Position numbers and translations under genes: made by a program. DNA of 64,000 nucleotides from Vulcanimicrobiota bacterium (GTDB lineage Bacteria; Vulcanimicrobiota; Vulcanimicrobiia; Vulcanimicrobiales; Vulcanimicrobiaceae): NCBI GenBank assembly GCA_963820825.1, contig CAWGBN010000008.1, positions 96,001 through 160,000 of the forward strand. The letters run 5' to 3'. Numbering within the stretch: position 1 is the stretch's first letter; each line of letters starts with the position of its first letter. A model generated the notes under the pieces. The model did no database searches, had not been told where the DNA came from, and saw only the letters and a list, made by a program, of their open reading frames with translations. Shown here in pieces: positions 1 through 64,000 of the stretch.

Positions 1-323
1 AGGCCGACGATCTTTCCGGTGCGGTTGCGAATCGCGCTGATGCGGTGCAGCGTCTGTTCGATGCCCGCGCGATTATCTGCACCGAACGGTGAGATCCGCG
101 AACAGACGTGCGCGATGTCCTCGTGGCTTACCGGCGTGTCGGCGAGATACTTGAAGTCGTGTTCGAAGCGAGCCTCGGGCGGACGTCCGAGATCGAGCAC
201 GACCTCGATGATGTCTTCAATGTTATTGAGACGGACGAGCGCTTGCCGAATCGCGAGTGGAAAGATATCGAGGAGTTGGGAAAGCTCCCAGCTTGGGGAG
301 TCGGAGTGAACCCTAACGGCCAC
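1..323 (-). CDS. Ycf45/SpoIIIAA-like AAA ATPase, N-terminal part (runs off the window)
   Basis: Not in the ORF track. Manual translation from GTG at 323: MAVRVHSDSPSWELSQLLDIFP...EVVLDLGRPPEARF...DNRAGIEQTLHRISAIRNRTGKIVG. LDLGR.PEARF and DNRAGIE.TLHRIS are Ycf45-family motifs. Confidence 0.85.
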   Translation of the reverse strand, partial: MAVRVHSDSPSWELSQLLDIFPLAIRQALVRLNNIEDIIEVVLDLGRPPEARFEHDFKYLADTPVSHEDIAHVCSRISPFGADNRAGIEQTLHRISAIRNRTGKIVG

Positions 324-350
324 GTGAGCGACTTCTCTCTGAGTGGCGGG

Positions 351-1835
351 TCACTCCTTCACGACGCGTATCGTGCGTAGCGCGCCGTCGTACGGGCCCT
401 GAATTCGAACGCCCGCCTTCAACTCGAGACGTACGTAATCGACGATTTCCGGCGTAATCTCTTCGCCCGGCGCGATGACCGGAATGCCGGGCGGATAGGG
501 CGTCAGCGTCTCGGCGCAGATACGCCCGGCCGACTCGCGGAACTTCACGAACTCCGCCGGGGCGAGAAACGCTTCGCGCGGACGCATCCGCATCGGTGGG
601 ATCGGCGGAAGCCGAAAGTTGCCGCGCCGCAACCGCTGCTCCAAGACTCCCGATGGCGCAAACATGTCGAGTTTACGATCGTCGCGGGCCATATCGCGGA
701 ATGCTTGAATGAGGCGTTCGGCCGCGTCGCGCGTCGTACCGATCGTCACGAGCGCAACGATGTTGAAGAGATCGGCCAGCTCGACTTGAATGTTGTGACG
801 CCGGCGCAGGACCTCGGAGGCCTCGTAGCCTGTATAGCCGAGACCGGTGACGGTGACGGTGACCTTCGTCGGATCGAGGTCGAAGACGCCCTTGCGTCCA
901 CGCAGCTCGTCCCCGAAGCAGTAGAGCCCCGGAATCTCGTTGATCCGTGCCCGAATCTCGCGCGCCAGTTGGATGGTGCGCGTCAGCAGAGCCTCGCCTT
1001 CGGTGGCCATCTGTTTCCGGGCGACGTCGAGCGACGCGACCATCGGCAGATTCGGCGAGGTGGAGAGGAACATCTTGAGCACCGACGTGAGGCGGTCGAG
1101 CGAGACGCGCTTGCCTCTCTGATGCAGCATCGCGCACTGCGAGAAGGCCGAGAGCATCTTATGCGTGGAGTTGATGCAGAGATCGGCTCCGGCCGCCGTC
1201 GCCGAGAGCGGAAGCTCGCGGTGAAAGTGGAAGTGCGGCCCCCACGCCTCGTCGACGAGCAGAGGCTTCCCGGCGTTGTGAGCGATCCGCTCGATCGCGG
1301 CGAGATCGGCGGCGACGCCATAGTACGTCGGTGAGACGAGGTAGATCGCGGCGAGATCGGGATGCTGCTCCAGGGTTTGCGCTACGGTCTCCGGCGTGAC
1401 GCAGTGGTCCATGCGCAGCTCTTCGTCGATCTCGGGCTGCATATAGATCGGCACGGCGCCGCTCATGATCAGGCCGCCGAGCATCGACTTGTGCGAGTTG
1501 CGCGGCACCGCGATCTTCTCGCCCGGATTTACCGCGGTCATCATCATGCATTGGTTGCCGCTCGTCGAACCGTTGATCAGAAAGAACGAGTGATCGGCAC
1601 CCCACGCCGCCGCGGCAAGCCTCTGCGCCTCCTTAATCGACTCGGTCGGCTGCAGCAGGTCGTCGATTCCGGGCATCGGCGTGAGGTCGATCGCGCAAAT
1701 GTTGTCGCCGACATACTCGCGGAACGCGAGATCCATTCCATTGCCTTGAACGTGGCCGGGCGTATGAAACGGCAAGACGCCCGAGTCGACGTAATCGAGC
1801 AACGCTTGAAAATACGGCGTTCGATTCTGGTCCAC
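351..1835 (-). CDS. PLP-dependent Orn/Lys/Arg decarboxylase (Bacillus SpeA-like)
   Basis: FHTPGH, NGSTSGN, RNSHKS, DEAWG, STHK (PLP lysine), PYPPGIP. Start moved to GTG 1835, just after the MgtC stop. Confidence 0.9.
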   Translation of the reverse strand: MDQNRTPYFQALLDYVDSGVLPFHTPGHVQGNGMDLAFREYVGDNICAIDLTPMPGIDDLLQPTESIKEAQRLAAAAWGADHSFFLINGSTSGNQCMMMTAVNPGEKIAVPRNSHKSMLGGLIMSGAVPIYMQPEIDEELRMDHCVTPETVAQTLEQHPDLAAIYLVSPTYYGVAADLAAIERIAHNAGKPLLVDEAWGPHFHFHRELPLSATAAGADLCINSTHKMLSAFSQCAMLHQRGKRVSLDRLTSVLKMFLSTSPNLPMVASLDVARKQMATEGEALLTRTIQLAREIRARINEIPGLYCFGDELRGRKGVFDLDPTKVTVTVTGLGYTGYEASEVLRRRHNIQVELADLFNIVALVTIGTTRDAAERLIQAFRDMARDDRKLDMFAPSGVLEQRLRRGNFRLPPIPPMRMRPREAFLAPAEFVKFRESAGRICAETLTPYPPGIPVIAPGEEITPEIVDYVRLELKAGVRIQGPYDGALRTIRVVKE

Positions 1836-1843
1836 GGCGTCGG

Positions 1844-2548
1844 CTAGAGCGGCGGCGTCGTGCTCTGCCAGTCGGCGCGAACGACTCCCGGCAGCGCGAG
1901 CAGCCGGGTCGAGAGCGCCTCGATCCGTTCGACCTGCGGTTTCGGCGAAAAGACGTCGGCGTCGAGCTCGATCCGTCCCTCCGCGGCCTTGTTTCGGGTG
2001 AGGGATTGCAGGCTCAGTTCTGAGCCGCTGACCGCCTTTACGATCTCGGCGCTTACGGCCGACTGGCTCTCCGGCGTGCAGATGACCGTGACCTTGTAGG
2101 TCGTCTCGGCATACTGCCCGGCTCCGGCGCGGCGATCGATCGCATCGGCGACCGGCTGCAGGAACAAGTTGAAGAGGATGACCGCGAGCGCTCCCGCTCC
2201 CGCCTCCTCCCAGAGGCCGAAGCCGGCCAGCGCGCCGACCGCCGCCGTCGACCAAATCGTCGCCGCGGTATTTAGCCCGCTCACGTTAAGGCCCGACCGG
2301 AAGATGACGCCGCCGGCAATAAAGCCGACGCCGGTGACGACGCCGGCGACGATGCGCGTCGTGTCGTTCGCCGCGAGCATGGTGTCGAGCAGCGCGAAGA
2401 GCGCCGCGCCGATCGCAACCAGGCTCGTCGTATGCAGGCCGGCCGATCGCTGACGCCACTGTCGCTCGAAACCGATTGCGGCGCCGAAGCCGGCCGCGGT
2501 CGCGAGCCGGATTAGAAAGTCGAGCGAGGTGATCTCACTTGCCTTCAT
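1844..2548 (-). CDS. MgtC/SapB family membrane protein
   Basis: IGFERQWRQRSAGLHT, RIVAGVVTGVGFIAGG, GLNTAATIW. Confidence 0.9.
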   Translation of the reverse strand: MKASEITSLDFLIRLATAAGFGAAIGFERQWRQRSAGLHTTSLVAIGAALFALLDTMLAANDTTRIVAGVVTGVGFIAGGVIFRSGLNVSGLNTAATIWSTAAVGALAGFGLWEEAGAGALAVILFNLFLQPVADAIDRRAGAGQYAETTYKVTVICTPESQSAVSAEIVKAVSGSELSLQSLTRNKAAEGRIELDADVFSPKPQVERIEALSTRLLALPGVVRADWQSTTPPL

Positions 2549-2879
2549 CGCGCGCAGGCTCCTCAACCTCGTGCATGAGCGTGTACTCTATTACGACGCG
2601 CAGGAAGACGATCGCGGCGAGTTGGCCGAGCTCGCGCCAATCGGGCGAAACGGCCGTGCGAATGATATCGCTGCCGATAAGCAACTCAAGCGCTAAAGCC
2701 AGCCATTGACTCACCCGCCCGCGAATGGCGTTGATGCGCGGACCGGGATCGGCCAAAAGCAGCGCGAAGCCGGCGCGAATAACTGCCGGAAGTACCGCCC
2801 CCACGATGAGCAGTGCCGTCAGCGCGTCGAGAAAGGTCGCAGCTCGGAGGGCCCAGTCGTGCACGAGTTGCTCGAACAT
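2535..2879 (-). CDS. DUF1622 family membrane protein
   Basis: LALALELLIGSDIIRTAVSPDW.ELGQLAAIV.LR signature. Confidence 0.8.
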   Translation of the reverse strand: MFEQLVHDWALRAATFLDALTALLIVGAVLPAVIRAGFALLLADPGPRINAIRGRVSQWLALALELLIGSDIIRTAVSPDWRELGQLAAIVFLRVVIEYTLMHEVEEPARDEGK

Positions 2880-2985
2880 GCGGCATCGCTTTCGACGCGC
2901 GTTTTTGGGATACCGTCAAGGGGCAGGCCGTGCTAGGATGTCGTAGATTACCGGCTTCCCTAACAAACGTGGAGGTAAATTTCCC

Positions 2986-5340
2986 ATGTCCGCCGCCGAC
3001 AAGCTTGGTCTTCGTACGATTCTGCCGATCCCCGACGCGCAGCACGTCGGGCTCACGACGTACGATGCAAAGGATCCCGAGACGAGTTTCCGGCCCATCG
3101 AGCCGCTGCGCCCCCCGAAGAAGGCGCCGAACGTCTTGATCGTCCTGCTCGACGACGTCGGCTTCGGCGCGTCGAGCGCGTTCGGCGGCCCGGTTCACAC
3201 GCCGACGGCGGAACGTCTTGCGTCAAACGGCTTGAAGTACAATCGCTTTCACACGACGGCGCTCTGTTCGCCCTCGCGTCAGGCGCTGCTCACCGGAAGA
3301 AATCACCATTCCGTCGGGATGGGCAGCATTACCGAGCTCGCCACCTCGGCGCCGGGATATAGCTCGATTCGTCCGAAGGCAGCCGCCCCGATGGCCGAGA
3401 CGTTGCGGCTCAACGGCTATTCCACCGCGCAGTTCGGAAAGTGCCACGAAGTCCCGGTCTGGGAGACGAGTCCGATGGGGCCGTTCTCGCAGTGGCCGAC
3501 GGGCAGCGGCTTCGAGCACTTCTATGGATTCATCGGCGGCGAAACCAATCAGTGGGCGCCAGCGATCTACCGCGACACCGTGCCGGTCGAACCGCCCGAC
3601 GACCCCGAGTATCACTTTACCGTCGACATGACCGATCGCGCGATCGAGTGGGTCCGGCAGCAAAAGGCACTCATGCCCGACAAGCCGTTCTTCGTCTACT
3701 TCGCGCCCGGCGCAACGCACGCGCCGCATCACGTTCCGAAGGAATGGGCCGAGAAGTACCGCGGCAAGTTCGATGAGGGTTGGGACGCCCTGCGTAAAGC
3801 CTCTTTCGCACGGCAGAAAAAGCTCGGCGTCATTCCGCCCGACGCGACGCTCACCGATCGTCCGGCCGAGATTCCCGCATGGGATGACGTCACGGCCGAT
3901 ATGAAACCGGTGCTCGCGCGCGAGATGGAAGTCTACGCCGGTTTCCTCGAACATGCCGACCATCACGTCGGCCGTCTGGTCGACGCCATCGACGACCTCG
4001 GCGTGCTCGACGATACGCTGCTCTTCTACATCATCGGCGACAACGGCGCCTCGGCGGAAGGCACGCCTAACGGCTGTTTCAACGAGGCGCTGATGCTCAA
4101 CGGCGTGAGCGGCGTCGAAACGCCCGAGTTTCTCAAGGAGCACATCGACGAATTCGGCGGTCCAAAGGCATACAACCACTACGCGGTGGGCTGGGCGCAT
4201 GCGATGGATACGCCGTATCAATGGACGAAACAAGTCGCTTCACATTGGGGAGGCACCCGCAACGGCACGATCGTTCAGTGGCCGCACGGTATCAAGGCGC
4301 GCGGCGAGATCCGATCTCAGTTTCATCACGTCATCGACGTCGCTCCGACCATCCTCGAGGCCGCGCACCTGCCGCATCCGGCAATCGTCAACGGCATCGC
4401 GCAGAGGCCGTTCGAAGGCTTCTCGATGGGGTATTCCTTCGACGACGCAGCGGCGCCGGAGGCTCACGATACGCAGTACTTCGAGATGTTCGTCAACCGC
4501 GGCATCTATCATAAGGGTTGGACGGCGGTAACGAGACACAGCACGCCTTGGGTCGTCGCTCCCTTGCCGCCGTACGATGAAGACGTTTGGGAGCTCTACG
4601 CGCCCGACGACTGGAGCCAATCGCGCAATCTCGCGAAAGAGAACCCGGAGAAGCTGCGCGATCTTCAACGTCAGTTCCTCATCGAGGCCGCTAAGTACAA
4701 CGTGCTGCCGCTTGACGACCGGCGCGTCGAGCGCTTCGACCCGGACATGGCCGGGCGTCCGCAACTAATCAAAGGAAAGAGTCAGCTGCTCTTCGGCGGC
4801 ATGGGGCGCCTCAGCGAAAACTCCGTCCTCCCGTTGAAGAACAAATCGCACTCGGTGACCGCCCAGGTGCTCGTGCGCGATGGCGCCGCGCAGGGCGTGA
4901 TAGTCGCGCAGGGCGGCGCTTTCGGCGGCTGGGCTCTCTACGCGAAAGATGGAAAGCCCGCGTACTGCTACAACTTCGCGGGAATCCAATCGTTCACGAT
5001 TTACGGCGACCGCGAGATTCCAAAGGGTGAGAGCCAGATCCGTGCCGAGTTTGCCTACGACGGCGGAGGCTTGGGTAAGGGCGCGACCGTAAGCCTGTAC
5101 GTCGACGGTAAGAAGTGCGGCGAGGGGCGCGTCGAGATGACGGTGCCGCTGATATTCTCCGCCGACGAGACTTGCGACGTCGGAATGGAGAGCGGCACGC
5201 CGGTCAGCACCGACTATCCGGCGAGAGGAAACGAGTTCACCGGAACGGTGCAATGGATACAACTCGACATCGGGAAGGTGGACGACGACCACTTCGTCTC
5301 CCCCGAAGAGCGGTATCGGCTCGCGATGGCCCGTCAATAG
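2986..5340 (+). CDS. Cys-type arylsulfatase
   Basis: PNVLIVLLDDVG, CSPSR (CxPxR) followed by LLTGR, FGKCH, GDNG; SD GGAGG upstream. Confidence 0.93.
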   Translation: MSAADKLGLRTILPIPDAQHVGLTTYDAKDPETSFRPIEPLRPPKKAPNVLIVLLDDVGFGASSAFGGPVHTPTAERLASNGLKYNRFHTTALCSPSRQALLTGRNHHSVGMGSITELATSAPGYSSIRPKAAAPMAETLRLNGYSTAQFGKCHEVPVWETSPMGPFSQWPTGSGFEHFYGFIGGETNQWAPAIYRDTVPVEPPDDPEYHFTVDMTDRAIEWVRQQKALMPDKPFFVYFAPGATHAPHHVPKEWAEKYRGKFDEGWDALRKASFARQKKLGVIPPDATLTDRPAEIPAWDDVTADMKPVLAREMEVYAGFLEHADHHVGRLVDAIDDLGVLDDTLLFYIIGDNGASAEGTPNGCFNEALMLNGVSGVETPEFLKEHIDEFGGPKAYNHYAVGWAHAMDTPYQWTKQVASHWGGTRNGTIVQWPHGIKARGEIRSQFHHVIDVAPTILEAAHLPHPAIVNGIAQRPFEGFSMGYSFDDAAAPEAHDTQYFEMFVNRGIYHKGWTAVTRHSTPWVVAPLPPYDEDVWELYAPDDWSQSRNLAKENPEKLRDLQRQFLIEAAKYNVLPLDDRRVERFDPDMAGRPQLIKGKSQLLFGGMGRLSENSVLPLKNKSHSVTAQVLVRDGAAQGVIVAQGGAFGGWALYAKDGKPAYCYNFAGIQSFTIYGDREIPKGESQIRAEFAYDGGGLGKGATVSLYVDGKKCGEGRVEMTVPLIFSADETCDVGMESGTPVSTDYPARGNEFTGTVQWIQLDIGKVDDDHFVSPEERYRLAMARQ

Positions 5341-6155
5341 TGAGTTGGCTCGCCGGCATTCCGGTTCTGATCGCGCTTCCGCTCTTCGGACTGATACCGG
5401 CGGCCGTCGCGGTCGGAGTGCACACGCTGGTGCGCCGCGCGGTACCTCCGGAGAGCCTTGTCGAGCAGCACGACGTTGCCGGATACCTCATCGCGGTCGT
5501 CGGCGTACTCTACTCCGTCGTCCTCGGGTTTCTCGTCGGAACGGTCTGGACGCAGTTTGCGTCGGCACAACAGACCGCCGACGCCGAAGCCGGCTCGGTC
5601 GCCAACGCCTTCAACTTCGCGAGTAGCGTCCGTCAGCCGCAGAGCGCGATACTTCAGCGGCTCATCGCTCGCTATGCGCTCGAAGTGCGCGACGTCGAAT
5701 GGTTCTCGTCGCAGCATGGCCGCGAAGATGCCGTCGCCGAGTCGCTGCTCGAAAGCGCGGTTCACGTTACCATCGGCATGCCGCCGCCGTCCGCGCGAAG
5801 CGATCCCGGCGCCGTCCTCGAAAGCTCGACGATGCGAGATTGGCTGCTGACGAGTCTTCGCGATATCGGCGACGCTCGCCGGCTACGTCTCCTGCAATCG
5901 CAAAGCTGGCTCCCGCCGGGCTTAATCGAAGCACTGATCCTCGGCGGCGTTATCGTGGTCTGCTTCACGTTCTTCTTCGGGGTGAAGAACTACCCACGGC
6001 AGATGGCGATGACGGCACTGCTAACCGGCTCGATGGGTCTCTTCTTCGGGCTCGTTATCGAGTTGAGCACGCCGTACTCGGGCGCGATCCACATTTCGCG
6101 AGACGCCTGGACTTACATCATCGAGAACAACGAGCTCACGAAGTACGCCCGGTAA
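5340..6155 (+). CDS. DUF4239-like membrane protein
   Basis: GTG overlaps the sulfatase TAG; GVLYSVVLGF...W..F..A, R..RL, L.TPYSG; several hydrophobic segments. Confidence 0.75.
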   Translation: MSWLAGIPVLIALPLFGLIPAAVAVGVHTLVRRAVPPESLVEQHDVAGYLIAVVGVLYSVVLGFLVGTVWTQFASAQQTADAEAGSVANAFNFASSVRQPQSAILQRLIARYALEVRDVEWFSSQHGREDAVAESLLESAVHVTIGMPPPSARSDPGAVLESSTMRDWLLTSLRDIGDARRLRLLQSQSWLPPGLIEALILGGVIVVCFTFFFGVKNYPRQMAMTALLTGSMGLFFGLVIELSTPYSGAIHISRDAWTYIIENNELTKYAR

Positions 6156-6160
6156 GGGCC

Positions 6161-6769
6161 TCATACCGTTGCGCTGGGATGAACGCCGGGCCGGTATCCC
6201 GCCGCGAGCAGTGCAACGATACTCGGCGGCGTGAGGACCTCAACGGTTTCGCGGGCGCGCGCTAAACGACGCTCGCGGTAGCCGGAGTCCGACCATGCGT
6301 GAAGATGCCCGTCCCAAACAAGCCACGGCGCGCCGTCGAGTGCGACGAATGCGCCGTCGGGAATCGCCGCGAGCTCGGCGCGATAGGCTCGCTTCCGCTT
6401 GCCTGCGAGACGCTCTGCATGGAGGCGCGCGTCCATTTCGTCGGCGGCGGCCAGGCCGGTGTGGCAAAGGCGCCACAACGCTTGGAAGCGCCGGTAATCG
6501 TCGCGACGGCACTCCGCGCAGGGACGATGGCCGGCGCTCAGCGCGACGCTCTCGTCGAGAAAGAAGAGCTCCGTGTACCGGCGCGGCGTCATCACCGCGC
6601 GCGTGCGCCCTCGAAACTCGAGCACGCAGGCAATCCAACGGCGCACTTGCCAGGCGCGCACGATCCGCCGCGATTCGTCGTGCAAGACGCCACGGTTTCC
6701 CATCATCAGCCCGCGCCCGGAGAGCGCAACGATCTCACCGAACGGCGTGACGCGGTTTTGCAGGGGCAT
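6161..6769 (-). CDS. Conserved hypothetical protein with Ada-like Zn motif
   Basis: QNRVTPFG, GNRG.LH, YTELFFLDE, AGHRPCAECRR. Confidence 0.75.
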   Translation of the reverse strand: MPLQNRVTPFGEIVALSGRGLMMGNRGVLHDESRRIVRAWQVRRWIACVLEFRGRTRAVMTPRRYTELFFLDESVALSAGHRPCAECRRDDYRRFQALWRLCHTGLAAADEMDARLHAERLAGKRKRAYRAELAAIPDGAFVALDGAPWLVWDGHLHAWSDSGYRERRLARARETVEVLTPPSIVALLAAGYRPGVHPSATV

Positions 6770-6771
6770 CG

Positions 6772-9195
6772 CTAGACGGCGAAGGCCTCCGCCGTCGCCT
6801 GCTCGTCCGAGAAGCGCGCGCCTTCGGCGGCGAGCGCATCGGCCTCATCGGCACCGAGCGTCGCTACGAGCCTCTCCGCCAACATTTCGTCCGTGCGGCG
6901 TTCGGTCATGTCGCGTTCGCATCCCTCGCGGCGATACCAGTGATCGACGTATCCTCGCAGGCGCGCGGCGCGCCGAACGTCGCCGCGCAGCGCGGCGACC
7001 GCGGCGAGGTGCTGAATCGCGACCGTGGCGTAGAGCGACTGCGCATCCTGTGCCAGCGCGAGCGCTTCGGTGGCGGTAAGGCGCGCACCGTCGATATCCC
7101 CGAGCACCAGCCGGCAGGCTGCCGAGTTTGCGAGCGCCGGAATCTCCCGGTGCTGCGAATGCGAGCGCCGCGCCGCCGTGAGAGCCGCTTCGGCGCACTC
7201 GAGCGCCAGTTCGAAGTTACCGGCGCCAAGCTCGAGCTCGCCGATGTTTTGGCGTATCGCGGCCGCGTCGAAGTCGTCACCGATTGCCGTCATTACCGCG
7301 AGCGCCTGCGCGTACTGCCGCCGCGCTTCATCGAAGCGGCCAAAATGAGCGGCAATCCGCGCGCCGACGTCGAGAGCCCAGGCGTAGCGGCGCGTTCGAA
7401 CGAGTCCGTTTTCACGGCAGAGTTCGAGCGCGCGATTGTCGACCCGCTCGGCCTCTTCCACGCGCCCGGCATCGAGAAGCCCGCCGGTGATTTGATAGAG
7501 ACTCGCGACCTGCGCGAAAACGTCGCCGCGTGCCTCGTCGAGCTCCAGCGCACGCTGCGCCGCCTCGACCTTCTGCGATCCAAAACTCAGCCAGGATCGC
7601 GCGCGCCAAAGGTGTGCCGCGACCGCCGGATCGGCATCCGCATCGAGATGCGGCAGCACCGCTTCGAGCCAGCGTCGCGGTTCGGCCTGGCCGCGATTCA
7701 TGCTCCATATCAACGCGAAACCGGCCACGATGCGCGCCGCTGCCGCGTAGTCGTCTACCGACAACGCCCATTCGATCGCCGATCGCGCGTTTTCGAGCTC
7801 CGGTTCGAACTCGCGAACCCACGGTTCGCTCGCCATCGTTCGCGCCGTCTCCCAGACGCGATCGGCGACGTTGGCCAGCCAGAGTGCGTGGCGGCGCGCG
7901 AGCTCCGCGCGTTCACCGCTCTCCACGAGTTTTTCGAGCGCGAAGGCGTGCGTCGACTCGAGCAGCCGGTAGCGCGAGCGGCTGCCGTCAACGTCGGGGA
8001 TCACGAGCGATTTCTCGGCGAGCGACGAGACGAGATCGAAGACGTCGTCCGGATCCAAAGCATCGTCCGAGGCAACCGCCTCGGCGCCTTCGAGCGTGCA
8101 GCCGTCGACGAAGACCGCGAGACGTTCGAAGAGCCGCTGCTCGCGTGGAGAGAGCAAGTTGAAGCTCCAATCGATCGTCGCGCGCATGGTTTGCTGGCGT
8201 GGCAGCGCGGTTCGCTCGCCCCCGGTCAGAATGCGAAACCGCTCGTCGAGCCGCTCGGTAAGAGCCCGAACCGAGAGCAGGTTGATCCGCGCTGCGGCGA
8301 GTTCGATCGCCAAGGGGATGCCGTCGAGACGGCGGCAGAGGTCGCGCACGGCCGGTGCGTTCTCATCGGTGACGGTAAAGCGATGATCGACCGCGCGCGC
8401 GCGATCGGTAAATAGCGTGACTGCGGCGCTCTCGTCGAGCGAGGGCAGTCGATAGGTCCGTTCGCCGGCAGTACGCAATGGCTCGCGGCTCGTTGCGAGG
8501 ATCCGCAGTTGCGGGCACGCGCCGAGCAGCGTATCGGCGACCGTCGCCGCCTCAACGATCACGTGCTCGCAATTGTCGAGGATCAAGAGCGACGGATTGC
8601 TCTTGAGCGACGCGGCGAGGGCGTCGAGCAACGACCGCTCGTGCGTCTCTTTCACGCCGACGGCGGCCGCGACCGCCGCGCTCACCAAGCCTTCGCGAAT
8701 CGCGGCCAGACCGACGAAGCGTACCGCAGTCTCGTCGCCTTCGGCCAGGGCGGCGCCGACCCGTAGTGCGGTTTGCGTCTTGCCGACGCCTCCCGATCCC
8801 GTGAGCGTAACGAGCCGGTACTCGTGCATGAGCGCGGCGAGCTCTTTGAGGTCCGCCTCGCGACCGACGAAGCTCGTCAGCGCGAGCGGCAAGCCCAAAG
8901 CGTGCCGGGCTCCTACCGAAACCGCCGGCTTCTCGGCCGTGCGCGATGCCGCACTCGTGGCCGCGAGTTCGAACGCGCTGCGCTCGTCGTCGCGCAGCGC
9001 GAGCGCGGCCACCAGAAGTTCGAGCGTCTCGCGTTGCGGCGTGCGGCGATAGCCGCGCTCGAGCGCGCTGACGCCGTTCGTGCTCATGCGAGCCCGCTCG
9101 GCGAGCGCGTCTTGAGAGAGTCCGGCCGCGAGGCGGTGACGCCGCAGAAGCGTCCCAAAATCCGGCGGACTTATCGCCCGTTCTCCGCCCTCCAT
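6772..9195 (-). CDS. XRE-HTH + STAND/NB-ARC ATPase + TPR-like regulator (paralog 1)
   Basis: LSQDALAERARMS..GVSALERG, Walker A GSGGVGKT, Walker B LLILDNCEH, GIPLAIELAA, helical C-terminal repeats. Confidence 0.88.
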   Translation of the reverse strand: MEGGERAISPPDFGTLLRRHRLAAGLSQDALAERARMSTNGVSALERGYRRTPQRETLELLVAALALRDDERSAFELAATSAASRTAEKPAVSVGARHALGLPLALTSFVGREADLKELAALMHEYRLVTLTGSGGVGKTQTALRVGAALAEGDETAVRFVGLAAIREGLVSAAVAAAVGVKETHERSLLDALAASLKSNPSLLILDNCEHVIVEAATVADTLLGACPQLRILATSREPLRTAGERTYRLPSLDESAAVTLFTDRARAVDHRFTVTDENAPAVRDLCRRLDGIPLAIELAAARINLLSVRALTERLDERFRILTGGERTALPRQQTMRATIDWSFNLLSPREQRLFERLAVFVDGCTLEGAEAVASDDALDPDDVFDLVSSLAEKSLVIPDVDGSRSRYRLLESTHAFALEKLVESGERAELARRHALWLANVADRVWETARTMASEPWVREFEPELENARSAIEWALSVDDYAAAARIVAGFALIWSMNRGQAEPRRWLEAVLPHLDADADPAVAAHLWRARSWLSFGSQKVEAAQRALELDEARGDVFAQVASLYQITGGLLDAGRVEEAERVDNRALELCRENGLVRTRRYAWALDVGARIAAHFGRFDEARRQYAQALAVMTAIGDDFDAAAIRQNIGELELGAGNFELALECAEAALTAARRSHSQHREIPALANSAACRLVLGDIDGARLTATEALALAQDAQSLYATVAIQHLAAVAALRGDVRRAARLRGYVDHWYRREGCERDMTERRTDEMLAERLVATLGADEADALAAEGARFSDEQATAEAFAV

Positions 9196-9259
9196 CGCCG
9201 TGGGGAGGTTCGCGCCGCGCACCCTCGTGCCCCTCGCCTAAGCCGCGGGCAAGCGGGCG

Positions 9260-9790
9260 TTACGCCTCGATGCGCTCGTCGATCGAGACGTTGTAGAGGA
9301 AGAGGAACTTCCCCCACTCGTCGGGCAGCGTGTTGCGCTTGATCTGGATCCACGGAATGTATTTCGGCTGCCGCGGCTTGCGCAGCAGCGTCATATTCGC
9401 TTCCTGTGGAATCCGATTGTTCTTGCGGTTATTGCAGCGCATGCACGCGCAGGCAAGATTCTCCCAGGTCGACTCGCCGCCCCGGCTCTTCGGCGTGATA
9501 TGATCGACCGTCATCATCCGTTCGCCGCGGGCACCGCAGTACTGGCAGGTATGATCGTCGCGGATCAGCACGTTCTTCTTCGTCAACGCGACCTTCTGCA
9601 TCGGACGGCGAATGTAATAGAGCATCCGGATGATCGAAGGCATGCGCATCGCAAAGGTCGGTGAGGCCAACATCCGCTCGCGGCCGTGCAGCACCTCGGC
9701 CTTGCCGGCAAATATCAGCTTGACCGCCCGCTGAAAGCTGGTAACGTTCAGCGCCTCGTACGTCGAGTTGAGTACGAGCACCTCGCTCAT
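9260..9790 (-). CDS. HNH endonuclease (McrA-like)
   Basis: VLVLNSTYE, RDDHTCQYCG, TVDHITPKSRGG, WENLACAC..CN..K. Confidence 0.9.
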   Translation of the reverse strand: MSEVLVLNSTYEALNVTSFQRAVKLIFAGKAEVLHGRERMLASPTFAMRMPSIIRMLYYIRRPMQKVALTKKNVLIRDDHTCQYCGARGERMMTVDHITPKSRGGESTWENLACACMRCNNRKNNRIPQEANMTLLRKPRQPKYIPWIQIKRNTLPDEWGKFLFLYNVSIDERIEA

Positions 9791-9920
9791 ACGGCTCGGC
9801 ACTCCGCGCCTCGCCTGGCGCTCCGCACCACTTTCGGCACCTGCTTCGCAGCGCCGAAATCTACGCTGCGCGCCCCCACGCAAACTTCGCGCGTGGGCCC
9901 CCACTGCCAACTTGCCGAGC

Positions 9921-9952
9921 TATTAAAGCGAGGCATTTAGGTGCCTCGCTTT
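9921..9952 (-). terminator. Probable intrinsic terminator overlapping the stop of ORF 9937-10227
   Basis: Minus strand AAAGCGAGGCAC-CTAA-ATGCCTCGCTTT-AATA. Confidence 0.55.
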
Positions 9953-10227
9953 CGAACGAACGTCAACCGCGTTTCGGTTAGCATTTGTGTTATTGCCAAC
10001 CGCTGATCGGGCTGCAGTCGTTCTTTGACGCGTTCGAACGCCGCGGTCGCGACGTCGATCGCGATTTCGGCGGAGAGATGATCGGCCTTTCGGCCCTCTT
10101 CTTCGGTGAGATATGCATGCGCTGCGAGCGCGAGCGTAGCGATCACCTCGCTCAGCAAAGGCTCGACGGGCGGAATCTGCCCTTGAAAACCTCCCTGTAC
10201 GTCAGGGGAGGCGGCCCCGGTGGACAT
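9937..10227 (-). CDS. Hypothetical protein (96 aa)
   Basis: Fills the gap downstream of pdxT on the same strand; protein-like composition. Confidence 0.65.
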   Translation of the reverse strand: MSTGAASPDVQGGFQGQIPPVEPLLSEVIATLALAAHAYLTEEEGRKADHLSAEIAIDVATAAFERVKERLQPDQRLAITQMLTETRLTFVRKRGT

Positions 10228-10239
10228 CTCGAGGCTGAG

Positions 10240-10845
10240 TTACGCCGCTGTCGAGGCCTTTTCTTGCTCGTGGACCATCCCGAGGAAGTAGCGATGGATG
10301 CGCGGGTCGGTGCCGAGTTCGGGATGGAAGGAGGTCGCCAGCACGTTGCGTTCGCGCACCATCACGCCACGGCCGTCGCGCTGCGCGAGCAGCTCGACTC
10401 CGGGACCGCAACGCTCGATCCACGGCGCGCGAATGAAGATCGCGTGGAACGGCGCGCCTCCGAGCACCGGGATCGGAAGCTCGATCTCGGTCGAGTCGTT
10501 CTGTCGCCCGAAGGCGTTGCGCCGAACCGTAATATCGATCAGATTCAAGGTCGGCTGCTCGAGATCGGCGATCTCGCGCGCCGCGGCGATCATTCCCATG
10601 CACGTGCCCCAGAGCGGCATTCCGCGTTGAACGCGCTCGACGATCGGCCGTGCCAAGTGCGCGCGCTCCAAGAGCTTCATCACCGTCGTCGACTCGCCGC
10701 CCGGAATCACGAGCGCTTCGACGCCGTTGAGATCCGAGAGGCTCTTTACCGAAACGGCACGTGCGCCGGCGCGCTCGAGCGCCGCGATATGCTCGGCGAC
10801 GTCGCCTTGAAGGGCGAGGACCCCTATCGTCCTGTTAGTTTCCAC
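10240..10845 (-). CDS. pdxT: PLP synthase glutaminase subunit
   Basis: [34 protein letters not shown] start overlaps the pdxS end. Confidence 0.95.
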
Positions 10846-11731
10846 GCGGGGCGAGAAGCTGCGTCTCATCGAGCGCGCGGATATCGAGACCCGGCATCGC
10901 TTCGGAGATGCCGAGCGACCGGCATGCTTCCAAGACGACGCTCGGTTCGTTGTAGTGCGTGGTGGCATCGACGATCGCCCGGGCGAAGCGCTTCGGATCC
11001 TTCGATTTGAAGATGCCGCTGCCCACGAAGATACCCTCGGCGCCGAGCTGCATCATGAGCGCCGCATCGGCCGGCGTCGCAACCCCGCCCGCGCAGAAGA
11101 GCACGACCGGCAATCGTCCATTCGCAGCGACCTCGGCGACCGACTCGAGGGGAGCACCGAGATCCCGCGCCCTCGCGACGAGCTCTTCTTTCGGTGCGAC
11201 CGTCAGCTCGCGAACCACGTCGCCGATCGCGCGCATGTGTCGAACGGCCTCGACGATGTTCCCGCTTCCGGCCTCGCCCTTGCTGCGAATCATCGCCGCG
11301 CCTTCGGCGATTCGCCGCAGCGCCTCGCCCAAATCGCGCGCACCGCAGACGAAGGGCGTAGTGAAGGCACGCTTGTCGACGTGATACTTGTCATCGGCCG
11401 GCGTCAGCACTTCCGATTCGTCGATATAGTCGACGCCGAGCTCCTGCAAGACTTGGGCCTCGGCAAAATGTCCGATGCGCACCTTGGCCATCACCGGAAT
11501 CGTCACGGCATCCATGATGCCGCGAATCAAATCGATCGCGCTCATCCGGGCCACGCCGCCGGCCGCGCGAATATCGGCCGGAATTCGCTCGAGCGCCATC
11601 ACGGCGACCGCGCCCGCCTCTTGCGCGATGGCGGCGTGCTCGGGCGTCACGACGTCCATGATGACGCCGCCCTTGAGCATCTGTGCGAGCCCGCGCTTGA
11701 CCGTTACCGTCCCCGTTCTCGTGCTTTCCAT
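10835..11731 (-). CDS. pdxS: PLP synthase lyase subunit
   Basis: [44 protein letters not shown]. Confidence 0.97.
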
Positions 11732-11778
11732 GTTCCTATCATAACAGCCGATCCCAATGAGAACATTGGGTACGCCGG

Positions 11779-12240
11779 TTACGGGGGCGCTTCGCTTTGG
11801 GCCGGGCTCGGCCCGCCGCTGGGCTCCGCCGGCGCGGCCGAGCCCTCGGCCGACGGGGGGGCCGAGGGCGCGAAGGTGGGCAGCGGCCGCTGCCTCCAGA
11901 TCGGGATATTGGGGTTCGGCGTCGGCGTCGGGACCGGCGTCGGCCTCGGCTTGGGCGTTGGTGCGAGCGTCGGCAACGGCTGGGGCGGGACACGCGGATC
12001 GGGGAAGTGCGGGTCGCCCGCCGCCGAGAGCGCCTGCGAACGCTTCCAGTCGGGGCCGTAGGGCTGCGGGCTTCCGTTCGGCGCCGGCGTCACCGCCTGG
12101 GGCAGTACCGACTGCAGTGATTGTTCGTTCGCTTGGCCGATCACGCGGTTGCCCATGCGCTCGCCGACCGCGACCGCGACGAGCAAGACCACCGCGCCGG
12201 CCGCAAGCACGATCGTGGGAAACCGGTTGGGAGATTGCAT
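11779..12240 (-). CDS. Pro-rich membrane-anchored hypothetical protein
   Basis: N-terminal hydrophobic helix followed by PTP repeats. Confidence 0.65.
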
Positions 12241-12243
12241 CGC

Positions 12244-14689
12244 CTAAACGCGCGCCAACGGACGCACGACGTCGAGTTTTGCCGCGCGCGCGCGCTGATC
12301 GCTCGGCTTGCCGATCAGATGCACCTCACGCAACTCACCGGCAGCCATATCCACGCGCGCGGTGTGCCCCCGAAATTCGAGCAGAACGTTGCGCGCGCAA
12401 TCGAGCTGGTTGAGGACGAAGATGCGCACGGCGCCGGCTTCGTCCTCAAAGGCGATCGCACCGACCTCGACCGGCGACGTTGCGACCTCGTCGCTCACGT
12501 CGCGCCCCGCATGAATGCACGCAAAGGGTTCTTCGGCTGAAAGCTCGGGCATATCGCCGTAGATCGTGTCGCTTCGCAGGTCGATGACGTACGTGCAGCG
12601 GCGTCCTCCCCAGTGGACCCTCGCCGCCGCGATCCACTGCCAGCCTTTTGGCCGAAGCGGCGCGAGATGCGGGCGGCCGCTCGTGCGATAACCGTTGAGC
12701 CCGCCGACCGTCTCGGCGACCGCCCAGAGGTATTTCGCACCGGTCCACGGCGAGAGATACATTCCGCGATTGCTTAGCGATCCGCCGTCGAACCATTCGG
12801 CAAACTCACCCGGCACCGTATTGCGCGGACTTCCTCCCTCCATTGCCGCGTATGAAATCTGCAGAAGGTTCACGGCTTCGTCGGTCATTCCGTTGCGCGC
12901 GAGCGCGACCGAACACCAAATCGTGAGGTCGGGCCAGATGCCGCCGAGCAATCCGAACCCATACGACGGGAAGTACCACGCGTCGGCGGTCGAGATCGTC
13001 CGAAGCCCGACCGGGGTGATGAAGTCGGCTTCCAAGAGACGGGCGAGGATCGCGCGGCATTGCGCCGGATCGGCGATGCCGAAGAGCACCGGAAAGATTT
13101 CGTCGGCCGTGAAGTTATCTTGGTAGTTGCGATCTTGGTCGTAGTTCAGGACGAACGCGCCGGTGTCGTCGTTGTAGAGAAAATCCATCATCGCCGCGCG
13201 CATCCGCTGCGCCTCGCCGCTATACCGCTCCCAGTGGTCGTTCTTGCCGACGACGGCACATAGCATCGCCGCAGACTCCAGCGCGTAGACCGCCTCGGCG
13301 TTGATCTCGGTGACCGCACCGTCGAGCGTGTAGTAGGGAATGATGTTCCGCCACGACGAGATCCCGTACATGTCGACGCCCTTGGCGCGGCAGTTGATCA
13401 GCCCGTGTTCGTCGCGCTGGGTCAGCATATAGTCGGTGAGCTTGACGACCAGGCCGATTCGGTCGCGCACCCACGCATCGTCGAGGGTCGCATTGTAATG
13501 GTGCAGCATCGCGATGAGATGCAGCGGCGTGTCGTCGTTGATGTTGAGATCGTAGTCGGTCTTGTAACCGCTGACGCCGCGCACGTATTCGATCATCAGA
13601 CCGCTCTCCTCGACGGCGCCGTTGAAGACTTCCAGCGCGTCGCGGCTGAACTCCGGCCAAAAATAATCGAATCCGTGAACGAGCCACGAAGTGTCGCGTG
13701 AGACGAGAATATCCGAAGGCGGCGAGTTGGTCGCACCCCAGCCGTGCGGATACTCCTTGACGATGCGCAGCATATTCGCTTTCGCCCAAGCGACGCCGCG
13801 GCTGATCTCCGGCGACGGCACCATAAAGCGCGCGTCCGCGAGACGTTCGGTGAAATACCCTTGCGTATGATGGAGCGCCCGCCGGTCGCGCAAGAGTGCC
13901 TCCAGCACCGGCCGGCTCCGCTCGGTCCCATCCTTGTGGTAGACGACGGCGAGACGAAGCGACTCGCGCGCGCCCGCGGCGACCTTGATCCGATACTCGA
14001 AGGCTCCAAAGATGCGCCGGCTGACGAGTTCGGCCTGCTGCGGCGTTACGTCGTCGAGCGTCTGCGGCGACTGCTCCTTCGCGAGGGTGCCCCGGCGCAT
14101 CGACTTGAGTAGAACTTGTTCGCGCAGCGAGAGTTCGACGGCGAGCGGATCCCGCGAGCCGCCCCACCAGCGCTCGCCGCCGGTCTCGAGATTCCTCGAG
14201 CAGATGAAGCGACCGTCGTTCCACGCGCGAACCTCGTGTTCGGGCTCGCCGTAGAAACGCTGCCCGACCAGCATCGCCCAGGGAAAGACGGCCACTTCGA
14301 CCTCTTCCGCGCCGGGATTGTAGAGCGTTACGTCAACGACGAACGAGACCGCGCGGTCGAAGCCCGACCCGAACGGTACGAAGAAGGCTTCGGTAACGTG
14401 AATGCGGTTATCGAGGGTGAACTCGGAAATCTGAGCGTAAGGCAGAAAGGTGAGTTCGCGCTCGATTTGGTGCGGGAACGAGGTGTGGTCGCCGATCCGA
14501 TATGCAATGTGGTGCGTGCCGAAGATGATTTGATCGGTATCGGCGTCCCAAAGCCCGCGCACGCCGCCTTTGGCGGTCGATTGCGCGTACGTCTTGAAGT
14601 TCCCGAGGAGCAGCCCGTATGGCGTTTGGGATTCGTGCAAGACGTAAGCGCAGAATTCGTTTCGTTGCGCGTCGTAACTCGAAACCCAT
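12244..14689 (-). CDS. (alpha/alpha)6 glycoside hydrolase, amylo-alpha-1,6-glucosidase/GH63-like; start uncertain
   Basis: SRDT, DDTPL, TEINA, F.TPVGLRT, GGIWP, EWF. The ATG at 14689 is one base out of frame; in-frame alternatives are GTG 14721 or ATC/ATT. Confidence 0.75.
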
Positions 14690-14767
14690 TCGATAATGGT
14701 TCCTCGGCAGGTATGCGGCACGGAGCGCAAAGGCGCCTCCTCGCGCCACGGCAAACGGAAGCTCGGC

Positions 14768-15631
14768 ATGCTGACCCTGCTGGCCCCGGCGAAGATTAAC
14801 CTCACCCTCGAGGTGCTCGCCCGCCGCGACGATGGATACCACGCGATTCGCAGCGTCATGGTGCCGCTCGAATTAGCCGACGAACTGACGATCGCGCCGA
14901 GCCCCGCGTTCGTTTTTATTTGCGATCGCGCCGAGCTCGGAGACGAGCGCAATCTCGCGGCCGCTGCATTTCGCTGCCTCGGCGACGTCGCGCCGGCGCG
15001 AATCGAGCTGCGCAAGCGAATTCCGGTGCAGGCCGGATTGGGCGGCGGGTCGAGCGACGCAGCGGCGGTGCTTCGCGCGGCGATGGACGGTGCATTCGGT
15101 CCGGTGCCCGATCGCGATTGGCTTCGTCTCGCTCGCGCGTTGGGTTCGGACGTCCCGTTCTTTCTCAGCGGAACCGCGGCCCTCGTCGAAGGAACCGGCG
15201 AACGCGTTACTCCCGCAGGCGCGATTCCGCGCTGGCACGCGGCAATCGTCAAGCCGCCGGTCGCCGTTTCGACCGCGGCGGCCTACGCGCAGCTCGATCG
15301 CGTGGAACGGCCGCAGCGGCCGCGCAAGAACTCCGATTCGATCGCAATGGTCGAGGCGCTGCAACGCGCCGACTTCGCACGGGTCGAGTCGCTGATGTCT
15401 AACGATTTCCAGGAACCGATTGCATCCGCCGCACCCGAGATTGCGACGGCAATTGCCGCACTGCGCGCGGCGGGCGCGACGAAGCCGTTGCTCGCGGGCT
15501 CGGGGTCGTGCGTCTTCGCGCTCGCTCCCGAAGGCGCACCGGTGGAGCGAATCCTCGAGCGACTCGACCTTCCGCCGCCCTACGAGCGGTTAGCGACCGC
15601 GTTTGCAACGACGCCGCAATGGCACAGATAG
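14768..15631 (+). CDS. ispE: 4-diphosphocytidyl-2-C-methyl-D-erythritol kinase
   Basis: APAKINL.L, KRIPVQAGLGGGSSDAA, LGSDVPFF, NDF, GSGSCVF. Confidence 0.95.
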   Translation: MLTLLAPAKINLTLEVLARRDDGYHAIRSVMVPLELADELTIAPSPAFVFICDRAELGDERNLAAAAFRCLGDVAPARIELRKRIPVQAGLGGGSSDAAAVLRAAMDGAFGPVPDRDWLRLARALGSDVPFFLSGTAALVEGTGERVTPAGAIPRWHAAIVKPPVAVSTAAAYAQLDRVERPQRPRKNSDSIAMVEALQRADFARVESLMSNDFQEPIASAAPEIATAIAALRAAGATKPLLAGSGSCVFALAPEGAPVERILERLDLPPPYERLATAFATTPQWHR

Positions 15632-16393
15632 ACGCCGTCGTGCTTGCCGGGGGGCCGCGTCGACGACGTCGCGCGCCTCCAGCCCGGCGCCCCGAATAAG
15701 GCCTTCGTCGAGATTGGAAGCGCGACGCTCGTCGGACGCGTCATCGCGGCCTTGCGCGGCGCGGCGAGCGTACGGCGGATCGTCGCGGTCGCGCCGCCGA
15801 GTATGAACGGCCATCCCGATCTCGCCCGCGCCGACGAGCTGCGCCCCGACGGCGTGCGAATTACCGAGAGTCTTCGAAATGGACTGGCGGGTTTCGATGC
15901 CGGTGCCGACGTGCTGGTCGTCGCATCCGATCTGCCGGTGCTCACTGCGCCGGCGGTCGACGATTTCTTCGCACGCTTGAGTTCGCTCGGGGCCGACGTC
16001 GTCTACGGATGCGTCGAGAAGCAAACGCATCTTCGCAGTTTTCCCGGCGTGCCGCATACCTGGGCCCGAATGCGGGACGGAACGTACTGCGGAGGAGGTA
16101 TCGTCGCGCTCAAGCCGCGCGCGCTCCCGCTGCTCGAACGTTTCATCGAACGGCTCGGTGCCGCGCGCAAGCATCCATTCAGGCTCGCTTCGTTCTTCGG
16201 TTGGGATATGCTGGCGCGATTTGCGCTCGGCCGGCTGACCGTTGCGTCGGCGGAGGAGCGTGCCTCACGGATCCTCGGCGCGCCGGTCCGCGCGCTCGTC
16301 TCGCCGTATCCGGAGACGGCCGTCAACGTCGACCGCGTCACCGACGTCGAACTGGCACGGCGGCTCGTCGACGGGAGCGGATGTAAAAGTTAA
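15619..16393 (+). CDS. MobA-like NTP transferase (one apparent +1 frameshift in the G6 run at 15649-15654)
   Basis: MAQIDAVVLAGG from ATG 15619 joins RVDD...PNKAFVEIG...SDLP...NVD if one G is removed. Confidence 0.8.
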
Positions 16394-16956
16394 GGAGAGC
16401 GCCAGCGTTTGAATAGCTCGTTGGCGATGCCGAACTGATCGAGCGCCTTTCCGACGGTGTGCGCGATGATGTCGTCGACGCTCTGCGGATTGGCGTACAT
16501 CGCGGGCATCGGCGGCAGGATGACCGCGCCGATCTCGGCGAGCTGCGCGAGCGTGCGCAGGTGGCCGAGATGCAGCGGCGTTTCGCGGACGATCAGCACG
16601 AGGCGGCGCCTCTCTTTCAAGCAGACGTCGGCGGCGCGAACGAGCAGATTCGCAGTTGATCGAGTAGGCGATCGCGCTCGCGCTCTTCATCGAGCACGGG
16701 ATCACGAGCATTCCGTCGGTGAGAAAAGAGCCGCTCGAAATCGCGGCCGCGAGATCGTCGTCGCGGATGCACGACGTCGGCCAGCGCCTCGAAGTCGTCG
16801 GCCGCCATATCCGTTTCGAGCTCGATCGTACGGCGCGCGGCGTCGGTGAGGACGAGATGCGTCTCGATCGCCGCCGATCGAGCGCAGCGCTTGCAACGCC
16901 ATGTAGCCGTACGCGCTTCCGCTCGCTCCGCTGATGCCGACGATGATCCGGCGCAT
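16390..16956 (-). pseudogene. ubiX: Flavin prenyltransferase UbiX, frameshifted several times (probably assembly errors)
   Basis: Fragments in different frames: MRRIIVGISGASG, MLVIPCSMK, KERRRLVLIVRETPL.LGHL, ILPPMPAMY. Confidence 0.85.
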
Positions 16957-17017
16957 CCGACGACCGTTACACACGCGTGCAGGGGCGCCTGGCGGAGTCT
17001 TTAACAGACTCTTGGTA

Positions 17018-18323
17018 GTGCTCGCGGACTCCTCGCGATTTTCGAGCCTTCGTCGACGATGCGCGTGCGCTGGTACCGCAGCGGGGATCGGAGGCGTCAC
17101 CTCCTCGCGACTGGTCCGTTCGCCGCATGTCGGACGTCCCGCACGACGTCGGTGCCGCCTACGCGACGCTCGCCGCGCGCACCGGAGCTCGCTCTTGGAC
17201 GCAATCGACGCCCAGCGTCTCGGGTTGCCCGCCGGCGGACCGCGACGCGATGCTTCGATTCGTCCTTTGCGCGCGCCGCGTGCGGCGCAATTTCGCGATC
17301 GCGAGCTACGAGAGGACGGACGCTGACGGCGACGCGATCGTCGCGACGTTCGAGATTGTCGACGCGCTCCTGCGAGTCGGCGCCGAATACGCGCCGTCGG
17401 AGGACGGCCGCGCGAGTCGCCGGAGTTCGCGCTTGCCGAAGCCGGTACCGCGCGGAGAGCCCGCGCCGGCGTCGGGCGCGCGCCAAAACCACTTTAGCGC
17501 GTCATCCCTCAACGCGTATGCCGAGTGCGCGCGAAAGTGGTTTTACCGGTACGCATGCGCGGCGATCGAAGACCGCGGCTCCGTCGGCGTCCGCGTACGG
17601 AACCGCCTTCCACCTCGCGCTCGAGGACTTTCACGGCGAGTTTCCGCGGCCGACGCGCGCTCGACGAATCAGGCGATGCGGCGGCGCGTTCGCCGAGTGC
17701 GTCACCTGGGCGTTCGAGCGCAATCGCGACGGCTTCGATACGCCGGTGGAGTTCGAGCTCCAAGCGCGGCGCGCGCAGCGCACCGCGCAGCGTTACGTCG
17801 ATTGGCTGCTCGCTGCAGGAACGAGAGGCGCCGTTCGAAGTAGTCGGACGCGAAGTCGCCGTCGAGCTCGATCTGGGAGGGTATCGCGTTCGTCGGATAC
17901 ATCGATCGCCTCGATCGCGACGAGCGCTCGGGCGGGATCGGCGTCGTCGACTACAAGACCGGCAGCATCGCACCAGCGCCGCCGAGTATCGCGGAGAAGG
18001 TTCGGCGCTTCGCGACTTTCAGCTTCCGTTCTACTACTGGGCGCGAACGGCCGCGGGCGATCGCGTGACCCGGCTGGTCGTTGATTCCGCTCAAGGATGC
18101 GCTGCTCGACGTGCGGCCGATCGTGGTCGAGGTCGGAAAGACCGTCGGGATCGACGACCTCACGCGATCGCGCAAACGGATGATCGAGCTCAGCGACGAG
18201 CTTTCGTCGGGTCGAACCTCGCACTTCGCCTCGACCGCGGACCCGGCGCCCTGCACGTACTGCGCCTACGCGACCGCCTGTACGTCGAGACCGCCTGCCG
18301 ACGGCCGGCGTTTCGGCAGTTGA
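17018..18323 (+). pseudogene. PD-(D/E)XK nuclease, AddB/Cas4-like with Fe-S cysteines, frameshifted several times
   Basis: FSASSLNAYAEC, GTAFHLALE, GYIDRLD, VVDYKTG, FQLPFY and CTYCAYATAC are spread over three frames; start approximate. Confidence 0.75.
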
Positions 18324-20380
18324 TCGCCCTCGATCTCACCGGCGAGCAGCACCGCGCGGTCGACGCGCCGTTCGACGAGTGCTTCGCGATCCTCGGAACG
18401 GCCGGCAGCGGAAAGAGCACCGCTCTGGTCGAACGCGTCGCGCGCCTTCACGCGCTGCATCCGCAGGCAAAGCCTTTGGTGCTCGCGTCGCAGCGCAGCA
18501 TCGACGAGTACGCCGCCGCGCTGCTCGACTCGCTCGGCGTCGCTACCGCACTGGTCGACGACGTTGAAGCGGAGCTGCTCTTTGCGCAAGCCTGCTCGTC
18601 GCTCTTTGCCATGGAGTGGGAAGAGTTCGCGCGCAATCAGCTCGACCCCGAAGTGCCCGGACTTCGCTCGCCGCAATGGTTCTTGGAATCGGCCTTTCGT
18701 TTGATTCGGCGGCTGCGCGATGCCGCGGTCGAGCCGGCGGAGTTTCTCTCCCAGGCGTTGACTGCCGCCACCGAGTTTTATGCCCATCCCCCGAACTTTG
18801 CCGATCCGGCGCTCATCGCCGCAACGAAGGCGAAGGTTCACGACTCGCTCGACGTATCGCCGAAGGAGTTGCTGCGTCAGCAGCGGCGCGAGATCGACCT
18901 CGCCAAGATCCTGACGCGACTCTACGAGAGCTACTGCGAGCTGGTTCGTACGAACGGACGCATGACCGGACGCGACGCGACGGTTCTGGCAGCCGAACTG
19001 CTGCGCGCCGACCCGAAGTCCGCGGCGGCGCTGCGGGAGCGTCACCGGTTTGCCTTCGTGGACGACGCGCAGGAGCTCTCGAGCGGACAACTCCGGCTCC
19101 TGCGCGCAATCTTCGGAGAGCGGCTCGACGGAGTCACGCTCTGCGGCGATCCCGCATCGGCGACTGCGAGCGTTCGGATGACGCTCGGCCAGGCCGCGTT
19201 CGCGCCCGCGCAGTCGCGCGTCGAACTGCACGAGGCACGCCGCGCCCCGCGCATCGAGCGCCGCCGTCTCTCGTCGCCGCGTGAGGAAGCGACGGAGATT
19301 GCGCAACGAGTCGGCGAGTGGCTCGCGCAAGGAATCGCCCCCGAACGGATCGCGTTGCTCTTTCGATCGGTTCGCAGCGTCGAAGGCTACGAAGCGGCCT
19401 TGCTCGATCGCGATATCCCGACCGCCGTCGCCGGCGATGCGAATCTCTTCGCCGACCGGCGCGCGCTCGATGCGCTCGCGCTGCTCTGGAACGTCCACGA
19501 TCCGTTCCGCCACGATTGGATGCTGAGAACGTTGGCGAATCCCGCGCTCGGCCTCTCGGATGCGTCGCTTGCAATCCTCTGCAGCGAGCCACCCGATCCG
19601 CAGCGCCCGCTCTTTGCGCTCGATGACGAGCCGGCGCCAACCATTCGTGCAAGCCGTTGGGACCCAAAGCGCGACCTGCGTCTAGGCTGGAACGTCATTC
19701 GCGGCGAGCAGGATGACGCACTCAGCGGCGATGCGGCGGAACGCGTGCGGCGTTTTCGCGGATTGCGCGAGCGATGGCTGGAGCTGCTGCACGAGTCGTC
19801 GTTCGAAAGATTCGCGCGAACGGTCTGGCGCGAAGCGCTCGCGCGCCAAGGCGAGCCGGGCTCGGCGCGCGCGCGAGCGCAGCAGCTTGCCTTGCGGCGT
19901 CTTCTCGAGCGGCTCGCCGCCTTCGTTGCCGAGAATCCGGGCGCGGGGATCGGCGACGTGCTCGAATACGCGGAGGCGCGGATCGAAAGCGACGTCGAAA
20001 CCTGCGACCTGCCGGCCGAATCCGAGGGGTTCGTGCCGATCTTGAGCGTCGAAGCGGCACGCGGACGCGAATTCGACCACGTCGTCGTCGCGAACGTCCG
20101 GACCGGCGCCTTTCCCCGCTGGTACTCGCCCGACTCCTTCCTCTTCAGCCCGCGATACGGCATGATTCCCAAGGATAACGTCGGCGAGGCGGCCGCTTCG
20201 CGCACGGCTAAGTTCACCTATTATATGTTTCGCTCGAAGGCGTCGCGGCAGTACTACGAGCGCGAGCGCCGCGCGTTCGCCTACGCGCTGCGGCGCGCCG
20301 CGGAGAGCGCGCTCGTCACCGCCTCGGGTACGCCGACGCGCGGCGTGAGCGCGCCGGAGTTTCTCGAAGAACTCCGGTAA
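18320..20380 (+). CDS. UvrD/REP (AddA/AdnA-like) helicase with degenerate motifs
   Basis: TTG overlaps the nuclease stop; LTGEQ, GTAGSGKST, FVDDAQE, IALLFRS, GREFDHV, ERR.....RA. Confidence 0.8.
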   Translation: MIALDLTGEQHRAVDAPFDECFAILGTAGSGKSTALVERVARLHALHPQAKPLVLASQRSIDEYAAALLDSLGVATALVDDVEAELLFAQACSSLFAMEWEEFARNQLDPEVPGLRSPQWFLESAFRLIRRLRDAAVEPAEFLSQALTAATEFYAHPPNFADPALIAATKAKVHDSLDVSPKELLRQQRREIDLAKILTRLYESYCELVRTNGRMTGRDATVLAAELLRADPKSAAALRERHRFAFVDDAQELSSGQLRLLRAIFGERLDGVTLCGDPASATASVRMTLGQAAFAPAQSRVELHEARRAPRIERRRLSSPREEATEIAQRVGEWLAQGIAPERIALLFRSVRSVEGYEAALLDRDIPTAVAGDANLFADRRALDALALLWNVHDPFRHDWMLRTLANPALGLSDASLAILCSEPPDPQRPLFALDDEPAPTIRASRWDPKRDLRLGWNVIRGEQDDALSGDAAERVRRFRGLRERWLELLHESSFERFARTVWREALARQGEPGSARARAQQLALRRLLERLAAFVAENPGAGIGDVLEYAEARIESDVETCDLPAESEGFVPILSVEAARGREFDHVVVANVRTGAFPRWYSPDSFLFSPRYGMIPKDNVGEAAASRTAKFTYYMFRSKASRQYYERERRAFAYALRRAAESALVTASGTPTRGVSAPEFLEELR

Positions 20381-20394
20381 GTCGCGAGGCGACG

Positions 20395-21348
20395 TTGCGG
20401 CTGCGTGAAATTCCCGCAGAGCGGTACGCGCGCGAGATCCTGCCGCAGACCGCGACGCTCTGGGCCGGCCGGCGCAGCTTCGACGAATACGTGGCTCAGA
20501 CGCTCGAGATCGCGCGCAGCTCCTACGGCCGCCGTCACTATCGCACGATCGGCCTCTACGACGAGCAGCGTTGCGTCGCGTCCTTCAAACGCTACGAACG
20601 AACGATGCGCCACGGCGCGAAACGCCTGCACGCGATCGGCTTCGGTGCGGTATTTACGCCACCCGAGTATCGCGGACGCGGATACGCCAGCGTCATGCTC
20701 GCGGCGGCGCTCGACCTCGCACGCAGCGAGGGCTACGATCTCGGCTATCTCTTCTCCGATATTCGTCCGCAGTTCTATGCCGCGATCGGCTTTCGAGTGC
20801 TTCCCTCGCGCCGGTTCTCGTTGCGCGCCGATCACCTTCCCTCGGTACGCCTCGATCTTGCGCCGCTCGGCGACGCCGATCGGAACCACGTGCGCCGGCT
20901 CTTCACCCGTACCGAGCGCCGTGGAAAGGTCGCGTTTCTGCGCAGCCTCCCGGTTTGGGATTGGATTCGCATGCGCGCCCGCCAGGCTTCGGAGCACCCC
21001 AGCGGAGACGCAACGAATTTGCTCGTGCGGCGCCGCGGACGCGCCGTCGCGTACGTTCTCGGCGTCCGGGATCCCAAGAACGATCGTTATGCCCTCGACG
21101 AGTTCGGCTTTGACGAAGAGGGCGCAACGGTCGTCGACGCGGTGCTGCGAGCCGCGGCCGGAGATCTGCGCCGGATCACCGGGTGGCTGCCGCCGAACGG
21201 CGCTCGCGAGATGCTGCCCAAGGCGGCCGTCGGCGCGCGCAAGAGCGCTATTCTGATGATGGCGCCGCTGAGCGACGAGGGCGAAGCGGCTCTTGGCGCC
21301 GCCTTAGCCGAGCGCGCCGAGATCGGCTGGGCGACCGATCACGTGTGA
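20395..21348 (+). CDS. GNAT acetyltransferase (Eis-like)
   Basis: GAVFTPPEYRGRGYAS, LFSDI..FYAAIGF. Confidence 0.8.
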   Translation: MRLREIPAERYAREILPQTATLWAGRRSFDEYVAQTLEIARSSYGRRHYRTIGLYDEQRCVASFKRYERTMRHGAKRLHAIGFGAVFTPPEYRGRGYASVMLAAALDLARSEGYDLGYLFSDIRPQFYAAIGFRVLPSRRFSLRADHLPSVRLDLAPLGDADRNHVRRLFTRTERRGKVAFLRSLPVWDWIRMRARQASEHPSGDATNLLVRRRGRAVAYVLGVRDPKNDRYALDEFGFDEEGATVVDAVLRAAAGDLRRITGWLPPNGAREMLPKAAVGARKSAILMMAPLSDEGEAALGAALAERAEIGWATDHV

Positions 21349-22289
21349 TTCGCGGCTCTGCTGAGCGTAACGCCGAAGGGTTCGCCGAAGCCGCCGATTC
21401 GCTTGACCGGCGTTCCGCCCGCGGGATACTTCCAAAACATCACGCTCTTGCCGTGAAAGCTCGCCGCGACGATCGTGTCGCCGGCGACAAAGTATTGGGT
21501 GACGAAACGGCACGTTTGCAAGGGTGCCGAGCCGACGAGCTTTCCGGTCGTTCGCGGTATCGAGAACCGGTAAACGGTCGACGTGCTCGAGTCCGCAACC
21601 GCGACGTGCGTTCCATCCCAAGCGACGCCGCCGCCGATCTTGAAGTCGTTGTTCAACGTTACCGGTCGTAGAGATTTTCCGCCGCGCGGCAGCTCGAGGA
21701 ACGCAAACGGCTCGCTCGGTACGGCGTAGGTTGCATCGACGAAGAGATTTCCATGGGCGTCGTACGCGTCGAAAAAGAACTTGTAGATGAAGCCATAGCC
21801 GTACTTCTTCGGATGGCCGAGCGCGTGGGCGTAGACCGATAGGCCGCCCGCGCCTCGGATCGATTCGAGATTCACGACGGCGAGGTCGCCGGAGGTCGAA
21901 TCGACGGCGCAGCTATATGGGTACTCGTTGTAGTCGGGCAGGGTTCGCAGCCGTTTCGTGCTGCCATGCGCGTATTCGAGCACCGTCGAGTTCGCGCTGT
22001 CGGGAATGTAGACGTTTCCCGCTTTATCGGAACATAAGCCGGTTGGATAGATGAAGTTCTGCAGGATACCCGCGAGTTTGCCGCTGAGCTTTCCGTCGGG
22101 AAAGGAGTACGCGTAGACGTCGTTCGTCTCGAAATCGGAGACGTAGAATAGGTCGAGTTTCGCCGCGCCCGGCGCCATCCACGAGCCTCGCGGCTGCGGC
22201 GAAAGCGACGTTACGCTGGGGAGCGATTGCGCGTTACAACCGGCCAACCCCGCGACGGCAATACAAGCAATCGACCATCGTCGCAGCAT
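21339..22289 (-). CDS. Secreted lipoprotein, beta-propeller-like
   Basis: Lipobox LAGC; SWM.P.A, YVSD, GLCSDKAGNVY, EYAHG, CAVD..SGDLAV, WDG, WKYPAGG. Confidence 0.8.
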   Translation of the reverse strand: MLRRWSIACIAVAGLAGCNAQSLPSVTSLSPQPRGSWMAPGAAKLDLFYVSDFETNDVYAYSFPDGKLSGKLAGILQNFIYPTGLCSDKAGNVYIPDSANSTVLEYAHGSTKRLRTLPDYNEYPYSCAVDSTSGDLAVVNLESIRGAGGLSVYAHALGHPKKYGYGFIYKFFFDAYDAHGNLFVDATYAVPSEPFAFLELPRGGKSLRPVTLNNDFKIGGGVAWDGTHVAVADSSTSTVYRFSIPRTTGKLVGSAPLQTCRFVTQYFVAGDTIVAASFHGKSVMFWKYPAGGTPVKRIGGFGEPFGVTLSRAANHT

Positions 22290-22335
22290 CGCCGTCTCTC
22301 TGCGCGACGGAGGCGCATCTTCCCTCGAAGCGGTG

Positions 22336-23394
22336 CTAAAAGAGGCTTGTTTGCAAGGCGTCGCCTTCGATCAGGGATGCGACGCGCGTTCCAAGCAACC
22401 GGACCGGGCTTCCCTCCAGTGCCGCGCGGCGAAGGCAATAAACGGCCGCGCGAAAGATGCGGCGCGGATCGCGCGTCGGTTCGGCCAAATGCGTCTGGCG
22501 TCCGAGAATCGTGAAATCGCCTCGCTTGATCTTTACGCCGACGGTCTGGGCAACGCTCCGTTCGCGCTCGAGCGACTCGGCGAGCTCGCGCGCTTGCACG
22601 CGCAAGACTTCGATCAGTTGATGCTCGTCGCGCACGTCGTACTCGAATGTCTCTTCGGTGGAGATCGATTTTGTCTCGCGCTCGGTCTCGACCGGCCGCC
22701 GATCGATGCCGCGAGAGAGATCGCGTACCTCGCGCCACCACGATCCGAAGAGCTCGCGCAGACGCGCTTCGTCGAGCGCGGCGAGCTCGCCGATCGTCGC
22801 AATGCCGTAGACGCTCAAGCGCGCCTGCATCTTCGGGCCGATACCCCAAAGCCGGGCGACCGGTAGCGGGGCGAGAAATGTCGCCTCGTCGCCCGGCGCG
22901 ACGCCGAGCAGGCCATCGGGCTTACAGGCATCGGAGGCGATCTTTGCGATCATCTTCCCGGTCGCAACGCCGGCACTGACCGTCAATCCCGTTGCATCGA
23001 GAATTTCGCGGCGGAGCGCGGCGGCAAACCCGCACGCCTGCGCGTGCGTCGTCTCGCCTATGCCGACGAAGGCTTCGTCGAGCGACATTCCTTCGACGGG
23101 GCATCCTCGGCTGCGCATGATTGCAAAGATCTCGCGCGAGATCTCGCGATACTTCTGCATCTCCGGAGGAACGACGATCAAACTGGGACAGGCGATGCGA
23201 GCCTTGTAGAGCGGCATCGCCGAACGCACGCCGTACGGACGCGCTTCGTACGAAGCGGTCAGTACGACCGCTCGCCGGCTGCGTCCCGCGATTGCGACCG
23301 GCTTCCCGCGTAAGCGCGGATCGTCGCGCACGGCGACGCTTGCATAGAACGCGTCGACGTCGAAGTGCGCGACGTACTTAGCGCTCTCGTTCAC
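22336..23394 (-). CDS. dinB: DNA polymerase IV
   Basis: HFDVDAFYASV, ASYEAR.YGV.SAMP, SLDEAF, AKIASD..KPDG, C-terminal clamp-binding-like QTSLF. Confidence 0.95.
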   Translation of the reverse strand: MNESAKYVAHFDVDAFYASVAVRDDPRLRGKPVAIAGRSRRAVVLTASYEARPYGVRSAMPLYKARIACPSLIVVPPEMQKYREISREIFAIMRSRGCPVEGMSLDEAFVGIGETTHAQACGFAAALRREILDATGLTVSAGVATGKMIAKIASDACKPDGLLGVAPGDEATFLAPLPVARLWGIGPKMQARLSVYGIATIGELAALDEARLRELFGSWWREVRDLSRGIDRRPVETERETKSISTEETFEYDVRDEHQLIEVLRVQARELAESLERERSVAQTVGVKIKRGDFTILGRQTHLAEPTRDPRRIFRAAVYCLRRAALEGSPVRLLGTRVASLIEGDALQTSLF

Positions 23395-23962
23395 GCTGGC
23401 GGCGCCGTTGCGCTTTCGCTTGATTCCCGCAGGTCGCCATGCTGCACCAGGCGCGCGACGCATTCTTGGTGTGATCGTAGTAGGCGAAACGGCAGGATGC
23501 CTTGCGGCAGGCGCGCAGGCGCGTCCACGTACCGAGGAGCTCGGACTCGTAGACGACCGCCAGCAGGGAGGCGATCGGACCCTTGTCTTGAGGCCTCAAT
23601 TCCAAGCCTCGTGCCGGGTTGACGGCCAAGCTCAATCGCGTGCTCGCGAGGAACGGCTGCATCTGCTCCCAAGCGGCGGGGCCGTCGCCCTCTCCGTTGT
23701 TCGCGAAGAGCAAATCGCGCAGCGTCTCGCGGAAGTCGCGCAGCTGCGTGAGGTGCCCCTGGTCCCTCGCGGGCGCCAGCCCGTGGCTCAGACACCACGC
23801 GCGCGCCTTCTCCAGCGAATCGAGCTCGTCGGGTCCGCTCGGCAGTTCGACCGTATTCACGAAGCGCCGCACCAGCTCGAGGGAGCCCGGTGCCGAGTCG
23901 GGGGCGGCGGCGATCACGCCGCTCTGCGTACCGGTTGGGTCACCGGCAAAACTGGTTGACAA
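23378..23962 (-). CDS. CGNR zinc-finger (ABATE) regulator
   Basis: FVNT, RLRAC...C...YYD.TKNASRAWCSMATCGN.AK. Confidence 0.9.
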   Translation of the reverse strand: MSTSFAGDPTGTQSGVIAAAPDSAPGSLELVRRFVNTVELPSGPDELDSLEKARAWCLSHGLAPARDQGHLTQLRDFRETLRDLLFANNGEGDGPAAWEQMQPFLASTRLSLAVNPARGLELRPQDKGPIASLLAVVYESELLGTWTRLRACRKASCRFAYYDHTKNASRAWCSMATCGNQAKAQRRRQRERER

Positions 23963-23984
23963 GTTACCGTCACCACCGTATAAT
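23956..23984 (+). promoter_or_regulatory. Perfect sigma70-type promoter
   Basis: TTGACA (23956-23961), 17 bp spacer, TATAAT (23979-23984). Confidence 0.85.
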
Positions 23985-24020
23985 GATTGAAGGTTACCAC
24001 ATCCGTCAAGAGGTTTTCAA

Positions 24021-24158
24021 ATGTTCCGCGATCCGATCCGCAATGCTCCGCTCGTCTCCGACGTCACCGACGTCGACCTGCGGCTTAAAATCAACCGGGC
24101 CGACTCGGCCCTCTTCCTCGAGTCGAATCTGCGCCTGCCGCACCTGCGTGTGGGCTAG
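24021..24158 (+). CDS. Small hypothetical protein (45 aa), below the ORF-track cutoff
   Basis: SD AAGAGG, ATG 24021, TAG 24158; MFRDPIRNAPLVSDVTDVDLRLKINRADSALFLESNLRLPHLRVG; ends 3 nt from the convergent nfo stop. Confidence 0.7.
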   Translation: MFRDPIRNAPLVSDVTDVDLRLKINRADSALFLESNLRLPHLRVG

Positions 24159-24161
24159 GGT

Positions 24162-25013
24162 CTAGGACGACGCGAGCGCGCCGCGCGCAATAGCCAGAAT
24201 GGTTTGCATGTTGCGGGCGTCGTCCGCGTCGTCCCCCGGCGTCTCGAGTATCGCCGTCTTCTCGCGCAGCTCGGGATGCGCGAGCAGTGCGCGAAAGCCC
24301 TCGAAGCCGATTCGACCCTCGCCGATATGCCAGTGGCGGTCGCGGCTCGCTCCGAGCGCGACCTCCGTATCGTTGAAATGAAACATCAGAATTCGATCGA
24401 CGCCGATCTCTCGCTCCGCGAGCTCCACAAAGCGATCGACCCCGTCTTTGGTATCGATCGCGTATCCCGAGGCCCAAGCATGCGCGGTGTCGAGACAGAC
24501 GCCGAGCTGCGGATGCGCTAAGCGCTTCACGAACGCGCCGAGCTCTTCGAGCGTACCGCCGGCCAGGTTGCCGGCTCCCGCCGAGTTTTCCAAGACCAGA
24601 TAGACGCCGGGCTCGATATCGGCAAGCGCCGCTTCGAGCGCGCGGCAAATCGCCGCGAACCCTACGTCGCGGTTGCCGGTGCCGTACGAGCCCAGATGCG
24701 TGTTGACGAACCGAATCTCTCCTCGCGCCGCAACGGCCAAATCGTTGCGGAGCAGATTGAGCGAACCGTGAGCAATCTTCGGATCGGCGCTGGCGAGGTT
24801 GATCAGATACGGCGTGTGGATCGCACAGGGATCGAGCCCCGCTTCGCGCCGCAGTCTCGCAAAGTTGCTCAGCGCCTCTTCGTCGATCGCGGTCGTTCGA
24901 TAGCTGCGCGGATTGGTCGAGAAGACTTGCATCGCGCTCGAGCCGATCGCCTTTGCGTGCTCGACCGCCTTGACGTAGCCGGCTGCGACGCGGACGTGCA
25001 TTCCAATGCGCAT
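24162..25013 (-). CDS. nfo: Endonuclease IV
   Basis: IGMHV, HTPYLINLAS, LENSAG, CLDTAH, HFND, DRH.HIGEG, ILETP. Confidence 0.95.
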   Translation of the reverse strand: MRIGMHVRVAAGYVKAVEHAKAIGSSAMQVFSTNPRSYRTTAIDEEALSNFARLRREAGLDPCAIHTPYLINLASADPKIAHGSLNLLRNDLAVAARGEIRFVNTHLGSYGTGNRDVGFAAICRALEAALADIEPGVYLVLENSAGAGNLAGGTLEELGAFVKRLAHPQLGVCLDTAHAWASGYAIDTKDGVDRFVELAEREIGVDRILMFHFNDTEVALGASRDRHWHIGEGRIGFEGFRALLAHPELREKTAILETPGDDADDARNMQTILAIARGALASS

Positions 25014-25573
25014 CAGCCCTTCGGACCGGCCAAGTCGAACTCGAGCGCCTGGCCGGGTTCGAGCTCGAGCTCCGGCAAGTCGTCGAGCGAGCGCAGCCCA
25101 AACGATTCCAAGAAGAACGGCGTCGTCTTATAGCGCATCGGACGGCCGACGACGTCCTTTCGCCCCGCCTCGTCGATGAGTCCACGATCGAGCAGCGTGC
25201 TTACGACGCTGTCGGAGTTCACGCCGCGTATCGCTTCGATCTCGCTGCGCGTGACCGGCTGGAGGTGCGCCACGATCGCCAGCGCTTCGAGAGCCGGCGT
25301 CGAGAGCGAGTTTTTCGGCGGCAGCAGGTAAGCCTCGACCACGTCGCGCGCGAGCGGCGACGTTGCAAAGCGATACCCTCCCGCAACCTCGCGCAGAACG
25401 ATGCCGCGCTCGCTATACTCCGCCTCGACGTGCTGAAGAACCGCGGCGATCTCGCGTTCCTCCGCATGCAAGAGTTTGGCGAGCTGCGCGATCGAGAGCG
25501 CTTCGCTCGCAACGAAAAGCACCGCCTCGACTGGGCGCTGCAGGCGTAAGATCGCTTCGTCGAGGCCGTTCAT
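25013..25573 (-). CDS. scpB: Segregation and condensation protein B
   Basis: EAVLF, VAGGY, QPVTRSEIEAIRGV, GRP..Y.TT..FL..FGL. Confidence 0.95.
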   Translation of the reverse strand: MNGLDEAILRLQRPVEAVLFVASEALSIAQLAKLLHAEEREIAAVLQHVEAEYSERGIVLREVAGGYRFATSPLARDVVEAYLLPPKNSLSTPALEALAIVAHLQPVTRSEIEAIRGVNSDSVVSTLLDRGLIDEAGRKDVVGRPMRYKTTPFFLESFGLRSLDDLPELELEPGQALEFDLAGPKG

Positions 25574-26283
25574 GCCGCCGCTTTCGGCATCGCGAAGAGC
25601 CGAATGTCGTCGAAGGCTTCGGGCTGCTCGAAACTGATTCGCCGCCGGCGGACGAGTTCGAGGATGGCCAGAAACGTCACCACGATGACGTCGCGCGTCA
25701 TCCCGAGCTCCCGGCAAAGCTGCGAAAAATACGCCTCATCCGATTCCTTGATTCGTTTGACGACATAATCCATCGTCGCGATCAGCGAGACGCGCTCCCG
25801 CGCGATCGACCGCTTCTCGGGGCGCGCCTGGGCGAGCATCGCGACGAAGGCGCGCTTGAGCTTCTCCGGATCGATGTCGTATCGCTGCAAGATCTCCCCG
25901 GCCGGGTCGCCGGGCTCGCGATAAAAGAACGAGCTCGCCTCGCTCTGTTGTTCGCGCAGTTCCTCACCGAGCTCGCGGTACTTCGAGTAGGCGATGAGCC
26001 GGCGGCGCAACCGCTCCTCGACCTCCTCGGGCGTCTCGCTCTCCTCGTCGAGCAGCTCTTGCGGAATCGGCGGCAAGAGCGCCTTCGACTTCAGGAAGAG
26101 CAGCGTCGCGGCGATGACCAAATACTCGGCCGCGATCTCGACGTCGCGCGCCTGCATCGCGCGGACGTATGCGAGGTACTGCTCGGCGACGCTTGCCAGC
26201 GGAACCGTGGCGATGTCGAGCTGCTGCTCCTTGATCAGACCGAGCAGAAGGTCGAGCGGACCGTCGAAGGCATCGAGCCGCAC
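25570..26283 (-). CDS. scpA: Segregation and condensation protein A (may start at in-frame CTG 26328)
   Basis: FDGPLDLLL.LI, AAEYLVIAA.LL..KS..LLP, FLAILEL. Confidence 0.93.
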   Translation of the reverse strand: MRLDAFDGPLDLLLGLIKEQQLDIATVPLASVAEQYLAYVRAMQARDVEIAAEYLVIAATLLFLKSKALLPPIPQELLDEESETPEEVEERLRRRLIAYSKYRELGEELREQQSEASSFFYREPGDPAGEILQRYDIDPEKLKRAFVAMLAQARPEKRSIARERVSLIATMDYVVKRIKESDEAYFSQLCRELGMTRDVIVVTFLAILELVRRRRISFEQPEAFDDIRLFAMPKAAA

Positions 26284-26324
26284 GCAGAAGGCGTGCGCGT
26301 CGGAGATCGCGTGCGCGTCGCTGT

Positions 26325-26807
26325 TCAGGAGGAGATGGGCTCGGCGGTGCGAGCGACGATCTCGGGTACGCCGAACGCTTCGGGGTGCTCGGCGAGAAAC
26401 TCGAGCGCGAGATCTACGAGCCGCTTTTCGTTGACGTATTTGAGCGTCTTACGCGCTTGCGTCAAGTCGAACCACGCCGCGTCGTCGACCTCGTGATCGT
26501 GATTTGCGGGATCGCCCGAGAGATAGCGCATCAAAAAGAAGGTAACGGCCTTTTTGTGCTTTGCCTTGCCGACGTAGAACCAATAGGAGATCTCGTTGAG
26601 GCGCGCTACGATCTCTGCCCAACAACCCGTCTCCTCGTGGACTTCGCGCAGCGCCGCCTGCTCGGTCGTCTCGCGCGCTTCGACGTGCCCCTTGGGCAAC
26701 GTCCAGACGCGCGGCGGATCGCCGCGGCCGATAAGTAGGGCATCGAAGGTCGAATCCCGGCGGCGCAGCAGCAATCCGCCCGCCGACACCTCGTACTTGA
26801 TTCGCAT
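26325..26807 (-). CDS. NUDIX hydrolase
   Basis: SAGG, LPKGHVE..ET.EQAALREVHEETG Nudix box; TATAAT upstream at 26864-26869. Confidence 0.9.
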   Translation of the reverse strand: MRIKYEVSAGGLLLRRRDSTFDALLIGRGDPPRVWTLPKGHVEARETTEQAALREVHEETGCWAEIVARLNEISYWFYVGKAKHKKAVTFFLMRYLSGDPANHDHEVDDAAWFDLTQARKTLKYVNEKRLVDLALEFLAEHPEAFGVPEIVARTAEPISS

Positions 26808-26906
26808 GACGCTCCACTGGGGGGACGGGTAAGGGGGCACTTGCGAGCCCCCTGATTACCTCCATTATACCGTCCGGCCCCAAGAAGGGCTGCCGCAAGT
26901 ATCGCC

Positions 26907-27078
26907 TTACTGACCTGCTTGCTTTGCCCAACGGTAAAGCACCCGGCCAGCCTCGGCCACCGCCGGGCGGCGGCTCTTTCGCCGCCGACGGCGGGGAGCC
27001 GCCCGCGCCGCATCCGGAGGCATCGACAACGGCAATCATTGACGCGAAGAGCACGATAAAGAGCAAACGGTTACGCAC
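26907..27078 (-). CDS. Putative small lipoprotein (about 56 aa; needs removal of one base to reach TAA 26907)
   Basis: MRNRLLFIVLFASMIAVVDASG-C signal/lipobox-like start; GTG overlaps the probable true stop of the upstream gene. Confidence 0.45.
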
Positions 27079-28415
27079 CCAGCAACGCGGCTTCTCGATG
27101 AAGCCGCTGGAGAATTTCCACGTGCGGCGAGGTCGGCCATGACGCGCAGTTCGGGAACGGCCGTCGCTTCGAACCGAGAGCCGCGCACCGGCGGCCCAAC
27201 GATCCATAAGCCCGCGACACGGTTTCCGTCTTGATCGATCGCGCGCAAATCCGAATCCCCGCGTAAACCACGACCGCCCTCGTCGCGCGAAACGAGTCCA
27301 TCGGCGAGCATCGAGCCGAGCAGCGGATCTCGCGTCATGCGCGCCGCTTGACGGAAACCCGAGCAGTTCACGATCCAATCGGGCCGCACGGTGATGCTTC
27401 CGCCATACCCGCGCAACGTAATCTTCGCGTCACCATCCTGCATCTGCGTCAGCCTGCCGGCATAGTGGCGAAGACGGCCGGCTCGCACGTACTCCTCGCG
27501 CACCGCGTCGACCTGTTGCGGTGCACGGTGCCGATGCCGTTCCCAGTAAGCGCGCAGGTGGCGCTCGAAGCGGCGTTGCTCGGCCGCCGGCAGGCGGCGC
27601 CAAATCGCATCGGCCTCGGGGCGTAATGCGTCGAGCACGGCGCGCCAGTCGAATCCTCGCTCCGCGGCTTCGTCGATATGCCGGCGCAGGCTACGGAGCA
27701 GCGCCCTTGCGCCGCGCGTATCGAGCGCCGGAATCACGTCGTACGGTGCGACCGCAGCGTGGGCGTTTGGAAAACGGCCATTGCGGGATAGAACGTGCAC
27801 CATCCCGCGATGTCCGCTCGCCTTCAACGCTACGAGCACGTCCAGCGCGGTGAGGCCCGCACCGATCACCAGCACCTCGCCGTCGACCTCACGGTAATCG
27901 AAACGCCACGGATCGGCGACGTACCCACGATGGAGAAGCACTTCAAGCGGGAGGAAGTCGTCGCTCGGCGCGAGGTGTCCGGTCGCTAAGACCACGTTGC
28001 GCGCGCCGAAGCACGCTCCCGACGTGGATTCGACGATGAAGCCGCCGCTGCCCCAACGGCGCACGCTCGAAACTCGCGCGCGAAAATAGCCGAACCGCGG
28101 ACGCTCAAAGACTTGCCGGGCAATTTCGCCGACGTACTCGCCGTAGAGTTGCCGTGAGACGAAGTCGTCGGCGCCCCCGCTCGAGCCGAGCCAACGGACG
28201 AAATGCTCGGCATCGTCGGGATAGAGACTCATCTGAGAGGCGCGGGTATTGAGCAGATGCTCGCGGTGGCGCGTGCTGTACGCCGCACCCCGCCCGAGTT
28301 CGTCGGGCTCGAAGAGTGCGAGCGAAGAGATCTGCGAAGCGTTGCGAGCGAGATTGGCGGCAACCGCACATCCGCTGAAACCGCCGCCGATAACTACGAC
28401 ATCGATCTCGATCAT
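27036..28415 (-). CDS. FAD/NAD(P)-binding oxidoreductase (YdhS-like); true stop probably TAA 27071
   Basis: IGGGFSG, GRGAAY....HLLN, R..YGEY, IGAGLTALD, NCSG, EATAVPELR. Confidence 0.88.
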   Translation of the reverse strand: MIEIDVVVIGGGFSGCAVAANLARNASQISSLALFEPDELGRGAAYSTRHREHLLNTRASQMSLYPDDAEHFVRWLGSSGGADDFVSRQLYGEYVGEIARQVFERPRFGYFRARVSSVRRWGSGGFIVESTSGACFGARNVVLATGHLAPSDDFLPLEVLLHRGYVADPWRFDYREVDGEVLVIGAGLTALDVLVALKASGHRGMVHVLSRNGRFPNAHAAVAPYDVIPALDTRGARALLRSLRRHIDEAAERGFDWRAVLDALRPEADAIWRRLPAAEQRRFERHLRAYWERHRHRAPQQVDAVREEYVRAGRLRHYAGRLTQMQDGDAKITLRGYGGSITVRPDWIVNCSGFRQAARMTRDPLLGSMLADGLVSRDEGGRGLRGDSDLRAIDQDGNRVAGLWIVGPPVRGSRFEATAVPELRVMADLAARGNSPAASSRSRVAGCVTVCSLSCSSRQ

Positions 28416-28963
28416 CAGCCGGCCACCTTCAGATCGGCGCGAAGCGTAGCGTCGTAGCGCCCGAACGCCGCCTGGCGGCGGCGCGCGCCCTCGTCGTAGA
28501 CCAAGTATTGGCGCAGCGGACCGGCATAAACGTGAAGCGAGAGCGCCGGAGATTGGCCGGCGGCGCCCACGCGATGAAGATCGTAGCGCCCCGAACGAAG
28601 ATCGAGCTCGCCGACTTCGAGACGGCGGGAGCCGCTTGCTTCGACGTAGGCGTATCCCGGCACGTCGCCCGGGTCGAGGCGGACGTAGTCGTCGACGTCG
28701 AGGCCCCCCTCGAGGACGTACATCCAGCAGTGCTGACCGCCGTGGTCGTGGATCGGCGAGACCGCGCCCGCGGCCCAGTTCAAGAGAACGATCTCAAAAA
28801 GCGGATCCTGATACGCGCAAATGCGCGTGTACTCGCCCGGCCGCAACACGAGCTCCCGGCTGCTCGGCCAGCTACCCGAGCTTCCGACGAGCAGGGCCTC
28901 GACCTCTGAAGCGGCCCGATCCAGCGGCCCGCGCACGCGAAAATCGGAGATGAGTCGATACAC
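28415..28963 (-). CDS. Cysteine dioxygenase family cupin
   Basis: LLNW..G..SPIHDHGG..C, LHRV, SLHVY; SD AGGAGG; 1-nt overlap with the next gene. Confidence 0.85.
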   Translation of the reverse strand: MYRLISDFRVRGPLDRAASEVEALLVGSSGSWPSSRELVLRPGEYTRICAYQDPLFEIVLLNWAAGAVSPIHDHGGQHCWMYVLEGGLDVDDYVRLDPGDVPGYAYVEASGSRRLEVGELDLRSGRYDLHRVGAAGQSPALSLHVYAGPLRQYLVYDEGARRRQAAFGRYDATLRADLKVAG

Positions 28964-29103
28964 CCCGGCATCCTCCTAAGAAAAGATGACACTAGTTAAT
29001 GACTTCGGTCACCTTTGCGGGATGCGCGGAGATTCCTTCAGCCCGCTCCCAGGAGGTCGGGCGGGCGGGAATAGGGCTCGAGGTGGGGGTCGCTAGGTCG
29101 GGG

Positions 29104-30567
29104 TTAGGCCTTCCAGCGGAGGTCCGGCTGGCGCGCGGCGCGCGTCTCGTCGACGCGGCCGACCGGGGTGGTCGTCGGTGCGTCCAAGAGCGCTTGCGGA
29201 TCGGTCTTCGCCCGTTCCACGATCGCTCGTAATGCCTCAACGAAGGCGTCGAGCGTCTCTTTCGACTCCGTCTCGGTCGGTTCGATCATCAAACACTCCG
29301 GCACGATCAACGGAAAGTACATCGTGGGTGCCATGTAGCCGTAGTCGAGCAGCGCTTTAGCGAGATCGAGCGCGCGCACGCCGTGCTCTTTCTTTAGCTG
29401 CTGCGCCGATGCGACGAACTCGTGGCGGCAGTTCTCCGGATACGGCGTTTCGAGAAACTCCGCAACCTTCACGCGAAGATAGTTGGCATTGAGCACCGCG
29501 AGCTGAGAGACGCGCTTGAGGCCGTCGGCACCGTTGGCGTAGAGGTAGGCCAGTGCGCGCACCGCGTGCGCGAAATTCGACCAGAACGAACGCATCGGTC
29601 CGATCGACTTCGGCCGGTCGAAGTCGAGCCGCAGGCTGCCTTCGTCGCGAACGACGACGGGTGTCGGCAGATACTCGACGAGGTGCGCCGCGACGCCGAG
29701 CGGGCCGTGACCCGCACCGCCGCCGCCGTGCGGTATGGTAAACGTTTTGTGCGTGTTCAAATGCATCAGATCGAAGCCCATATCGCCGGGGCGAGTATAC
29801 CCCATAATCGCGTTGGCGTTAGCACCGTCGTAATACATAAGCCCGCCGGCCTCGTGCACGGCCGCGGCGATCTCCGCGATCTCCTCTTCGAAAAGCCCCA
29901 GCGTATTGGGATTCGTCATCATGCAGACTGCGGTATCGGTGCCGAGGACTCGGTGGATTTCGGAGACGCTGACGCGTCCGCGCTCGTTGCTCGGGAGCGA
30001 GACGACCTTGAAACCGCACATCGCCGCCGAAGCGGGATTCGTTCCGTGAGCGGTATCGGGCACGAGGACTCTGTCGCGATGCGTCTCGCCACGCTCTCTG
30101 AAGTATTTTTTGGCGATCAGCAGCGCGCCGAGCTCGGCATGCGCCCCCGCCGACGGATTGAGCGAGAAGGCGGCCATCCCAAAGAGCGAGCTCAGCGACC
30201 GCTCGAGTTCGTACATCACGGTGAGAGCGCCTTGAGCGAGCTCGTCGGGCGTAAAAGGATGGAGCTCGGCAAACGCCCGGCGCGCGACGATGGCGTCGTT
30301 GACGCGCGGGTTGTACTTCATCGTGCACGATCCCAACGGATAGAAGCCGAGATCGATACCAAACGTTCGCTGAGAGAGCCGGGTGAAGTGGCGCACCACG
30401 TCCAGCTCGCTGTTATCGGGTAGCGGAAGCTCGTCTCGCAGAACCGAGCGCGGCAGGAAGCTCTCGAGCGGCTTGCCCTCCTCGAGATACCGGTTCGCGC
30501 GTCCCTCCTGGCCCGACTCGAAGATCAGCGGGATCGCAGCCGTGTCGTTAGACCGCTGCGGGGACAT
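29104..30567 (-). CDS. gcvPB: Glycine dehydrogenase subunit 2
   Basis: YPLGSCTMKYNP, AHGTNPASA, YDGAN, HLNTHKTF, MIEPTETE. Confidence 0.96.
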   Translation of the reverse strand: MSPQRSNDTAAIPLIFESGQEGRANRYLEEGKPLESFLPRSVLRDELPLPDNSELDVVRHFTRLSQRTFGIDLGFYPLGSCTMKYNPRVNDAIVARRAFAELHPFTPDELAQGALTVMYELERSLSSLFGMAAFSLNPSAGAHAELGALLIAKKYFRERGETHRDRVLVPDTAHGTNPASAAMCGFKVVSLPSNERGRVSVSEIHRVLGTDTAVCMMTNPNTLGLFEEEIAEIAAAVHEAGGLMYYDGANANAIMGYTRPGDMGFDLMHLNTHKTFTIPHGGGGAGHGPLGVAAHLVEYLPTPVVVRDEGSLRLDFDRPKSIGPMRSFWSNFAHAVRALAYLYANGADGLKRVSQLAVLNANYLRVKVAEFLETPYPENCRHEFVASAQQLKKEHGVRALDLAKALLDYGYMAPTMYFPLIVPECLMIEPTETESKETLDAFVEALRAIVERAKTDPQALLDAPTTTPVGRVDETRAARQPDLRWKA

Positions 30568-31909
30568 GCAGCACCTCCTCGAGCGCGCTCGCGAGCGCCT
30601 TGACGTCGCCGGTCGTGGTGAGCTCGGTCGCGGTCATCAAGATGCACGCGTTCAACTCGGGATAGAAACGTCCAAGATCGAGACCGCCCAGAATCTTACG
30701 CTCGCGCAAGCCGGCGAGCACCTCCTGCGCCGGCCGTCCGACGTCGACCACGAGCTCGTTGAAGAACGGCGCCGCATGTCGGATCCGCACTCCCGATACG
30801 TTGGCGACCGCGCTGGCGAGCTCGCGCGAACGCGCCAAATTCAGCGCGGCGGCATCGCGCAAGCCGGTCTTCCCCATCAGCGCGAGATAGATCGTCGCGA
30901 TCAGGGCGCAGTGCGCTTGATTGGTGCAGATGTTCGAGGTGGCACGCTCGCGGCGAATGTGTTGCTCGCGCGCCTGCAGCGTGAGCACGTAGGCCGTTCG
31001 TCCGGCGTTGTCGAGGGTTCGGCCGACCAGCCGCCCCGGAATCCGACGCATGTGCTCCTGCGTCGATGCGATGAAGCCGGCGTAGGGACCGCCATAAGCG
31101 ATTGCGACGCCGAAACTCTGCGCCTCGCCCGCGACGATCTGCGCTCCCCACGCCGATGGCGGCGCGAGCGCGGCCAGCGAGAGGGCCTCGGCGACGACGC
31201 CGATCGGAATCGTCCCGCTCGCGCGCATCGCCTCTTGCGCGTTCGCCGCCGGCGTATCGACGTTGCCGAAGAAGTTCGGCGATTGCAGAGCGACCGCGGC
31301 ATACTCGCCGCCGGCGACGGCGCCGGCAAGCGCGTCGCTCTCCGTCGTGCCGTTCTCGGTAAATGGAGTCTCGTCGACGTCGACGTCGAGACCGTCGCAG
31401 TAGGTTCGCAGCACCCCGCGATAGTTCGGGTGGACCGCACGCGAAACGAGGATCTTCCGGCGCCCGGTCGCGCCGAGGGCCATGATTGCCGCCTCGGCGA
31501 GCGCCGTCGCGCCATCGTAGACCGAAGCGTTGGCAATATCCATTCCGGTCAGCAATGCGACGTAGGTCTGCCACTCGTAGATCGCTTGCAGATAACCTTG
31601 CGAGACTTCGGCTTGATACGGCGTATACGCGGTGAGAAACTCGCCGCGCATAGCGAGTGCGGCGATCGCCGGGGGCACGTAGTGCCGGTAGGCTCCGCCC
31701 CCAAGGAACGAACGGTAATCGACGCCGCTATTACCTTGGGCAAGCTGCTCGAAGCGGCGTTGGATCAAATATTCCGGCAGCGCCGGCACGACGTCGAGCT
31801 CGGCCTTGAGCGCGATTGCGTCGGGAACGCGCAGAAGCTCGTCGAGCGATTCGGCGCCGATCGTCTCGAGCATCGCCTCGACGTCGTGGCGGGTATGCGG
31901 AGCGTACAT
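30548..31909 (-). CDS. gcvPA: Glycine dehydrogenase subunit 1
   Basis: EFLTAYTPYQAEVSQG, NASVYDG, REQHIRRERATSNICTNQ. Confidence 0.96.
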   Translation of the reverse strand: MYAPHTRHDVEAMLETIGAESLDELLRVPDAIALKAELDVVPALPEYLIQRRFEQLAQGNSGVDYRSFLGGGAYRHYVPPAIAALAMRGEFLTAYTPYQAEVSQGYLQAIYEWQTYVALLTGMDIANASVYDGATALAEAAIMALGATGRRKILVSRAVHPNYRGVLRTYCDGLDVDVDETPFTENGTTESDALAGAVAGGEYAAVALQSPNFFGNVDTPAANAQEAMRASGTIPIGVVAEALSLAALAPPSAWGAQIVAGEAQSFGVAIAYGGPYAGFIASTQEHMRRIPGRLVGRTLDNAGRTAYVLTLQAREQHIRRERATSNICTNQAHCALIATIYLALMGKTGLRDAAALNLARSRELASAVANVSGVRIRHAAPFFNELVVDVGRPAQEVLAGLRERKILGGLDLGRFYPELNACILMTATELTTTGDVKALASALEEVLHVPAAV

Positions 31910-31931
31910 GGATTCCTTGGCGGATGTGGTC

Positions 31932-32405
31932 TTATTGGTTCTGCGATTTGAGCGCCGGGTCCGGAATTCCGTCCGGACAGATGGTCGCCTGCACGGCCGG
32001 GGAGACGTAATACGCATGCAGGTCGTAATGCGGAACCGGAAGGCCGGGGTGTCCGTGCGGCTCGTACTTGAAATCCACGTGATCGATGGTGTAGCCGGGC
32101 AGCGCGCGGACGTTCGCGTAGCTGAATCCCTTTTCGAGCTGCGCGACCGTCACCATGATCTCGGTGAATACCGGCTTCCCCTTCCAAACCCCATAGATCG
32201 GACCGATGGGCAGCTTCTTCGGATTGGCCCAATGCTCGCCCATCGTTGCGATGCACGGTGAGACCAGTATCGCGTCCGCGGGAATTCCGGCAGGATGAAC
32301 CTTGGGCTGCGGCGGCAGCATCGGCTCGCCGGCATCCGCACCGGTACACGAGCTCTTCACTACAAACGATATCACAAGCGCAAAAAGCGCGACGAAGCGC
32401 ATCAT
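31932..32405 (-). CDS. Secreted His-rich protein, DUF5602/TTHB210-like
   Basis: Signal peptide; MGEHW, PHGHPG..VPHYDLH.Y; ATGA overlap with the upstream regulator. Confidence 0.65.
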   Translation of the reverse strand: MMRFVALFALVISFVVKSSCTGADAGEPMLPPQPKVHPAGIPADAILVSPCIATMGEHWANPKKLPIGPIYGVWKGKPVFTEIMVTVAQLEKGFSYANVRALPGYTIDHVDFKYEPHGHPGLPVPHYDLHAYYVSPAVQATICPDGIPDPALKSQNQ

Positions 32406-34978
32406 CGATCTTCCTCCTCCGATCTCACGGTTTCAGCGACGCTTCTCGGAGCGCCTGTTGCTTGCGCGACCGCCTCCTTTTCGCTCATAGCCGCGCCCTC
32501 TGCCAAACGGGCCGTAACTGCCTCCGCTCCGAGGGCAGTTCGCAGCGCGGTTAATGCGCGGTCGTACTCTCGCTGCTCTTGATTGTTCAGCCGGGCGGCT
32601 CCCATCGCCGCAAGACGAGCGTCGACGAATCCCAAGATTCGCACGGCGCGCACGCTCTGGGAAACGCTGCTGCCGGAAGAGCCGGCGCGCAACGCCGCGA
32701 TGGCGGCGAGATGCTGCAGTGCCTGTGCCGCCAGAACGCCTAGGTGCCCGCTCCCATGACGGTATTCGAGCGCGAGCGCGAGCGCCTCACGAGCGCGCCG
32801 TTCGGCTTCTTCGAACCGGTCCAACAAAATGAGATAGAGCGCGATGTTGTCCAACGCCTGTGCGACGAGCGGGGTCTCGTCGAAGGTCTGTAAGGACGAT
32901 ACGGCTCTGCTCGCGTACTCCAGCGCCAGCTCGACGTTGCCGGCGATGGCTTCGCATTCGCTCAGATCGTTGAACGTGAAGGCCGCATTGAGATCTGCCC
33001 CGAGCGACTGGTAAATCTGAATTGCTTCCGAGTAATACGCTCGCGCGGCGACGATATCTCCGCTGTTGACGCAGCTGTTCCAACCCAACCCTCGGACGAT
33101 ATAGGCGATTAACCGGCGGTTTCCAATCGCGCGCGCTGCGGCGAGCGCCTCGTGCAAGAGCGGTACGGCTTCCGCCGGGCGTCCGAGCGCGGTGAGCGCG
33201 TGCGCCACCAGGCTTTGCGACCGGGCGGCGCCGAGTTCGTCACCGACCGCTCGATATTGCGCTGCGGCGCGCTCGCTGCACGACAAGTGCGCGTTATGGT
33301 CGCGGACCGACCAGGCCGTAATTGCTTCGGCATAACTGATCGCGGCTCGTACGCCAAGCGGAGTTCCATCGTCTAGCAATTGGCGAGCGGATGCAAGCCA
33401 TCGCGACCCTTCGAGCGGAGCAAAATACTGCCAGACCACGCGCAGCTCTCCGACGAGTCGCTCTCCCAACAAAACGTCGCCCCGGTCGTTGAGCGTCCAC
33501 TGCAGCGCCGTGCGCCAGTTATCGAGTTCCTCCGGAACGAGGCCGCGCCAGACGTCGTCGGGTTCGGACTCGTAAACGAGCTCGAGTCGCTCGGCGAGCT
33601 CGAGGGCGAGGCACGCCTGCCGGCGCGCGACGGCCTGCGTCTCGCCGCGATCGTCGAGCTTCTCGCGGGCGTATTCGCGAAATGATTCGCAGAGCTCATA
33701 ACGCGGCGCGTCTCCCTCTAACTCGGCTGCCACCAGCGATTTGTCGACCAAGGATGAGAGCGCCGCGAAGACGTCCGCTGCAGAGGCGCCTTCGTCGGCA
33801 CAGACCGCGCTCGCACCGGCGAGCGTGCAGCCGCCGACGAAGACCGAGAGCCGTTCGAAGAGCCGCTGCTCCGGCTTTGAGAGCAGATTGTAGCTCCAAT
33901 CGATCGTCGCGCGCATCGTCTGCTGGCGCGGCAACGCCATGCGCTCACCCACGGTCAGCAGCCTGAAGCGATCGTCGAGTCTACGAGCCAGCGCGGCGAG
34001 CGAAAGCAGATTAACGCGCGCCGCCGTCAACTCGATCGCGAGGGGTATTCCATCGAGCCGCCGGCAGACTTCGGCGACGATCGGTGCGTTTTCGTCGCTC
34101 AGCTCAAACCGATGATCGACGGCACGCGCACGATCGACGAAGAGTGCGATAGCGCCGTACGATCCGGCGTCGGCGGCCCGCATCGTACCGGCGCTTTCCG
34201 CTTCGGGCACCACGAGCGGCGGTAGACGATAGGCGTGCTCTCCCGCGGCTCTGAGCGGTTCGCGGCTGGTCGCAATGACGCGCAGCGCCGGACAACGGCT
34301 TAACAGACGCTCGGCGACCACGGCCGCTTCGTCGACGACGTGCTCGCAGTTGTCGAGAATCAAGAGCAGCGGTTTTTCATGCACGTATGCAACGAGCGCG
34401 TCGAGCAGCGAACGTTCGGGGCTCTCCTTGACCCCAAGTGCTGCCGCGATGGTGCCGGTCACGAGCGACGAATCGCCGATCGGCGCCAATCCGGCAAAGC
34501 AGAGCGCGCGGTCGTCGTGCTCGAGCGACGTCGCGACCTGCAGCGCGGTCTGCGTCTTACCGATACCGCCGGTACCGGTCAGCGTGACGAGCCGATGCTT
34601 GCGCACGAGCGCCGCGATCTCGCTAAGCTCGCGTTCGCGGCCGACGAACGTTGCGAGCGATAACGGAAGGCTGAAGGCTGCGGGCGGAGCCGAAGCGCCG
34701 GTCCTTAATGCGGGACCGTAGCGCGGACGCGTCGGCCGCGTCGCGGCTGCCTCGAGATGCCGGCGTTCGTCGGGCGCCAGGGCCAACGCACGCGCCAACA
34801 GCGCGACCGTCTCCCGATGGGGCGTCCGCCGATACCCGCGTTCGAGCGCGCTGATACCATTCGCGCTCATGCCCGCGCGCTCGGCCAAGGCCTCCTGCGA
34901 GAGTCCGGCGGCAAGCCGATAGCTTCGCAATACCGTCCCGAAGTCCGACGAGCCGGTGATCTGCTCCCCGTCCTCCAT
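32402..34978 (-). CDS. XRE-HTH + STAND/NB-ARC ATPase + TPR-like regulator (paralog 2)
   Basis: LSQEALAERAGMS, GTGGIGKT, LLILDNCEH, GIPLAIEL, RQQTMRATIDWS; clearly homologous to 6772-9195. Confidence 0.88.
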   Translation of the reverse strand: MEDGEQITGSSDFGTVLRSYRLAAGLSQEALAERAGMSANGISALERGYRRTPHRETVALLARALALAPDERRHLEAAATRPTRPRYGPALRTGASAPPAAFSLPLSLATFVGRERELSEIAALVRKHRLVTLTGTGGIGKTQTALQVATSLEHDDRALCFAGLAPIGDSSLVTGTIAAALGVKESPERSLLDALVAYVHEKPLLLILDNCEHVVDEAAVVAERLLSRCPALRVIATSREPLRAAGEHAYRLPPLVVPEAESAGTMRAADAGSYGAIALFVDRARAVDHRFELSDENAPIVAEVCRRLDGIPLAIELTAARVNLLSLAALARRLDDRFRLLTVGERMALPRQQTMRATIDWSYNLLSKPEQRLFERLSVFVGGCTLAGASAVCADEGASAADVFAALSSLVDKSLVAAELEGDAPRYELCESFREYAREKLDDRGETQAVARRQACLALELAERLELVYESEPDDVWRGLVPEELDNWRTALQWTLNDRGDVLLGERLVGELRVVWQYFAPLEGSRWLASARQLLDDGTPLGVRAAISYAEAITAWSVRDHNAHLSCSERAAAQYRAVGDELGAARSQSLVAHALTALGRPAEAVPLLHEALAAARAIGNRRLIAYIVRGLGWNSCVNSGDIVAARAYYSEAIQIYQSLGADLNAAFTFNDLSECEAIAGNVELALEYASRAVSSLQTFDETPLVAQALDNIALYLILLDRFEEAERRAREALALALEYRHGSGHLGVLAAQALQHLAAIAALRAGSSGSSVSQSVRAVRILGFVDARLAAMGAARLNNQEQREYDRALTALRTALGAEAVTARLAEGAAMSEKEAVAQATGAPRSVAETVRSEEEDR

Positions 34979-35054
34979 GTGCGGTGGGGGTTCGAGCCTC
35001 GGCGGAAGGCCACCCTCGCTCTCCCAGCGGCCGAGTCCGATATCGCACGCTACT

Positions 35055-35076
35055 CACACAAGCGATAGGGTGTGCG
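35055..35076. promoter_or_regulatory. Palindromic operator candidate, copy 1
   Basis: CACACA-N10-TGTGCG; the same arrangement occurs at 36345-36366. Confidence 0.5.
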
Positions 35077-35176
35077 ACCCGGTTGTTCGGTTGTGCGTTA
35101 CGGCAGACTAGGCCCGCGCGGCATGATGCATAGCGGAACAGGCGCCCTGCCTGGCCTCCTCTTCAAGGAGCAGAAC

Positions 35177-36268
35177 ATGACCTCGATCCATCGCATCAGC
35201 GCCGGCGCCGCCGGCCTTTGCATTGCAGCCGTAGCGCTCGCCGCTTGCGGCGGCGCTCACTCGTCACTCGCCGGGCCCTCCGTCCTTCCGGATCAGACCT
35301 CCGGCATTCCGGATCGGAGCTCCGCCGCGGCTAACTCGGCTGCGGCTGACGTCCAACCCGAAAAGTCGTGGATGGTTCCGACCGCCGCGACCGTCAAGAA
35401 GCTGATCTATCTCTCCGACGCAGGCCGCAACGCCGTGGTCGTCTACGATTACGCGACCGGAAAGCAGTTGGGACTGCTGACCGGCTTTCACAATCCGGCC
35501 GGCCAGTGCGTCGACCGCAGAGGCGACGTCTGGATCGCCGACTCCGACGCGCATGCGCTCGTCGAATACCGGCGCGGCGCACTCGCGCCGGCCCAGCGGC
35601 TCTCGACCTCTGGTCGTCCGGTTGGATGTTCGATCGCACCGAACGGCAACCTCGCCGCGGCCGAGGATCCCGCCCTCGAAGACGCGGGCAGCGCGGTCGC
35701 CGTCTGGAGCGCCGCCGCGCGCGCCGCCGCCTACTCGCCACACGCGGCCTCGTTCGCGGTTCCCAACTGCGACCTGCTCTCGCCACCCGGATACGACAAC
35801 CACAATAACCTCTATCTCGAGTGCACGATCGCCGACCTATCCAGCATCCGCGAACTTCCCGCCGGCGCTCGCACGTTACGGAAAGTCTCGTTCAACCGGT
35901 CGATCGTCGCCCCCGGCGGCGTTATGTGGGATGGCAAGTACATCACGCTGGCCGATCGGAACTTCCACTTCCGCCGTAGCACGGCAATCTATCGTGCAGT
36001 CGCGTCTGCCTCGGGAGCGCTTGCGGTCGCCGGCACCACGCTGCTGAGCGACGGGTGCGGCGGCGGCTTCACAAACGTCTTCTCACCCTTCATCGTCGGC
36101 GACAAGAACACGCCGGCGAACGATCGTCAGGGCACCACGGTAATCGGTGACGACCAGTCCTGCACCGGCGCCTTCGATTACTGGGCCTATCCGAACGAGA
36201 GCAATCAAGTCAAGACGCTGCCTTCGGCACCATCCTACGCAACGGGAGCCTCGGTCAGCATCTTATAG
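35177..36268 (+). CDS. Secreted lipoprotein, beta-propeller-like
   Basis: SD AAGGAG; lipobox LAAC; SWM.P, YLSD, CVD..GDVW, WDGKY; same family as 21339-22289 and 49162-50211. Confidence 0.8.
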   Translation: MTSIHRISAGAAGLCIAAVALAACGGAHSSLAGPSVLPDQTSGIPDRSSAAANSAAADVQPEKSWMVPTAATVKKLIYLSDAGRNAVVVYDYATGKQLGLLTGFHNPAGQCVDRRGDVWIADSDAHALVEYRRGALAPAQRLSTSGRPVGCSIAPNGNLAAAEDPALEDAGSAVAVWSAAARAAAYSPHAASFAVPNCDLLSPPGYDNHNNLYLECTIADLSSIRELPAGARTLRKVSFNRSIVAPGGVMWDGKYITLADRNFHFRRSTAIYRAVASASGALAVAGTTLLSDGCGGGFTNVFSPFIVGDKNTPANDRQGTTVIGDDQSCTGAFDYWAYPNESNQVKTLPSAPSYATGASVSIL

Positions 36269-36296
36269 TCGAACCTATCACGAGGAAGCGGGGAAC

Positions 36297-36329
36297 GCGG
36301 CCCGGTCGTACGACCGGGCCGCACTTTTT
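36297..36329 (+). terminator. Intrinsic terminator
   Basis: GCGGCCCGGTC-GTAC-GACCGGGCCGC followed by ACTTTTT. Confidence 0.85.
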
Positions 36330-36344
36330 GACCGTTTGTGAACC

Positions 36345-36366
36345 CACACAGCTGCCCCGATGTGCG
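36345..36366. promoter_or_regulatory. Palindromic operator candidate, copy 2
   Basis: CACACA-N10-TGTGCG upstream of ORF 36489. Confidence 0.5.
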
Positions 36367-36488
36367 GGTCGCTTGTGCGAGCGTCCGTTATCGCGACCGA
36401 GCGCTTACGAGATGATTGAAGTGTAAGGACGACCGTCGCTATTCCGCACGTTCGTCGATCTGAAATCAACGCAAAAGGAGAACCCAAA

Positions 36489-36809
36489 ATGACTCATCTC
36501 GTTCTCGCTGCCGCGATGCACTTCGATCGTAGCATACGCTGCAGCACGCTCGCGGCCAACGTCCCCAAAGCGGCCGCTTGCGAACGCGCCGATGGAACTC
36601 TGCGCACCTTCAAGAGCCGCGCAATCGCCTGGCGCGTTCGTTACTTCGTCCGCTACTGGCAGATGCCGTGCGGCGAGTTTCCGACCGAGGAAGAGGCCTA
36701 CGTCTTCCACATGGTCACGAACGACCTCTATAACGATCCCGACCTGAGCGATGCCGATCGCATCGACATTCGCAATATCATGTTCGTGGGGCCGGTCCGA
36801 TGCCCGTAG
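36489..36809 (+). CDS. Small Cys-containing hypothetical protein, copy A
   Basis: SD AAGGAG; paralog of 37883-38221. Confidence 0.8.
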   Translation: MTHLVLAAAMHFDRSIRCSTLAANVPKAAACERADGTLRTFKSRAIAWRVRYFVRYWQMPCGEFPTEEEAYVFHMVTNDLYNDPDLSDADRIDIRNIMFVGPVRCP

Positions 36810-37840
36810 CCTCTTTGAACTCAAAAAGCTGCGCGGCACTTGCGGCGCTGACGATCCTCGCGGGTTGCAGCGGCGCGCGGGCCGGCATGTCCATCGTGCC
36901 TACCGCGCCGGCGCCGCCGTCGCAGAAGGCACAGACCAGCCACTCGCAGCGCGGCATCGGCGAATCGACGCCTCTTTACGTCTACGTTTCGAACCGAACC
37001 GATCGGGGAGCCTCGGAGCTGCTCGTCTATAACGAAGGTTCGCAGAATCCGGCTCCCATTCGCACCGTCACGAAGAACCTCGTCAACGCCGGCGGCATCG
37101 CCGTCGACTCGTCGGGAGATCTCTTCGTCGCCAATGGCACGGGCGGAAACGTCCTGGAGTACGCTCCGGGGGCGGTTTCGATCGTTCAGACCTACTCGAA
37201 AGGACTCGCCGATCCCAGCGACGTCGCCGTTGCAAACGGGACCCTCTACGTGACGGACCGAGGAGACGCCGCAAACGGATACGTTCAGCAAATCATCGAG
37301 TACCCGATCGGCGACTCCAAGCCCTCATTAGGCATCGCGGGAATCGGTTCGTCGCCCGATCTCAACGAAGGCATCGCCGTCAATCCGATCGCGACGAAAG
37401 GAACCTTCTTCGCCTCGGCGAGCACGATGACGATGGTTCCGTTTAGCGGAGAGTGCAGCGGCAGCACCGAGACCGTCGGCGAGGATATCTTTCCGACCCT
37501 CTGGATGATCGTGCCCCTTTCGGAAAACGTCCAGGCCCCGGGTCTGGCCTTCGATGCGAGCGGGAGACTCTACGCCGCGGATCCGTGCAGCAACGACGTC
37601 GCCATCTACTCCGATTCGAACAACACCTGGACCTACGGCGGCAGAGTGCCCGGAACGTTCAAGACGCCGCTCTTCCTAACGATCGACGGCCAATACTTAG
37701 CCGTTCCCAGCTCGGGAAGCCCGCAGACGCTCGAGCCCGGCTACGTAACCGTGATCGATCTGAGCGGAAACTCCTCGACCCTTACCGTCACCAACGGTCT
37801 CCAACATCCCATCGGCGCCGCGGTTGGACCGCAACCGTAA
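36800..37840 (+). CDS. Secreted lipoprotein with NHL-like beta-propeller repeats
   Basis: Lipobox LAGC; GIAVDSSGDLFVAN, GLAFDASGRLY. Confidence 0.8.
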   Translation: MPVASLNSKSCAALAALTILAGCSGARAGMSIVPTAPAPPSQKAQTSHSQRGIGESTPLYVYVSNRTDRGASELLVYNEGSQNPAPIRTVTKNLVNAGGIAVDSSGDLFVANGTGGNVLEYAPGAVSIVQTYSKGLADPSDVAVANGTLYVTDRGDAANGYVQQIIEYPIGDSKPSLGIAGIGSSPDLNEGIAVNPIATKGTFFASASTMTMVPFSGECSGSTETVGEDIFPTLWMIVPLSENVQAPGLAFDASGRLYAADPCSNDVAIYSDSNNTWTYGGRVPGTFKTPLFLTIDGQYLAVPSSGSPQTLEPGYVTVIDLSGNSSTLTVTNGLQHPIGAAVGPQP

Positions 37841-37882
37841 CCGCTCTTTGCCGAACCTTGCCGAAGCGCCGATTCGGCGTGA

Positions 37883-38221
37883 ATGACGGCAACGATGATC
37901 GCGGGTCTCGTTGCCGTCCTCCTAACCGCGCACGATACGTCGCGCTGCAAGCCGTTCGCACCGCGCTTTGCGCAGTTCGTCGCCTGCGAGCGTGCCGATG
38001 GAACGCTGCAGGCATTCTCCGATCGGCAGATTACCTGGCGCGTACGCTTCTACGTCCGCTACTGGGAGATGCCGTGCGGCGAGTTCCCGACCGAAGAGGA
38101 AGCGTACGTCTTCCATCTCGTTACCAACGATCTCTACGGCGATCCCGACTTGAACGACCGGCAGCGGACCGCAATCCGCAACGCGATGTACCGGGGCAGC
38201 CCGCACTGTCTGCGCTCTTAG
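37883..38221 (+). CDS. Small Cys-containing hypothetical protein, copy B
   Basis: Hydrophobic N-terminus; shares ACERADGTL and MPCGEFPTEEEAYVFH with copy A. Confidence 0.8.
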   Translation: MTATMIAGLVAVLLTAHDTSRCKPFAPRFAQFVACERADGTLQAFSDRQITWRVRFYVRYWEMPCGEFPTEEEAYVFHLVTNDLYGDPDLNDRQRTAIRNAMYRGSPHCLRS

Positions 38222-38598
38222 TCGGTTGCGATCTTCTCGTACTCGGCAAGCGATAGGAGGCTCTTCGTTTCGTCCGGCTTCGTGGGGCGCACTTTGATCA
38301 GCCACCCCGAGCCGTACGGTTCGCGGTTTACGGCCGCCGGATCCCCATCGAGCGCGGCATTGACCTCGACGACCTCGCCCGAAATCGGCGTAAAGAGATC
38401 CGAGACGGCTTTGACCGATTCGATGACGCCGACGTTGGCGAACTGCGCGATCGTCGACCCAACCTTGGGCAACTCGACGTAGACGATATCGCCGAGCGCG
38501 TTCTGGGCGTAGTCGGTAATGCCGACCGTCGCCGAGCCGCCCTCGAGCCTCACCCATTCGTGCTCTTTGCTAAAGAGCAGATCCTCATCTGGCGCCAC
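38218..38598 (-). CDS. gcvH: Glycine cleavage H protein
   Basis: HEW, GITDYAQ..LGD, IESVKAVSD (lipoyl Lys), PYG.GW. Confidence 0.96.
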   Translation of the reverse strand: MAPDEDLLFSKEHEWVRLEGGSATVGITDYAQNALGDIVYVELPKVGSTIAQFANVGVIESVKAVSDLFTPISGEVVEVNAALDGDPAAVNREPYGSGWLIKVRPTKPDETKSLLSLAEYEKIATD

Positions 38599-38614
38599 TT
38601 CTTCTCTCCTTCCG

Positions 38615-39706
38615 TTACGATTTCGCGCGCTTGTAAAAGGGGAGCGCAACGACGGTCGCAGCGTGATTCTTGCCGCGAATCTCGACGTCCAGCCGTGTGT
38701 CGTCCGCCGCCGCCTCGGGAGCGACGAGTGCCGTCGCTATGCTCCGGTTGCCATATGACGGAGCGATCGATCCGCTTCGGATCGATCCCACCAGGCGTCC
38801 GTCGAACCAAACCTGATACCCCTCGCGCGCCGGGGCCCGTCCCTCCATTACGAGACCGACGATGCGCGAGTACCGGTCGACCTCGAGTTGTTCCTTGAGA
38901 GCCGCTCTTCCGACGAACTCCGGTTTATCGAGTTTGAGCGCCCACTTCAATCCGGCTTGAACCGGAGTGATCGCCTCGGTCAACTCGTGGCCGTAGAGCG
39001 GCATCCCGGCCTCGAGCCGCAGTACGTCGCGCGCACCGAGCCCGCACGGCTCGAGTCCTTCGGCGCGATGCTCCTGCAGAAGGTTTCGCCAAATCTCCGG
39101 AGCGTCCAGCGCGTCGACGAAGAGCTCGAATCCGTCTTCACCCGTATATCCGGTCCGTGCGATAACCGCAGGAATCCCGTTTACGCGCCCTTCGGCGCAG
39201 AAGTAGTATCGCAGTGCGCCGAGATCGACCTCGACGTGGGGCTGCAGGACTTCCACCGAGCGCGGTCCTTGAATCGCAACCAACGCGCTGCGGCCATGGT
39301 GGTTCTCCAGCGTGACGCCGGACTCCGGAAGCCGCTCGTTGAGCAGCCTCCACATCTTGTCGGCGTTTGCGGCATTGACGACCAGCAGCCAGCCTTTTTC
39401 GAGGCGATAGAAGATCGTGTCGTCGTGCGCGCCGCCGCCTTCGTTGCAGAAGATGTTGTACCGAGCCTGCATCGGCTTCATCGTCCCTACGGCGTTAATC
39501 GTCAGCGTATCGGCCCAGCGCGCAACCGCCTCCCCGGTGAGCCAAAACTGAGCCATGTGCGATAGGTCGAAGAGCCCGGCACGGTGCCGCACCGCATCGT
39601 GCTCTTTGAGAATGCCCGCGTACTGCACCGGCATCTCAAACTCCGCAAACGGCACCATGCGCGCACCGGCGCGAACGTGATCCTCGTGGAGCGCGGTCCG
39701 CTTCAT
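38615..39706 (-). CDS. gcvT: Aminomethyltransferase
   Basis: [35 protein letters not shown]. Confidence 0.96.
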
Positions 39707-40137
39707 TATTTCTTCGGCTTCTCTTGGGGATAGGTGTTGAGGAAATCGAGGGTCGCGTGAGCGACGATCTTCTCCCCGCTGCGAACGTAGACTTCGCCGT
39801 AGACGATGCGCCGGCCGCCGCGAAGCACCCGCGCCTCGGCGACGAGATCGTGCGGTGGACCCGCGGGCGCGAGGAAGTTGCACTGAAGCGCCACGGTCGT
39901 GGTCTCTTGCTCGCGGCCGTAGATCGAGGCGAGCGCAACGTAGAAGACGGTATCGCAGAGACTAACGATCGCGCCGCCGTGTACGGCACCGGTGCCGTTG
40001 GTGATCTCGGGACGATACGGCATGCGCATCACCGCGCGGCCGCGCTCGACGCTCTCAAGCTTCAAGTCCAGCAACGCGACGAAGTTGCTCTTCTCTTTCT
40101 CCCAGGCGTGCGGTGCTTGCGAATAATCGGTCGCCAT
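39706..40137 (-). CDS. PaaI family thioesterase
   Basis: N..GAVHGGAI.SL.D hotdog motif. Confidence 0.88.
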   Translation of the reverse strand: MATDYSQAPHAWEKEKSNFVALLDLKLESVERGRAVMRMPYRPEITNGTGAVHGGAIVSLCDTVFYVALASIYGREQETTTVALQCNFLAPAGPPHDLVAEARVLRGGRRIVYGEVYVRSGEKIVAHATLDFLNTYPQEKPKK

Positions 40138-40163
40138 GCTTTTCTCCTATCGGCCCTTCCGCT

Positions 40164-41051
40164 TTAAAAGGTATCGCCGCCGGCCGCCAGCATTCGCCGC
40201 AGGTAGAGCGGGAGCGCGAAGAGCCGGCGGTGGGTGAGCGAGTCGTAAAAGAAACTCTCCCCGCGAAGCCGCGCGCAATACGCGTCGATGCGCTCCGGGT
40301 CGAGGCCGGCCAGGTCGACGCGGTCGCTGCACGCGAGAAAGGCCCATTCCGTATCGAAGGCCGGGACGTGCGTCGAAGACGAGACGACGTGCGCGTAGTG
40401 GCGGCGCAGCGTGCGCGCCATCTTGCAATGGAGAGCCGCGTTGTGGACCGCGGCGGTGCTGGCCTGGAGCACGTAGATGCCGCCGTCGGCCAGGCGCGAC
40501 TTGATCAGCCGAAAGACCTCGTCGTTGAAGAGCGGGTTGCTCGGCGAATCCGCCAGCGGTTCGGTCAGATCCGAAAGGATCACGCCGTAACGCTCGTCGT
40601 TGGCACGCATGAACGCAAGCGCATCACCGACGACGACGCGGGCGCGTGGATCCTCAAATGCGCCTGCGGACCACTCGGGCAGATACTTCTTTGCCAGGTC
40701 GACGACGAGTGCGTCGATGTCCACCATCGTGCATCGGGTGACCTCGGGAGAGCGCAGCACCTCGCGCAGCGTCGCGCCCTCGCCGCCGCCCAGGACGAGC
40801 ACCTCGCGGCGGTCGGCGGCGCCCGCCAGCGCCGGATGCACGAGCGCCTCATGGTAGATGCGCTCGTCGGCTTGAGCGCTTTGCGTGTCGCCGTCGAGAA
40901 CGAGGATCTTGCCGAAGACGGGCGAGCGCAGTACCGCGACCTGTTGGAACTCCGAGCGGCCGGAGTAATAGAGCTCGTCGACGGCGTGATGGTGCCGCTC
41001 CGCCGGCTCGAACTCTTCGACGTACCAGTGCCACTCTTTCGTCTTCGGCAT
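40164..41051 (-). CDS. speE: Polyamine aminopropyltransferase
   Basis: LVLDG..QS...DE.IYHEALVHP, LGGGEG, VDID. Confidence 0.93.
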   Translation of the reverse strand: MPKTKEWHWYVEEFEPAERHHHAVDELYYSGRSEFQQVAVLRSPVFGKILVLDGDTQSAQADERIYHEALVHPALAGAADRREVLVLGGGEGATLREVLRSPEVTRCTMVDIDALVVDLAKKYLPEWSAGAFEDPRARVVVGDALAFMRANDERYGVILSDLTEPLADSPSNPLFNDEVFRLIKSRLADGGIYVLQASTAAVHNAALHCKMARTLRRHYAHVVSSSTHVPAFDTEWAFLACSDRVDLAGLDPERIDAYCARLRGESFFYDSLTHRRLFALPLYLRRMLAAGGDTF

Positions 41052-41131
41052 GCGAGCCTAGTGATTGGCGGCGGAAAAGAAGAACCCCGCCGTGCCGGCG
41101 AGGCCCTTCACCGAATCGCGACTCGTACGAA

Positions 41132-41842
41132 CTAGAAGCAGTTGATCGCGAAGTAGAGCCCGGTGCCTTTCGGCGGCAGCTCGAGGCCCTGTGGAACGGT
41201 GTACTGAGTGATCGTCACGGTCTTCCCCTTGATCGGGAACTGCGAGGGAAGCGCCGACCACGCGAGACCCTTCTTTCCCGATGCGAGGATCGCGGCACCG
41301 CAGTTCTTTCCGGGCAATCCCTTCGCATCGGTGATCACGTACTTGAGGATCGGTACGTTCTTGTGCGAGAGGGGCTTGATGACTTGCGTGGTCTGGTTGT
41401 CGGCGACGGCGTAGACGATGGTCGTTCCCTTACCCTTATACACCGGGAAGCTCTTGCCCTTATACTTTACGATGTCGCCGTTCTTGTCGATCGCGTCGAC
41501 CAGATAGATCGACACGGAGCCTTTGGCGGTGTTGTATCCGATCGAACCGGTAACGCTGATGTTCTGGTATTCGCCGAGGGTAAATTTTCCGCCCGTGTTT
41601 TTGAGCGTCCACTTATCGCACGCGCCCTTGAAGATCCACATCCATTGCGGCGGGTTCTTTGCACAGGTGGTCAGAGCGAGCGGCGACATATCGTCTTGGT
41701 TCGCAGTCATCGGCGAAAACGGTGAAGACGCTTGCGGCGCGAACGACGCGGATCCCGGAACGACGCCGTGACCGCCGCACGCGGCCAGTGCGATCGCCGT
41801 AACCGCTGCGAGCGCGCTAGACCGAATCATTGATAAACGCAT
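41132..41842 (-). CDS. Secreted lipoprotein of unknown function (Lys-rich)
   Basis: Lipobox LAAC; SD GAGG; four further Cys in the mature part. Confidence 0.8.
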   Translation of the reverse strand: MRLSMIRSSALAAVTAIALAACGGHGVVPGSASFAPQASSPFSPMTANQDDMSPLALTTCAKNPPQWMWIFKGACDKWTLKNTGGKFTLGEYQNISVTGSIGYNTAKGSVSIYLVDAIDKNGDIVKYKGKSFPVYKGKGTTIVYAVADNQTTQVIKPLSHKNVPILKYVITDAKGLPGKNCGAAILASGKKGLAWSALPSQFPIKGKTVTITQYTVPQGLELPPKGTGLYFAINCF

Positions 41843-41973
41843 TTGAAATTTCTTCTCAACCTCATTCGAGAGAGCAGTGACCGTTGGAATAACGAAATTT
41901 GACGGCAGCCGCCGCAGGCCTGCCGAAAAGCGCGTTATGAAAGCTGATAATTGCTGATGATAACGGTTAAAAA

Positions 41974-42390
41974 CTATGCCGACGCGCTAAATTCGCGCGA
42001 ATCCTCGTTGCGGCTCAGCACGTGCGTGAATTCGCCGTCGCTCTTTTCGATGCCACGTTTGAGCTCCGTAGCAAGCACGCTCGTCGCTCGTAACGCGCGC
42101 GCCGCGTGCTCGCAAGCGAGCCAGGGGTCGGTGTGGTCGCCGCACGTGTAAAAGTCCATCGCCGCGTAGCCCTTCTCGGGCCACGTGTGGATCGAAATAT
42201 GGGACTCTGCCAGGATGACCGTTCCGGAGACGCCTTGCGGCTCGAAACGGTGAAATGCGCTCTCCATAATGGTAGCGCGAGCGGCTTTCGCGGCGGCGAT
42301 CATCATGGCCGCGATGCCGTTGATATCCGAAAGCAAGGAGGGGCGACAGCCCGATAGCTCGCACACGATGTGCCTGCCGAGTGCCTTCAA
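41974..42390 (-). CDS. speD: S-adenosylmethionine decarboxylase proenzyme
   Basis: TTG start after SD AAGGAG; LGRH, F.PQGVS, LAESHISIHTWPE, DFYTCG. Confidence 0.93.
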   Translation of the reverse strand: MKALGRHIVCELSGCRPSLLSDINGIAAMMIAAAKAARATIMESAFHRFEPQGVSGTVILAESHISIHTWPEKGYAAMDFYTCGDHTDPWLACEHAARALRATSVLATELKRGIEKSDGEFTHVLSRNEDSREFSASA

Positions 42391-42634
42391 TTGTTCAGGT
42401 CTCCTTGACCCTTGAGGAATCCCACCTCCGGACTTCGTCGGCTGGCGGCTGCGGTGCAGACACGTCCCCGACCTATCGGCGAGCTCTTGCCGGCGCTTTT
42501 GACGGTGCACGGGCGACTTGCCGCGATGGCGCGAAAGGGCGCGCCCTCCCCAAAACCGTGCCCTCGGCTGCGCCCTTCCCGGGCCTCGCTGAGGACGTCG
42601 CGCCTGCGGCCCTCGGACCACAAACGCAGAGGGA

Positions 42635-42663
42635 ATCATACCCCCTCACCCCCCCGCTGTAAA
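42635..42663 (-). promoter_or_regulatory. sigma70-type promoter of speD
   Basis: TTTACA, 17 bp spacer, TATGAT on the minus strand. Confidence 0.7.
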
Positions 42664-42767
42664 GCCCTTCCCCACAGCTTGCCCACAGGCGGCACCTCCG
42701 TGAAAGTGAAGCTCTTACTTTACTATCTTGACTATATCCCGTTGCGGGGCGTACGCTGAGTCTTGCC

Positions 42768-44192
42768 ATGGCATTGAAGCTCGAAGCCCCCGTCAAGCCC
42801 GCGGCACTCGTCGAAGAGTACCGGCACGGCTTTCACGACCCCGAAAACTACGTCTTTAAGTCCGACAAAGGCCTGACGCGAGAGATCGTCGAGCGCATCA
42901 GCGCGATGAAGGACGAGCCCGAGTGGATGCGCGAGTTTCGGCTCAAAGCATACGACCTCTTCATTCGTAAGCCGATGCCGACGTGGGGCGACACCGCCCT
43001 GCTCAGCGAGATCGACTTCGCTGACATCCACTACTTCGTCAAGTCGACCGACCAGACGGAACGCTCCTGGGACGACGTGCCGGAGGATATCAAGCGGACC
43101 TTCGATCGCCTGGGCATCCCGGAGGCCGAACGCAAGTTCCTGTCCGGGGTCTCCGCGCAGTACGAGTCGGAAGTCGTCTATCACAGTACGACCAAGGCAC
43201 TCGACGAGCAGGGCGTGCTCTTCTGCGACATGGACACCGCGGTCAAGCAGTATCCCGATATCGTCCGCAAGTATCTCGCGACGGTGATTCCGCCGGGCGA
43301 CAACAAGTTTGCGGCGCTCAACTCGGCAGTCTGGTCGGGGGGATCGTTCATTTACGTACCACCGGGCGTGACGGTCGCGATGCCGCTCCAGGCCTACTTC
43401 CGGATCAACGCGGAGAACATGGGTCAGTTCGAGCGCACGCTGATCATCGCCGATAAGGGTGCGAAGGTGCATTACATCGAGGGCTGCACCGCGCCGAAGT
43501 TTTCGACGTCGTCGCTGCATTCGGCCGTCGTCGAGCTGATTGCAATGGACGGCGCCTCGATTCGCTACACGACGATTCAGAACTGGTACCGCAACATCTT
43601 CAACCTCGTAACGAAGCGCGCGATCGCGCATGCGAATGCAACGGTCGAGTGGGTCGACGGAAACATCGGCTCGCGGCTGACGATGAAGTATCCCGCGATC
43701 TACCTCATGGGCGAGGGCGCGCGCGGTGAGATTCTCTCGATGGCCTTCGCCGGCGAGGGACAGCATCAGGACGCGGGGGCCAAAGTCATCCACGTCGCGC
43801 CGCGCACGACCTCAATGGTAACGAACAAGAGCGTCAGCGCGCACGGCGGCAAGACGACCTATCGCGGTTTGGTCGAGGTGCACGCGGGCGCGGTCGGCGC
43901 GAAGACGCGCGTACGCTGCGACGCGCTGATCATGGACGAGCAATCGTCGAGCGATACCAAACCGACGATGAAGATCCACGAGCAGCGCTCGACGGTCGAG
44001 CACGAAGCGAGCGTGAGCAAAATCGGTGAAGAGCAACTCTTCTACGCGATGTCGCGCGGTCTCTCGGAGGCCGACGCGACCGCGATGATCGTCAACGGCT
44101 TCTTTGACTTCTTCGTCAAGGAGCTCCCGATGGAGTATGCCGTCGAGCTCAACCGGCTCGTCAAGATGGAGATGGAAGGCGCCGTCGGCTAG
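42768..44192 (+). CDS. sufB: Fe-S cluster assembly protein SufB
   Basis: [45 protein letters not shown]. Confidence 0.96.
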
Positions 44193-44207
44193 AATACCCC
44201 GATCGGA

Positions 44208-45434
44208 ATGACGCCCATAGCCGTACGCGTTGCTCCGGTCGCCGCGATCGCCGCCCTCCTCGCAGGCTGTGGCGGCGGCTCCCAATCGTCGCTTCCAAAA
44301 ACGCCCGCGCAGCCGGCTTATGCAAAGCCGGGCCACGCGGTCGAAAGCGTGCTCTACTCGTTTACCGGTGGACCCGACGGCGGCGGCCCTAATGGCAGCA
44401 TCGTCTTCGACGGCGCCGGCAATGCCTACGGCACCACGCATTTCGGCGGCATTAAGACCTGCGGGGGACAAGTCGGCGGCGGCTGCGGCGTCGTCTTCGA
44501 GCTTTCGCCAAAGAAGAGCGGCGGCTGGACCGAATCGCCGCTCTACGCCTTTGCCGACGGCGGCGACGGCGGCTTCCCCAACGCGGGCGTCATCTTCGAC
44601 AAGAGCGGGGACATTCTCGGCACGGCGAGCACCGGCGGAAACACCCAATGCTCGATCGGCTGCGGCGTCGTCTACGAGTTGAGCAAGAGCAGCGGATGGG
44701 CAGAAAGCGTCTTGCATGCATTTACGGGTGCCGACGGCGAGCTTCCCAACGCCGTGCTGCTGGCCGGAACGGGCGGTGCGCTCTACAGCACGACGTGGTT
44801 CGGCGGCAGCAGCGGCAACGGAACCGTCTTCGCGCTGACGCCCGCGGGCAGCACGTGGACCGAACGCATCTTATACAGCTTCAAAGGGACGACCGATGGG
44901 AGCGCTCCGGCAGGCGGCGTCGCGTACGAGCTGCGAGGATCGGGCGGTTCGTGGAAAGATCGCGTTCTCTACACCTTTACGAACAACGGCGGAGGCGAAG
45001 ATCCGTACGCGGGACTCCTCGCGTCGGGCAAAGGAAAGTTTTACGGCACGACGATCGAGGGCGGTTCGACCGGTAGCGGCGTCGCCTTCGAACTCGTCTC
45101 CGGTTCGAAACGGCACTGGACGGAGAAGGTTCTGCACACGTTCGGAGGTGCGGACGACGGGAGCGCACCCTACGGAGGTCTGGTCGCCGATTCGTCGGGC
45201 CACCTCTTCGGAACGACGGTATTCGGCGGAAGCGGGAACGCGGGAACCGTTTACGAGCTCGATCGCGGGCGCAACGGAAAATGGAAGGAGCGGGTACTCT
45301 ATTCGTTCGGCGGCGGCAGCGACGGCGCGTATCCCAGCGGCACGTTGACGCTCGATTCGGCTGGAAATCTCTACGGAACCGCAAGCAACGGGGGCGCGAG
45401 CGGAAACGGCGTAATCTTCGAAATTACCCGATAG
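44208..45434 (+). CDS. Lipoprotein with seven tandem choice-of-anchor (GloVer-like) repeats
   Basis: Lipobox LAGC; repeats of E.VLYSF.G..DG..P...L..D..GNLYGTT..GG....G.VFEL. Confidence 0.85.
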   Translation: MTPIAVRVAPVAAIAALLAGCGGGSQSSLPKTPAQPAYAKPGHAVESVLYSFTGGPDGGGPNGSIVFDGAGNAYGTTHFGGIKTCGGQVGGGCGVVFELSPKKSGGWTESPLYAFADGGDGGFPNAGVIFDKSGDILGTASTGGNTQCSIGCGVVYELSKSSGWAESVLHAFTGADGELPNAVLLAGTGGALYSTTWFGGSSGNGTVFALTPAGSTWTERILYSFKGTTDGSAPAGGVAYELRGSGGSWKDRVLYTFTNNGGGEDPYAGLLASGKGKFYGTTIEGGSTGSGVAFELVSGSKRHWTEKVLHTFGGADDGSAPYGGLVADSSGHLFGTTVFGGSGNAGTVYELDRGRNGKWKERVLYSFGGGSDGAYPSGTLTLDSAGNLYGTASNGGASGNGVIFEITR

Positions 45435-45435
45435 C

Positions 45436-46329
45436 GTGTCGCGCGCGATCGTCGTGCTTGGAATGCACCGAAGCGGCACGAGCGTCATCGCTCGCGGAGT
45501 CGCGGCGCTCGGCGCCGATCTCGGCAACGACTTTCTCGACGCGCAGCCCGAGAACCCGACGGGTTATTGGGAAGACCGCGGTATCGTCGAGCTCAACGAG
45601 CGCGTGCTCAAAACGCTAGGGCTCACGTGGGATTCGCTCGAACCGATCGATCCCCGGCGGTTCGGCGGCTGGCGGATGTGGCGGCTGCGCCGCGAGGCGA
45701 GGCGCTACCTGCAGGGCCGGTTTATCGGCAAGCCGCTCTGGGGATTCAAGGATCCCCGCACGACTCGGCTCCTGCCGTTTTGGCTGCGCGTTCTGCACGA
45801 ATGCAACGCCGACGACGCCTACCTTCTCGCGATTCGCAATCCCGGCAGCATCGCCGCGTCACTTCACGCGCGGCAAGGGATGGAGGTCGAAACTGCTCAA
45901 CGCCTGTGGCTCGTCAACGTCGTACCCTTTCTCGGCAATCTCGAGGGCAAGCCGCTCGCCGTCGTCGATTACGATCTGCTCATGCGCGATCCGCGCGGTC
46001 AGCTCGAGCGAATCGCCGGGAGACTCGGGGTGGCGAAGTACGACCCGGCCGAAGTCGAGCGCTTCGCGAACGAGTTTCTCGACGCGAAGCTCCGCCACAC
46101 GCTCTTCTCGCTCGACGAGATCGATACGAGCTCGCAGGCCGGACGCGCGACCCGCGAGGCCTTCGAGCTGCTCTACGATCTCGCATCGGATAAAGCCGAA
46201 CCGGAGAAGCGATTCTGGGCGCAATGGCGCCGAATTAGCGCGTCCTTCGACACGCACGCTCCGCGCGCGGCTCAGGATGACACAGACGTGCATTGGAGAA
46301 ACGGGGTCGGGTGGCGAGACACCGAGTAG
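45436..46329 (+). CDS. Sulfotransferase family protein
   Basis: VLGMHRSGTS, NPTGYWE, WGFKDPR, RNP..IA.SL. Confidence 0.85.
   Translation: MSRAIVVLGMHRSGTSVIARGVAALGADLGNDFLDAQPENPTGYWEDRGIVELNERVLKTLGLTWDSLEPIDPRRFGGWRMWRLRREARRYLQGRFIGKPLWGFKDPRTTRLLPFWLRVLHECNADDAYLLAIRNPGSIAASLHARQGMEVETAQRLWLVNVVPFLGNLEGKPLAVVDYDLLMRDPRGQLERIAGRLGVAKYDPAEVERFANEFLDAKLRHTLFSLDEIDTSSQAGRATREAFELLYDLASDKAEPEKRFWAQWRRISASFDTHAPRAAQDDTDVHWRNGVGWRDTE
46243..46282. repeat. Half REP-like palindromic element within the sulfotransferase 3' end
   Basis: TCCTTCGAC...GCTCAGGATGACA resembles one arm of GTCATCCTGAGC-type extragenic repeats. Confidence 0.45.
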
Positions 46330-46616
46330 CGAAGGCTTCAGAAATTGCGCCGGGGACGACCCGGCGCGTCGTCGTCGATTCGACCGAAATTCTGCTCTGT
46401 AACGTCGACGGAAAGATCTATGCGATCGAAGACGTCTGCACGCACGACGGCGGCCCGCTCGATCAAGGCGAACTGGAAGGCGAACAGGTCGTCTGCCCGC
46501 GGCACGGTGCGACGTTCGACGTTCGCACCGGCGATGCGCTGACGCTGCCCGCCGTTCTGCCCGTCATGACCTTCGAGGTATCGGTCGAGGGCGACGACAT
46601 CTTCGTCGATGTCTAA
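46311..46616 (+). CDS. Rieske [2Fe-2S] ferredoxin
   Basis: CTHD...CPRHG. Confidence 0.92.
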   Translation: MARHRVAKASEIAPGTTRRVVVDSTEILLCNVDGKIYAIEDVCTHDGGPLDQGELEGEQVVCPRHGATFDVRTGDALTLPAVLPVMTFEVSVEGDDIFVDV

Positions 46617-46625
46617 CTCCGCGCC

Positions 46626-48770
46626 GTGAAAATTGCCGGGCGGGTACTCCTCGCGGCGCTCGCAATCGTCGTCGCGGCGGGGGCAGCCTTCGCACTCAAC
46701 GTCGTGCTCGGCATGCACGTTCACGCGCGGGTCGAGGGAACGATTACCGGGACGGGCGTACGCGCGCCGGTCTCGATTCTGCGCGACGACCGCGGCGTTC
46801 CGCACCTCATCGCCCAGAACGAGCGCGATCTCTTCTTCGCCCAGGGATACGTCGAGGGCTCCGACCGGCTCTTCCAAATGGACGTGCTGCGGCGGTTCAT
46901 CTTGGGTCAGCTCGCCGAAGTCTACGGCGCCGGCGCGCTGAAGACCGACGAGCGAGAGCGCGCCGTTCCGGTGAGCGCGATGGTCGCAACGCAGTGGCGA
47001 CGCCTCGACTCTGATTCCCGCGATCTCGTTCAAGCATTCAGCGACGGCGTCAACGCCGCAATCGCGCGCGAGCCGCTCCCGGTCGAGTTCCGGATCCTCG
47101 GATATCGCCCGCGCCCATGGAGCCCCCAAGATTCGCTCTCCGTCGCAATGGTCACCGTGCTCGACCTGATCGACGATTGGAACGCCATCGAATCGCGCAA
47201 CGCGGCGTACGAGAGCGGCGGCCTTCCCCTGCTCGCGGCGCGCTTTCCGTTCACCGATCCGTGCTATGACGCTCCGGTCACGGCGGGACTCACCGGGATG
47301 GCGCCGGGTCCGAGCTGCAAGCGGCACGTGGCGATGCTGCTGCGCGAGATGGCCGACGCGCGTCCGCCGGTCGGCAGCAACGAATGGGCCGCCGGCGCAG
47401 ACCGGGCGCTTCGCCGGCGTGCGCTGCTCGCCAACGATCCGCATCTCGCGCTGCAGATGCCCGGCGTCTGGTACCTCGTCGATCTGCGCGCGCCGGGTTA
47501 TCACGTCGCCGGCGCCGCGTTGCCGGGCTGTCCGACCGTCGTGCTCGGCCACGACGAATCGGTTGCGTGGGGCGCGACCGATGGAACCGTCACCTCGCTC
47601 GCGGTCTTCCGTCCACCCGCCCGGCTCGATCGCAGCGCCTGGCAGACGGAGAGCTTTGCAGTGCGCTTTCACGGCGCCGTAACCAAGCAATACTATCGAA
47701 CGCCGCGCGAATTCGGCATCACCACGACGCACGGCGATTTCGTGCTCGTCCACTGGAGCGCGTACGACGACCCCGTCTCGCCGCTGACAACCTTCGTCAA
47801 TCTCGATCGCGCGCGATCGATCGAAGATGCGACGGCCGCGCTCGCCAAGTTTCCCGGTCCGACCCAAAACTTCGTGCTCGCCGACACGAGCGGCCGCGTC
47901 GCGTATCACCTCGCCGGGGAGATCCCCGACGATCCCGTTCGCGGGCGCTGGGTTCACCCCGCAACCGATTTGAGTCAACGCTACTCGCCGATCCCATTCG
48001 CGCGTCTGCCCCGCGTAGCGCCGTCGCGCGGCGCGGTGGTTTGGACCGCCAACAACAAAATGTACGGTGACGGTTATCCATTTCCGTTGAGCGCGCAGTT
48101 CGCGCCGCCCTATCGTGCCTATCGCATCGCCCAATTACTCCGCGCGCGGCGAACGTACGACGTCGATTACTTTGCCGGTATGCAGATGGACGCACTCTCG
48201 CTTCCCGAACGCGAGTTGGCCCGCGACCTCGCGCCGGCGTTGCAGCGCAGCAACCCGGCCGCCGCGGATGCGTTGACGCGCTGGAACGGCGTCATGTCGG
48301 GCGATTCAACGACCGCGACGGTCGTCGAGGGGCTGCGACTGCAGCTGACCGATCGTCACACCGGCCGGGTGCCGACGCTGCTCACCGCCGGGATAACCGG
48401 AGATGCGATTCGCGCGATCGCGCCGCCGTCGCCGGCGCCGTGGGGGGTTGCCGGCTCGGTACCGGTGCTCCACGCTCTCGCGTCATTGGGCATCGGCTTC
48501 CTCGACGGCACGACCCTCCCCGGATACGGGGATCAGCTCACGCTGCACGTGCAGTATCCGGGATATTCGCAGAGTTTCCGCGCGGTTTGGGACGTCGGGA
48601 ACTGGGACGCCGGCGGCATTACGCTTCCGCAGGGTGAGTCGGGTCAACCGGGATCGGGTCACTATACCGATCAGGCCGCGGCGTGGATCGCCGGACGCCT
48701 CTGGCCGTTGCCGTTCAGCGACGCGGCGGTGCAGGCCACGGCGACGCAGCGGCTGACGCTGCTTCCGTAG
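46626..48770 (+). CDS. Penicillin acylase family Ntn hydrolase
   Basis: RDDRGVPH, AQGY...DRLFQMD, GSN.W (catalytic Ser), ANDPHL, GESG.P.S.HY.DQ. Confidence 0.92.
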   Translation: MKIAGRVLLAALAIVVAAGAAFALNVVLGMHVHARVEGTITGTGVRAPVSILRDDRGVPHLIAQNERDLFFAQGYVEGSDRLFQMDVLRRFILGQLAEVYGAGALKTDERERAVPVSAMVATQWRRLDSDSRDLVQAFSDGVNAAIAREPLPVEFRILGYRPRPWSPQDSLSVAMVTVLDLIDDWNAIESRNAAYESGGLPLLAARFPFTDPCYDAPVTAGLTGMAPGPSCKRHVAMLLREMADARPPVGSNEWAAGADRALRRRALLANDPHLALQMPGVWYLVDLRAPGYHVAGAALPGCPTVVLGHDESVAWGATDGTVTSLAVFRPPARLDRSAWQTESFAVRFHGAVTKQYYRTPREFGITTTHGDFVLVHWSAYDDPVSPLTTFVNLDRARSIEDATAALAKFPGPTQNFVLADTSGRVAYHLAGEIPDDPVRGRWVHPATDLSQRYSPIPFARLPRVAPSRGAVVWTANNKMYGDGYPFPLSAQFAPPYRAYRIAQLLRARRTYDVDYFAGMQMDALSLPERELARDLAPALQRSNPAAADALTRWNGVMSGDSTTATVVEGLRLQLTDRHTGRVPTLLTAGITGDAIRAIAPPSPAPWGVAGSVPVLHALASLGIGFLDGTTLPGYGDQLTLHVQYPGYSQSFRAVWDVGNWDAGGITLPQGESGQPGSGHYTDQAAAWIAGRLWPLPFSDAAVQATATQRLTLLP

Positions 48771-48779
48771 AGCAACGGG

Positions 48780-49196
48780 TTGCACGTTCGACCCGCGCAA
48801 GCCGGCGATGCCGCACCGATTGCGCGGCTGATGCATCAGCTGGGCTACGACGTGGCAGCGGATTCAATCGAAGATCGGCTGCGCCGGCGCGACTCGCGCG
48901 AAATTTTCGTCGCCGTCCGAGACCAACGCGTTATCGGTTGGGCCGCCGTCTGCGTGGAGGAGACGTTCGTCGATGGCTTGGGCGCACACCTCGACGGGCT
49001 CGTCGTCGACGAAGCGGTCCGCAGCTCGGGTATCGGCGCGAGATTACTCGAAGCGGCCGAGGCGTGGGCGCGTGCTCGCGGCTGCGCCGAGATGCGCGTG
49101 CATTCCAACGTCGTTCGGCAGCGAGCTCATGAATTTTACCGCCGTCACGGCTACGTGACGATCAAAACGCAGTCGAACTTCCGTAAGCCGCTCTAG
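48780..49196 (+). CDS. GNAT acetyltransferase
   Basis: LVVDEAVRSSGIG..LL, AHEFY...GY. Confidence 0.85.
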   Translation: MHVRPAQAGDAAPIARLMHQLGYDVAADSIEDRLRRRDSREIFVAVRDQRVIGWAAVCVEETFVDGLGAHLDGLVVDEAVRSSGIGARLLEAAEAWARARGCAEMRVHSNVVRQRAHEFYRRHGYVTIKTQSNFRKPL

Positions 49197-50211
49197 CGCG
49201 ACTCTTCGGCGGCACGCTGACGGTTACGCCCGTGACCTCCGCGTGGCCCTTGCCGATAAAGCCGGTAATGGTGCGAACCGGGTAGCCTCCTGCCGGGTAC
49301 TTCCAGAAGAGAATATTCGTCGAACGCGCGCGCGAGTTTCCGGTCGGGACGATAATCTTGTCGCGATAGATCCACGATTGCGTCGAACGCGGCCCAACGC
49401 CGTAGAGCTCCGTCGTACCGACAACGGTGGCGGTCGAGCCCGTGACCTGCACCTGCTCGATCGCGGGATGAATCGTCGTCGTGACGGCAATGTACTGGCC
49501 GTCCCACTGAATCTGTCCGGCGAACTGAATGTTTTGGTCGACGGTAATGTTTTGCAAGGCGTTGCCGCCGGCGGGGAGCTCGGCGAGTCCAAACTGCGAG
49601 CTCGCGTAACCGTCGACGAAAAGATTGCCGCTGTTGTCGTACGCGCAGTAGAGGAGCGACGGCATCGTGCTGTCGGAGTAGCTCTGCGGAAGCATACCGG
49701 GCGTCGTCAAGACGACGACCGATTCACCGCATCCGGTGAGGCAGAAGACGACCGCGGCGAGATCGCCGGTCACCGGGTCGATCGAACAAGAATACGCGGT
49801 GCCGGGAACCGCGTACGAAGCGATCGGCGTCGTTCCGCCGTGCGCGAATTCGACGATGCTGTTGACCCCGGTGAAAAAGACGTCGCCGTTCTCGTCCGAA
49901 CAGGTACCGAGGGCCGTCTGCGTGATGTTTCCGATGAGCTTGCCGTCGGTCGTAAAGACGAACGACCGCTGGTCGCCGCCGGCATAGATCAGCGTGCGCC
50001 CCGAGGCTGCAGGATCGATCCGCGACGAGTGCTTACCGGAAGGCGAGCGTTGCATCGCGCCCGGCGAGCCGCCGGTCTGCGCGCGCAGCATACCGCCCGG
50101 TGCGGCCGGTGACGGTACTGCGCTCTGGCCTTGCGAGCCGCCGCACGCCGTGAGCACCGCGACGATGGCACCGAATCCAATAAAACGGCGGGTTAGGCTA
50201 AGAAGTCTCAC
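49162..50211 (-). CDS. Secreted lipoprotein, beta-propeller-like
   Basis: GTG after purine-rich SD; lipobox LTAC; CSD.NGDVF, EFAHGG, CSIDP.TGDLA, WDGQY, WKYPAGG. Confidence 0.8.
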   Translation of the reverse strand: MRLLSLTRRFIGFGAIVAVLTACGGSQGQSAVPSPAAPGGMLRAQTGGSPGAMQRSPSGKHSSRIDPAASGRTLIYAGGDQRSFVFTTDGKLIGNITQTALGTCSDENGDVFFTGVNSIVEFAHGGTTPIASYAVPGTAYSCSIDPVTGDLAAVVFCLTGCGESVVVLTTPGMLPQSYSDSTMPSLLYCAYDNSGNLFVDGYASSQFGLAELPAGGNALQNITVDQNIQFAGQIQWDGQYIAVTTTIHPAIEQVQVTGSTATVVGTTELYGVGPRSTQSWIYRDKIIVPTGNSRARSTNILFWKYPAGGYPVRTITGFIGKGHAEVTGVTVSVPPKSRARAAYGSSTAF

Positions 50212-50313
50212 GCACTCGCTCCCTTCCTCGTTGCGTTTCCAACGCACCTGCACGCGCTCGCTCGCACTGCTCTCCGACATGGCTTGGCGCATCCGGCTCG
50301 AAAAGAGCTCGTC

Positions 50314-50793
50314 ATGGCGGTAGCCATACGCCGAGCGCGCAGCGACTCCGATTTTCGTCAGCTCCACGAACTCTTCGTTGCCTATGAAGCCGGCTTACCG
50401 CCACCGCTTCGGCATGGCTGCGTTCCCAACATGCTCGCGATTGGCGAAACGTTTTCGTCGCCGAATGCCGCATTCATCGCCGTGCACGATCGCGTCGCGA
50501 TCGGCTGCGCCGCGGTCAAGGGAGCGCCGGAGGACCGAAATCGGGCAACGGCCGTCCTGCTGCGTCTCTTCGTGCGCCCGGAGAGCCGTCGGCTCGGTGC
50601 GGCGCGATTGCTCGTCGGCGCGGCGATCGCGTTTGCGCGGGAAGCCGGATTCGAACGGCTCGTCCTCGACACCGAAAAGCGGCAGCTCGAAGCGGCCTAC
50701 CGGCTTTATCGATCGCTCGGCTTCGAGGAGTGCGAACCGTACGCGGAGGTCACGTACGAGTCAGCGACGTTCATGGAGCTCGCGCTGCGTTAA
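50314..50793 (+). CDS. GNAT acetyltransferase
   Basis: RLFVRPESRRLG, LDT.....AA..LY.SLGF. Confidence 0.85.
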   Translation: MAVAIRRARSDSDFRQLHELFVAYEAGLPPPLRHGCVPNMLAIGETFSSPNAAFIAVHDRVAIGCAAVKGAPEDRNRATAVLLRLFVRPESRRLGAARLLVGAAIAFAREAGFERLVLDTEKRQLEAAYRLYRSLGFEECEPYAEVTYESATFMELALR

Positions 50794-50799
50794 ATTCTT

Positions 50800-50871
50800 A
50801 GCCGACGATCGGATTTGAACCGATAACCTATCGCTTACGAAGCGATTGCTCTACCGTTGAGCTACGTCGGC
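50800..50871 (-). tRNA. tRNA-Thr(CGT), CCA not encoded
   Basis: GCCGACG/CGTCGGC acceptor stem, D arm GCTC-AACGGTA-GAGC, anticodon arm ATCGC-TTCGTAA-GCGAT, T loop GGTTCAAATCC. Confidence 0.97.
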
Positions 50872-50962
50872 CTTCGCGCCGCGAGCGCGCGAGCGCCCCG
50901 GGCCGCCGCTCTTTCCACGACTCCGGCGGTGCCCCTTCCGCGGGACCGGGGCGTTGCGGCCG

Positions 50963-51223
50963 CTAGGCGTTGCCGGTCTCCGTGTCGTGGAACGTGCCGC
51001 GCCGCGCACGTTCGTCGAGCTCGAGATCCTCGAGAAAGTAATAGACGATCTTGCGGTCGTCGAATCCGACCTTGGCGAGACTGCGCCCGCCGATCTCCAC
51101 CACCTCGTGCACGTGCCCGATGCGCCCGGCATACTCGTAGTTGACGGCGGTATACGACGGATCGCCGGGCTTCGGGCGCGGCGTCGCCTTGACGCCGCGC
51201 AGCGGCGTTCGGTGCCGGTGCAT
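50963..51223 (-). CDS. Hypothetical protein (86 aa)
   Basis: Protein-like ORF divergent from the gamma-CA gene, with the recurring promoter motif upstream. Confidence 0.65.
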   Translation of the reverse strand: MHRHRTPLRGVKATPRPKPGDPSYTAVNYEYAGRIGHVHEVVEIGGRSLAKVGFDDRKIVYYFLEDLELDERARRGTFHDTETGNA

Positions 51224-51264
51224 ACCGGCGAGGTTCGACGGCGCGGCTTGCGAAGCATCGCAGC

Positions 51265-51807
51265 ATGATCATCGAATATCGAGGCAAGCGGCCAAAGATC
51301 GATCCATCCGCGTTCGTCGCTCCCAATGCCGTGATCGTCGGCGACGTCGAGGTTGGTCCCGAGTCGAGCATTTGGTTCGGCGCGGTGCTGCGCGGCGATA
51401 ACGGACCGATCCGCATCGGCGCGCGCACGTCGATTCAGGACAATGCGGTAGTGCACGTGAGCGAGGGCGGCGCGACGCTCGTCGCCGACGATGTGACCGT
51501 CGGTCACTGCGCGGTGATGGAAGACTGCACGATCGAGCGTTACGCGCTCATCGGCAGCAACGCGACGCTACTCAATGCATCGACCATCGGCGAAGGTGCT
51601 TTGATCGGAGCCGGCAGCGTCGTCGGGCAGGGTGTCGTCATTCCACCGCGCGTCGTCGCGGCGGGGGCGCCCGCGACCGTTAGAAAGGCCCTCGAAGGCG
51701 AAGCCGCTTCGTGGATCGAGATCTCCGCCGGCGAGTACGTCAAACTCTCGCGCACGTACCTGGCGCAGAGCATCGGTGTCGTCGAGAACCAGGACGTTAC
51801 GATCTAA
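51265..51807 (+). CDS. Gamma carbonic anhydrase family (hexapeptide repeat) protein
   Basis: IWFGAVLRGD, SIQDNAVVH, VTVGH, G.PA. Confidence 0.92.
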   Translation: MIIEYRGKRPKIDPSAFVAPNAVIVGDVEVGPESSIWFGAVLRGDNGPIRIGARTSIQDNAVVHVSEGGATLVADDVTVGHCAVMEDCTIERYALIGSNATLLNASTIGEGALIGAGSVVGQGVVIPPRVVAAGAPATVRKALEGEAASWIEISAGEYVKLSRTYLAQSIGVVENQDVTI

Positions 51808-53078
51808 GCGGGACGGACGAGGGTCCAAATCAGGATCGCGTTGAGCGTTAGAATGATCGCGGTGGCCGCGACCGCTAGAACGCTAACCCAGCGCGCGTTC
51901 ACCATTCTCCCCATGGTGCCGGTGCGCGCCGTAAAGAATACCAGCGCGATCACCGGCACCGGCAGCACGAAGCTCAGGACGACCTGGCTGACGATGAGCG
52001 TCTGCGTCACGTTCAAGCCGAGCGCGACGACCGCGACGGCCGGAAGCATCGTCACGAACCGGCGCAGCCAGAGCGGCACCGTGAATCCCACGAAGCTCTG
52101 CATGACGACTTGTCCGGCCATCGTTCCCACGACGGAACTCGAGATGCCCGAGGCCATGAGGGCCACGAGAAAGACGACTGCCGCGAGGTTTCCCAGCAGC
52201 GGCGTCAGCGTTCGATAGGCGGTCGTAATATCGGCGACGTTCGTATGGCCGGTCGCATGGAAGACCGCGGCGGCCATGTACATCATCGCGATATTGACCA
52301 GGCCGGCGATGGTGAGCGCGATAAGGACGTCGATGTGGGAGAAACGCACGATCGCGCCGGCCTGGCGTGAATTCTCCGGCACGACGCGCTCGGCGGTCAG
52401 CGCGGAGTGCAGATAGATCGCATGCGGCATAACCGTCGCTCCGACGATACCGACGGCGATCAGGACGCTGGACGATCCCCCGAGCCACGGCACGACCGAG
52501 TGATAGGCCACGAGCGGCCAATTCGGCCTGGCGAGCACCGTTTCGACGATATAGCAGATCGCCACGACGGCGACGAACCCTCCGATGAGCGCCTCCATCG
52601 TGCGAAAACCGTAGCGGTGAAGTGCGAGAATCGCATACGTCACGATCGCCGTGATGACGGCGCCGGCGAGCATCGGAATGTGAAAGAGCAGATAGAGGGC
52701 CACGATCGCGCCGAGAAACTCGGCGAGATCGGTGGCCATCGCACCGAACTCGCTGACGATCCACATCGCATAGCCGACCGGCTTTGGCGCGTGCGCGCGG
52801 GCGAGTTCGGCGAGGTTCTTCCCGGTTGCGATGCCGAGTTTCGCCGAGAGACTTTGGAAGAGCATCGCCATCAGGTTGGCGAGCACGACGACCCAGAGCA
52901 GGCGATAGCCGAAGCCCGCGCCGCCTTGAATGTTCGTCGCGAAGTTTCCCGGATCGATGTATGCGACCGACGCGACGAAGGCGGGCCCGGTGAAGGGCAG
53001 CAGCGCTCGCCAACCGCGCCGGTTTCCCGCAAGCGCGTCGCGCGCCGCGGCGACGACCTGCTCGCTGCTCGAGCCCAC
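51804..53078 (-). CDS. mntH: Nramp Mn2+/Fe2+ transporter
   Basis: AYIDPGN, ATDLAEF, GATVMPH, SQVVLS. Confidence 0.95.
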   Translation of the reverse strand: MGSSSEQVVAAARDALAGNRRGWRALLPFTGPAFVASVAYIDPGNFATNIQGGAGFGYRLLWVVVLANLMAMLFQSLSAKLGIATGKNLAELARAHAPKPVGYAMWIVSEFGAMATDLAEFLGAIVALYLLFHIPMLAGAVITAIVTYAILALHRYGFRTMEALIGGFVAVVAICYIVETVLARPNWPLVAYHSVVPWLGGSSSVLIAVGIVGATVMPHAIYLHSALTAERVVPENSRQAGAIVRFSHIDVLIALTIAGLVNIAMMYMAAAVFHATGHTNVADITTAYRTLTPLLGNLAAVVFLVALMASGISSSVVGTMAGQVVMQSFVGFTVPLWLRRFVTMLPAVAVVALGLNVTQTLIVSQVVLSFVLPVPVIALVFFTARTGTMGRMVNARWVSVLAVAATAIILTLNAILIWTLVRPA

Positions 53079-53085
53079 GCCGTAG

Positions 53086-53778
53086 CTACGGTCCAAGACG
53101 CACCATTGCCGCATGCGCGCGGCGGACGGCGACGAGACGTTTCCCGCGGCGCACGAATAAGCGGTCGCCCTCCGCGCGTTCGACGCGTACCCGCGCACCG
53201 GGGAGCAGACCCGATTCGGCGAGCGTAGCGACCGCGTCTTCGTCGCGATCGTCGAGGCTGAGCACGCGAGCGCTGCTCCCCACCGCGAGGGTCGCCAAGC
53301 TCGGCAGCGGCTTGCGCCGCGGAGTCGAGTCGCCGTAGGGAATCGGATGACCGTGCGGATCGGAGCGAGGATGTCCGAGAAGCTCGGCGATTCGCAGTGC
53401 GACATCGTCGGAGATGACGTGTTCGATGCGCTCCGCTTCGGCATGAATTCGTTCCAGCGGCATGCGCAACGCGCGGTGGAGAAACGTCTCGAGCAACCGG
53501 TGGCGGCGAACCATCGCAACGGCGAGCCGCTCGCCGCGCGCGCTCAATTGCAGCGGCTCCGACGGCGCGCGCTCCTCGAGCAACCTGTGGGCCTCCAGGA
53601 GACGCTTCGCCTTGCTTACCGAAACGCGGCTGACGTTTAAGTAACGTGCCAACGCGGCCGCGCGGACCGGAGCGCCCGCACCGAGTTGGTAGATCGCCTT
53701 GACGTAGTCTTCGCGGGCACGAGCCGGCGAGCGATCGGAGCCGACGGAGAGCAGCTCGGCACCTAATTTGTTAGCCAT
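53086..53778 (-). CDS. mntR: DtxR/MntR family metal-dependent repressor with FeoA domain
   Basis: EDYVKAIY, RRHRLLE.FL, EAERIEH, DPHGHPIP; co-transcribed with mntH. Confidence 0.88.
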   Translation of the reverse strand: MANKLGAELLSVGSDRSPARAREDYVKAIYQLGAGAPVRAAALARYLNVSRVSVSKAKRLLEAHRLLEERAPSEPLQLSARGERLAVAMVRRHRLLETFLHRALRMPLERIHAEAERIEHVISDDVALRIAELLGHPRSDPHGHPIPYGDSTPRRKPLPSLATLAVGSSARVLSLDDRDEDAVATLAESGLLPGARVRVERAEGDRLFVRRGKRLVAVRRAHAAMVRLGP

Positions 53779-53800
53779 GGGTAACGCTAACCATGGTTAA
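53771..53800. promoter_or_regulatory. Tandem palindromic operator over the mntR start
   Basis: TTAGCCATGGGTAA (53771-53784) and CTAACCATGGTTAA (53787-53800). Confidence 0.65.
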
Positions 53801-53842
53801 CAGTTGTTAGAGCGCGCGAACGCCTCCTGCTCTGCGTTCTTG

Positions 53843-54030
53843 CCTAGGAGCCGATTTTTCTCAGTTCAAGGAGCCGCGTGCCCGAAGTTTACTATGGTAA
53901 ATGAGGGCCGAGGCGACGATGAAATGTGCCTAGAACCTGATTTGGTTCAGTTCAAGGAGCCGCGTGCCGAAGTTTACTATGGTAAATGAGGGCCGAGGCG
54001 ACGATGAAATGAGCCGAATCAGGTTCTAGG
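53843..54030. mobile_element. Tandem MITE/palindromic repeat element (one complete copy, one right-truncated)
   Basis: About 66-bp near-identical direct repeat (53861-53926 and 53947-54011); copy 2 bounded by about 26-bp imperfect inverted repeats CCTAGAACCTGATT...AATCAGGTTCTAGG; CTAG at all three junctions. Confidence 0.7.
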
Positions 54031-55393
54031 CGGGGGCGAAGTGAGATTCGTCGCCGTACGGCAAGAACAGCGTGTACTCGCGCTGGAAGCGCAGCTTCAC
54101 CGTACCGGTCGGACCGTTGCGATGCTTGGCGATGATGAACTCGGTCAGATCCGGCTCCTGGGTTTCGGGGTTATAGTAGCCGTCGCGGTAGAGAAAGGCG
54201 ACGACGTCGGCCTCTTGCTCCAACGAACCGGAATCTCGCAGATCGGCGAGCATCGGCCGCTTCTCGCTGCGAATCTCGACGCCGCGATTGAGCTGCGCGA
54301 GCGCGATGATCGGAACGCCGAGATCTTTCGCCGTCGCCTTGAGCGAGCGGCAGATCTCCGATAACTCTTCGTTCCGGTTGACGTTGCGTGCGAGAACGCC
54401 CGGACGCAGAAGCTGCAGGTAATCGATGAAGATCGCCGAGAGTCCGACCGTCGACCTCAATCGCCGGCATCGGCTGCGTACGTCGCTGATCGTCAGCGCG
54501 CCGAGATCGTCGAGGTAGATCGGAAGATCGTTGATCGCGCCCATCGCGCGCGAGATCTCCTCCCACTGATGCGCCTTGATATTACCGCGGCGCATGTCGT
54601 TCATCGAGATGCGGGCTTCGGAGCAGATCAACCGCTGAATCAGTTCGTTATTCGACATCTCCAGCGAGAAAAAGGCGATCGGGCCGCCCTCGACGCGGGC
54701 TGCGGCGACGGCCATGTTGAGTGCAAACGACGTCTTGCCCATACCCGGCCGCGCTGCAACGATCACGAAGTTGCCCGGCTGGAAGCCGGTGGTCATCACG
54801 TCGATGTCACGGAACCCCGAAGTCAACCCGGTCCGGTCGCCGCGGATGTGATAGAGACGATCGATGTGGTCGAAGGCGTCCTTCATGAGGCGGCTGACCG
54901 GCATGAACTCGGTAACGCCGCGCCGCTCGCCGATGGAGTAGACGAGTTGCTCGCAGCGATCGAGCGCGCCGGGCACGTCTTCTTCGCCCTCGAATCCGCA
55001 CTGCGTGATCTCCGTTCCGGCGTGGATCAGCGATCGCAGGACCGACTTTTCGCGAACGATCGTCGCGTAGTAGCGAGCCGACGCCGCGCTCTGCACCGTC
55101 TCCATCAGCGCGCTGATGTACGAGAGTCCGCCGACGCGCTCGAGCGCACCCCGCCGGCGCAGCTCCTCGCCGATCGAAATCTTGTCGAGCGGCTCGCCGT
55201 GTTCGTAGAGATCGAGCAACACGGCGAAGATCGTTTCGTGCACGTGCGCGTAGAAGTCGGAGGGCCGGATGATCTCGCCGACGGCGGCGAAGATCTCGCG
55301 GTCGACGAGGATCGAGCCGATCACGGCCATCTCCGCCTCGAGATTGCTCGGGGGAATGCGATCGATCGGCGTCGGTAGAGGTTGAGCTGTCAT
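54026..55393 (-). CDS. dnaB: Replicative DNA helicase
   Basis: AARPGMGKT, FSLEM, IDYLQL, LAQLNR, DLRDSGSLEQEAD, KHRNGPTG. Confidence 0.97.
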   Translation of the reverse strand: MTAQPLPTPIDRIPPSNLEAEMAVIGSILVDREIFAAVGEIIRPSDFYAHVHETIFAVLLDLYEHGEPLDKISIGEELRRRGALERVGGLSYISALMETVQSAASARYYATIVREKSVLRSLIHAGTEITQCGFEGEEDVPGALDRCEQLVYSIGERRGVTEFMPVSRLMKDAFDHIDRLYHIRGDRTGLTSGFRDIDVMTTGFQPGNFVIVAARPGMGKTSFALNMAVAAARVEGGPIAFFSLEMSNNELIQRLICSEARISMNDMRRGNIKAHQWEEISRAMGAINDLPIYLDDLGALTISDVRSRCRRLRSTVGLSAIFIDYLQLLRPGVLARNVNRNEELSEICRSLKATAKDLGVPIIALAQLNRGVEIRSEKRPMLADLRDSGSLEQEADVVAFLYRDGYYNPETQEPDLTEFIIAKHRNGPTGTVKLRFQREYTLFLPYGDESHFAPA

Positions 55394-55470
55394 CGGCGTC
55401 GACCCGCTGTCCGGCAACCCGGCGGTGAACGCCTTGTGGGCCGCTTGTGCATAGCTATGAAATTATGCGA

Positions 55471-55499
55471 GCAGTGTGCCACACGTGGTGGCACACTGC
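55471..55499. terminator. Strong hairpin between lonC and dnaB
   Basis: Perfect 12-bp stem GCAGTGTGCCAC-ACGTG-GTGGCACACTGC; no U tract. Confidence 0.5.
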
Positions 55500-55503
55500 T
55501 GCG

Positions 55504-57444
55504 TCACGAGGCGCGCCGGCGATGGCGCCTGGTCGCCAAGTCCCCCAAGACTTGCTCGACGTTGGCGACCGGAACGATCTCCAACCCGGCAAGCGGCGAA
55601 TCGACTTCGCGCGCGTTCTCTTTCGGCAGCAAAACGCGGTGCATACCCGCCTGACGCGCAGCATAGAGTTTTTCGACGACGCCGCCGACGCCGCGAATCT
55701 TTCCTTGAATCGAGAGCTCTCCGGTGACGGCGACGTCCTGCGGAAGCGCCGTCCGCGTCACAGCCGAATAGAGCGCGAGAAAGATCGCAAGCCCCGCAGA
55801 GGGACCGTCGATGTTCCCGCCGCCGACGACGTTGATATGCAGATCGTATTCGGCAATGTCGGTCCCGGTGACGGCGCGCAGTACGCTGGTCGCGTTGAAG
55901 ACCGAATCTTTAGCCATCGATCCGGCCGTGTCGTTGAAGCGAATCGTTCCCTTCCCCGGTTGCGCCGCCGGAAAAGCGACCGCCTCGATCTCGATGATGC
56001 TGCCGAGGTGATGCAAGACGCCCAGTCCGAAGCTCTTGCCGATCTCGCGCCGCGCGCGGCCCTTTACCTGCGTGTGCTGCACGAGGCGGCTCGTCTGCAC
56101 GACGGCGCGGACGTCTTCCTCGAGGATTGAGGGGCGCTTCGGCTTCTCGGAGCGACGGCCGGGATGAAGCCGATAGAGCGCCTGTCCGTAGGCATCGGCA
56201 ACGATCTGCACGGCTTTGCGTCCTTCGATCGTATACGACGCGATGAGCTTGGAGACGGCGCGCGTTGCGCGCGCGCCGAGGCGTTTGATCGCGCCCTGCA
56301 CGATCTCGAGAACTTGGCTCTGGGTGAGCGGTTCGAAAAAGATCTCGGCACATCGCGAACGGATCGCCGGATCGATGTCGTCGGGCTCGCGCGTGGTCGC
56401 ACCGATCAGAATGAAATCGGCGGGTGCTCCCTCGCGGAAGAGGCGTTTGACGTACTCGGGAACGTTCGGCGCGCTCTCGTCGTAGTACGACGACTCGAAG
56501 GTCACGCGCTTATCTTCCAGCACCTTGAGCAGCCGCGCTTGCAGCGAGGGATCCATCTCGCCGATCTCGTCGATGAAGAGCACGCCGCCGTGCGCGCGGG
56601 TCACCAGCCCGAGCTTCGGTTCGGGGACGCCGGCATCGGCGAACTCCTTGCGGCTGCCTTGATAGATCGGATCGTGCACGCTGCCCAGCAGCGGATTGAT
56701 CGTTTCGCGCGGATCCCAGCGCAGCGTCGTGCCGCTCGCCTCAACGAACGGCGCGTCTTTGGCAAAGGGCGTGTGCGGCCGCGCCTTCGCGACCTCCAAG
56801 ACCAACCGCGCGACGGTCGTCTTCCCTACACCCGGCGGCCCGTAAAGAATCGCGTGCTGCGGATAGGGAGAGCTGATCTTTGCCAGGAGCGCGCGAATCG
56901 CGGCCTCTTCGCCGACGACGTCGCGCAGGCTCTGCGGACGCAGCTGCGCGAGGGCCGAGGCTGCGAGCGTTCGTTGGGAGAGTGCGTTGAGTTCCTCGAG
57001 CTTCGTTTGCGAGGCAGGCGTCTCGGGACCGCCCGTCTCGCGCAGCGCCTCCCACTTGAGATCCTTGACGTACTCCTGATGGCGTTCGGCCATCTTCTCG
57101 TTGACGCGCCGCTCGATCGAATCTTCGGCGTGGCGCTGCGCGATGACGTCGGCCATCGCCTCCTCGATCTCCGCAAGCACTTTACGCTGCTGCGCGCGGG
57201 TCGTTGCGCGCTCGCGGGTCGGATCCTCAAAGACGAGACGCTGGAGGCCGCAAAGCCGATCGGGGAGATTCTGCGAGCGCATCATCTTGAGCGCGTTGAC
57301 CTTACCGGCCCGCAGAACGACTTTGTCCTGGCCCAGCACCGATCCGAGCATCTCGTAGAGCGCGCTGACGTACCGGCTCAGTTCGTCCTCGACACCGAAT
57401 TTGCGACGAAACCGCGTCGCGTAGACCTGTCCGGCGTTCGCCAC
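55504..57444 (-). CDS. lonC: Lon-family ATP-dependent protease, LonC type
   Basis: GPPGVGKTT, NPLLGSVHDPIYQG, FIDEIGE, DGPSAG (Ser) and GGVVEK (Lys). Confidence 0.88.
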   Translation of the reverse strand: MANAGQVYATRFRRKFGVEDELSRYVSALYEMLGSVLGQDKVVLRAGKVNALKMMRSQNLPDRLCGLQRLVFEDPTRERATTRAQQRKVLAEIEEAMADVIAQRHAEDSIERRVNEKMAERHQEYVKDLKWEALRETGGPETPASQTKLEELNALSQRTLAASALAQLRPQSLRDVVGEEAAIRALLAKISSPYPQHAILYGPPGVGKTTVARLVLEVAKARPHTPFAKDAPFVEASGTTLRWDPRETINPLLGSVHDPIYQGSRKEFADAGVPEPKLGLVTRAHGGVLFIDEIGEMDPSLQARLLKVLEDKRVTFESSYYDESAPNVPEYVKRLFREGAPADFILIGATTREPDDIDPAIRSRCAEIFFEPLTQSQVLEIVQGAIKRLGARATRAVSKLIASYTIEGRKAVQIVADAYGQALYRLHPGRRSEKPKRPSILEEDVRAVVQTSRLVQHTQVKGRARREIGKSFGLGVLHHLGSIIEIEAVAFPAAQPGKGTIRFNDTAGSMAKDSVFNATSVLRAVTGTDIAEYDLHINVVGGGNIDGPSAGLAIFLALYSAVTRTALPQDVAVTGELSIQGKIRGVGGVVEKLYAARQAGMHRVLLPKENAREVDSPLAGLEIVPVANVEQVLGDLATRRHRRRAS

Positions 57445-57448
57445 GCTC

Positions 57449-57895
57449 TTACGCCGGTACGACGTTGACCGCCGTCTTCGCGATGACGTTCTTGTGGAGC
57501 TTGATCTCCACCGGATACGAGCCGAGCGCTTTGATCTGCCCGGAGAGCTCGATCTTATGTTTGTCGAGACCGACCGAGAGCACCGCTGCGATTGCTGCCG
57601 CCACGTCGGCGTTGGTCACCGCACCGAAGAGCTTCCCGGTCTCGCCGGCTTTCGCGCGGATGGTCAGAGTCGCCGATTCGATGCGCGCGGCGAGCGCTCG
57701 CGCGTCGGCAAGCTCTTGCGCCTCGCGCCGGGCGTTCGCCTTGTGCTGCGCGTCGAGCTGCGCGAGCGCCCCTCTGTCGGCCTCGCCGGCAAGCTTGCGC
57801 GGGAGCAAAAAGTTGCGAGCGTAGCCGTCGGCAACGTCGACGACGTCGCCGCGTTTGCCCAACGCCTTCACGTCGGTAAGGAGAACGAGCTTCAC
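57449..57895 (-). CDS. rplI: 50S ribosomal protein L9
   Basis: DV..LGK.G.VV.V.DGYARNFL.P, GKLFGAVT. Confidence 0.97.
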   Translation of the reverse strand: MKLVLLTDVKALGKRGDVVDVADGYARNFLLPRKLAGEADRGALAQLDAQHKANARREAQELADARALAARIESATLTIRAKAGETGKLFGAVTNADVAAAIAAVLSVGLDKHKIELSGQIKALGSYPVEIKLHKNVIAKTAVNVVPA

Positions 57896-57902
57896 GCCCG
57901 GG

Positions 57903-58154
57903 CTACTCCGAGCCGAAGGGCAGAAAGGCGATCAGCCGCGCGCGCTTGACGGCCGTCGTGAGCATCCGCTGGTGTTTGGCGCAGTTCCCCGAGATGCGCC
58001 GCGGCACGATCTTGCCGCGCTCGGAGACGTACTTCTTGAGCCGCCCGACGTCGCGGTAGCTCACCGCGATCGACCGCTCGGTGCAGAAACTGCAGGGCTT
58101 ACGTTTGGTGCGCCGCTCCTTCGGAGCGCGCTTCATCTTCATCTTCGGTGGCAT
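57903..58154 (-). CDS. rpsR: 30S ribosomal protein S18 (Zn-binding form)
   Basis: [31 protein letters not shown]. Confidence 0.97.
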
Positions 58155-58470
58155 TGGTCTTCCTTTCGACTAGGTGGTTAACGGTTGCCGGCCTTGCCTA
58201 AGGCCGAAAACCCTAGCCAGGTGGAGCGGCAGAAGTCGCGCCACCACCGCCCTTCGGCTACGCTCGCGATGAGCCGGCCGGGGCGGATTTCCGGAACGTA
58301 TGTTCGGTGGGGCCGGGGCGACTCCTCCGGGTCCGAGGGCGTGGCGCGACGGCTCGTCTTGGTGTATAGTAGGTTGGTTACCCAGGTTTCGAAGTCCGCG
58401 AAGTTCTCACTGAGCGAATCGGATCCGGAGAACAATATCATCAAACCCTCTTAGGAGATTCGCTCGATCC

Positions 58471-58764
58471 ATGTATACAGACGAAATGCTCACGTGCGTT
58501 GACTGCGGAGCGCAGTTCCCCTTTACCGCCGGCGAGCAAGAGTTCTTCGCGATGAAGGGCTTTACCAATAAGCCGAGCCGTTGCACCGACTGCCGCGCCG
58601 CCCGCAAGGCGGGTCGCAGCCCGAACGGCGGCCGCGGTATGGCACGCGAGATGTTCAAGGCAACCTGCAGCCAGTGCGGCGGCGTTGCCGAGGTCCCGTT
58701 CCAGCCGCGCGGCGATAAGCCGGTCTACTGCCGCGACTGCTTCAGCAGCCGGCGCGCATACTAG
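58471..58764 (+). CDS. Zinc-ribbon protein with CxxC-x17-CxxC domain
   Basis: LTCVDCG..F.FT.GEQEFF..KGF.N.P.RC..CR and CSQCG....VPFQP....PVYCRDCF. Confidence 0.92.
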   Translation: MYTDEMLTCVDCGAQFPFTAGEQEFFAMKGFTNKPSRCTDCRAARKAGRSPNGGRGMAREMFKATCSQCGGVAEVPFQPRGDKPVYCRDCFSSRRAY

Positions 58765-58794
58765 CTACTCGCCGCTTAGCGAACGACTAGTTCG

Positions 58795-58823
58795 AAAGAG
58801 CCTGCCTCGGCAGGCTCTTTTTT
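58795..58823 (+). terminator. Intrinsic terminator
   Basis: AAAGAGCCTGC-CTCG-GCAGGCTCTTT-TTT. Confidence 0.9.
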
Positions 58824-58881
58824 GTCTCCGCGCCAAATCGCCAAGACGTCCTCAAACGATATCGGCGCGAAGTGGAGCGGC

Positions 58882-59724
58882 ATGGATCGAATCTCTAGGT
58901 ACGGCACGGGCATCGGGCTCGCGCTGATTCATCTCGGTGCGCTTGCGGCCTTCATCCCGGCGTTCTTCCGCCTCTCGGACCTGATCGTCTTTGCAATTGT
59001 GTCGTATTGCACGGGGGTTCTGGGCGTTACGCTCTGCTACCACCGCGTGTTGACGCATCGGAGTCTGCGGCTACGCAAGCCGCTCGAATACTGCTTCGCA
59101 CTCTTCGGAACGCTGGCGCTGCAAGGCGATCCGATTCGGTGGGTTGCGGTTCATCGCAAGCATCACGCCCACGCCGATCACGACGGCGATCCCCACAGTA
59201 TCGGGCTCGGCTTCAAATGGGCCCACGTCGACTGGCTCTACCGCCACAACATCGCCTATCCGTCCCCCGAGGAGATCGCGCGCTACGCGCCCGACCTCTC
59301 CGCCGACCCCTTCTACCGCGCGCTGGCCCGCCTGGCCTTACCCTTGCAGCTCGCCTTCGCGGCCGCGCTCTTCTTCCTCGGCGGCTGGGCCTGGGTCGTT
59401 TGGGGAGTCTTCCTCCGTCTCGTCTTCTGCTACCACTCGACCTGGTTCGTCAACAGTGCCGCGCACATGCTGGGGTACCGTACCTATCGCACCAGCGATC
59501 GCTCGACGAACTGCTGGTGGGTGGCCCTGCTCTCGTTCGGCGAGGGCTGGCACAACAACCATCACGCCTTCCCGTTCTCGGCCCGGCACGGCCTGAGCTG
59601 GTTCGAGATCGACGTGACGTGGTGGCACGTCCGGCTGCTTGCCTTCCTACGCCTCGCCGACCGGATCCGCATTCCCAGCGAAATCACACGCCGCCGCCTC
59701 GCGTACGCAAACTCGCGTTCGTGA
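58882..59724 (+). CDS. Delta-9 type fatty acid desaturase
   Basis: His boxes HRVLTH, HRKHH, HNNHH; GEGW; VNS.AH. Confidence 0.93.
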   Translation: MDRISRYGTGIGLALIHLGALAAFIPAFFRLSDLIVFAIVSYCTGVLGVTLCYHRVLTHRSLRLRKPLEYCFALFGTLALQGDPIRWVAVHRKHHAHADHDGDPHSIGLGFKWAHVDWLYRHNIAYPSPEEIARYAPDLSADPFYRALARLALPLQLAFAAALFFLGGWAWVVWGVFLRLVFCYHSTWFVNSAAHMLGYRTYRTSDRSTNCWWVALLSFGEGWHNNHHAFPFSARHGLSWFEIDVTWWHVRLLAFLRLADRIRIPSEITRRRLAYANSRS

Positions 59725-59758
59725 GGTATACTCTCGGGACTCGACGAAGGGAGGCCCC

Positions 59759-59866
59759 ATGAAGAAGCCACGCGCGCGATACGAGCGCCCCGATTTTCAA
59801 GAGCATCCGCTCGGCGCCGAGGTAACGGCCTACCTTTCGGCACCGTTGCGCGATCCGAAGCTCTAA
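59759..59866 (+). CDS. pqqA: PQQ precursor peptide (35 aa)
   Basis: -10 TATACT, SD GGAGG; MKKPRARYERPDFQEHPLGAEVTAYLSAPLRDPKL with the ExxxY core EVTAY. Confidence 0.9.
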   Translation: MKKPRARYERPDFQEHPLGAEVTAYLSAPLRDPKL

Positions 59867-59872
59867 GCCCAA

Positions 59873-60568
59873 ATCATCGCCGAGAGCTCCGGCCTAGTCG
59901 CGCGGCTGCATGCCGTCGGCCGCGAGCGCTATCACGACAAGCACCCATTCCACGAGCGGCTCGTCGCCGGAGCGCTCGACCGCGCCCAGGTCCAGGCCTG
60001 GGTCGCGAATCGCTATTACTATCAGAAGCAGATCCCGGTAAAGGACGCCGCGATTCTCGCCAACTTACCGTCGGCGCAGTATCGCCGCGCGTGGATTTCG
60101 CGCATCGTCGATCACGACGGCGACGGGCACGGCGAACCCGGCGGAACGGTCTCGTGGCTCGCGCTTGCACGCGCCGTCGGGCTCGACGAGGAGTACGTTC
60201 GCTCCGAGCGCGGCGTGGCGGCCGGGACGCGGTTCGCGGTCGACGCCTATGTGACGTTCGCCCGCACGCGGCCGTGGATCGAAGCCGTCGCATCTTCGTT
60301 AACGGAGCTCTTCGGGCCACCCGTGATGGAGCGGCGCGCCGCAGCCATTCTGGCGAAGTATTCGTGGATCGATCCTGCCGGGCTGGCCTACTTTCAACAC
60401 CGCATCCCGCTAGCGAAACGCGACGCCGATACGGCGCTCGCGTGGGTGCTTCAAGAGGCGACGACGCCGGAGATCGAGCAGCGCTGCGTCGACGCACTGC
60501 GCTTTAAATGCGACGTCCTTTGGTGCATCCTCGACGCGACGGCGCTTGCATGCGGCCTCTTCAAGTGA
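59873..60568 (+). CDS. pqqC: PQQ synthase; no ATG/GTG/TTG start, ATC 59873 assumed
   Basis: Frame open from 59867: RYHDKHPFH, WVANRYYYQ..IP.KDA, RI.DHDG, RFAVDAY, SLTELF, FKCDVLW. Confidence 0.9.
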   Translation: MIAESSGLVARLHAVGRERYHDKHPFHERLVAGALDRAQVQAWVANRYYYQKQIPVKDAAILANLPSAQYRRAWISRIVDHDGDGHGEPGGTVSWLALARAVGLDEEYVRSERGVAAGTRFAVDAYVTFARTRPWIEAVASSLTELFGPPVMERRAAAILAKYSWIDPAGLAYFQHRIPLAKRDADTALAWVLQEATTPEIEQRCVDALRFKCDVLWCILDATALACGLFK

Positions 60569-60828
60569 GAGACGACGCGCGGCCGCGATTCGGCAAGGGC
60601 GTTAAACTGCGCCGCGAATCCAACGGCAGCGCGATGCTGCTCGTTCCGGAAGCAGTGCTGGCCTTGAATCCTCCCGCGGCGACCGCGCTCGAGCTCGTCG
60701 ACGGTGACCGCACGCTCGTTGAGATCGTCGACGGCGTCGTCGAGCAGTTCGAAGTCGAACCGGCGCAAGCGCGCGAGGATATCGGCGGTCTCTTCGACCG
60801 GCTCGCCGAACGCGGGTTCGTGCGGTGA
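60565..60828 (+). CDS. pqqD: PqqA-binding chaperone (RRE)
   Basis: GTGA overlap; LLVPE....LN......L.L.DG.R. Confidence 0.9.
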   Translation: MRDDARPRFGKGVKLRRESNGSAMLLVPEAVLALNPPAATALELVDGDRTLVEIVDGVVEQFEVEPAQAREDIGGLFDRLAERGFVR

Positions 60829-61886
60829 AGCGACCGCTCTCGCTGCTCTGCGAGCTGACGTATCGCTGCAACTTGCAGTGCCCGTATTGCTACAACCCGA
60901 TCGCGCTCGCCGCGTATCGCGACGAACTTTCGACCGAGCAATGGTGCGGCGTCTTAGAAGAGGCCGCGCGCCTCGGCGTTCTCCAAGCGCACTTCTCCGG
61001 CGGCGAGCCGACGCTGCGCCGCGACCTTCCCGCGCTCGTCGAAGCGGCGTCACGCGCCGGTCTCTACACGAACCTCATCACCCAGGGAACCTTTCTCGAC
61101 GAGCCGCTGCTCGAAAGACTGCTCGGCAACGGGCTCGATCACATCCAGATCAGCGTGCAGGCCCCGCAAACCGATCTCGCCGATACCATCGCGGGCGCCG
61201 CGGTCCACGAGAAGAAGATCGAAACCATCCGCCGGGTCGGCGAACGCGAGGTCGCGCTCACGCTCAACTGCGTTCTCCATCGCCGCAATCACGACGAAAT
61301 CGCCGGCGTCATCGAGCTCGCCGAACGCTACGGCATACGGCGGCTGGAACTCGCGAACGTTCAGTTTTATGGATGGGCCTTTCGCAATCGCGAAGCGCTG
61401 ATGCCCACGCGCGAACAGGTTCGCCGCGCGCAAGAGATCGTCGAGGCGGCGCGCGAGCGCCTGCGCGGAGCGATGGAGATCGTCTACGTCCTTCCCGACT
61501 ACTTCGGCGAGTACCCCAAGCCGTGCATGAATGGGTGGGGCAACGAGTTCATGACGGTCACGCCGAACGGCGAGGTGCTGCCGTGCCCGGCGGCGGCGGC
61601 GATTCGGACGCTGCGCTTTGAAAACGTTCGCGACCGTTCGCTCGGTGAGATCTGGCGGAACTCCGAAGCCTTCGAACGCTATCGCGGCACGGCATGGATG
61701 CGCGAACCGTGCCGTTCGTGCGAACGCCGCGAGATCGATTTTGGCGGGTGCCGCTGCCAGGCGTTTCTTCTTGCGGGCGATGCGGGCGCAACCGACCCGG
61801 CCTGTTCGCTGAGCCCCCATCATTCGATCGTCGAGGCCCTCCGCGAGCCGGCGCCGGAGGTCGAGCTCGTTCCGCGTCGCGCGTGA
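60825..61886 (+). CDS. pqqE: Radical SAM/SPASM PqqA cyclase
   Basis: ELTYRCNLQCPYC.NP, HFSGGEP, PKPCM.GWG, DFGGCRCQA. Confidence 0.96.
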   Translation: MKRPLSLLCELTYRCNLQCPYCYNPIALAAYRDELSTEQWCGVLEEAARLGVLQAHFSGGEPTLRRDLPALVEAASRAGLYTNLITQGTFLDEPLLERLLGNGLDHIQISVQAPQTDLADTIAGAAVHEKKIETIRRVGEREVALTLNCVLHRRNHDEIAGVIELAERYGIRRLELANVQFYGWAFRNREALMPTREQVRRAQEIVEAARERLRGAMEIVYVLPDYFGEYPKPCMNGWGNEFMTVTPNGEVLPCPAAAAIRTLRFENVRDRSLGEIWRNSEAFERYRGTAWMREPCRSCERREIDFGGCRCQAFLLAGDAGATDPACSLSPHHSIVEALREPAPEVELVPRRA

Positions 61887-62797
61887 TCGTTCGCGTTCTC
61901 GGCTCGGCGGCCGGCGGGGGCGTCCCGCAGTGGAACTGTGCCTGCGCGAACTGCGCCGCCGCGCGCGAGGGCCGCGCACCGCGTCGCACTGAGTCGACCA
62001 TCGCGATCGGCCCGAAGGCGGCCGAAGGCAGACGCTGGTTGCTGCTCAACTGCTCGCCGGACGTCGCGTCGCAGATCGAGTCCTTTTCGCCGCTGCAGCC
62101 GAAAGATCGACGCTCCACGCCGGTCGCCGGTATTCTGCTCACCGATGCGAACCTCGACCATATCGGCGGTCTCGCCGTACTGCGTCAATCGGCGGACGAG
62201 CGCATCCGCGTGCGCTCGAGCGCCGTCGTTCGCAAGATTGCCTCGGCCCAGCCGAGTTTCGCACACTTTGTGTCGCCGCCGCACGTTTGGCTCGAGGTGC
62301 CGCTCGGCGAAACGATCCCCCAGCAGGGCGATGACGATGTGGTCGGCGATTCGCTGCAGGTGCGCGCGATTGCGGTTCCCGGAACGACGCCGGGCTACGA
62401 CGGCCGGCGGTCCGAGCGCGGCGCAGTCGTCGCGTACGAGATCTCCGATCGAGGAAGCGAGAATCGCCTGCTCTTCGCGCCGGTCTTCGGCGAAATCAAC
62501 GAAGCGCTCGCCGCTGCCATCGCCTCGGCCTCGGTCGCCTTTTTGGACGGCACATTCTATAGCGACGACGAGTTGGAGGCGACCGGATTGGGAACCAAAC
62601 GCGCGCGAACGATGGCTCACCAGCCGGTCGGGGGCGCCGGCGGAACGCTCGCGCAGATTCGCGATGCGAATGCTCGCATCGTCTTCACCCACCTCAACAA
62701 CTCCAATCCGATGCTCGAGTCGAAATCGCAGGCCTATGCCGCCGTGCGCGAATCCGGCGCCGAAATCGCCTACGACGGGATGGAGCTAACGCTCTAG
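61883..62797 (+). CDS. pqqB: PQQ biosynthesis metallo-beta-lactamase-fold protein
   Basis: VLGSAAGGGVPQWNC.C.NC, LNCSPD, DGTFY.DDE, HLNNSNP, AYDGME. Confidence 0.95.
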   Translation: MIVRVLGSAAGGGVPQWNCACANCAAAREGRAPRRTESTIAIGPKAAEGRRWLLLNCSPDVASQIESFSPLQPKDRRSTPVAGILLTDANLDHIGGLAVLRQSADERIRVRSSAVVRKIASAQPSFAHFVSPPHVWLEVPLGETIPQQGDDDVVGDSLQVRAIAVPGTTPGYDGRRSERGAVVAYEISDRGSENRLLFAPVFGEINEALAAAIASASVAFLDGTFYSDDELEATGLGTKRARTMAHQPVGGAGGTLAQIRDANARIVFTHLNNSNPMLESKSQAYAAVRESGAEIAYDGMELTL

Positions 62798-62928
62798 TCG
62801 AAGAGAGCCTATTATGATCGCTCCGGTTGGCGACGGTGATTTCACCACCAAGGGCAGACCCCATTTTCACGCGGCGGATCGGGCGGTGGTCGATGGAAAG
62901 ACGCCCCTCGCATCGATTCGCTCGAGCC

Positions 62929-64000
62929 ATGACTCGTAGCCGTACGGTGCGCCCGTTGCCCGCGCTGGCAACGATTCCGCTCGCAGTGCTCGCGCTTACC
63001 GGCGCGGCGGCGCTCCAGACGATCGCCGAGAGGGATTTTCAACGGCTCGTTTCGATCGGTCCGCCGTCGATCGCTCCCGACGGAAAGCACGCCGCTGCGG
63101 TCGTTTCACGGATTTTATGGGACGAAGATAAGCGTTTGCACGATCTCGTGCTCGTCGACCTTACCACGATGTCGCAGCAAACGCTGCTCGTCAATCGTAC
63201 CGGGCTCTCGGATCCCGCATTCTCACCCGACGGTTCGCAAATAGCGTTCTTGGCCGACGACGGCGCAGCGAAGGACTCGCACACGCAGATCTTCGTGATG
63301 CCGGCCGCCGGCGGCGAGGTTCGCGCCGTGACGCATGGGAGCGTCGACGTCGAGCAGTTCGCCTGGCGCGGCGACAGCCACGCGTTTGCCTACGCGGCCG
63401 AAGATCCAAAGGACACACAGAGCGGATCCGACCGCTTTCGCGACAGTTTCATCTTTACCACCGAACCGATCGTCGCGCGCGAACTGCCCCGCGCCGTGCA
63501 TCTCTTCACCATCTCGCTCGACGACGGGACGACGACGCAGTTGACCGCCGGCACGCAGAGCGTCGCAACCGGCGAAGCCGAGTCGACGCTCTCGTGGTCC
63601 CCCGACGGAGAGTCGATCGCCTTCACGCTGGTACCCAATGCGATCCTCAACGATCAAAGCTACTCGAGAATTGCGCTCGTAGACGTCGCCGCCCGAACGG
63701 TACGAACGATCACCGGCGCATCCGCCTGGGAGGGCGACCCGCGATTCTCACCCGACGGAACGCATATCGCCTACTCCTGCGCGAAGGGCGACGATCAAGT
63801 CAACCTTACCGAAATCTGCGTTACCACGCCGCAGGGCGGCCGAGGCATTTCGCTCTCCGCGCGAATCGATCGCCCGATTGCCGCTGCCGCCTGGAGCCCC
63901 GATTCGTCGAGCCTCTATCTCCTCGCGCCGGATCGCGCCGCGGTCGCGCTCTATCGTGCGCCGCTTCACGGCGAACCGGAACGTCTCGATACCAACGGAA
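62929..64000 (+). CDS. Secreted PD40/WD40 beta-propeller protein, probably an S9 peptidase (N-terminal part only)
   Basis: Not in the ORF track (no stop in the window). MTRSRTVRPLPALATIPLAVLALTG signal-like start; repeated (F/W)SPDG..IAF motifs. The catalytic domain is outside the window, so S9 is inferred. Confidence 0.7.
   Translation, partial: MTRSRTVRPLPALATIPLAVLALTGAAALQTIAERDFQRLVSIGPPSIAPDGKHAAAVVSRILWDEDKRLHDLVLVDLTTMSQQTLLVNRTGLSDPAFSPDGSQIAFLADDGAAKDSHTQIFVMPAAGGEVRAVTHGSVDVEQFAWRGDSHAFAYAAEDPKDTQSGSDRFRDSFIFTTEPIVARELPRAVHLFTISLDDGTTTQLTAGTQSVATGEAESTLSWSPDGESIAFTLVPNAILNDQSYSRIALVDVAARTVRTITGASAWEGDPRFSPDGTHIAYSCAKGDDQVNLTEICVTTPQGGRGISLSARIDRPIAAAAWSPDSSSLYLLAPDRAAVALYRAPLHGEPERLDTNG

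Follow-up and report, generated by a model that had tools for sequence, protein, structure and literature searches.

The genes of the glycine cleavage operon, gcvT-H-PA-PB, are normally contiguous. In the 64,000-nt stretch of DNA analyzed here (the window), 6.3 kb with genes on the opposite strand separates gcvT-gcvH from gcvPA-gcvPB, a split already claimed in the preliminary description of this DNA. This raises the question of whether the intervening genes form a functional unit, what such a unit would control, and what its presence means for gcvP.

Gene content of the gcvH-gcvPA interval

Pfam searches identified all four genes of the glycine cleavage set, in two noncontiguous blocks on the minus strand. 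The first comprises gcvT (38615..39883; GCV_T, E = 5e-87) and gcvH (38218..38649; GCV_H, E = 5e-43), and the second comprises gcvPA, encoding glycine dehydrogenase subunit 1 (30548..31912; GDC-P, E = 3e-118), and gcvPB, encoding subunit 2 (29104..30567; GcvP2_C, E = 6e-26; 83 to 95% identity in relatives). The distance from gcvH to gcvPA is 6,308 nt. The interval harbors a regulator gene (REG) and a gene for a secreted protein (HisR) on the minus strand and, divergently, the plus-strand genes NHL1, smallA, NHL2, and smallB. These are not chance open reading frames, since their GC3 (0.74 to 0.80) contrasts with their GC2 (0.43 to 0.56) and all of them have conserved homologues in relatives. ORF, Pfam, and terminator checks recovered every feature listed previously, including the intrinsic terminator after NHL1 (36297..36322, plus strand), which is real: its 11-bp stem contains 10 G-C pairs and leads into a T run.

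Some gene starts had to be revised. Translation of gcvPA had been placed at 32017; the actual start is at 31912, with MYAPHT in all relatives, and gcvPA therefore does not overlap HisR but is separated from it by 19 nt. For NHL1, the most likely start is 35177, preceded by AAGGAG, and not the one described before. As judged from its relatives, gcvH likely starts downstream of the called position, giving a product of about 126 amino acids.

An insertion hotspot between gcvH and gcvPA

The preliminary description had suggested comparing gcv loci in relatives. In two sister families, gcvH and gcvPA are contiguous in all 16 genomes, no gap exceeding about 215 nt. In other species of the genus, unrelated cargo occupies the same junction. 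Among the 20 genus genomes with gcvH and gcvPA on the same contig, 16 carry 0.5 to 12 kb there, the gaps being 2, 5, 7, 23, 510, 536, 553, 752, 1,377, 1,413, 1,432, 1,561, 1,562, 2,003, 3,109, 3,171, 3,429, 6,308 (the present locus), 11,711, and 12,129 nt. The cargo found elsewhere includes a PF04185 phosphoesterase lipoprotein, a penicillin amidase with SnoaL, GNAT, DUF1648, ROK with CMD, MFS, and SLATT/DUF4231 genes. The gcvH-gcvPA junction is thus a general, lineage-specific insertion hotspot, and an otherwise conserved operon serves as a natural, recurrent landing site for accessory genes. Because the cargo in other species is unrelated, the position between gcv genes says little about function.

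REG has the architecture of a STAND transcription factor

REG (32402..34978, minus strand) encodes an 858-amino-acid protein with an N-terminal XRE-type HTH (HTH_31, 55.8 bits; HTH_3, 49.2 bits; residues 12 to 75), an NTPase domain (AAA_22, 28.0 bits against a cut-off of 27; residues 127 to 217), and TPR repeats (TPR_12, 63.4 bits over four stretches; TPR_10, 30.8 bits). Matches to AAA_16, nSTAND, and NB-ARC were weaker and below their cut-offs, and the translation displays a Walker A (GTGGIGKT) and a Walker B (LLILD) motif. REG hence combines the features of STAND transcription regulators, namely, a NOD with Walker A/B, a C-terminal repeat sensor, and a DNA-binding domain. Orthologues at the gcv locus of five relatives share 59 to 84% identity, and the family occupies 17 paralogous loci in the 3-Mb host genome. 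As a whole, the family is not enriched near NHL-like genes (3 of 17 loci within 1 kb versus 0.96 expected; P = 0.064) or near lipobox genes (10 of 87 neighbors versus 224 of 2,484 genome-wide).

The closest characterized relatives in architecture are the large SARPs AfsR and PolY of Streptomyces, in which, as in REG, a DNA-binding domain at the N terminus is followed by an NB-ARC ATPase and then by TPRs at the C terminus (PMC10972967). They are pathway-local activators and bind direct repeats near the -35 region. REG differs from them in having an XRE (Cro/cI-type) HTH instead of an OmpR-type wHTH with BTAD; no Trans_reg_C or BTAD match was found at its N terminus in Pfam at E ≤ 0.01. Its neighbors are envelope lipoproteins rather than biosynthetic clusters, and the phyla differ. 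The model STAND activator MalT of E. coli, for which PMC4381067 describes an inducer- and ATP-dependent NOD switch and a repeat sensor, carries its HTH, of the LuxR type, at the C terminus and senses through SUPR. In REG, the HTH is N-terminal and of the XRE type, the sensor consists of TPRs, and no GerE match was found in Pfam.

The locus had been put forward as a candidate for an undescribed system, a view that has to be tempered, as the architecture of REG is common in other phyla: unnamed proteins of Chloroflexota, Actinomycetota, and Bacillota share it (HTH_3/HTH_31 + AAA_22/NB-ARC + HTH_77 + TPR_12). The 10 nearest Atlas clusters all have this architecture (score, 0.99) and none bears a functional name, and our literature search found no paper tying the XRE-STAND-TPR architecture to a regulon.

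A STAND NTPase with TPRs is also the architecture of several defense sensors, and SLATT/DUF4231 genes are found in the same hotspot in two genomes (G024 and G008). It is nevertheless extremely unlikely that the locus acts in anti-phage defense or conflict as an Avs/STAND-type system with REG as sensor NTPase. PADLOC returned only HTH/control-protein models (REG residues 12 to 78, E = 9e-7 or weaker) and no Avs or other NTPase model, and the N-terminal domain of REG is a DNA-binding HTH, not an effector. That a genome holds 17 such paralogues, and that the promoters are arranged divergently, likewise suits transcription factors.

The neighboring genes encode predicted lipoproteins and an orphan small-protein family

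NHL1 (35177..36268, plus strand) and NHL2 (36800..37840, plus strand) both score above the Pfam cut-off of 20 bits for the NHL repeat (23.2 and 35.3 bits, respectively). Both are predicted lipoproteins by signal peptide and lipobox: the sequences ...AVALAAC-GG (NHL1; LAAC) and ...TILAGC-SG (NHL2; LAGC) match [LVI][ASTG][GA]C, and G22 and C23 of NHL2 are invariant in 10 orthologues. They resemble each other only remotely (E = 1e-4); the genome has 35 NHL-like loci, NHL1 among them. AF2 modeled NHL2 (pLDDT, 75.8) as all-beta from residue 59, and the model matched PknD and Pizza propellers in Foldseek (E = 1e-9 to 2e-11); against the PknD sensor 1rwl, E was 1.2e-9, with TM scores of 0.51/0.67 and 20% identity. 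Like the extracellular sensor of M. tuberculosis PknD (PDB 1rwl and 1rwi), NHL2 is a six-bladed NHL propeller. The PknD propeller is fused to a membrane kinase, while NHL1 and NHL2 are free lipoproteins. Both most likely act outside the cytoplasm in binding or as receptors, not as enzymes.

The products of smallA (36489..36809, plus strand; part of alignment A1) and smallB (37883..38221, plus strand; convergent with gcvH, with a 4-nt overlap) are paralogues with 64% identity. Their family had 22 matches among 1.84 billion representatives, and four cysteines are invariant across 24 sequences. The AF2 model of smallB (pLDDT, 79.5) has five helices. Copies outside the gcv locus carry lipoboxes. 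Those at the gcv locus are devoid of the lipobox and linker of their relatives, and their export is uncertain for this reason. We thus regard smallA and smallB as members of an orphan four-cysteine helical family that is putatively exported and that is lineage restricted and without a recognizable fold. In one genome (G250), a protein with GerE and AAA_16 domains adjoins the small gene.

REG and NHL2 recur together away from the gcv locus

The full gene set is found at the gcv locus of three relatives (G245, G214, and G005, the last split over two contigs); a fourth (G204) lacks smallB, and a fifth (G111) has one small gene. NHL2 orthologues are present in 22 of 91 genomes. We examined 28 NHL2 loci, 22 of them away from gcv, comprising 10 seen earlier and 18 new ones. 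Of these 28, 20 have a REG-family gene no more than 2.5 kb away (10/10 of the earlier and 10/18 of the new loci) and 8 have none; by our own arithmetic, based on 17 REG loci per 3 Mb, about 5% would be expected by chance. A small gene has REG within 3 kb in six of the seven genomes with the gene at gcv; elsewhere, the same holds for 7 of 19 loci, and one of these seven belongs to a Ca. Tumulicola genome. The small protein is absent at all 18 further NHL2 loci and is therefore an optional extra of the module.

The unit of regulator and exported proteins proposed in the preliminary description does therefore recur, and its components co-occur elsewhere, which removes the objection that they might never do so. 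The idea of a self-contained module holds in that REG and NHL2 recur together, but not in the sense of a single, indivisible 6.3-kb insertion. We conclude that the association of REG, NHL2, and the cis element described below is a conserved, real, and coherent cassette.

Alternatively, the interval could be no functional unit but a pile-up of independent accessory genes in a recombination hotspot. Unrelated cargo at the same site in other species would fit this, as would the finding that the window has neither a mobility gene nor a flanking direct repeat; moreover, the REG (17 loci) and NHL-like (35 loci) families are both large, so some adjacency is expected by chance. We consider this very improbable, since the combination reappears at various genomic locations and also in another genus, and a single genome-unique element precedes both output units. 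The smallA stop and the NHL2 start also overlap by 10 nt, coupling the translation of the two genes. The co-occurrence counts already largely refute an independent pile-up.

A genome-unique element precedes both lipoprotein units

An element of about 57 bp is found in exactly two copies in the 2.98-Mb genome, one before NHL1, in the REG/NHL1 divergent intergenic region (35050..35108, plus strand), and one before smallA-NHL2-smallB (36340..36398, plus strand). Copy 1 contains an inverted repeat (CTCACACA ... TGTGCGAC) and TGTGCG-type direct repeats, and copy 2 reads ACCCACACA-N10-TGTGCGGGT .... The element could be aligned across nine genomes, and an nhmmer model built without any sequence from the host genome (G000) detected copy 2 at an E value of 2.4e-9 and copy 1 at 1e-6, the next best match being at 0.38. 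Further sites, none of which went into the model, were found 40 to 120 nt upstream of small or NHL2 starts at 10 loci and at 10 of the 18 new NHL2 loci. Its presence before both units points to their common control, as had been proposed. With copy 1 only 72 nt away from its start codon, REG would probably be affected in its own transcription, too. An RNA structure was rejected, the consensus energy being -1.67 kcal/mol with no compensatory pairs among 15 sites.

In a quick IQ-TREE phylogeny of 32 rows, including 11 paralogues from the host genome, the REG of the window falls into a 19-row clade (SH-aLRT, 90). With the exception of L073a, this clade contains every REG located beside a small gene, NHL2, or the element; it contains none of the 11 paralogues and has six members without such a neighbor in the flanks examined.

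The element could instead serve another factor as promoter or operator, for example an unlinked regulator or an alternative sigma factor. REG would then owe its place next to the lipoprotein genes to history, or would regulate only itself and HisR-gcvPAB. Indeed, the element precedes small genes in two genomes (G008 and G024) and NHL2 at five loci (L076, L079, L081, L083, and L091) without a REG within 2.5 kb, and at L082 REG adjoins NHL2, yet no element was found at E ≤ 0.05. The sites without a nearby REG would fit control in trans, or control by another factor, equally well. However, the genomes with REG-less elements carry members of the REG clade elsewhere (56 to 59% identity), which makes control in trans possible. 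At the 20 of 28 NHL2 loci with a nearby REG, the two genes are mostly divergent with the element between them, the element-associated REGs group in one clade, and an inverted repeat combined with direct repeats fits an oligomerizing HTH protein. We therefore regard a different factor as unlikely.

A model for the cassette

We moderately favor the view that the locus is an accessory cassette in a hotspot, encoding an activator in the style of MalT and AfsR with a private envelope regulon, and that gcvP is probably cotranscribed with it. REG would be a cytoplasmic STAND transcription factor, with an XRE HTH at its N terminus, a TPR sensor at its C terminus, and an NB-ARC-like ATPase switch in between, encoded divergently from envelope genes for two six-bladed NHL beta-propeller lipoproteins and two copies of the four-cysteine protein. 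By analogy with MalT and AfsR, a cytoplasmic ligand would bind the TPR sensor, the ATPase domain would switch and REG oligomerize, and its HTH domains would then occupy the repeated half-sites of the element and activate the lipoprotein operons. Through several repeated sites, MalT activates genes for proteins of the envelope and periplasm that serve binding and uptake; REG would be alike in activating genes for envelope proteins via repeated sites. Weighing against this model are the 8 NHL2 loci without a nearby REG, the element sites without one, the lack of enrichment of the REG family as a whole beside NHL-like or lipobox genes, the six clade members without such a neighbor, and the missing lipobox and linker of the small proteins at the gcv locus.

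As a regulator-operator-target set, the locus is compact (a protein of 858 amino acids, a site of 57 bp, and two small operons) and could open XRE-type STAND factors to functional study for the first time; such factors are common among Chloroflexota, Actinomycetota, and Bacillota.

HisR and the transcription of gcvP

HisR (31932..32405, minus strand) resembles TTHB210 of Thermus thermophilus (PDB 3vg8; residues 52 to 136, E = 4.4e-4), with which it shares the motif IDHV ... HPG ... PHY. It differs from TTHB210 by its signal peptide, and it scores 21.4 bits against PF18197, below the curated cut-off of 26.6; this family is found in 14 to 25% of the members of the nearest Atlas clusters. The term His-rich refers to a cluster of five histidines within about 24 residues; the whole protein has 7 in 157 residues. 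The reported ATGA coupling is present, the REG stop and the HisR start overlapping by 4 nt. The two genes overlap or abut in four of six genomes (G000, G214, G005, and G111) and are 22 and 79 nt apart in G245 and G204, respectively. HisR also precedes gcvPA in five genomes without a REG there (G016, G002, G019, G004, and G220) and thus belongs to the gcvP side. Rather than being part of the regulator module, as first described, it travels with gcvPA and would be an older resident of the gcvP operon.

Since REG, HisR, gcvPA, and gcvPB are codirectional and REG and HisR overlap, transcription of gcvP through REG is plausible, and gcvPA and gcvPB are probably now cotranscribed with REG by read-through. 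A likely consequence of the insertion is rewired gcvP expression.

One could go further and see in REG a new glycine cleavage regulator that senses glycine or one-carbon status and drives HisR-gcvPA-gcvPB, the lipoproteins being passengers. The codirectional arrangement and the REG/HisR junctions would suit this; a search of positions 27000 to 43000 gave no Rfam match at all at E ≤ 1, glycine riboswitch included, and read-through from gcvT-gcvH to gcvPA would have to cross 3 kb of opposite-strand genes. However, the REG clade, NHL2, and the element are also found together at loci unrelated to gcv, where 22 of the 28 NHL2 loci lie, gcvPA has no REG ahead of it in 14 of 20 genus genomes (directly after gcvH or behind unrelated cargo), and the element faces the lipoprotein genes. 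A glycine cleavage regulator is thus quite improbable.

Extending the favored reading of an activator with an envelope regulon, we tentatively suggest, as a possibility, that a dedicated REG clade of the Baltobacteraceae (Eremiobacterota) recognizes a private 57-bp operator and switches on diversifying surface propeller lipoproteins and a four-cysteine partner with a new fold, and that in one Ca. Cybelea sublineage the cassette captured gcvP transcription. If true, this would be the first defined regulon for XRE-HTH STAND regulators, a widespread uncharacterized architecture, and in that sublineage C1 metabolism would be coupled, via gcvP, to an envelope-sensing circuit. Soils and peat harbor abundant Eremiobacterota, about whose sensing and regulation, to our knowledge, almost nothing is known. 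The host is an uncultured soil bacterium whose genus is known here solely from metagenome-assembled genomes.

Counting against the favored reading, we observed at the REG/HisR junction a weak terminator-like hairpin with six pairs, three of them G-C; the scan returned 13 sites of this type versus 8.6 ± 3.2 expected.

The gcv operon is interrupted by a regulator and exported-protein genes

The window (64% G+C) lies on contig 8 of a 2.98-Mb assembly that is 85% complete. ORF listing and Pfam searches confirmed the preliminary description of a gcv operon split by a 6.3-kb regulator and secreted-protein module, with the genes in the order listed there. On the minus strand, gcvT (38615-39883) and gcvH (38218-38649) are separated from gcvPA and gcvPB (29104-31912) by the genes for HisR (31932-32405), a TTHB210-like protein with a histidine cluster, and REG (32402-34978), an 858-residue regulator. 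The plus strand carries the NHL beta-propeller lipoprotein gene NHL1 (35177-36268), a strong intrinsic terminator 3' of it (36297-36322), the small gene smallA (36489-36809), a second propeller lipoprotein gene, NHL2 (36800-37840), and smallB (37883-38221). Two starts were corrected, that of gcvPA to 31912 and that of NHL1 to 35177, behind AAGGAG. The inserted genes are real, since their codon-position G+C is as expected of coding DNA (GC3, 0.74 to 0.80) and homologues are present in relatives. Both small proteins and both propellers were found as described. What had been missed is that smallA and smallB are paralogues (64% identical), the sole two copies in the source genome; NHL1 and NHL2 resemble each other only remotely.

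smallB and gcvH converge at 38218-38221, with no space for a terminator between them, and the smallB frame of the closest relative, G245, extends to 140 aa. Immediately after gcvPB (27036-28963, minus strand) come two genes, one for a cupin of the cysteine dioxygenase type (CDO_I, E = 5.5e-12) and one for a protein that binds FAD and NAD(P) (NAD_binding_9, E = 7.5e-33); the pair also follows gcvPB in relatives (L028, L029, and L037). Rfam searches of 27000-43000 at E ≤ 1 gave no match, glycine riboswitch included, and a sigma-70 consensus scan of 29000-40500 returned no promoter-like site.

The gcvH-gcvPA junction is an insertion hotspot

We searched for gcvH and gcvPA in 40 relatives, the comparison of gcv loci proposed with the preliminary description. 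In two other families, the genes lie about 215 nt or less apart in 16/16 genomes (G036, flagged as unpublished, is among them, and the spacing claim is independent of it). Within the genus, 20 genomes, the source genome counted, have both genes on one contig; they are contiguous (2 to 23 nt) in 4 and separated by 0.5 to 12 kb in the other 16. The split is thus a genus-level hotspot with differing cargo, whereas the two other families keep the genes contiguous. The cargo consists of HisR alone (G016 and G004); a PF04185 phosphoesterase lipoprotein (G002, with HisR, G013, G018, G010, G024, and G008); penicillin amidase and SnoaL (G015); GNAT, a family-less small ORF, and HisR (G019); DUF1648 (G017, G012, and G010); ROK kinase and CMD (G012); or MFS and SLATT/DUF4231 genes (G024 and G008).

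The DUF4231/SLATT genes, which encode defence-associated 2TM effector domains, lie inside 12-kb inserts (L015, 5086-6120; L016, 5479-7191). The insert of G023 holds a duplicated 5' fragment of gcvPA (L012, 2834-2974; 70% identity over 47 aa), possibly left behind by the recombination events filling the hotspot. Within the window, no mobility genes, flanking direct repeats, or att-like sites were found around the insert, where the only real repeat is the smallA/smallB pair.

HisR travels with gcvP

HisR had been counted as part of the regulator module. However, it lies directly 5' of gcvPA in five genomes that lack REG there (G016, G002, G019, G004, and G220), as it does in 6/6 genomes with the module. 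This gene order indicates that HisR goes with gcvP, not with the regulator. The protein is secreted and appears TTHB210-like (PDB 3vg8, E = 4.4e-4; Pfam score under the cut-off).

The gcvT-gcvH end faces smallB head-on with a 4-nt overlap, and gcvPA and gcvPB would therefore be beyond reach of the gcvT promoter. REG, HisR, gcvPA, and gcvPB all run in the same direction, and REG and HisR overlap or abut in 4/6 genomes, so that read-through from the REG promoter would be the simplest source of gcvP transcripts.

REG, NHL2, and a DNA element form a recurrent core

Looking for co-occurrence of the components elsewhere, we found REG-family genes and NHL2 together at many loci away from gcv. NHL2 orthologues (47 to 74% identity) occur in 22/91 genus genomes. 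With three partial or degraded matches set aside (G217 C117, G111 C30, and G002), a REG-family gene lies within 2.5 kb at 20/28 NHL2 loci (10/10 earlier and 10/18 further ones), against about 5% expected by chance arithmetic, and 22/28 loci are off gcv. At the 18 further loci, the REG-family gene is mostly divergent, the element (a DNA site of about 57 bp) stands just 5' of NHL2 at 10, and a small gene occurs at none. We therefore consider REG, an NHL2-type lipoprotein, and the element to be the stable core.

The small protein was found in 21/91 genus genomes (one match weak), in 3/151 genomes of a family-wide sample, and at 23 loci among 185,579 species genomes, the public loci being titled Candidatus Cybelea, Ca. 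Tumulicola, Baltobacteraceae, or Eremiobacterota/Vulcanimicrobiota. G245, G214, and G005 (in the last, on two contigs) have the entire module at the gcv locus; partial sets are found there in G204 (without smallB), G111 (one small gene), and G220 (small gene and HisR only). Off gcv, a REG-family gene lies within 3 kb at 7/19 small-protein loci, namely, those of G006, G003, G218, G210, and G225 (fragmented), L054 (titled Ca. Tumulicola), and L066. These distributions point to the small protein, NHL1, and the duplication as add-ons of the gcv-locus lineage. Of the "self-contained sensing/output module" originally proposed, the recurring REG/NHL2/element core stands, while the small protein is optional and HisR belongs to gcvP. 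This regulatory cassette, seated in an operon-splitting hotspot, is genuine and coherent, and its occurrence is lineage-restricted.

Small genes also keep other company. A secreted protein of about 235 aa, Pfam-less and with a conserved Y-x-F-G-Y-N-T near its N terminus, adjoins the small gene in G006, G024, and G008 and is also found within the gcv hotspot of G001 (in all, L030, 8767-9474; L040, 7806-8519; L041, 4507-5220; L021, 5158-5865). Other regulators beside small genes are an AAA_16 plus GerE protein (LuxR-type STAND; G250, L031, 8825-11611) and an AraC-type protein (G230, L043, 8633-9454); other exported enzymes are an S8 peptidase lipoprotein (G001) and a PF04185 phosphoesterase (G244).

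The element is a putative operator

When the intergenic regions between REG and its divergent partner were aligned for nine genomes, a conserved block became apparent; a second copy lies 5' of smallA. In the gcv lineage its consensus is ACCCACACA, a 9- to 10-nt spacer, TGTGCGGGT, three bases, and TTGTTCGAGTGTGCGTTACGG, which comprises an inverted repeat and TGTGCG-like direct repeats. With a profile to which the source genome contributed no sequence, nhmmer found exactly two sites in that whole genome, copy 2 at 36340-36398 (E = 2.4e-9) and copy 1 at 35050-35108 (E = 1e-6); the third-ranked match had an E value of 0.38. Many relatives have sites outside the training set, placed 40 to 120 nt 5' of the start of a small gene or of NHL2. 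A role as an RNA hairpin or leader was considered and rejected (consensus, -1.67 kcal/mol; 0 compensatory pairs in 15 sites), and because these 15 sites show no conserved RNA structure, the element is best read as a DNA signal. Between copy 1 and the NHL1 start are 69 nt; on the opposite side, the start codon of REG is 72 nt away, a proximity from which we infer that REG is probably autoregulated.

The REG-lipoprotein link is specific to one clade

In REG, an XRE HTH (residues 12 to 75) is joined to a P-loop NOD, which carries Walker A and B motifs, and to a TPR array; this architecture is common in Chloroflexota, Actinomycetota, and Bacillota. PADLOC defence NTPase models gave no match to REG. 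Kinship to RiPP-associated TPR proteins was rejected, as NCBIfam scores were far under cut-off (HaaT, 42 bits versus 1125; FxSxx_TPR, 33 versus 300) and reflect shared NTPase/TPR architecture only. The source genome holds 17 REG-paralogue loci in 2.98 Mb, several fragmented or with in-frame stops, a large expansion for so small a genome; at E ≤ 1e-100, the number of matches in other genus members ranges from 4 to 17. One paralogue elsewhere in the window (6754-9195, minus strand) contains one TAG. In G245, a second paralogue stands in tandem between REG and NHL1 (L027, 5909-8370; segments of 37% and 57% identity) and is probably decaying, since it is split into two frames.

Among the 17 paralogues, three have an NHL-like locus at a distance of 1 kb or less (permutation mean, 0.96; P = 0.064), and a lipobox is present in 10/87 of their neighbours versus 224/2484 ORFs genome-wide. 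Neither gene class is thus enriched, and we discarded the idea that all REG paralogues control adjacent lipoproteins. A quick IQ-TREE phylogeny (LG+G4, SH-aLRT only) was built from 32 rows (the window REG, 11/16 other loci of the source genome, and 20 REGs of relatives), leaving aside four partial sequences, three fragmentary source-genome loci, and the REGs of L077 to L092. The window REG falls in a clade of 19 rows (support, 90) that also holds all REGs beside a small gene, NHL2, or the element except L073a, and none of the 11 source-genome paralogues. Such neighbours accompany 13/19 members; the flanks examined contained none for 6/19. The phylogeny suggests that the REG-lipoprotein link is specific to this one clade. 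A first tree (SH-aLRT, 99) had favored a strictly orthologous "relocated trio," a reading softened when wider sampling added same-clade paralogues in other genomes.

Neither the type of regulator nor the fold of the propellers is new; the new observations concern the putative operator, the pairing of REG with NHL2, the orphan small protein, and the gcv hotspot. The literature searched yielded no description of the element, the pairing, the small protein, or the gcv hotspot, and nothing for Eremiobacterota/Cybelea; for XRE, NB-ARC, and tetratricopeptide together, only Streptomyces BGC mining work was found. By analogy with MalT (PMC4381067) and AfsR-type large SARPs (PMC10972967), the TPR sensor of REG would read a cytoplasmic ligand, releasing the ADP-locked NOD; the ATP form would then oligomerise, its HTH domains filling the repeated half-sites, and the lipoprotein operons would be turned on.

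Exported and putatively exported proteins of the cassette

The propeller lipoproteins would have a binding or receptor role outside the cytoplasmic membrane. In its model (pLDDT, 75.8), NHL2 has a disordered lipoprotein linker followed by a propeller of six blades. Its best natural structural match is the extracellular sensor domain of PknD; the resemblance to ScyD/ScyE is weak, at 34.7 bits (cut-off, 80).

Four cysteines never vary among 24 sequences of the small protein, which is predicted to have two disulfides; the number of invariant columns is 24. Its profile retrieved 22 proteins from 1.84 billion representatives. Copies off gcv have both a lipobox and a linker of low complexity, and those at the gcv locus are left with only 8 to 12 hydrophobic residues; the distant members of the 22 have Sec signal peptides and retain a W-R-x-x-Y-F ... 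M-P-x-G-E-x-P-T core. smallA and smallB had no match in Pfam, NCBIfam, or PADLOC. One AF2 model showed a five-helix domain (pLDDT, 79.5), the other four being poor, and fold searches gave no convincing neighbour (Foldseek top match, E = 3.6; VIA-align top Z, 5.8, under the noise level of helical models). Possibly, the small protein acts as an accessory partner; a predicted complex of NHL2 (residues 52 to 346) with it (residues 17 to 112) scored 0.00, below the mark, which counts neither for nor against.

The source genome has about 35 NHL1-like propeller lipoprotein loci, including those within the window at 21573-22208 and 49408-50166 (both minus strand). With 224/2484 ORFs flagged by a crude lipobox heuristic, its proteome appears lipoprotein-rich.
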